16,810 bases of DNA from Fidelibacterota bacterium (lineage in GTDB: Bacteria; Fidelibacterota; Marinisomatia; Marinisomatales; JABMOV01): NCBI GenBank assembly GCA_046861395.1, contig JBHHUC010000047.1:1-16810 (forward strand), given 5' to 3'. Under the pieces are notes generated by a model. That model was given only the letters and a program-made list of their open reading frames with translations, was not told the DNA's origin and made no database searches. A program made the translations under genes and the position numbers. This document shows, one piece after another, positions 1-16,810 of this stretch (position 1 is its first letter; each line of letters starts with the position of its first letter).

Positions 1-2
1 AC

Positions 3-3000
3 GGCTCAGGAACGACCTTTACTGTTACGCCCAGTAAGGAGACCCCCATCGGCACAGCCCTGGAGTTTGACGGCCTTGATGACTATATCGATTTTCCCAA
101 TTTACGCCTGGATCTTACCATGGGATACACCCTGGAAGGCTGGTTCAGAACGGCTGCCGCGGTCGATCAAACCATCCTCAATGCCGTAGATCCGGCCACC
201 GGGGTCAATCAAGCCAAACTTCGGCTGACACAGTCTGGGACAGTTGAATATATACATAATAATACGACGTTGACATCAAGTAACACAGTGAATGATGAAT
301 ATTGGCATCACTGGGCCGTAACCCATGATGGATCACAGGTGGTGCTTTATGTGGATGGTGCTGTTTCAGCCTCGGCTCCCGACACCGCTTTCATCAGTAC
401 TTTGTCTCAATTTTTCATCGGTCGCAGCGGCACCGGCAGTGAATATTTCAACGGTAAACTAGATGAAATGCGGGTCTGGAACAGTGCCAGAAACGAAGCT
501 CAGATTGATGGTACCCTGATGCAGGTTCTGAATGGCGATGAAAATGGACTGGTGGCCTATTGGAAATTCAATGAAGGATTCGGCGATAATGCCGTGGACA
601 ATTCCGGCAGTGGGCTGAATGGCCACCTGGTGAACAGCCAGGAATCAATTTGGGTAGAGGACATTCCGCTGGATGAATATTTCTCTCATTATTTTGATAT
701 TGAAAACCGCCAGGCTACTTTGAACCCAAGCAATACGTCTGTAGACCGCGTCGATTTCACTGACTTGGCCGCTGTCTCTGTCACGGGTTTCGTCCAGTAT
801 GAAGGAACAGCCTGTTTTGCTGAGGGCGTCGAAATCTTAGTGGATGGGGAATCCGCCTTTCCGACCATTCATACTGATCACACCGGACGGTTTTTGGCTG
901 AATTTGAACCGGGTCGGTCGGGGGCTCGTATTACTCCGGTCCTCGAAGGGCATGAATTTGTTCCGCCCTTCATTGATTTACCCACCCTGAACGCGCCCTT
1001 GTCCGGACTGTATTTCACCGACACCAAGAAAAACGATTTTAATGGAAAGGTCGTCGGTGGGTTGTGTGAATTTCCGATCACACCTTCCCAGGGGCAAATT
1101 GAGGTAAATATAGCCAGTGTCAGTGGTTGTATCGATACTACCGTTGTGCCTGATCCCTCCACCGGCGCCTTCCTGGTTGAGGGTCTTCCACCCTTGATCT
1201 ATAATGTTGCGGTGGATCATCCCGATCCAGCCATTGATCAGTTTTTCACTGGAGATACGGTTTCTCTCGTAAATGGAAGCGCCACCATGAATTTCATCTA
1301 CCGTGCCAGTCCAGAAGTGGTGATTTCCGGTTTCAATACCGACACCTGCGGTAATCGAATCATCAATGAATTGGAAGTATATACGTTTGATATCGACGTT
1401 TTTGAATCCTATTCCAATGTCGGTGTAATTAATACTTGTCCGGTGGATACCGGGATGTTGACGATATCCGATTTTATCGGGGATGCGTCGGATTCAACCT
1501 TCATGTTCACCGACGGCCATGCCACCTGGACCCATAAGGCCGGATATCCCAATATCCTAGGGGGTGGGGATTATCCTTATCAGAAAAATATTCAGGTCAT
1601 CGCCGAAGTAAACGAAACCGGTGAACAGGTCACGGCAACGGAGTGGGCCATTGTGCTGGGGAATCGACCGCGAAATTCAGTCTTTACGACGACCACTCCG
1701 GAAATTCCAATCATGATTCTTCGCGATCCGCCCGGTGATGGTAGTTACTCCTATTACTCCACTGAAAATGCCAATTCCTATTCTGTGAGTTTCCAGTCCA
1801 GTACGGAATTTACCGCTGGCGGATCGGCCACCATCCATATGGGATCAGACTGGGTATTGTCTGCCGGTGCCTGGGGGGTACCAGATGTTGAGTTGGAGAT
1901 TGAAATGGACCTAACAGCTTCCGCTTCGGTAACGCAAACCCAATCCGACTATTTCGAGCAGTCCTGGACCTTCACCACGACAGAGGCTTACAATACATCC
2001 GATGATGATGCGGTGGTTGGTGAAGGAGGTGATATTTTCATCGGAGGTGCTATGAATCTGCTGTACGGCGTTACGGATGTTTTACAGATCAATAGTACCT
2101 GTCAACCTGAAATTGTTCAGGATTTAATCGTCTCACCCCAGGGCTTTGCCACCAACTATGTCTATTCCGAGGCTCATATTGTGGGAACGTTAATTCCCTC
2201 TCTGTATGCGGTTGGTGACACCTCCTCAGCACAAATGTGGGAACAGATCATACAGAAGAATAATAATCTAAAGGATGCCGCCAGTTTTAGCCAGAATATC
2301 TCCTTTGATGCGGGCACTGGATCCTATGAATACACGGAAACGACAGAAATCAGTGAAACTATGACCACCGAAATGGAAATAGCCGTTGATGCCGGTGTGG
2401 CGGTTTCTGCTGGTTTAACGGTCAACGGCTTTGGTGTTTCTGGTGAAGTCTACACGAATTTGTCCATTACCCAGGGCCAATCGGAAACATCCACAAATTC
2501 GCAGACGAACACCTTCGGTTATGTCCTCAGCGATAATGATCCTGGTGATTATTTTTCGGTCAATGTTTATACCGATGGTGTGTACGGTTCACCAGTCTTT
2601 GAATTGGTTAGCGGTGCCAGTTCCTGCCCTTGGGAACCTAACACAGCTCCCCGTGAGGATGTAACCATGTCAATGGACCAATATACGGCCGTCAATGTTC
2701 CCCCGGACGAGCCAGCTGTATTCACGCTTTACCTGGGGAACACCAGTCAGACCTCTGAAGACGGCACTTTTGATCTTCAGGTTCTTCAAGATACCAACCC
2801 CGATGGGGCCAGTATTTCCATTAATGGTATTGATTTTGAGGAATCCTTTCCCATTTTCCTTTTGGCGGGACAACAGACAACCGTTACGATGACGGTTAAT
2901 CGTGGCCCTAATGCCTATATCTACAATGATATTGGTTTGCGCCTGGTGTCGGGTTGTGAGTATGAATTGTGGGGAGCGAGAGGGGACGCAACCGCACCCA

Positions 3001-5813
3001 TTCCATTGAGTGATTCCGTCTTTTTCTCAGTCGAGTTCATTGAGCCATGTACGGAAGTGGCCATCGCCGTTCCAGAAGATAACTGGCTGGTGACAGGGAA
3101 CAATCCGGAAGATTCCCTCTGGATCACGGTTACTGGTTACGACCGGTTTGATCCCGAGTTCACCCAGTTAGAACTTCAATACCGACAGGCAACACCCTTA
3201 GCCGGTCCAGGTAACAATGGTGATCCACCTCCTATGCTGGCCAGGTTCGGAGAAGAATCTGCTGGTGAAACGGAAGTGAAACGCCTGGCGAAGAGAGATC
3301 ATCCTTTCGCTGCGCCGGAGAATTTCGTTTTTAGGCCAGAACAACTGTTCGAACCGGCACTAAAAGGTGACCGCTTGGCCACAAATCCGTACACAACTGT
3401 TGAACCACTCAATTCCAACAAAACGGAGGAAAATGACTGGTTTGTAGCAACGACTGTACCCAAGGACTCCTTAACAGAAGATTTTGTATTGATCCCGTGG
3501 AATATCCATCCTGATATTATTCCGGACGGCACGTATGAGTTGCGGGTAGTGGCAGTCTGCAATGCCGGCCTCTATCCCGGTACATCACCGATCGTTACCG
3601 GTGTTATTGACCGAAATCCACCAGCTGTGGTCGGTCAACCCAGCCCGGTGGATGGCATCCTGGGGCAAAACGACCTCATATCCCTCACCATGGATGAAGA
3701 CATCGATTGTGAGGCTATCAACCCCGGTGCAGGGGATGTGAGCCTGGCAAACACGGCCACGGGGAATTCTGTGGATTACACCTACACCTGTGGTGGGAAC
3801 GAAATCTTTATTGAACCAAATGTTCCGAACCAGTACATTGAAAACCAGATACTAAGGGCTACGGTGAGCAACATTGCCGATGTCTATGGTAATATGAAGT
3901 CGGGTCCGGTGGAATGGGAATTCTTCGTGAATCGCAACCCCATTGAATGGACCGGTAGTGACATTACCGATCGAGTTATGTACGACGATGAAATATTTTA
4001 CGAAGAACGTCTGCTGGTGAATAATGGCGGATCACCACAGTCCTTCGATATCATCAATATCCCTGCCTGGTTAAATGTGAGTCCAACCAGCGGGACCATT
4101 CAACCGGGTGGTGGGATGACCATAACCATAACCTTGGCACTGGGGGTTGGTGCTGGTACTTACAATCAGACCATTTATTCTTCAAGTACGATGGGAGATG
4201 AACCCCTGATTATCGATATGCGTATTCTCTGCCATGAACCACAATGGTCCTTATCACCATCAGAATTTCAATATTCCATGAACATGATCGGTATCTTGGC
4301 CATCGATGACGTCCAGTCCAACGATACCTATGACATGGTGGGTGCGTTTGTGGGTGAGGAATTGCGTGGCGTGGCGAATATCCAATATGTACCTGACCTA
4401 GATAATTATGAAGTATTTCTCACCATTTACAGTAACGTATCACAGGGAGAAAACCTTTCTTTCAAAGTCTGGGATGCCTCGGATTGTGTGAATTACGGGT
4501 TTATTCTGGAAGCCTATAGTTTCGAGGCAAATGCGGTGCAGGGGTCACTTTCCGATCCAGTGACGATAACCGCCACCAACCAGCTCATTCAAAGCCGCTC
4601 CTTGCCGGCCGGTTGGACCTGGTTCAGCCTGAACCTGGAATCGGCTGATATGAGCACTAATAGTGTATTGAGTAGTCTGTCACCAGCAGGTGGAAATCTT
4701 GTTAAGAGCCAGACTTCTTTCTCCCAATATGTGGAGTCGGCCGGATGGGTTGGTGGTCTGGATTCGTTGGGGAACCTATCCATGTATCAAATCAATATAA
4801 CCGATCCTGATACCTTGGATCTCCTGGGATTCCCGGTGGATGTTGAACTTACACCGATTCCTATCAACCCCGGCTGGAACTGGGTGAGCTACCAGCCGCA
4901 GACCAGTCTGGAAATCAACCAAGCCCTAGTTTCGTTGGAGGCCATCACGGGGGATTTAATCAAGAGTCAGTTCGGCTTTGCTCAATATCTTGAAAATGTG
5001 GGTTGGCTAGGTAGTCTCACATTCATGACACCGCATTTGGGTTATCTACTGAAATCCACTAACGGTGGTACCCTAACCTATCCGGCAGAATTGCCACCCA
5101 CAGTACCCGAACCTGGCAATGACTCTGATGGTTATCCCATTGAGGATGCACCGGACTGGATCGTGGATGCCCGAGATTACGAATTCACAATGACCATGAC
5201 AGCACAAATTGAAATTGATGAGCAATTGGTCATCGGTGAAGGTTACCTGCTGGCGGCCTTTGCTACACTTCCGGACGGTTCAGAAGAAGTCCGTGGTGTG
5301 GTTCCAGCGGTATACATCGAGTCCGTGGATCAGACCTATTTCTTCCTGATGATCTATGGCAACAGCACTGCGGGTGAAGTCCTTCATTTCAAATTGTATG
5401 ATGCCCAAATGGACGTTATCGTACCTGTGAACGAAACGGTTACCTTCGAACCCAATGCAGCTCTGGGTGACCTCGCAGAACCCTTTGCCCTCACCAACCA
5501 GATATTGGGAATTGGCGACGAAGGGTTTATACCAGAGGAATTCAGCCTTGGTCAAAACTATCCCAACCCGTTTAATCCAATTACGAATATTGGTTTTGGG
5601 CTTCCAAGGGATAATGATGTAACGCTTAAAATCTATAACCTGAAGGGTGAATACGTGCGCACACTGGTGAATGAATACCGAGAAGCCGGATACTACTTCA
5701 TTCGGTGGGACGCCAGGGATGATTATGGCCGGCAATTGCCTTCCGGTATGTACTTAACTGTCATGGAGTCCGGTTCATTCCGAAGTGTCAAGAAAATGAT
5801 TCTTCTGAAATAA
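3..5813 (+). CDS. Giant secreted multidomain protein, 5'-partial: LamG-like jellyroll domain, Ig-like/beta-sandwich modules and a C-terminal T9SS-type (Por secretion tail / FlgD-Ig-like) sorting domain
   Basis: The frame is open from position 3 (GSGTTFTVTPSKETPIGTALEFDGLDDYIDF...), so the ATG at 120 is internal and the real start lies upstream of the window. LamG motifs are present: ALEFDGLDDY, YTLEGWF, WHHWAVTHDG, YFNGKLDEMRVWN, LVAYWKFNEG. The C-terminus reads FSLGQNYPNPFNP...LKIYNLKGEYVRTLV...LPSGMY...KKMILLK (about 5532-5810). The protein is strongly acidic and beta-rich. Confidence 0.9.
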   Translation, partial: GSGTTFTVTPSKETPIGTALEFDGLDDYIDFPNLRLDLTMGYTLEGWFRTAAAVDQTILNAVDPATGVNQAKLRLTQSGTVEYIHNNTTLTSSNTVNDEYWHHWAVTHDGSQVVLYVDGAVSASAPDTAFISTLSQFFIGRSGTGSEYFNGKLDEMRVWNSARNEAQIDGTLMQVLNGDENGLVAYWKFNEGFGDNAVDNSGSGLNGHLVNSQESIWVEDIPLDEYFSHYFDIENRQATLNPSNTSVDRVDFTDLAAVSVTGFVQYEGTACFAEGVEILVDGESAFPTIHTDHTGRFLAEFEPGRSGARITPVLEGHEFVPPFIDLPTLNAPLSGLYFTDTKKNDFNGKVVGGLCEFPITPSQGQIEVNIASVSGCIDTTVVPDPSTGAFLVEGLPPLIYNVAVDHPDPAIDQFFTGDTVSLVNGSATMNFIYRASPEVVISGFNTDTCGNRIINELEVYTFDIDVFESYSNVGVINTCPVDTGMLTISDFIGDASDSTFMFTDGHATWTHKAGYPNILGGGDYPYQKNIQVIAEVNETGEQVTATEWAIVLGNRPRNSVFTTTTPEIPIMILRDPPGDGSYSYYSTENANSYSVSFQSSTEFTAGGSATIHMGSDWVLSAGAWGVPDVELEIEMDLTASASVTQTQSDYFEQSWTFTTTEAYNTSDDDAVVGEGGDIFIGGAMNLLYGVTDVLQINSTCQPEIVQDLIVSPQGFATNYVYSEAHIVGTLIPSLYAVGDTSSAQMWEQIIQKNNNLKDAASFSQNISFDAGTGSYEYTETTEISETMTTEMEIAVDAGVAVSAGLTVNGFGVSGEVYTNLSITQGQSETSTNSQTNTFGYVLSDNDPGDYFSVNVYTDGVYGSPVFELVSGASSCPWEPNTAPREDVTMSMDQYTAVNVPPDEPAVFTLYLGNTSQTSEDGTFDLQVLQDTNPDGASISINGIDFEESFPIFLLAGQQTTVTMTVNRGPNAYIYNDIGLRLVSGCEYELWGARGDATAPIPLSDSVFFSVEFIEPCTEVAIAVPEDNWLVTGNNPEDSLWITVTGYDRFDPEFTQLELQYRQATPLAGPGNNGDPPPMLARFGEESAGETEVKRLAKRDHPFAAPENFVFRPEQLFEPALKGDRLATNPYTTVEPLNSNKTEENDWFVATTVPKDSLTEDFVLIPWNIHPDIIPDGTYELRVVAVCNAGLYPGTSPIVTGVIDRNPPAVVGQPSPVDGILGQNDLISLTMDEDIDCEAINPGAGDVSLANTATGNSVDYTYTCGGNEIFIEPNVPNQYIENQILRATVSNIADVYGNMKSGPVEWEFFVNRNPIEWTGSDITDRVMYDDEIFYEERLLVNNGGSPQSFDIINIPAWLNVSPTSGTIQPGGGMTITITLALGVGAGTYNQTIYSSSTMGDEPLIIDMRILCHEPQWSLSPSEFQYSMNMIGILAIDDVQSNDTYDMVGAFVGEELRGVANIQYVPDLDNYEVFLTIYSNVSQGENLSFKVWDASDCVNYGFILEAYSFEANAVQGSLSDPVTITATNQLIQSRSLPAGWTWFSLNLESADMSTNSVLSSLSPAGGNLVKSQTSFSQYVESAGWVGGLDSLGNLSMYQINITDPDTLDLLGFPVDVELTPIPINPGWNWVSYQPQTSLEINQALVSLEAITGDLIKSQFGFAQYLENVGWLGSLTFMTPHLGYLLKSTNGGTLTYPAELPPTVPEPGNDSDGYPIEDAPDWIVDARDYEFTMTMTAQIEIDEQLVIGEGYLLAAFATLPDGSEEVRGVVPAVYIESVDQTYFFLMIYGNSTAGEVLHFKLYDAQMDVIVPVNETVTFEPNAALGDLAEPFALTNQILGIGDEGFIPEEFSLGQNYPNPFNPITNIGFGLPRDNDVTLKIYNLKGEYVRTLVNEYREAGYYFIRWDARDDYGRQLPSGMYLTVMESGSFRSVKKMILLK

Positions 5814-5820
5814 GCACGAC

Positions 5821-5824
5821 AGGA
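5821..5824 (+). promoter_or_regulatory. Probable Shine-Dalgarno site (AGGA) for the 1766-aa gene
   Basis: AGGA lies 5 nt upstream of the ATG at 5830, inside a 16-nt intergenic gap. Confidence 0.5.
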
Positions 5825-5829
5825 ATACA

Positions 5830-8800
5830 ATGAAAACCGTCACGAAATGGTGCCTGTATCTGGGAACCGCTCAAACCCTGTTGTGGGGTCAGGCACCTTT
5901 ATGGACGGTGAACCCTTCAGAATATCAATTTACGGCCAATGTCACCGCCCTGGTGCAACTGGATTACGTAACTCAGGGTGATTCGGCTTCCTATCTTGGT
6001 GCCTTTGTTAATGATACCTGCCGCGGTGTGGTTCAGCCGGTCAATGTACTGGGGTCTTGGATGTATTTTCTTACACTTTACTCCAATCAGTCCCAGGAGG
6101 ATATGTCCCTGAAATATTATTCCTCCCTGGAAGATACAATTCTACCTATTTCGGAAGCATACACATTCACGGCCAACACATCCCTTGGTACACCTACAGA
6201 ACCGATAAATTATCATATTTTTCTGTATTATGATCATACGCCCTTGGTATCGGGCATACTGGATCAGACTATTGAGGATGGCAGCAGTTTCACCAGTTTT
6301 GATCTGGATGATTATTTAACGGAAGAGGATGGTGACAGTATTACCTGGAGTGTTATGGGTATGCAGTATTTGAATGTGACCCTTGATTCGTCACATGTAG
6401 TGACAGTGACCCCGGTGACGCCGGGGTGGGTGGGTAGTGAAACGATAGTGTTTACAGTCACGGATGTGACCAGCAACGGTTTTCATGATTCAGACACGGC
6501 CCAATTCATCATCCTGCCCCTGGATCATCCGCCGGTGGTGGGCAATATTCCGGGTCAGGTCATAGGGAACGGGGGCAGTTTTGCACCCATAGTATTATCA
6601 GACTACGTTAGCGAGCAGGACGGGGACAGCATTGCCTGGAGTTATGGTTTCGATGCTCCGGTGGAAATTGATACGATACCCTCCTGGAGTGTTAATCCGG
6701 CGGATTTTGTTTCTACCATGACTGTGACGGCCCGGGTCACGTCCCGTGGGGAAGCGGGAAATGATAGTGAATCAATACTGGCAGCCTTTGTGGATGGGGA
6801 ATGCCGGGGAGTGGTGAGTGGTGTCCCGGCTCTGGGGGAATGGTTGTATTTCCTAACCGTCTATGCCAACGTGGACGGAGAAACGATACACTTCCGTTTT
6901 TACAACAGTGGGACATCTCTGAATGAGCCCGTGAACGAAACGCTGGACTTCATTGCCAACGATGCAGAGGGTACGCCGGAAGCGCCCTATAATCTCACCG
7001 CGGGTTTTCTGGATGTGACCATCAGCAGTGCCCAGGTGGCACAGATTACGGTTCTGGACCCAGCCTGGTCGGGGACGGAATCTATCCGCTTTGTAGCCCG
7101 TGACGTTGGGACTCTCAATACCTATACCGATTCCACATCAGCTCTATTTACTATTCTGCCAGATCATACGCCCTTGGTATCGGGCATACTGGATCAGACT
7201 ATTGAGGATGGCAGCAGTTTCACCAGTTTTGATCTGGATGATTATTTAACGGAAGAGGATGGTGACAGTATTACCTGGAGTGTTATGGGTATGCAGTATT
7301 TGAATGTGACCCTTGATTCGTCACATGTAGTGACAGTGACCCCGGTGACGCCGGGGTGGGTGGGTAGTGAAACGATAGTGTTTACAGTCACGGATGTGAC
7401 CAGCAACGGTTTTCATGATTCAGACACGGCCACTTTTACCATTCTCTCGCAGGACCATGCGCCAACCATTTTAGCGATTCCAGCGGACACGATTGGTATT
7501 GGTGGCGAATTTCAAAATATCAACTTGGATAATTATTTAATAGAGGAAGATGGTCAATCAGTGTCCTGGAGTTACGCCTTTGCCCCCAGTTCAAATCCAC
7601 AGCCGGCACCGAATTGGTCTGTAAATGCTGCTGAATTTCAGTACAATATGTCATTAACAACTCGCATCATGCTGCGAGAACAGGAATCTTCAAATTCGGG
7701 TAATCTATTAGGTGCCTTTGTGGATGGCGAATGCCGTGGTATTGCCCAACCCATGCAGGTCTTGGATCAATCCCTTTATTTCCTCACTATCTTCGGAAAC
7801 AATGATGGGGACAACGTTACATTTAGGATTTATGATGCTGACCGCGGTGATAGTTTATTATTAAATGATACCATTCCATTTATAAATAATGATGTTATTG
7901 GCAGTCCGGAATCACCCTTTGAATTGGTTGTGTCCCAAATCGCCATCAGTTTTTTGGATAGTACTACCATTCAACCAGAATGGGTCGGTTCTAACCGGGG
8001 TGGGACGGAAAATATATATATTATTGCCACGGATGTGGGAACGGAGGCAGCCTTATCTGATTCAGCGATGGTTTCATTTACGCTGGTGCCGCAAGTGTTT
8101 CCTACGGTCCTGGATATTCCATCTCAGACAATTGAAGAAGGGGAACATTTTACTGTATTCGATTTGGATGATTTCCTGGATTATCAAGGGGATGTGAATT
8201 GGACCATTTCAGGTCAAAATGACTTAATTGTGTCTATGGACAGCAACCATGTGGTTACCATTACCACACCTGATGAAAACTGGTTTGGTGAAGAAAATAT
8301 CCGCTACACAGCCAGCGATGTCAATAATGATCAACTCAGTGATTGGCAAGAAACCTTATATATCGTACAAGCTGTAAATGATTTACCGGTATTTATGAGC
8401 GATCCAATCCTGACCGTTCTGGAAGATGAGCAATATATGTATCGTATTCTTGTCGAAGATGTAGATAATGATACTCTTGTTATATCAGCCAATTTGTTAC
8501 CGGATTGGTTGAGCTTATCAAACGATACACTCCTGGTTGGGACACCTTCGAATCAGCAGGTTGGGACACACCCGGCAGAATTATCGGTTTGGGATCATGT
8601 TGCCGATCCGGTCATTCAATCGTTTATAATTGAAGTGATCAATACAAACGATCCGCCCCAATTAGTAACGCCCTTCCAAGATCAGTATGTCATGTCAGAC
8701 GATAGTGTTCATACCATATTTGAAAACATCGTGGACAATTTTTATGATGAAGACCTGGGGGATGATCTTACATACTCATCGGATATTCTCGGGAGTGGGT

Positions 8801-11130
8801 TGGATTCAGTGGCGATTCATCAAGTCGAAACAGACAGTGTGGCTGTCGTAGTGTATCTTCAGGAAAATTTTATTGGCACGGTTGACATGACCCTCCGCGC
8901 TACGGATAACAATAGTGCCTTTGTGGAGGATACATTAACCGTCTTTATTCTTCAAACAAATCGACCGCCCGTGTTTACCAGCGATCCTGTATTGGTCGTT
9001 TCACAGGATCAGGAATATCGCTACAAACCGGAAATACTGGATATGGATGAAAATCCTGTAACCCTAACCATTGATACCCTTCCGGAGTGGTTGGATTTTG
9101 TCGGTGATTCCCTGATTATTGGAACACCGACAAATGATGACGTAGGTGAATATAACGCGATTATCAGTACCACCGATGGACTGTCTGAACCTGTATATCA
9201 AGCGTGGACAATTACAGTCGAAAACATAAATGATGCGCCCGTTGCCATTGCCAATACTAATTTTTCGACTCTGGCAGGAGTTGTAGTGGAACTGAATGGT
9301 GAATACTCCTATGACATCGATGGGGATTCTCTTTCGTTTAAATGGATATCTCTGGAAAACATTGAATTAACACATCCGTTATCTCCTAATCCATCTCTCC
9401 TAGTGCCGGATGTTAACGATTTGACCGAATTACAATTTGTGTTAATCGTATCGGATTATGGGCTTGCATCCGTTCCTGACACAATGACGGTCACGGTGCA
9501 TCCGGCAGATGAGGTGGACATAACTGACTATTCAAATGCTCCTCAAGATGCTGGCAGCGACCTGGGGATTTCGGTGGCTTTCCCAGATTATTTTTATGCA
9601 ACGGAGGCTACTCTATATTATACGGTGGGAGGAGAGAGAGGCTTCCAGAGCATACCCATGACACAACCTGGACGGGGACTCATTTTTACTGCTGTCATTC
9701 CAGGATCTCGGGTGAGTGGTAATGGATTAGCACACTACATTTCTGCCATAGATTCGGCGGGAGTAGTATTTCAAACGGATGTGGCATCCATTCCCGTCAT
9801 CATCCCAGAACATTCTATTTCTATAACCATGGAAAGCAGTGCCTATCCAGCAGGAATTCCTGAAGGGAAATGGCGTATCATATCGTCACCCATCTTGCCT
9901 GATGACCCGACAGTCGAAACGATATTAGCGGACGTATTTGGGCGAAATCACAGCAATAAAACCTGGCAGGTTTTCGATTGGAATGGAGAAAACTGGTTCA
10001 CGCCTGACACATTGGAGGCAGGAAAAGGATACTGGTTAAATCAGCGTATGGTAGATACGGTTGAATTTTCAGTTGGGGCAGGTACATCCGTAGCATTATC
10101 CGGGTTTAATGTTATGGTTAATCCAGGATGGAATTTGATCAGTTCACCGTTTCCGTTCCCAATTGGGGCAACCATTGATCAGGAATTGTTCTCCGGTCCC
10201 TACAGCTATGGTGATTTTGATGGTGAGGGGTGGAAAACCACCACGGATAGTTTAAGACCCTGGGGAGGATATGCGGTTTACAATTGGAGCGACAGTATTC
10301 AATCCATTGCTTTGGAACCGCTGACGGATTTACACCAGAACAGAGCAGCAAGGCAATCGGACGGTTGGATTGTAAATCTATCGGTATCCAAAGAGGGATA
10401 CGCTGATAACACAAATCGAATCGGCCAATCCTCAGTGGCGAGGGATGGAAAAGATGCTTTAGACAATATTGAGCCACCGAATCAATCCCACTATCTGAAA
10501 CTTGAATTACATAATAATGACTTGGATGACAGAATCACTACATTTACATCTGACATTCGATCCATTGATACGGAGCTGCAATCGTGGACGATTCTCATCT
10601 CTTCTAATGTATTCCGTGGATTGGCGAATGTGAATATGGATCTCCTTGGAGATTTTCCTACCCAATATAGTCGATTTTGGTTGGACTTATCTATGCGGAA
10701 TTACATTGATATAACGAATCGGAATTCGATTCAAATCAATGTCCAAAATGAATTTCCTTCAAGATATACTGTCATAACTGGACCTACATCCCAAGTAAAA
10801 CAAGCCGCTGAAGACCTGTTATCCACCTTACCACAATCCTATGCTCTCGCGCAGAATTATCCCAATCCGTTTAATGGTCAAACGCAGATACACTATACGC
10901 TTGAAAAGCCATCTGATGTTAAAATTATAATTTATAATATTCGTGGTCAGGCCATACAAACCCTCATTCAAAAACGTCAGGATTTTGGTGATTATCAAGT
11001 AGCCTGGGACGGTACCAATACCCGTCATGTGCCAGTGAGTTCGGGTATGTATTTTTACCGCATTACGGCCCGTTCACTTACAGATGGACATCACTTCAAT
11101 CAAACAAAGAAAATGGTATTTATCCAGTGA
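5830..11130 (+). CDS. Large secreted/surface adhesin-like protein with tandem cadherin-like/Ig-like repeats, a PKD-like module and a C-terminal T9SS-type sorting domain
   Basis: The N-terminus resembles a signal peptide (MKTVTKWCLYLGTAQTLLWG|Q). Cadherin-like repeats have NDxP/DHxP linkers and DxD motifs (NDLPVF, NDPPQL, NRPPVF, NDAPVA). Two He_PIG/CADG-like units are present (LPDWLSL...VGTP and LPEWLDF...IGTP). A PKD-like segment reads VELNGEYSYDIDGDSLSFKW. The C-terminus reads YALAQNYPNPFN...IYNIRGQ...VSSGMYFYRI...KKMVFIQ. Confidence 0.9.
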   Translation: MKTVTKWCLYLGTAQTLLWGQAPLWTVNPSEYQFTANVTALVQLDYVTQGDSASYLGAFVNDTCRGVVQPVNVLGSWMYFLTLYSNQSQEDMSLKYYSSLEDTILPISEAYTFTANTSLGTPTEPINYHIFLYYDHTPLVSGILDQTIEDGSSFTSFDLDDYLTEEDGDSITWSVMGMQYLNVTLDSSHVVTVTPVTPGWVGSETIVFTVTDVTSNGFHDSDTAQFIILPLDHPPVVGNIPGQVIGNGGSFAPIVLSDYVSEQDGDSIAWSYGFDAPVEIDTIPSWSVNPADFVSTMTVTARVTSRGEAGNDSESILAAFVDGECRGVVSGVPALGEWLYFLTVYANVDGETIHFRFYNSGTSLNEPVNETLDFIANDAEGTPEAPYNLTAGFLDVTISSAQVAQITVLDPAWSGTESIRFVARDVGTLNTYTDSTSALFTILPDHTPLVSGILDQTIEDGSSFTSFDLDDYLTEEDGDSITWSVMGMQYLNVTLDSSHVVTVTPVTPGWVGSETIVFTVTDVTSNGFHDSDTATFTILSQDHAPTILAIPADTIGIGGEFQNINLDNYLIEEDGQSVSWSYAFAPSSNPQPAPNWSVNAAEFQYNMSLTTRIMLREQESSNSGNLLGAFVDGECRGIAQPMQVLDQSLYFLTIFGNNDGDNVTFRIYDADRGDSLLLNDTIPFINNDVIGSPESPFELVVSQIAISFLDSTTIQPEWVGSNRGGTENIYIIATDVGTEAALSDSAMVSFTLVPQVFPTVLDIPSQTIEEGEHFTVFDLDDFLDYQGDVNWTISGQNDLIVSMDSNHVVTITTPDENWFGEENIRYTASDVNNDQLSDWQETLYIVQAVNDLPVFMSDPILTVLEDEQYMYRILVEDVDNDTLVISANLLPDWLSLSNDTLLVGTPSNQQVGTHPAELSVWDHVADPVIQSFIIEVINTNDPPQLVTPFQDQYVMSDDSVHTIFENIVDNFYDEDLGDDLTYSSDILGSGLDSVAIHQVETDSVAVVVYLQENFIGTVDMTLRATDNNSAFVEDTLTVFILQTNRPPVFTSDPVLVVSQDQEYRYKPEILDMDENPVTLTIDTLPEWLDFVGDSLIIGTPTNDDVGEYNAIISTTDGLSEPVYQAWTITVENINDAPVAIANTNFSTLAGVVVELNGEYSYDIDGDSLSFKWISLENIELTHPLSPNPSLLVPDVNDLTELQFVLIVSDYGLASVPDTMTVTVHPADEVDITDYSNAPQDAGSDLGISVAFPDYFYATEATLYYTVGGERGFQSIPMTQPGRGLIFTAVIPGSRVSGNGLAHYISAIDSAGVVFQTDVASIPVIIPEHSISITMESSAYPAGIPEGKWRIISSPILPDDPTVETILADVFGRNHSNKTWQVFDWNGENWFTPDTLEAGKGYWLNQRMVDTVEFSVGAGTSVALSGFNVMVNPGWNLISSPFPFPIGATIDQELFSGPYSYGDFDGEGWKTTTDSLRPWGGYAVYNWSDSIQSIALEPLTDLHQNRAARQSDGWIVNLSVSKEGYADNTNRIGQSSVARDGKDALDNIEPPNQSHYLKLELHNNDLDDRITTFTSDIRSIDTELQSWTILISSNVFRGLANVNMDLLGDFPTQYSRFWLDLSMRNYIDITNRNSIQINVQNEFPSRYTVITGPTSQVKQAAEDLLSTLPQSYALAQNYPNPFNGQTQIHYTLEKPSDVKIIIYNIRGQAIQTLIQKRQDFGDYQVAWDGTNTRHVPVSSGMYFYRITARSLTDGHHFNQTKKMVFIQ
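6232..6501 (+). repeat. Perfect 270-bp direct repeat, copy 1 (encodes 90 aa of a cadherin/Ig-like module)
   Basis: Identical base for base to 7162-7431 (gatcatacgcccttgg...cagacacggcc) by manual comparison. The offset is 930 bp, in frame. Confidence 0.97.
7162..7431 (+). repeat. Perfect 270-bp direct repeat, copy 2
   Basis: Identical to 6232-6501. The flanks differ immediately on both sides. Confidence 0.97.
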
Positions 11131-11744
11131 TAAGATGGTTAATTATATTGATTCTTTTCGTATCTGTTGGCATTCCGCAGGATTCTTCAAACGTAGAAAG
11201 TCCTATACCTGGCATTGAAAAATCAAAACCACAAAAAGTTATAGTAGCACCACAATTCTTTAATCAATTGGAGCATCTCTATAATGGCTATGTTCAGAAA
11301 GCCGTAACCGAATCGGGAAATCAACTGGTATTATTGCAATCCCTATCAGATTTATATGAAGACGACAGTGTTTTATGCGTTAAACCCGAATGTTTGGAGG
11401 GGCTGAATTCAGGAGATTCAACGAGTGTTTATATATTGGTATGGGAAATGGACATTGATAATAAAAACATGTTTTTGACTCTTTATTCCATCGATGAAGC
11501 AAAAGTAATCAATCGATCTGGGGACACCATCCCAGACGCAACAGGCAGGGTTGAAGAAAAAATTCAAGGGCTCGTTGAAAAGTGTCTAAATAAAAAACCC
11601 ATCAACTGGTCGAAATACCTGACGCCAAAACATACTATTTATACTCTTGGTACAGCAGCCATCATTTGGGGTATTCAATTCTTCTCCAGTCGAGACAACA
11701 AAGATGAGGCGGGCATCGGTTTGCCACCGGATTGGCCTAACTAG
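11127..11744 (+). CDS. Hypothetical exported protein with an N-terminal signal peptide and a C-terminal hydrophobic segment
   Basis: The GTG start overlaps the upstream stop (GTGA at 11127-11130), suggesting translational coupling. It has a hydrophobic N-terminus (MIRWLIILILFVSVGIP|Q), a CxxxxC motif (CVKPEC), a C-terminal hydrophobic stretch (TIYTLGTAAIIWGIQFF) and a Pro-rich tail (GLPPDWPN). Confidence 0.8.
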   Translation: MIRWLIILILFVSVGIPQDSSNVESPIPGIEKSKPQKVIVAPQFFNQLEHLYNGYVQKAVTESGNQLVLLQSLSDLYEDDSVLCVKPECLEGLNSGDSTSVYILVWEMDIDNKNMFLTLYSIDEAKVINRSGDTIPDATGRVEEKIQGLVEKCLNKKPINWSKYLTPKHTIYTLGTAAIIWGIQFFSSRDNKDEAGIGLPPDWPN

Positions 11745-12271
11745 TATTTAAGGTCTAAATCTAGATTATAAAGAATAAAACGTGCCATTTTCAACCTGCG
11801 CCAGATCAGAGACCAGCTGCATCATAATAAATTAACCGTAGTAAATTACAGTTATATCTTACAGCCTCTACAAAGACACTATTTGTTTTGTTAATGCATT
11901 GTTTGATTTTGGTTACTATAGCGTTCTGTAATTTTGAAGAGGGTCTGATGAAGTCCATTAACCGTCTCCATTCCGTACAGGTAGTTTTTAATTTATCAAC
12001 AAACTCCCCCCGGCATACCCCCCTGAGGAGGTGGATTTTCACAATACAAAAAATGTCATTGATATTGTCTTGCACATTTCCAACTTCTATCATCAGAAAG
12101 GTGGATTATAGGAGATGACATTCCTCGGGGAATCAGGACGAATCATACATAATTCTATAGCCTTGGCTCCACATATATAAAGAAAGATAAACCTTAGTTT
12201 TATTATAATTAACAAACACATAAGAAAATGGGCTCACAGAGATTTATCTGCGCTTTGCTTGGTGGTTTCTC

Positions 12272-12296
12272 AGTATCCCACCTCTGGTGGAATACT
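12272..12296. repeat. Imperfect inverted repeat (11-bp arms, 3-nt spacer)
   Basis: The sequence is agtatcccacc-tct-ggtggaatact. The single mismatch is a G-U pair if transcribed from the minus strand. Function unknown. Confidence 0.45.
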
Positions 12297-12333
12297 TCGT
12301 AATCAAACCTTTGTGTTCTCATCGACTGTCCCG

Positions 12334-12364
12334 AAACAACAAGAGGCCAGCTGGCGCTGACCTC
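12334..12364 (-). terminator. Rho-independent terminator downstream of the tRNA
   Basis: The minus strand reads GAGGTCAGC-GCCA-GCTGGCCTC (9-bp stem with one G-U) followed by TTGTTGTTT. It begins 8 nt after the tRNA CCA end. Confidence 0.75.
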
Positions 12365-12372
12365 GCGTTATT

Positions 12373-12448
<76 letters not shown>

Positions 12449-12459
12449 GGAAACGGTCA

Positions 12460-12467
12460 CAAATTTA
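12460..12467 (-). promoter_or_regulatory. Candidate -10/-7 promoter element for the tRNA (TAAATTTG)
   Basis: Minus-strand TAAATTTG ends 11 nt before the mature tRNA 5' end. It fits both a TAnnnT -10 box and the Bacteroidota-type TAnnTTTG element. I found no well-spaced -35/-33 element. Confidence 0.4.
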
Positions 12468-12707
12468 GGGATATTTCTTCCGAATATTACAGACAAGTTG
12501 GAAACGAAAAGTTGGGAAACAAAGACGACGGGACTATTGAAATACGGTCATTTCCCAATTGACCCGGGGCGATATGACATGAAAATAATAATTCCCCGGT
12601 TTTGCAATAGGAGTAGGCCGGAGAAACAACTATGATTTTACTCATGAAGAATAATACGATTATTTACGGCCTACAGGATAGGATCAAACCGGAGGGATTC
12701 AGAAAAA

Positions 12708-14726
12708 TTAATGGGAATAATAATAGTTGACTGTTTTACGATTGACCCAGCGAAAACCGTCCCAGAATTCAATGTGATGCAAGGCCCGCAAAATGGGTTC
12801 ATAGTAGCGGGAGGGTGAAAACACTTGCTGATTGGCATTATAATAGTTATCGATAAACTCATCTGTAAAATCGATATCCAATAACTGGAAGTCCTGATCA
12901 AGTCGAATGAGGATACCACCGTAACATGTGTTAAAATTCAGGAAATAATGGCCGGATGCATCGCGATTCACGAGTAGGACCATTTCTCTGTCCTGACTTT
13001 GGAATAAAGGATTGATACGCGGTAAACGGATAATATATTTGGCCCGGGAAGGCCCGGCACCATGTGCATAATAATTCTGGTCTGTGGCCGGCGTAGCACC
13101 ATCGATATTATCAATATCAAATATGAGAATGATCCCCTGATCAAAATCGTTATGCGTACCGGTTAAAAAAAGTTCGGGAATATCATCGCCGTCTTCATCG
13201 ATCAGCCGGGCACAGTACAGGGCACCTGGATTCCATGCGGTCTGCACGGGAGTCCCTTCCAGGTCAAACTGGATCAGTTTACAGGGGAAATATGGCTCAT
13301 GTTGTAAAACAGCAAATAAGAAGGTTGTGTTTTTGAATTGGTAGGGTAATATGAGTGTCGTTCGGTAGAGGGGATCATAGACCTGGTGACCAAACACTGG
13401 AGATTCTACTTCCTGATATTGCCACAGGATATCCCCGTTATGGCTATAGAGGATCAGGTGCGGTGTGATCGCATCACGATTCAGAAATGGCGCATATAGC
13501 ACCTCATTATTATCGTCACCATTGAAATCCTGTATCACGTATCGGGTTCGGCGATTCCATCCCGGTTGGAGGGGTTGAGTTTCCGGAAAAGATTGACTCC
13601 ACAAGGCCCGTCCCTTGGCGTTGCGTGCAACAATGGTCCTGCCGTTTCCGATTAATTCCACCGGATTATCATCCAACGCCAGAATGGCAACCAGCGTCAT
13701 TGAGAGGACGGTCAGAGCGGACAGGAGAGAAAAAAGGATTTGTCGCCGGAAGCGGCGAGTATTCAGGCGGTCGGCAATCGGTCGCTTATAACGTCGAACG
13801 ATGGCGGGATCCTGCAGACAGTCAGCAACGGTCGCCGGTGTTTTTAAGACGAGTCGTTTCCCGGGGTAGGTTTGGGTTAGTTCGTTTAGCAGGGTGATGC
13901 AATTGCCGTGATTTTCCTGTGGTAGAACCAGGACCCGGATCGGAGAAAACCAGGCCGCTCTGAGTTTGGCCACCACGCTGTCGGGTGACACGGCCGTAAT
14001 GGTGCCGTGCCCGTCCAGGGATCCGGTAAAGGTAACATCTGGTCTGATTGCATAGGAAAATCGGTGGCCGCAGATGCGGCTGAGGACAACAATCGTTTGT
14101 AAGCAGGCGGCCAGTCCCAGGGAGCCACCGGTAACAGCGGCATCCAGATTGGGAAACTGGTACACCACCCGGAAAAAAGTCATACGGGCTACATGTTTCC
14201 CCAGGATATAGGTTTTGGCGAACCTGAAGGCCAGCGTAATCTGCATAAAGAGCATGTCATTGTCGCTAAGGCCGGCATTGTTAAAGGAGATGATATCCTG
14301 CTCAGCGTGATCTGACAAGGGGTCAATGATGACCTGCAAGGGGATGATGAATCCCGCCGCCACATCCGGGCGTGGTGTAGTTCGTTTTTCCACCAGAACA
14401 ACCTGGGCCGGTCGTTCATTTTTAATTCCGGGAGTCCGCCGATCCTGATGGGCAGGTGATGAAGATGTCTGACCCAGGTATTGTTGCAGGTTCTGGATCG
14501 ATTGGAGAATCGTCTGAACGTATTCCTGGCCAGTGGGTTTGTCCAGTATTTTCCGTTTTATCATGGCTTTTACATGATACAGCAGGTGATTCAAATCATC
14601 TGACGAACGACAGGTAAGGTTTTCGGGGCGCAGGGCCAGCGGAAAGTAAGGCAGCATTTCCTGATAATATGATATCAGGTGGTCAGAGTGTGTGCGGGAC
14701 GGTAACTGGCAGAAAAATGCCAGCAT
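12708..14726 (-). CDS. Single-pass membrane protein: cytoplasmic Lon-type (peptidase S16-like, Ser-Lys) protease domain, TM helix and extracytoplasmic beta-propeller-like domain with FG-GAP-like loops
   Basis: VTGGSLGLA resembles the Lon DGPSAG motif (Ser202, codon 14121-14123). VTFTGSLDGHGTITAV...VAKLRAA...IRVLVLPQEN resembles Lon AMTGEI..G.V.PIGG..EKL.AA...I..VLIP..N (Lys254, codon 13965-13967). The TM helix ILFSLLSALTVLSMTLVAILAL (13674-13739) is preceded by RRFRRQ, which puts the N-terminal part inside the cell. The C-terminal part has DFNGDDNNEV and DEDGDDIPEL loops and GxxLW blade motifs (GRALWS, GDILWQ). No Walker A motif is present. The true start may be further upstream (CTG at 14816). 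Confidence 0.8.
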   Translation of the reverse strand: MLAFFCQLPSRTHSDHLISYYQEMLPYFPLALRPENLTCRSSDDLNHLLYHVKAMIKRKILDKPTGQEYVQTILQSIQNLQQYLGQTSSSPAHQDRRTPGIKNERPAQVVLVEKRTTPRPDVAAGFIIPLQVIIDPLSDHAEQDIISFNNAGLSDNDMLFMQITLAFRFAKTYILGKHVARMTFFRVVYQFPNLDAAVTGGSLGLAACLQTIVVLSRICGHRFSYAIRPDVTFTGSLDGHGTITAVSPDSVVAKLRAAWFSPIRVLVLPQENHGNCITLLNELTQTYPGKRLVLKTPATVADCLQDPAIVRRYKRPIADRLNTRRFRRQILFSLLSALTVLSMTLVAILALDDNPVELIGNGRTIVARNAKGRALWSQSFPETQPLQPGWNRRTRYVIQDFNGDDNNEVLYAPFLNRDAITPHLILYSHNGDILWQYQEVESPVFGHQVYDPLYRTTLILPYQFKNTTFLFAVLQHEPYFPCKLIQFDLEGTPVQTAWNPGALYCARLIDEDGDDIPELFLTGTHNDFDQGIILIFDIDNIDGATPATDQNYYAHGAGPSRAKYIIRLPRINPLFQSQDREMVLLVNRDASGHYFLNFNTCYGGILIRLDQDFQLLDIDFTDEFIDNYYNANQQVFSPSRYYEPILRALHHIEFWDGFRWVNRKTVNYYYSH

Positions 14727-14830
14727 TGCTGAAAGCTGAAACCGGCGGTGTGTCTCGTTGCGCAGGGCAAAGAGTAATGCTTGAAATTGATTTTCCTGTT
14801 GCAGGAAATTGTTCAGGGAGGAATTCCGTG

Positions 14831-15634
14831 CTAGTAAATATGGATTGCTAAGTTATCCAGGGATGGAATTGCGGAGAAAGAAATGGTATTATGCGCAATG
14901 GGAAGAGGAGGCGTTTGAAAATCATTTCCGATGAGAGCCACGTATAAGTTGGGACAGGTCTTGGGAAGCGAAAGGGTAACATCCCATTTCCGCCGGTTGG
15001 ATTTACTCCGGACCGTAATGGTAATGGGAATCAGTTCCCCGGCAAGGGTAATCATCTGAGATTGGGGAGGGGGATTATTGTTCTCAAGAGGCATGAACCT
15101 CAAGGGGCGAATGATCTGAGCCGGCCGAACCTGAATGCTGGTTTCCTCCACGTTGATGTCCAATTCCTCCGGGATGGTGACGACGCCCTGGGCATTACTG
15201 AGCCAGCACTCCTCCACATCCTTGAGAGTGACGCAGGCGTGGGTCGCAAGGGTCTGATCGTCGGCGAGGATATGGAGCATGGTTTTCTTTTCCTGGCCAT
15301 CCCGCATCATGCGGATGATCATGTTCTCTTTTTCAGTACTGAAAACACCGGTATTAACAAAGCGGGCCTTCATGTCTGAACCGGAATCGGCTGCTAGGAC
15401 CGTCCGATGATGTACCTGCGTCGGCTGGGGAATAGATACCGGGTGAAGGGTCAGGGGTTGGGTCGGCGCTTTCGGTAGGGATGGCAACGGTTGATAGATA
15501 TTTAGGGTCGTTTTCCACCGGGTCCGGCAGAAGGCACACGTTTCAATATGCTGCATTTCGGCCGGCGGGATAAAGGAACTTTCCAGGGACTTTACCGCCA
15601 ACACATCAATTTCTATGTCAGATAAGCATTTCAT
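14831..15634 (-). CDS. Soluble zinc-binding anti-sigma factor-like protein (N-terminal ZAS / zf-HC2 domain, Pro-rich linker, beta-rich C-terminal region)
   Basis: C3-x25-H29-x3-C33-x2-C36 (MKC...QHIETCAFC) fits the ZAS consensus. There is no TM segment. The gene starts 27 nt after the stop of the sigma-like gene, the classic anti-sigma position. Confidence 0.75.
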   Translation of the reverse strand: MKCLSDIEIDVLAVKSLESSFIPPAEMQHIETCAFCRTRWKTTLNIYQPLPSLPKAPTQPLTLHPVSIPQPTQVHHRTVLAADSGSDMKARFVNTGVFSTEKENMIIRMMRDGQEKKTMLHILADDQTLATHACVTLKDVEECWLSNAQGVVTIPEELDINVEETSIQVRPAQIIRPLRFMPLENNNPPPQSQMITLAGELIPITITVRSKSNRRKWDVTLSLPKTCPNLYVALIGNDFQTPPLPIAHNTISFSAIPSLDNLAIHIY

Positions 15635-15661
15635 ACATTTAGTCTATATGTGCATTTCAGT

Positions 15662-16708
15662 CTAAATCGGAATAATTAATTCCTGTAAATACTTTTTCCC
15701 CTGTTTTATCATGTATTCAATCCGGCTTCGGTGGTGTTGCCACGCCCCGTTCAATTGTTTTGAACCCTCAACTTGGTTTAAATATTTGGGTAATAATTTA
15801 ACCTTGCCGGTATGGATTAAATCATCAAAATACTCCATGACGATGGTAAGGTAGATATTACGTTCGCCGTTGGTAACTTTCTGCCGATTGATATATGTTT
15901 TGTTTAAAATTTCTTCCATGAGGGTTTGAATTTTATTAAATAAGAGCTTTCGTTCATATTCATTGATGGACAAGGGTCCGGATTTTCTAATCATGCTCTC
16001 ATCGTAATCAAAATGACGGGTGCAGTTTTTGGCTTTAAAGCAGGAAAGGAGAATGGAAAAGGAAATATAATTCTGTACATCCATTTGCTGGCGGCACCGC
16101 TGCAACAATTGGAGGAGCAGATTGGGAGCAGTGGCTTTCTCCATGGGGATTTCATCCAGCCATTGCAGTAATGTTTCCCGTGTTACAGGGTTATCTTTTC
16201 GGTTATAAATAACCGTCATGGTCGTTCCGTCATCATAATAGAAATATTTTCGATAATTGATTGTAAATTTCCCAATATGGGGATGACGGTTGGGAGACAG
16301 CATGAGATTCCGGTATAAGCGAAATCCTTCCACGTCCTCCTGTTTAAAGCGATGAATCAATTCCTGACGCAGTTTGGATGAAACCAGCTTTCTCAACCAA
16401 TAGAATGACTCTTCCGGACAGGCTTCAATGCGATGGATTTTTGGCAGGAAATAATCTGCCAGTTCGTGTAATTCTCCCCGGTCATTGGTGCGAAACAGGA
16501 CAGCAATAATACTGATGGCTTCTTCCTTAAGATAATTATCGTTGGAATTAATGATATTGAAGTAATAATTATTGTTATAAACCTTTTTCTTCAATATACG
16601 ATATGCCATCTCAGAAATGATATCGTAGAGGGCATTGATATCCTGATCAGACAATGGTTGCTCCGTCATCTCAATGAGGATGCGGGTTAATTTTGCACTA
16701 TTTTTCAT
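15662..16708 (-). CDS. Hypothetical 348-aa helical, basic protein; putative atypical ECF-like RNA polymerase sigma factor
   Basis: The ATG at 16708 follows an A-rich leader and is preferred over the TTG at 16756. The N-terminal segment (DINALYDIISEMAYRILKKK...KEEAISIIAVLF...FYWLRKLVSSKLRQELIHRFK) resembles sigma region 2. The C-terminus (ERNIYL...HRSRIEYMIKQGKKYLQELI) resembles the end of region 4. The gene sits directly upstream of a ZAS gene. The CDS itself is secure, but the sigma assignment is inferred. Confidence 0.6.
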   Translation of the reverse strand: MKNSAKLTRILIEMTEQPLSDQDINALYDIISEMAYRILKKKVYNNNYYFNIINSNDNYLKEEAISIIAVLFRTNDRGELHELADYFLPKIHRIEACPEESFYWLRKLVSSKLRQELIHRFKQEDVEGFRLYRNLMLSPNRHPHIGKFTINYRKYFYYDDGTTMTVIYNRKDNPVTRETLLQWLDEIPMEKATAPNLLLQLLQRCRQQMDVQNYISFSILLSCFKAKNCTRHFDYDESMIRKSGPLSINEYERKLLFNKIQTLMEEILNKTYINRQKVTNGERNIYLTIVMEYFDDLIHTGKVKLLPKYLNQVEGSKQLNGAWQHHRSRIEYMIKQGKKYLQELIIPI

Positions 16709-16810
16709 TTTTTCAACTTTTTTTTCTGAAAAACAGAAAAGTGTATTTAGTCCCAAGTGAAAGAGGGGCGGTATCCCATGTCTGCTAATACTATTTGCTT
16801 TATAAATTAC

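Follow-up and report, generated by a model that had tools for sequence, protein, structure and literature searches.

A candidate signalling module of a membrane receptor-protease of the Lon type, a zinc anti-sigma-like protein and an atypical sigma-like factor

The type III CRISPR-associated CalpL-CalpT-CalpS system consists of a SAVED-Lon protease, an anti-sigma factor and a sigma factor of the ECF-like type; its sensor is a cytoplasmic SAVED domain which binds cA4. In the control of σE by RseA, DegS, RseP and ClpXP, an outside signal frees the sigma factor via proteolysis of the anti-sigma factor, whereby RseA is itself a membrane-spanning protein and two different proteases work one after the other. 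According to one report (10.1101/2024.05.08.593097), the Calp protease cleaves the anti-sigma factor where it has little structure, exposing the LAA degron of CalpT, and the cut of RseA exposes the C-terminal degron VAA. In Myxococcus xanthus, the pair DdvS/DdvA is formed by an ECF sigma factor and a transmembrane zinc anti-sigma factor with a protease-like domain; in PMC11506125, DdvA is described as one protein, its CHCC-type zinc domain binds the sigma factor, its periplasmic TPR-CHAT domain has an incomplete active site, and release needs RseP. The membrane-anchored archaeal LonB and MtaLonC possess the proteolytic-domain fold and the Ser-Lys dyad; they function in protein turnover and have kept a module of AAA+ or AAA-like type.

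The window analysed here is a whole contig of 16.8 kb from an uncultured marine bacterium. Three co-oriented genes on the minus strand, A, B and C, span positions 12708-16708:

15662-16708, minus strand: gene A, ORF of 348 aa with its ATG at 16708; soluble and helical, from a large family without annotation; candidate atypical sigma-like factor
14831-15634, minus strand: gene B, ORF of 267 aa; soluble zinc anti-sigma-like (ZAS) protein
12708-14816, minus strand: gene C, 702 aa if begun at CTG 14816, the probable start, and 672 aa if begun at ATG 14726; putative receptor-protease

The gap between A and B is 27 nt. Between B and C, 104 nt remain up to the ATG of C and only 14 nt with the CTG start, and the ORF coordinates thus agree with the tight spacing described in an earlier note on this DNA. 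The frame of C is open upstream of the ATG (714 codons), and the 30 residues preceding the ATG align with the N-termini of homologues and fold at pLDDT 80-92 as the first helices of the model. Judged from alignment and model, CTG 14816 appears to be the better start. The contig ends 102 nt upstream of A, hence the promoter region of A is mostly missing. No CRISPR genes were found on the contig. Two giant proteins carrying type IX sorting tails are encoded on the opposite strand of this contig.

Protein C is composed of the following parts:

14466-14816, minus strand: N-terminal cytoplasmic helical domain, ~117 residues from the CTG start, helices at residues 2-113 of the model
13782-14426, minus strand: Lon-type (S16-like) protease domain according to fold and profile matches, without AAA+ module
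14121-14123, minus strand: codon of Ser202
13965-13967, minus strand: codon of Lys254
13674-13739, minus strand: single transmembrane helix, residues 330-351, Kyte-Doolittle maximum 2.35
12711-13649, minus strand: extracytoplasmic propeller-like domain, residues ~360-672, according to profile matches to propellers

The cytoplasmic part of C was modelled with a pLDDT of 88.9 and a pTM of 0.88. Foldseek returned 188 matches at E ≤ 0.001 (best E 5.8e-10), with Lon in all matches listed. In VIA, E. coli Lon (1rr9_A) was matched with Z 19.8, rmsd 2.7 and 178 aligned residues, and other Lon structures with Z 19.0 (3k1j_B), 17.1 (1z0e_A) and 16.8 (4fw9_A), whereas CalpL (7qda_A) reached Z 11.0; the domain is therefore nearer to classical Lon than to CalpL. 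Sequence and profile searches of the PDB with A, B and C gave no match to Calp proteins, and C matched the Lon domains 1xhk (1.2e-6) and 1z0e (3.3e-6) by profile. The sequence contains GGS202LG and AK254LRAA. Ser202 and Lys254 are invariant in 31 of 31 homologues at 17-32% identity, as are the G-x-S-x-G and T-G motifs around the dyad. C carries no ATPase module.

Residues 330-351 are the lone hydrophobic segment of C, preceded by 9 K/R within 20 residues and followed by 3 K/R and 3 D/E (counted by eye). The orientation of a transmembrane helix is given by the positive-inside rule, which places the N-terminus and the Lon domain of C, as predicted from sequence, inside the cell. The outer domain matched PQQ-type and designed propellers as well as the PL11 propellers YesW/YesX (6tji_A 4.1e-15, 3hxj_A 7.4e-10, 4cag_A 5.5e-10, 2z8r_A 8.8e-10). 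For the N-terminal helical domain, only generic helical-repeat matches were obtained (VIA, Z ≤ 8.3); B, or A and B as a pair, may dock at this domain. The earlier note had proposed a Lon-type Ser-Lys domain, one transmembrane helix and an external propeller-like domain, and had named the conservation of the catalytic Ser and Lys as a point to be checked; all of this was borne out. Three C paralogues are present in the genome, yet one A and one B; the two further paralogues (32-34% identity) lie without A or B as neighbours and, together with L090, make up three C-family genes lacking either partner. A tandem C-C arrangement occurs in loci L095 and L105.

In protein B, a CHCC domain at the N-terminus is followed by a Pro-rich linker and then by a conserved, beta-rich C-terminal domain. 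Two of its motifs were located:

15527-15628, minus strand: codons of the zinc motif C3-x25-H29-x3-C33-x2-C36, from an alignment of 19 sequences
15386-15397, minus strand: linker motif L80-A81-A82-D83, conserved as [L/R/Y]-A-A-[D/A]

C3, H29, C33 and C36 are kept without exception in the 19 sequences, whose overall identity is 15-21%. The only PDB match of the B family profile was the anti-sigma factor RsiW (5wuq_C, E 0.096, positions 25-55 on both sides); Pfam zf-HC2 did not match B at E ≤ 1. Neither A nor B contains a hydrophobic window ≥ 1.6 (Kyte-Doolittle), i.e., no transmembrane segment was found in them. The consensus LAAD stands in an otherwise variable linker (AA in 13 of 19 rows, by eye) and falls outside the modelled A-B interface. 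By analogy to the LAA C-degron of CalpT, it is a candidate cleavage or degron site.

Binding of B to A is supported by modelling of the complex, which the earlier note had suggested for the sigma factor and the ZAS domain. An ipSAE of 0.82 was obtained in three runs, compared to 0.00 for the best of three controls; the mark is attained by 116 of 157 solved complexes versus 2 of 215 mismatched pairs, counts which apply only roughly to A-B because own alignments were used as input. The pLDDT of the partners was at least 78 and the contacts agreed to at least 92% between runs. The modelled interface joins residues 3-58 of B to residues 2-41, 65, 72 and 97-106 of A, and excludes the C-terminal domain of A. 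By contrast, zinc anti-sigma factors already known, e.g., DdvA, bind both sigma2 and sigma4 (PMC11506125). With the invariant CHCC residues, the RsiW profile match and the modelled binding to A, the description of B as a soluble zinc anti-sigma-like protein stands.

The A family comprises 1154 clusters at E ≤ 0.001 and is unannotated. Searches of Pfam and NCBIfam with A gave no match, none of 21 aligned members and none of 147 scanned representatives matched a sigma family, and the family profile found no match in the PDB. hhalign of A against sigma alignments from the own genome and relatives gave probabilities ≤ 1.4%, even with a profile of 129 sequences. An AlphaFold2 model of A (pLDDT 84.6) gave nothing at E ≤ 0.001 when searched as a whole with Foldseek. 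For residues 1-125, all 13 rows of a fold search over 48,161 chains were sigma factors or chains of sigma-bearing complexes (sigma2). The best match was 9m84_F (Z 8.2, rmsd 2.5, 92 of 113 aligned); VIA Z values of A against sigma factors, 5.8-8.2, lie in a range common for helical bundles according to the tool. In a second fold comparison, sigma factors occupied 8 of 12 rows at Z ≥ 5.5, and collinear full-length alignments were obtained to the sigma factors SigD, SigB and sigmaS (165-172 aligned, rmsd ~21). The C-terminal domain (244-348) matched generic helical folds only, the best being the Q-lambda antiterminator (Z 7.3), and gave no separate match to a sigma4 domain. Among the nearest named Atlas clusters according to a language model, some contain Sigma70_r2 (14-19% of members) and Sigma70_r4 (12-32%), which are leads only, since all scores lie below 0.9. 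A conserved promoter motif upstream of A was not found. Of the claim that A is a sigma factor, the part resting on fold, partner type and language-model leads was retained, while similarity by Pfam, NCBIfam, PDB sequence or HH profile did not materialise. Given the middling fold resemblance in the model, these leads and the nature of its partner, A is most likely a very divergent sigma-like factor.

Of 43 loci in the phylum, 34 carry A, B and C one after another on one strand; in 8 of the 34 a gene is cut by the contig end, and 1 retains only a remnant of C. Co-location of the homologues had been set beforehand as a refutation test; the same order of all three in 34 loci indicates that the arrangement is more than chance. 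Of 43 metagenome loci that could be assessed, 36 show an A homologue followed by one gene that combines the zinc motif, a transmembrane helix and the C-type propeller. The zinc domain of these relatives has the pattern H/C-x-H-x3-C-x2-C, their outside domain is homologous to that of C, and their named members are all annotated as ‘hypothetical protein’. A Lon domain was present in none of 80 loci. These genes provide a direct link between the domain of B and the sensor of C. The two-gene relatives share the A family, the zinc domain and the outside propeller with the trio and differ from it in that they lack the Lon domain and have zinc domain and sensor in one covalent unit. The sequence comparison hence identifies the trio as a widespread module of two genes in split form: a variant of a classical pair with a membrane anti-sigma factor, into which a protease has been inserted. 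The first description overlooked this.

We propose, somewhat short of calling it probable, that A, B and C form one signalling module. A would be a soluble regulator kept inactive by B, whose CHCC zinc domain would clamp the sigma2-like N-terminal domain of A. C would act as a single-pass membrane receptor, the outer propeller sensing a signal, possibly an outside ligand, and the inner ATPase-less Ser-Lys protease answering it. The signal would probably change the oligomeric state of C and thereby activate the protease, which would cut the exposed linker of B, with L-A-A-D as candidate site; degradation of the remnant of B would then free A. The trio would resemble the Calp system in its three parts: a sensor-bearing Lon-type protease that has no ATPase, a soluble substrate of anti-sigma-like type and an output of sigma-like type. 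The L-A-A-D of the B linker may be set beside the LAA degron of CalpT; the sensor of C is an outside propeller across a transmembrane helix instead of a cytoplasmic SAVED domain. In contrast to RseA, B is soluble and the protease resides on the membrane-spanning C, so one cut could suffice. Compared with DdvA, the trio likewise has a CHCC zinc domain and, in the sensing protein, a protease-fold domain, but the latter is cytoplasmic, Lon-type, equipped with a complete dyad and located on a protein separate from the zinc domain. Where LonB and LonC have their AAA+ or AAA-like module, C bears a propeller outside and a helical domain at its N-terminus.

The same proteolytic relay might act on a different kind of output: A could be another regulator or effector, e.g., a DNA-binding protein, sequestered by B and released when C cuts. 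This is rather unlikely. It would agree with the lack of similarity between A and sigma70 in sequence or profile searches, the generic folds of its C-terminal domain and the contacts of B, which are limited to the N-terminal and middle parts of A. A palindrome, TTTC-N(1-6)-GAAA, which 13 of 34 phylum loci carry upstream of A (3.0 ± 1.65 expected), would also be more in keeping with a DNA-binding protein acting as a dimer than with a promoter for a sigma factor; in the metagenome loci, however, it shows no enrichment (2 of 69 versus 4.2 expected). Against this stand the N-domain fold matches, which are sigma chains without exception, and the collinear alignments to whole group-3 sigma factors. 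Moreover, the partner in the relatives combines a zinc domain, a transmembrane helix and an outside sensor, the hallmark of ECF anti-sigma factors.

C might also be a negative regulator which removes free A, or the A-B complex as a whole when delivered by the C-terminal domain of B, and so damps or resets the response, A being released otherwise, e.g., when the redox state or the zinc at the CHCC residues changes. For some zinc anti-sigma factors (RsrA), thiol oxidation brings about the release, soluble B with its conserved C-terminal domain could be an adaptor, and orphan C paralogues exist. Such a role is nevertheless improbable, as the conserved small-residue motif sits in the exposed linker of B and, in the fused relatives, zinc domain and propeller are directly connected, which points to the propeller as the input to the release of A. 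Lon-like domains of RadA, ComM and BrxL are not known to be proteolytic, and in VIA they are almost as similar to C (Z 15.1-17.0) as true Lon proteases. C could accordingly be a non-catalytic scaffold tethering A-B to the membrane and signalling by conformation, but this is quite improbable: the invariance of the dyad and its surrounding motifs would be hard to account for in a domain with no catalytic role. Least of all do we expect the trio to serve envelope or secretion housekeeping, such as processing tied to the giant type IX substrates encoded on the contig. The genes for these substrates are on the opposite strand, and their place beside the trio is not conserved in related loci, the protease domain is on the cytoplasmic side, and B carries an anti-sigma-type zinc motif.

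We therefore return to the module in which C cuts B and frees A. The literature search found no paper describing this architecture, in line with the earlier note, which knew of no characterised system of this kind, and the trio probably passes an outside signal to gene expression by a route without earlier description. It may have descended from the two-gene form, in which zinc domain, transmembrane helix and propeller are united in one classical membrane anti-sigma factor; in this lineage, the anti-sigma factor would have been split and the protease domain added to the receptor. Such a split design would let several receptors feed a single A-B pair.

Three genes, here called A, B and C, are arranged head to tail on the minus strand of the window, which comprises one entire 16.8-kb contig of a 2.37-Mb assembly (94% complete). 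Upstream of A, 102 nt remain before the contig end. The features at this end are the following:

15662-16708, minus strand: A, sigma-like candidate (348 aa)
14831-15634, minus strand: B, soluble protein of the zinc anti-sigma type (267 aa)
12708-14726 (from the ATG), minus strand: C, predicted receptor-protease (672 aa)
12373-12448, minus strand: tRNA-Met (CAT), just downstream of C and on the same strand
12343-12364, minus strand: terminator-like hairpin after the tRNA-Met gene, downstream of C

The short gaps on which the earlier note had built its gene cluster were recovered from the ORF coordinates, with 27 nt between A and B and 104 nt between B and the ATG of C. The open frame of C extends upstream of this ATG (714 codons). 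Since the frame is open, and since the 30 codons that begin with CTG 14816 can be aligned to homologue N-termini and fold confidently in the model (pLDDT 80-92), C most likely starts at this CTG, 14 nt after B. Residues of C are numbered from the ATG at 14726.

The plus strand of the contig carries two giant genes. The first (3-5813, 1936 aa, open at the contig start) matches Por_Secre_tail, FlgD_ig and Laminin_G_3 in Pfam, and the second (5830-11130, 1766 aa) matches Por_Secre_tail, FlgD_ig, Big_9 and He_PIG, along with a cadherin-like match below the Pfam cut-off. Por_Secre_tail marks type IX secretion sorting tails in both. By eye, a segment of about 90 aa is present twice in the 1766-aa protein, identical letter for letter. 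The end of the second giant gene is overlapped by an ORF of 205 aa (11127-11744, plus strand), which has an N-terminal hydrophobic stretch and matches no family in Pfam or NCBIfam.

Searches of Pfam, NCBIfam and PDB with A, B and C as single proteins returned nothing usable beyond a weak LonB match of C in NCBIfam (E 0.018); C had no match in Pfam, and a word-based homologue search with C found two proteins only. The family profile of C, searched against PDB, matched the Lon proteolytic domains 1xhk (1.2e-6), 1z0e (3.3e-6) and 1rr9 (1.3e-4). The cytoplasmic part of C was modelled from an alignment of 31 sequences (pLDDT 88.9, pTM 0.88) and compared with Lon domains using Foldseek, which gave an E of 5.8e-10 at probability 1.00, with 188 matches at E ≤ 0.001. 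Using VIA, the model was superimposed on the E. coli Lon domain 1rr9_A with Z 19.8 and rmsd 2.7 over 178 of 182 residues, and on the CalpL Lon domain with a Z of only 11.0. By model and family profile, C thus carries the proteolytic-domain fold of Lon (MEROPS S16-type). The putative Ser-Lys dyad of this domain, S202/K254 (numbering of P0003, the protein C), is strictly conserved in 31 of 31 sequences with identities of 17-32% and also in 17 of 17 in a separate alignment of C homologues, which bears out the protease assignment made previously. No AAA+ module was found in C by Pfam, NCBIfam or structure matches, which sets it apart from LonA and LonB with their ATPase. The SAVED domain of CalpL-type proteins had no Pfam match in C either, and the part following the Lon domain consists of a transmembrane (TM) helix and a propeller-like domain. 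The approximately 117 helical residues ahead of the Lon domain gave generic repeat-like matches only (Z ≤ 8.3 in VIA on the model).

A single hydrophobic helix follows the Lon domain at residues 330-351 (Kyte-Doolittle 2.35), and nine of the 20 residues preceding it are K or R, as counted by eye. Given this basic run, the positive-inside rule predicts a cytoplasmic protease and an extracytoplasmic propeller. The C-terminal third of C matched PQQ-type and PL11 beta-propellers when the family profile was searched against PDB (6tji_A, 4.1e-15; 4cag_A, 5.5e-10; 3hxj_A, 7.4e-10; 2z8r_A, 8.8e-10). The outside domain, proposed from the outset to be propeller-like and anchored by one TM helix, is accordingly predicted to have the repeated blades of PQQ or FG-GAP-like beta-propeller sensors.

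B contains no hydrophobic (TM) segment. C3, H29, C33, C36 and R108 are invariant across 19 B homologues, which share 15-21% identity, and a putative ZAS motif, H/C-x(23-26)-H-x3-C-x2-C, is thereby recognizable near the N-terminus. Its spacing equals that of RsrA. When the B family profile was searched against PDB, the sole match was the anti-sigma factor RsiW (5wuq_C, E 0.096), in register at 25-55. The reading of B as a ZAS zinc finger therefore stood as far as the motif (19 of 19) and RsiW are concerned, whereas the zf-HC2 match expected along with it was not reported by Pfam at E ≤ 1. The motif is of the CHCC type as described for DdvA (PMC11506125). Downstream of the zinc domain, a variable Pro-rich linker leads to a beta-rich domain; one conserved island, [L/R/Y]-A-A-[D/A], lies in the linker and reads L80-A81-A82-D83 in B.

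Modelling of the sigma-ZAS complex had been named beforehand as a check. The predicted A-B complex scored an ipSAE of 0.82 over three runs, whereas none of three controls exceeded 0.00. This ipSAE mark was attained by 116 of 157 solved complexes versus 2 of 215 mismatched pairs, counts which are only rough here because our own alignments were used. The pLDDT of the partners was at least 78 and at least 92% of the contacts agreed between runs. In the model, residues 3-58 of B (the zinc domain) face the N-terminal domain of A at 2-41, 65, 72 and 97-106, with a few extra contacts between B 173-201 and A 150-169; the C-terminal domain of A was not among the confident contacts. The complex model thus supports binding of A to B.

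The first reading is weakest on the sigma identity of A. No sigma family was matched by A (P0001) in Pfam or NCBIfam, by 21 aligned members of its family in Pfam, by 147 of 150 listed family representatives in Pfam or by the A family profile against PDB sequences. An hhalign comparison of the A family with alignments of ECF and group-1/3 sigma factors from the own genome and 12 relatives gave probabilities ≤ 1.4%, and a profile of 129 sequences brought no improvement. In the own genome, PF04542 picked out five ordinary sigma genes but did not match A. By sequence, A thus gave no match to the Sigma70_r2 and Sigma70_r4 regions of the Sigma70 family (ECF, group 3). Among the language-model neighbours of A were clusters in which a minority of members carry Sigma70_r2 or r4, all scoring below 0.9.

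The structural comparisons point partly in the other direction. The AF2 model of A (pLDDT 84.6) has an N-terminal five-helix domain. With the whole model, Foldseek returned nothing at E ≤ 0.001 and its top matches were serum albumins; when the Foldseek candidates were re-examined, 8 of 12 at Z ≥ 5.5 were sigma factors. In a fold search of 48,161 chains, all 13 listed matches over residues 1-125, the candidate sigma2 domain, were sigma factors or chains of sigma-bearing complexes. The best was ShbA (Z 8.2, rmsd 2.5, 92 residues aligned), a Z below the safe level of the tool for helical bundles and, like the other fold values of A, in the range which it flags as common among helical proteins. 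The others included pro-sigmaK, SigW, SigK, SigI6, SigB, SigE, CnrH, sigmaS and domain 2 of SigA. The remaining 37 matches aligned residues 241-348 with unrelated helical folds. Collinear alignments of the whole length to SigD, SigB and sigmaS comprised 165-172 residues at an rmsd of about 21, and these are the sole link between residues 244-348, which otherwise resemble generic helical folds, and sigma4. Of the claim that A is a sigma factor, the fold of the N-terminal domain speaks in favour and the sequence and profile comparisons speak against; A is read as probably sigma-like.

Conservation of the gene order had also been set as a test beforehand. Of 401 genomes sampled from the phylum, 25 contain A homologues, and close relatives are labelled Marinimicrobia or Neomarinimicrobiota. 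A search of genome contigs with the A alignment gave 13 loci, all of Marinimicrobia type or labelled ‘uncultured bacterium’ and apparently mostly on contigs already collected. Family HMMs were used to score 43 loci (the window, its two own C paralogues and two sets of 20 loci selected through A and through C, respectively), a sample which is not independent because of this selection. The order A-B-C on one strand was found in 34 of the 43, as predicted; a gene is truncated by a contig end in eight of these 34 and one (L056) retains a remnant of C only. As to the rest, one locus has A-B before the contig ends, one starts inside B, three were unassessable and one is degraded. C occurs without A or B in three loci (the two own paralogues and L090), and tandem C genes were found in two (L095 and L105). 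In the own genome, profile search too gave one copy each of A and B, and C is present in three copies.

The two further C genes of the own genome (G000:C120:821-3064 in L005, and G000:C30 in L004:6085-8391) encode proteins of 747 and 768 aa at 32-34% identity. The dyad is retained in both, their N-terminal helical region is longer, and neither has A or B as a neighbour. In L056 (G029, a single-contig genome), A and B are followed at about 4325-5041 by a piece of 155-246 aa matching the propeller end of C, lacking both the Lon domain and the TM helix, as if the trio had decayed or been reduced. In three loci of one genus, A is preceded at a distance of 1-2 kb by an ordinary ECF sigma gene (L044:8961-9551, L049:4207-4818 and L051:3063-3674), an arrangement seen in none of the other loci examined.

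More widely, a search of 1.84 billion representatives with the A profile found 1154 clusters at E ≤ 0.001, whose named members are all ‘hypothetical protein’ from Bacteroidota, Ignavibacteria and KSB1 assemblies. From metagenomes, 80 loci with an A homologue were sampled, 43 of which extend at least 1600 nt further downstream. The gene directly following the A homologue encodes, in 36 of these 43, a single protein of about 470 aa with an H-x3-C-x2-C motif (near residue 29), a single TM helix (near 100-130) and a C-terminal homologue of the propeller of C. One of the other assessable loci fails the TM threshold only, one encodes a different outside domain, three carry short zinc ORFs and two carry none. 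The cytoplasmic Lon part of C was matched in 0 of the 80 loci. Thus, the common form is a classical pair of a regulator and a single-pass sensor of the zinc anti-sigma type, and these fused proteins tie the domain of B to the sensor of C more firmly than neighbourhood alone. Compared with it, the trio of the window is derived: its zinc domain would have turned into a soluble protein, and its sensor would have acquired a helical domain plus a Lon protease at the inner end.

A also occurs in fusions. In P0042 (951 aa), the A domain (605-947) follows a tandem array of about ten helical repeats, each about 60 aa long. For P0042, P0036 and P0040, no Pfam family and no functional clue from reading the sequences was found.

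Upstream of A, a palindrome, TTTCAGAAA, is located at 16723-16731 (minus strand), 23 nt from the ATG. The pattern TTTC-N(1-6)-GAAA was present upstream of A in 13 of 34 loci of the phylum versus 3.0 ± 1.65 expected (maximum 7 in 300 Markov resamplings), and in 2 of 69 metagenome loci versus 4.2 expected, i.e., without enrichment. The palindrome is perhaps an operator specific to this lineage, or the relatedness of the loci may account for it. A promoter shared by the loci upstream of A was rejected as a candidate, given k-mer enrichment without a clear bipartite motif and a palindrome that showed no excess in the metagenome loci.

Cleavage of an anti-sigma factor to release its sigma factor is a central route of envelope sensing in bacteria. 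To our knowledge, the routes known so far employ either a membrane-spanning anti-sigma factor with two proteases or a cytoplasmic second messenger. In the mechanism proposed here, A would be kept inactive by B. A signal at the propeller outside would switch on the protease of C, probably via a change of oligomeric state; C would then cut the exposed linker of B, and degradation of the B fragment would set A free. The closest precedent is CalpL-CalpT-CalpS, in which, according to 10.1101/2024.05.08.593097, a cut in a poorly structured region exposes an LAA degron. By analogy, the L-A-A-D island of B would invite the idea of a CalpT-like cut or degron. Three receptors per A-B pair, together with the tandem C genes, suggest that splitting the anti-sigma factor lets several inputs reach one output.

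A full-text literature search, with subscription journals outside its coverage, found no paper in which a Lon-type protease in the membrane is combined with an anti-sigma factor and a propeller. The logic of a protease-released sigma factor is already known; the architecture of the trio and the A family are undescribed in the searchable literature. A more comprehensive reading is offered tentatively, with rather more doubt than confidence. According to it, the A family would be a deep, unrecognised sigma-like branch of at least 1154 clusters (50% identity) which escapes current family models and spans Bacteroidota/Ignavibacteria, KSB1, Calditrichota and Marinimicrobia-type bacteria. The split of the anti-sigma factor would be located in the Marinimicrobia-type lineage, where the ATP-independent Lon protease of a single-pass receptor, with several paralogues converging on a single anti-sigma factor, would free A in one proteolytic step across the membrane.

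If true, a receptor with a built-in protease would constitute a one-step cross-membrane route and a compact, portable switch from sensor to transcription. The trio flags a large family of proteins of about 340 residues which are unannotated in databases and whose regular partner is a membrane protein of the zinc anti-sigma type. The split and fused forms represent a natural experiment on the rewiring of signalling modules. Should the members of the A family be sigma factors, more sigma families would exist in a major bacterial group than are counted at present.
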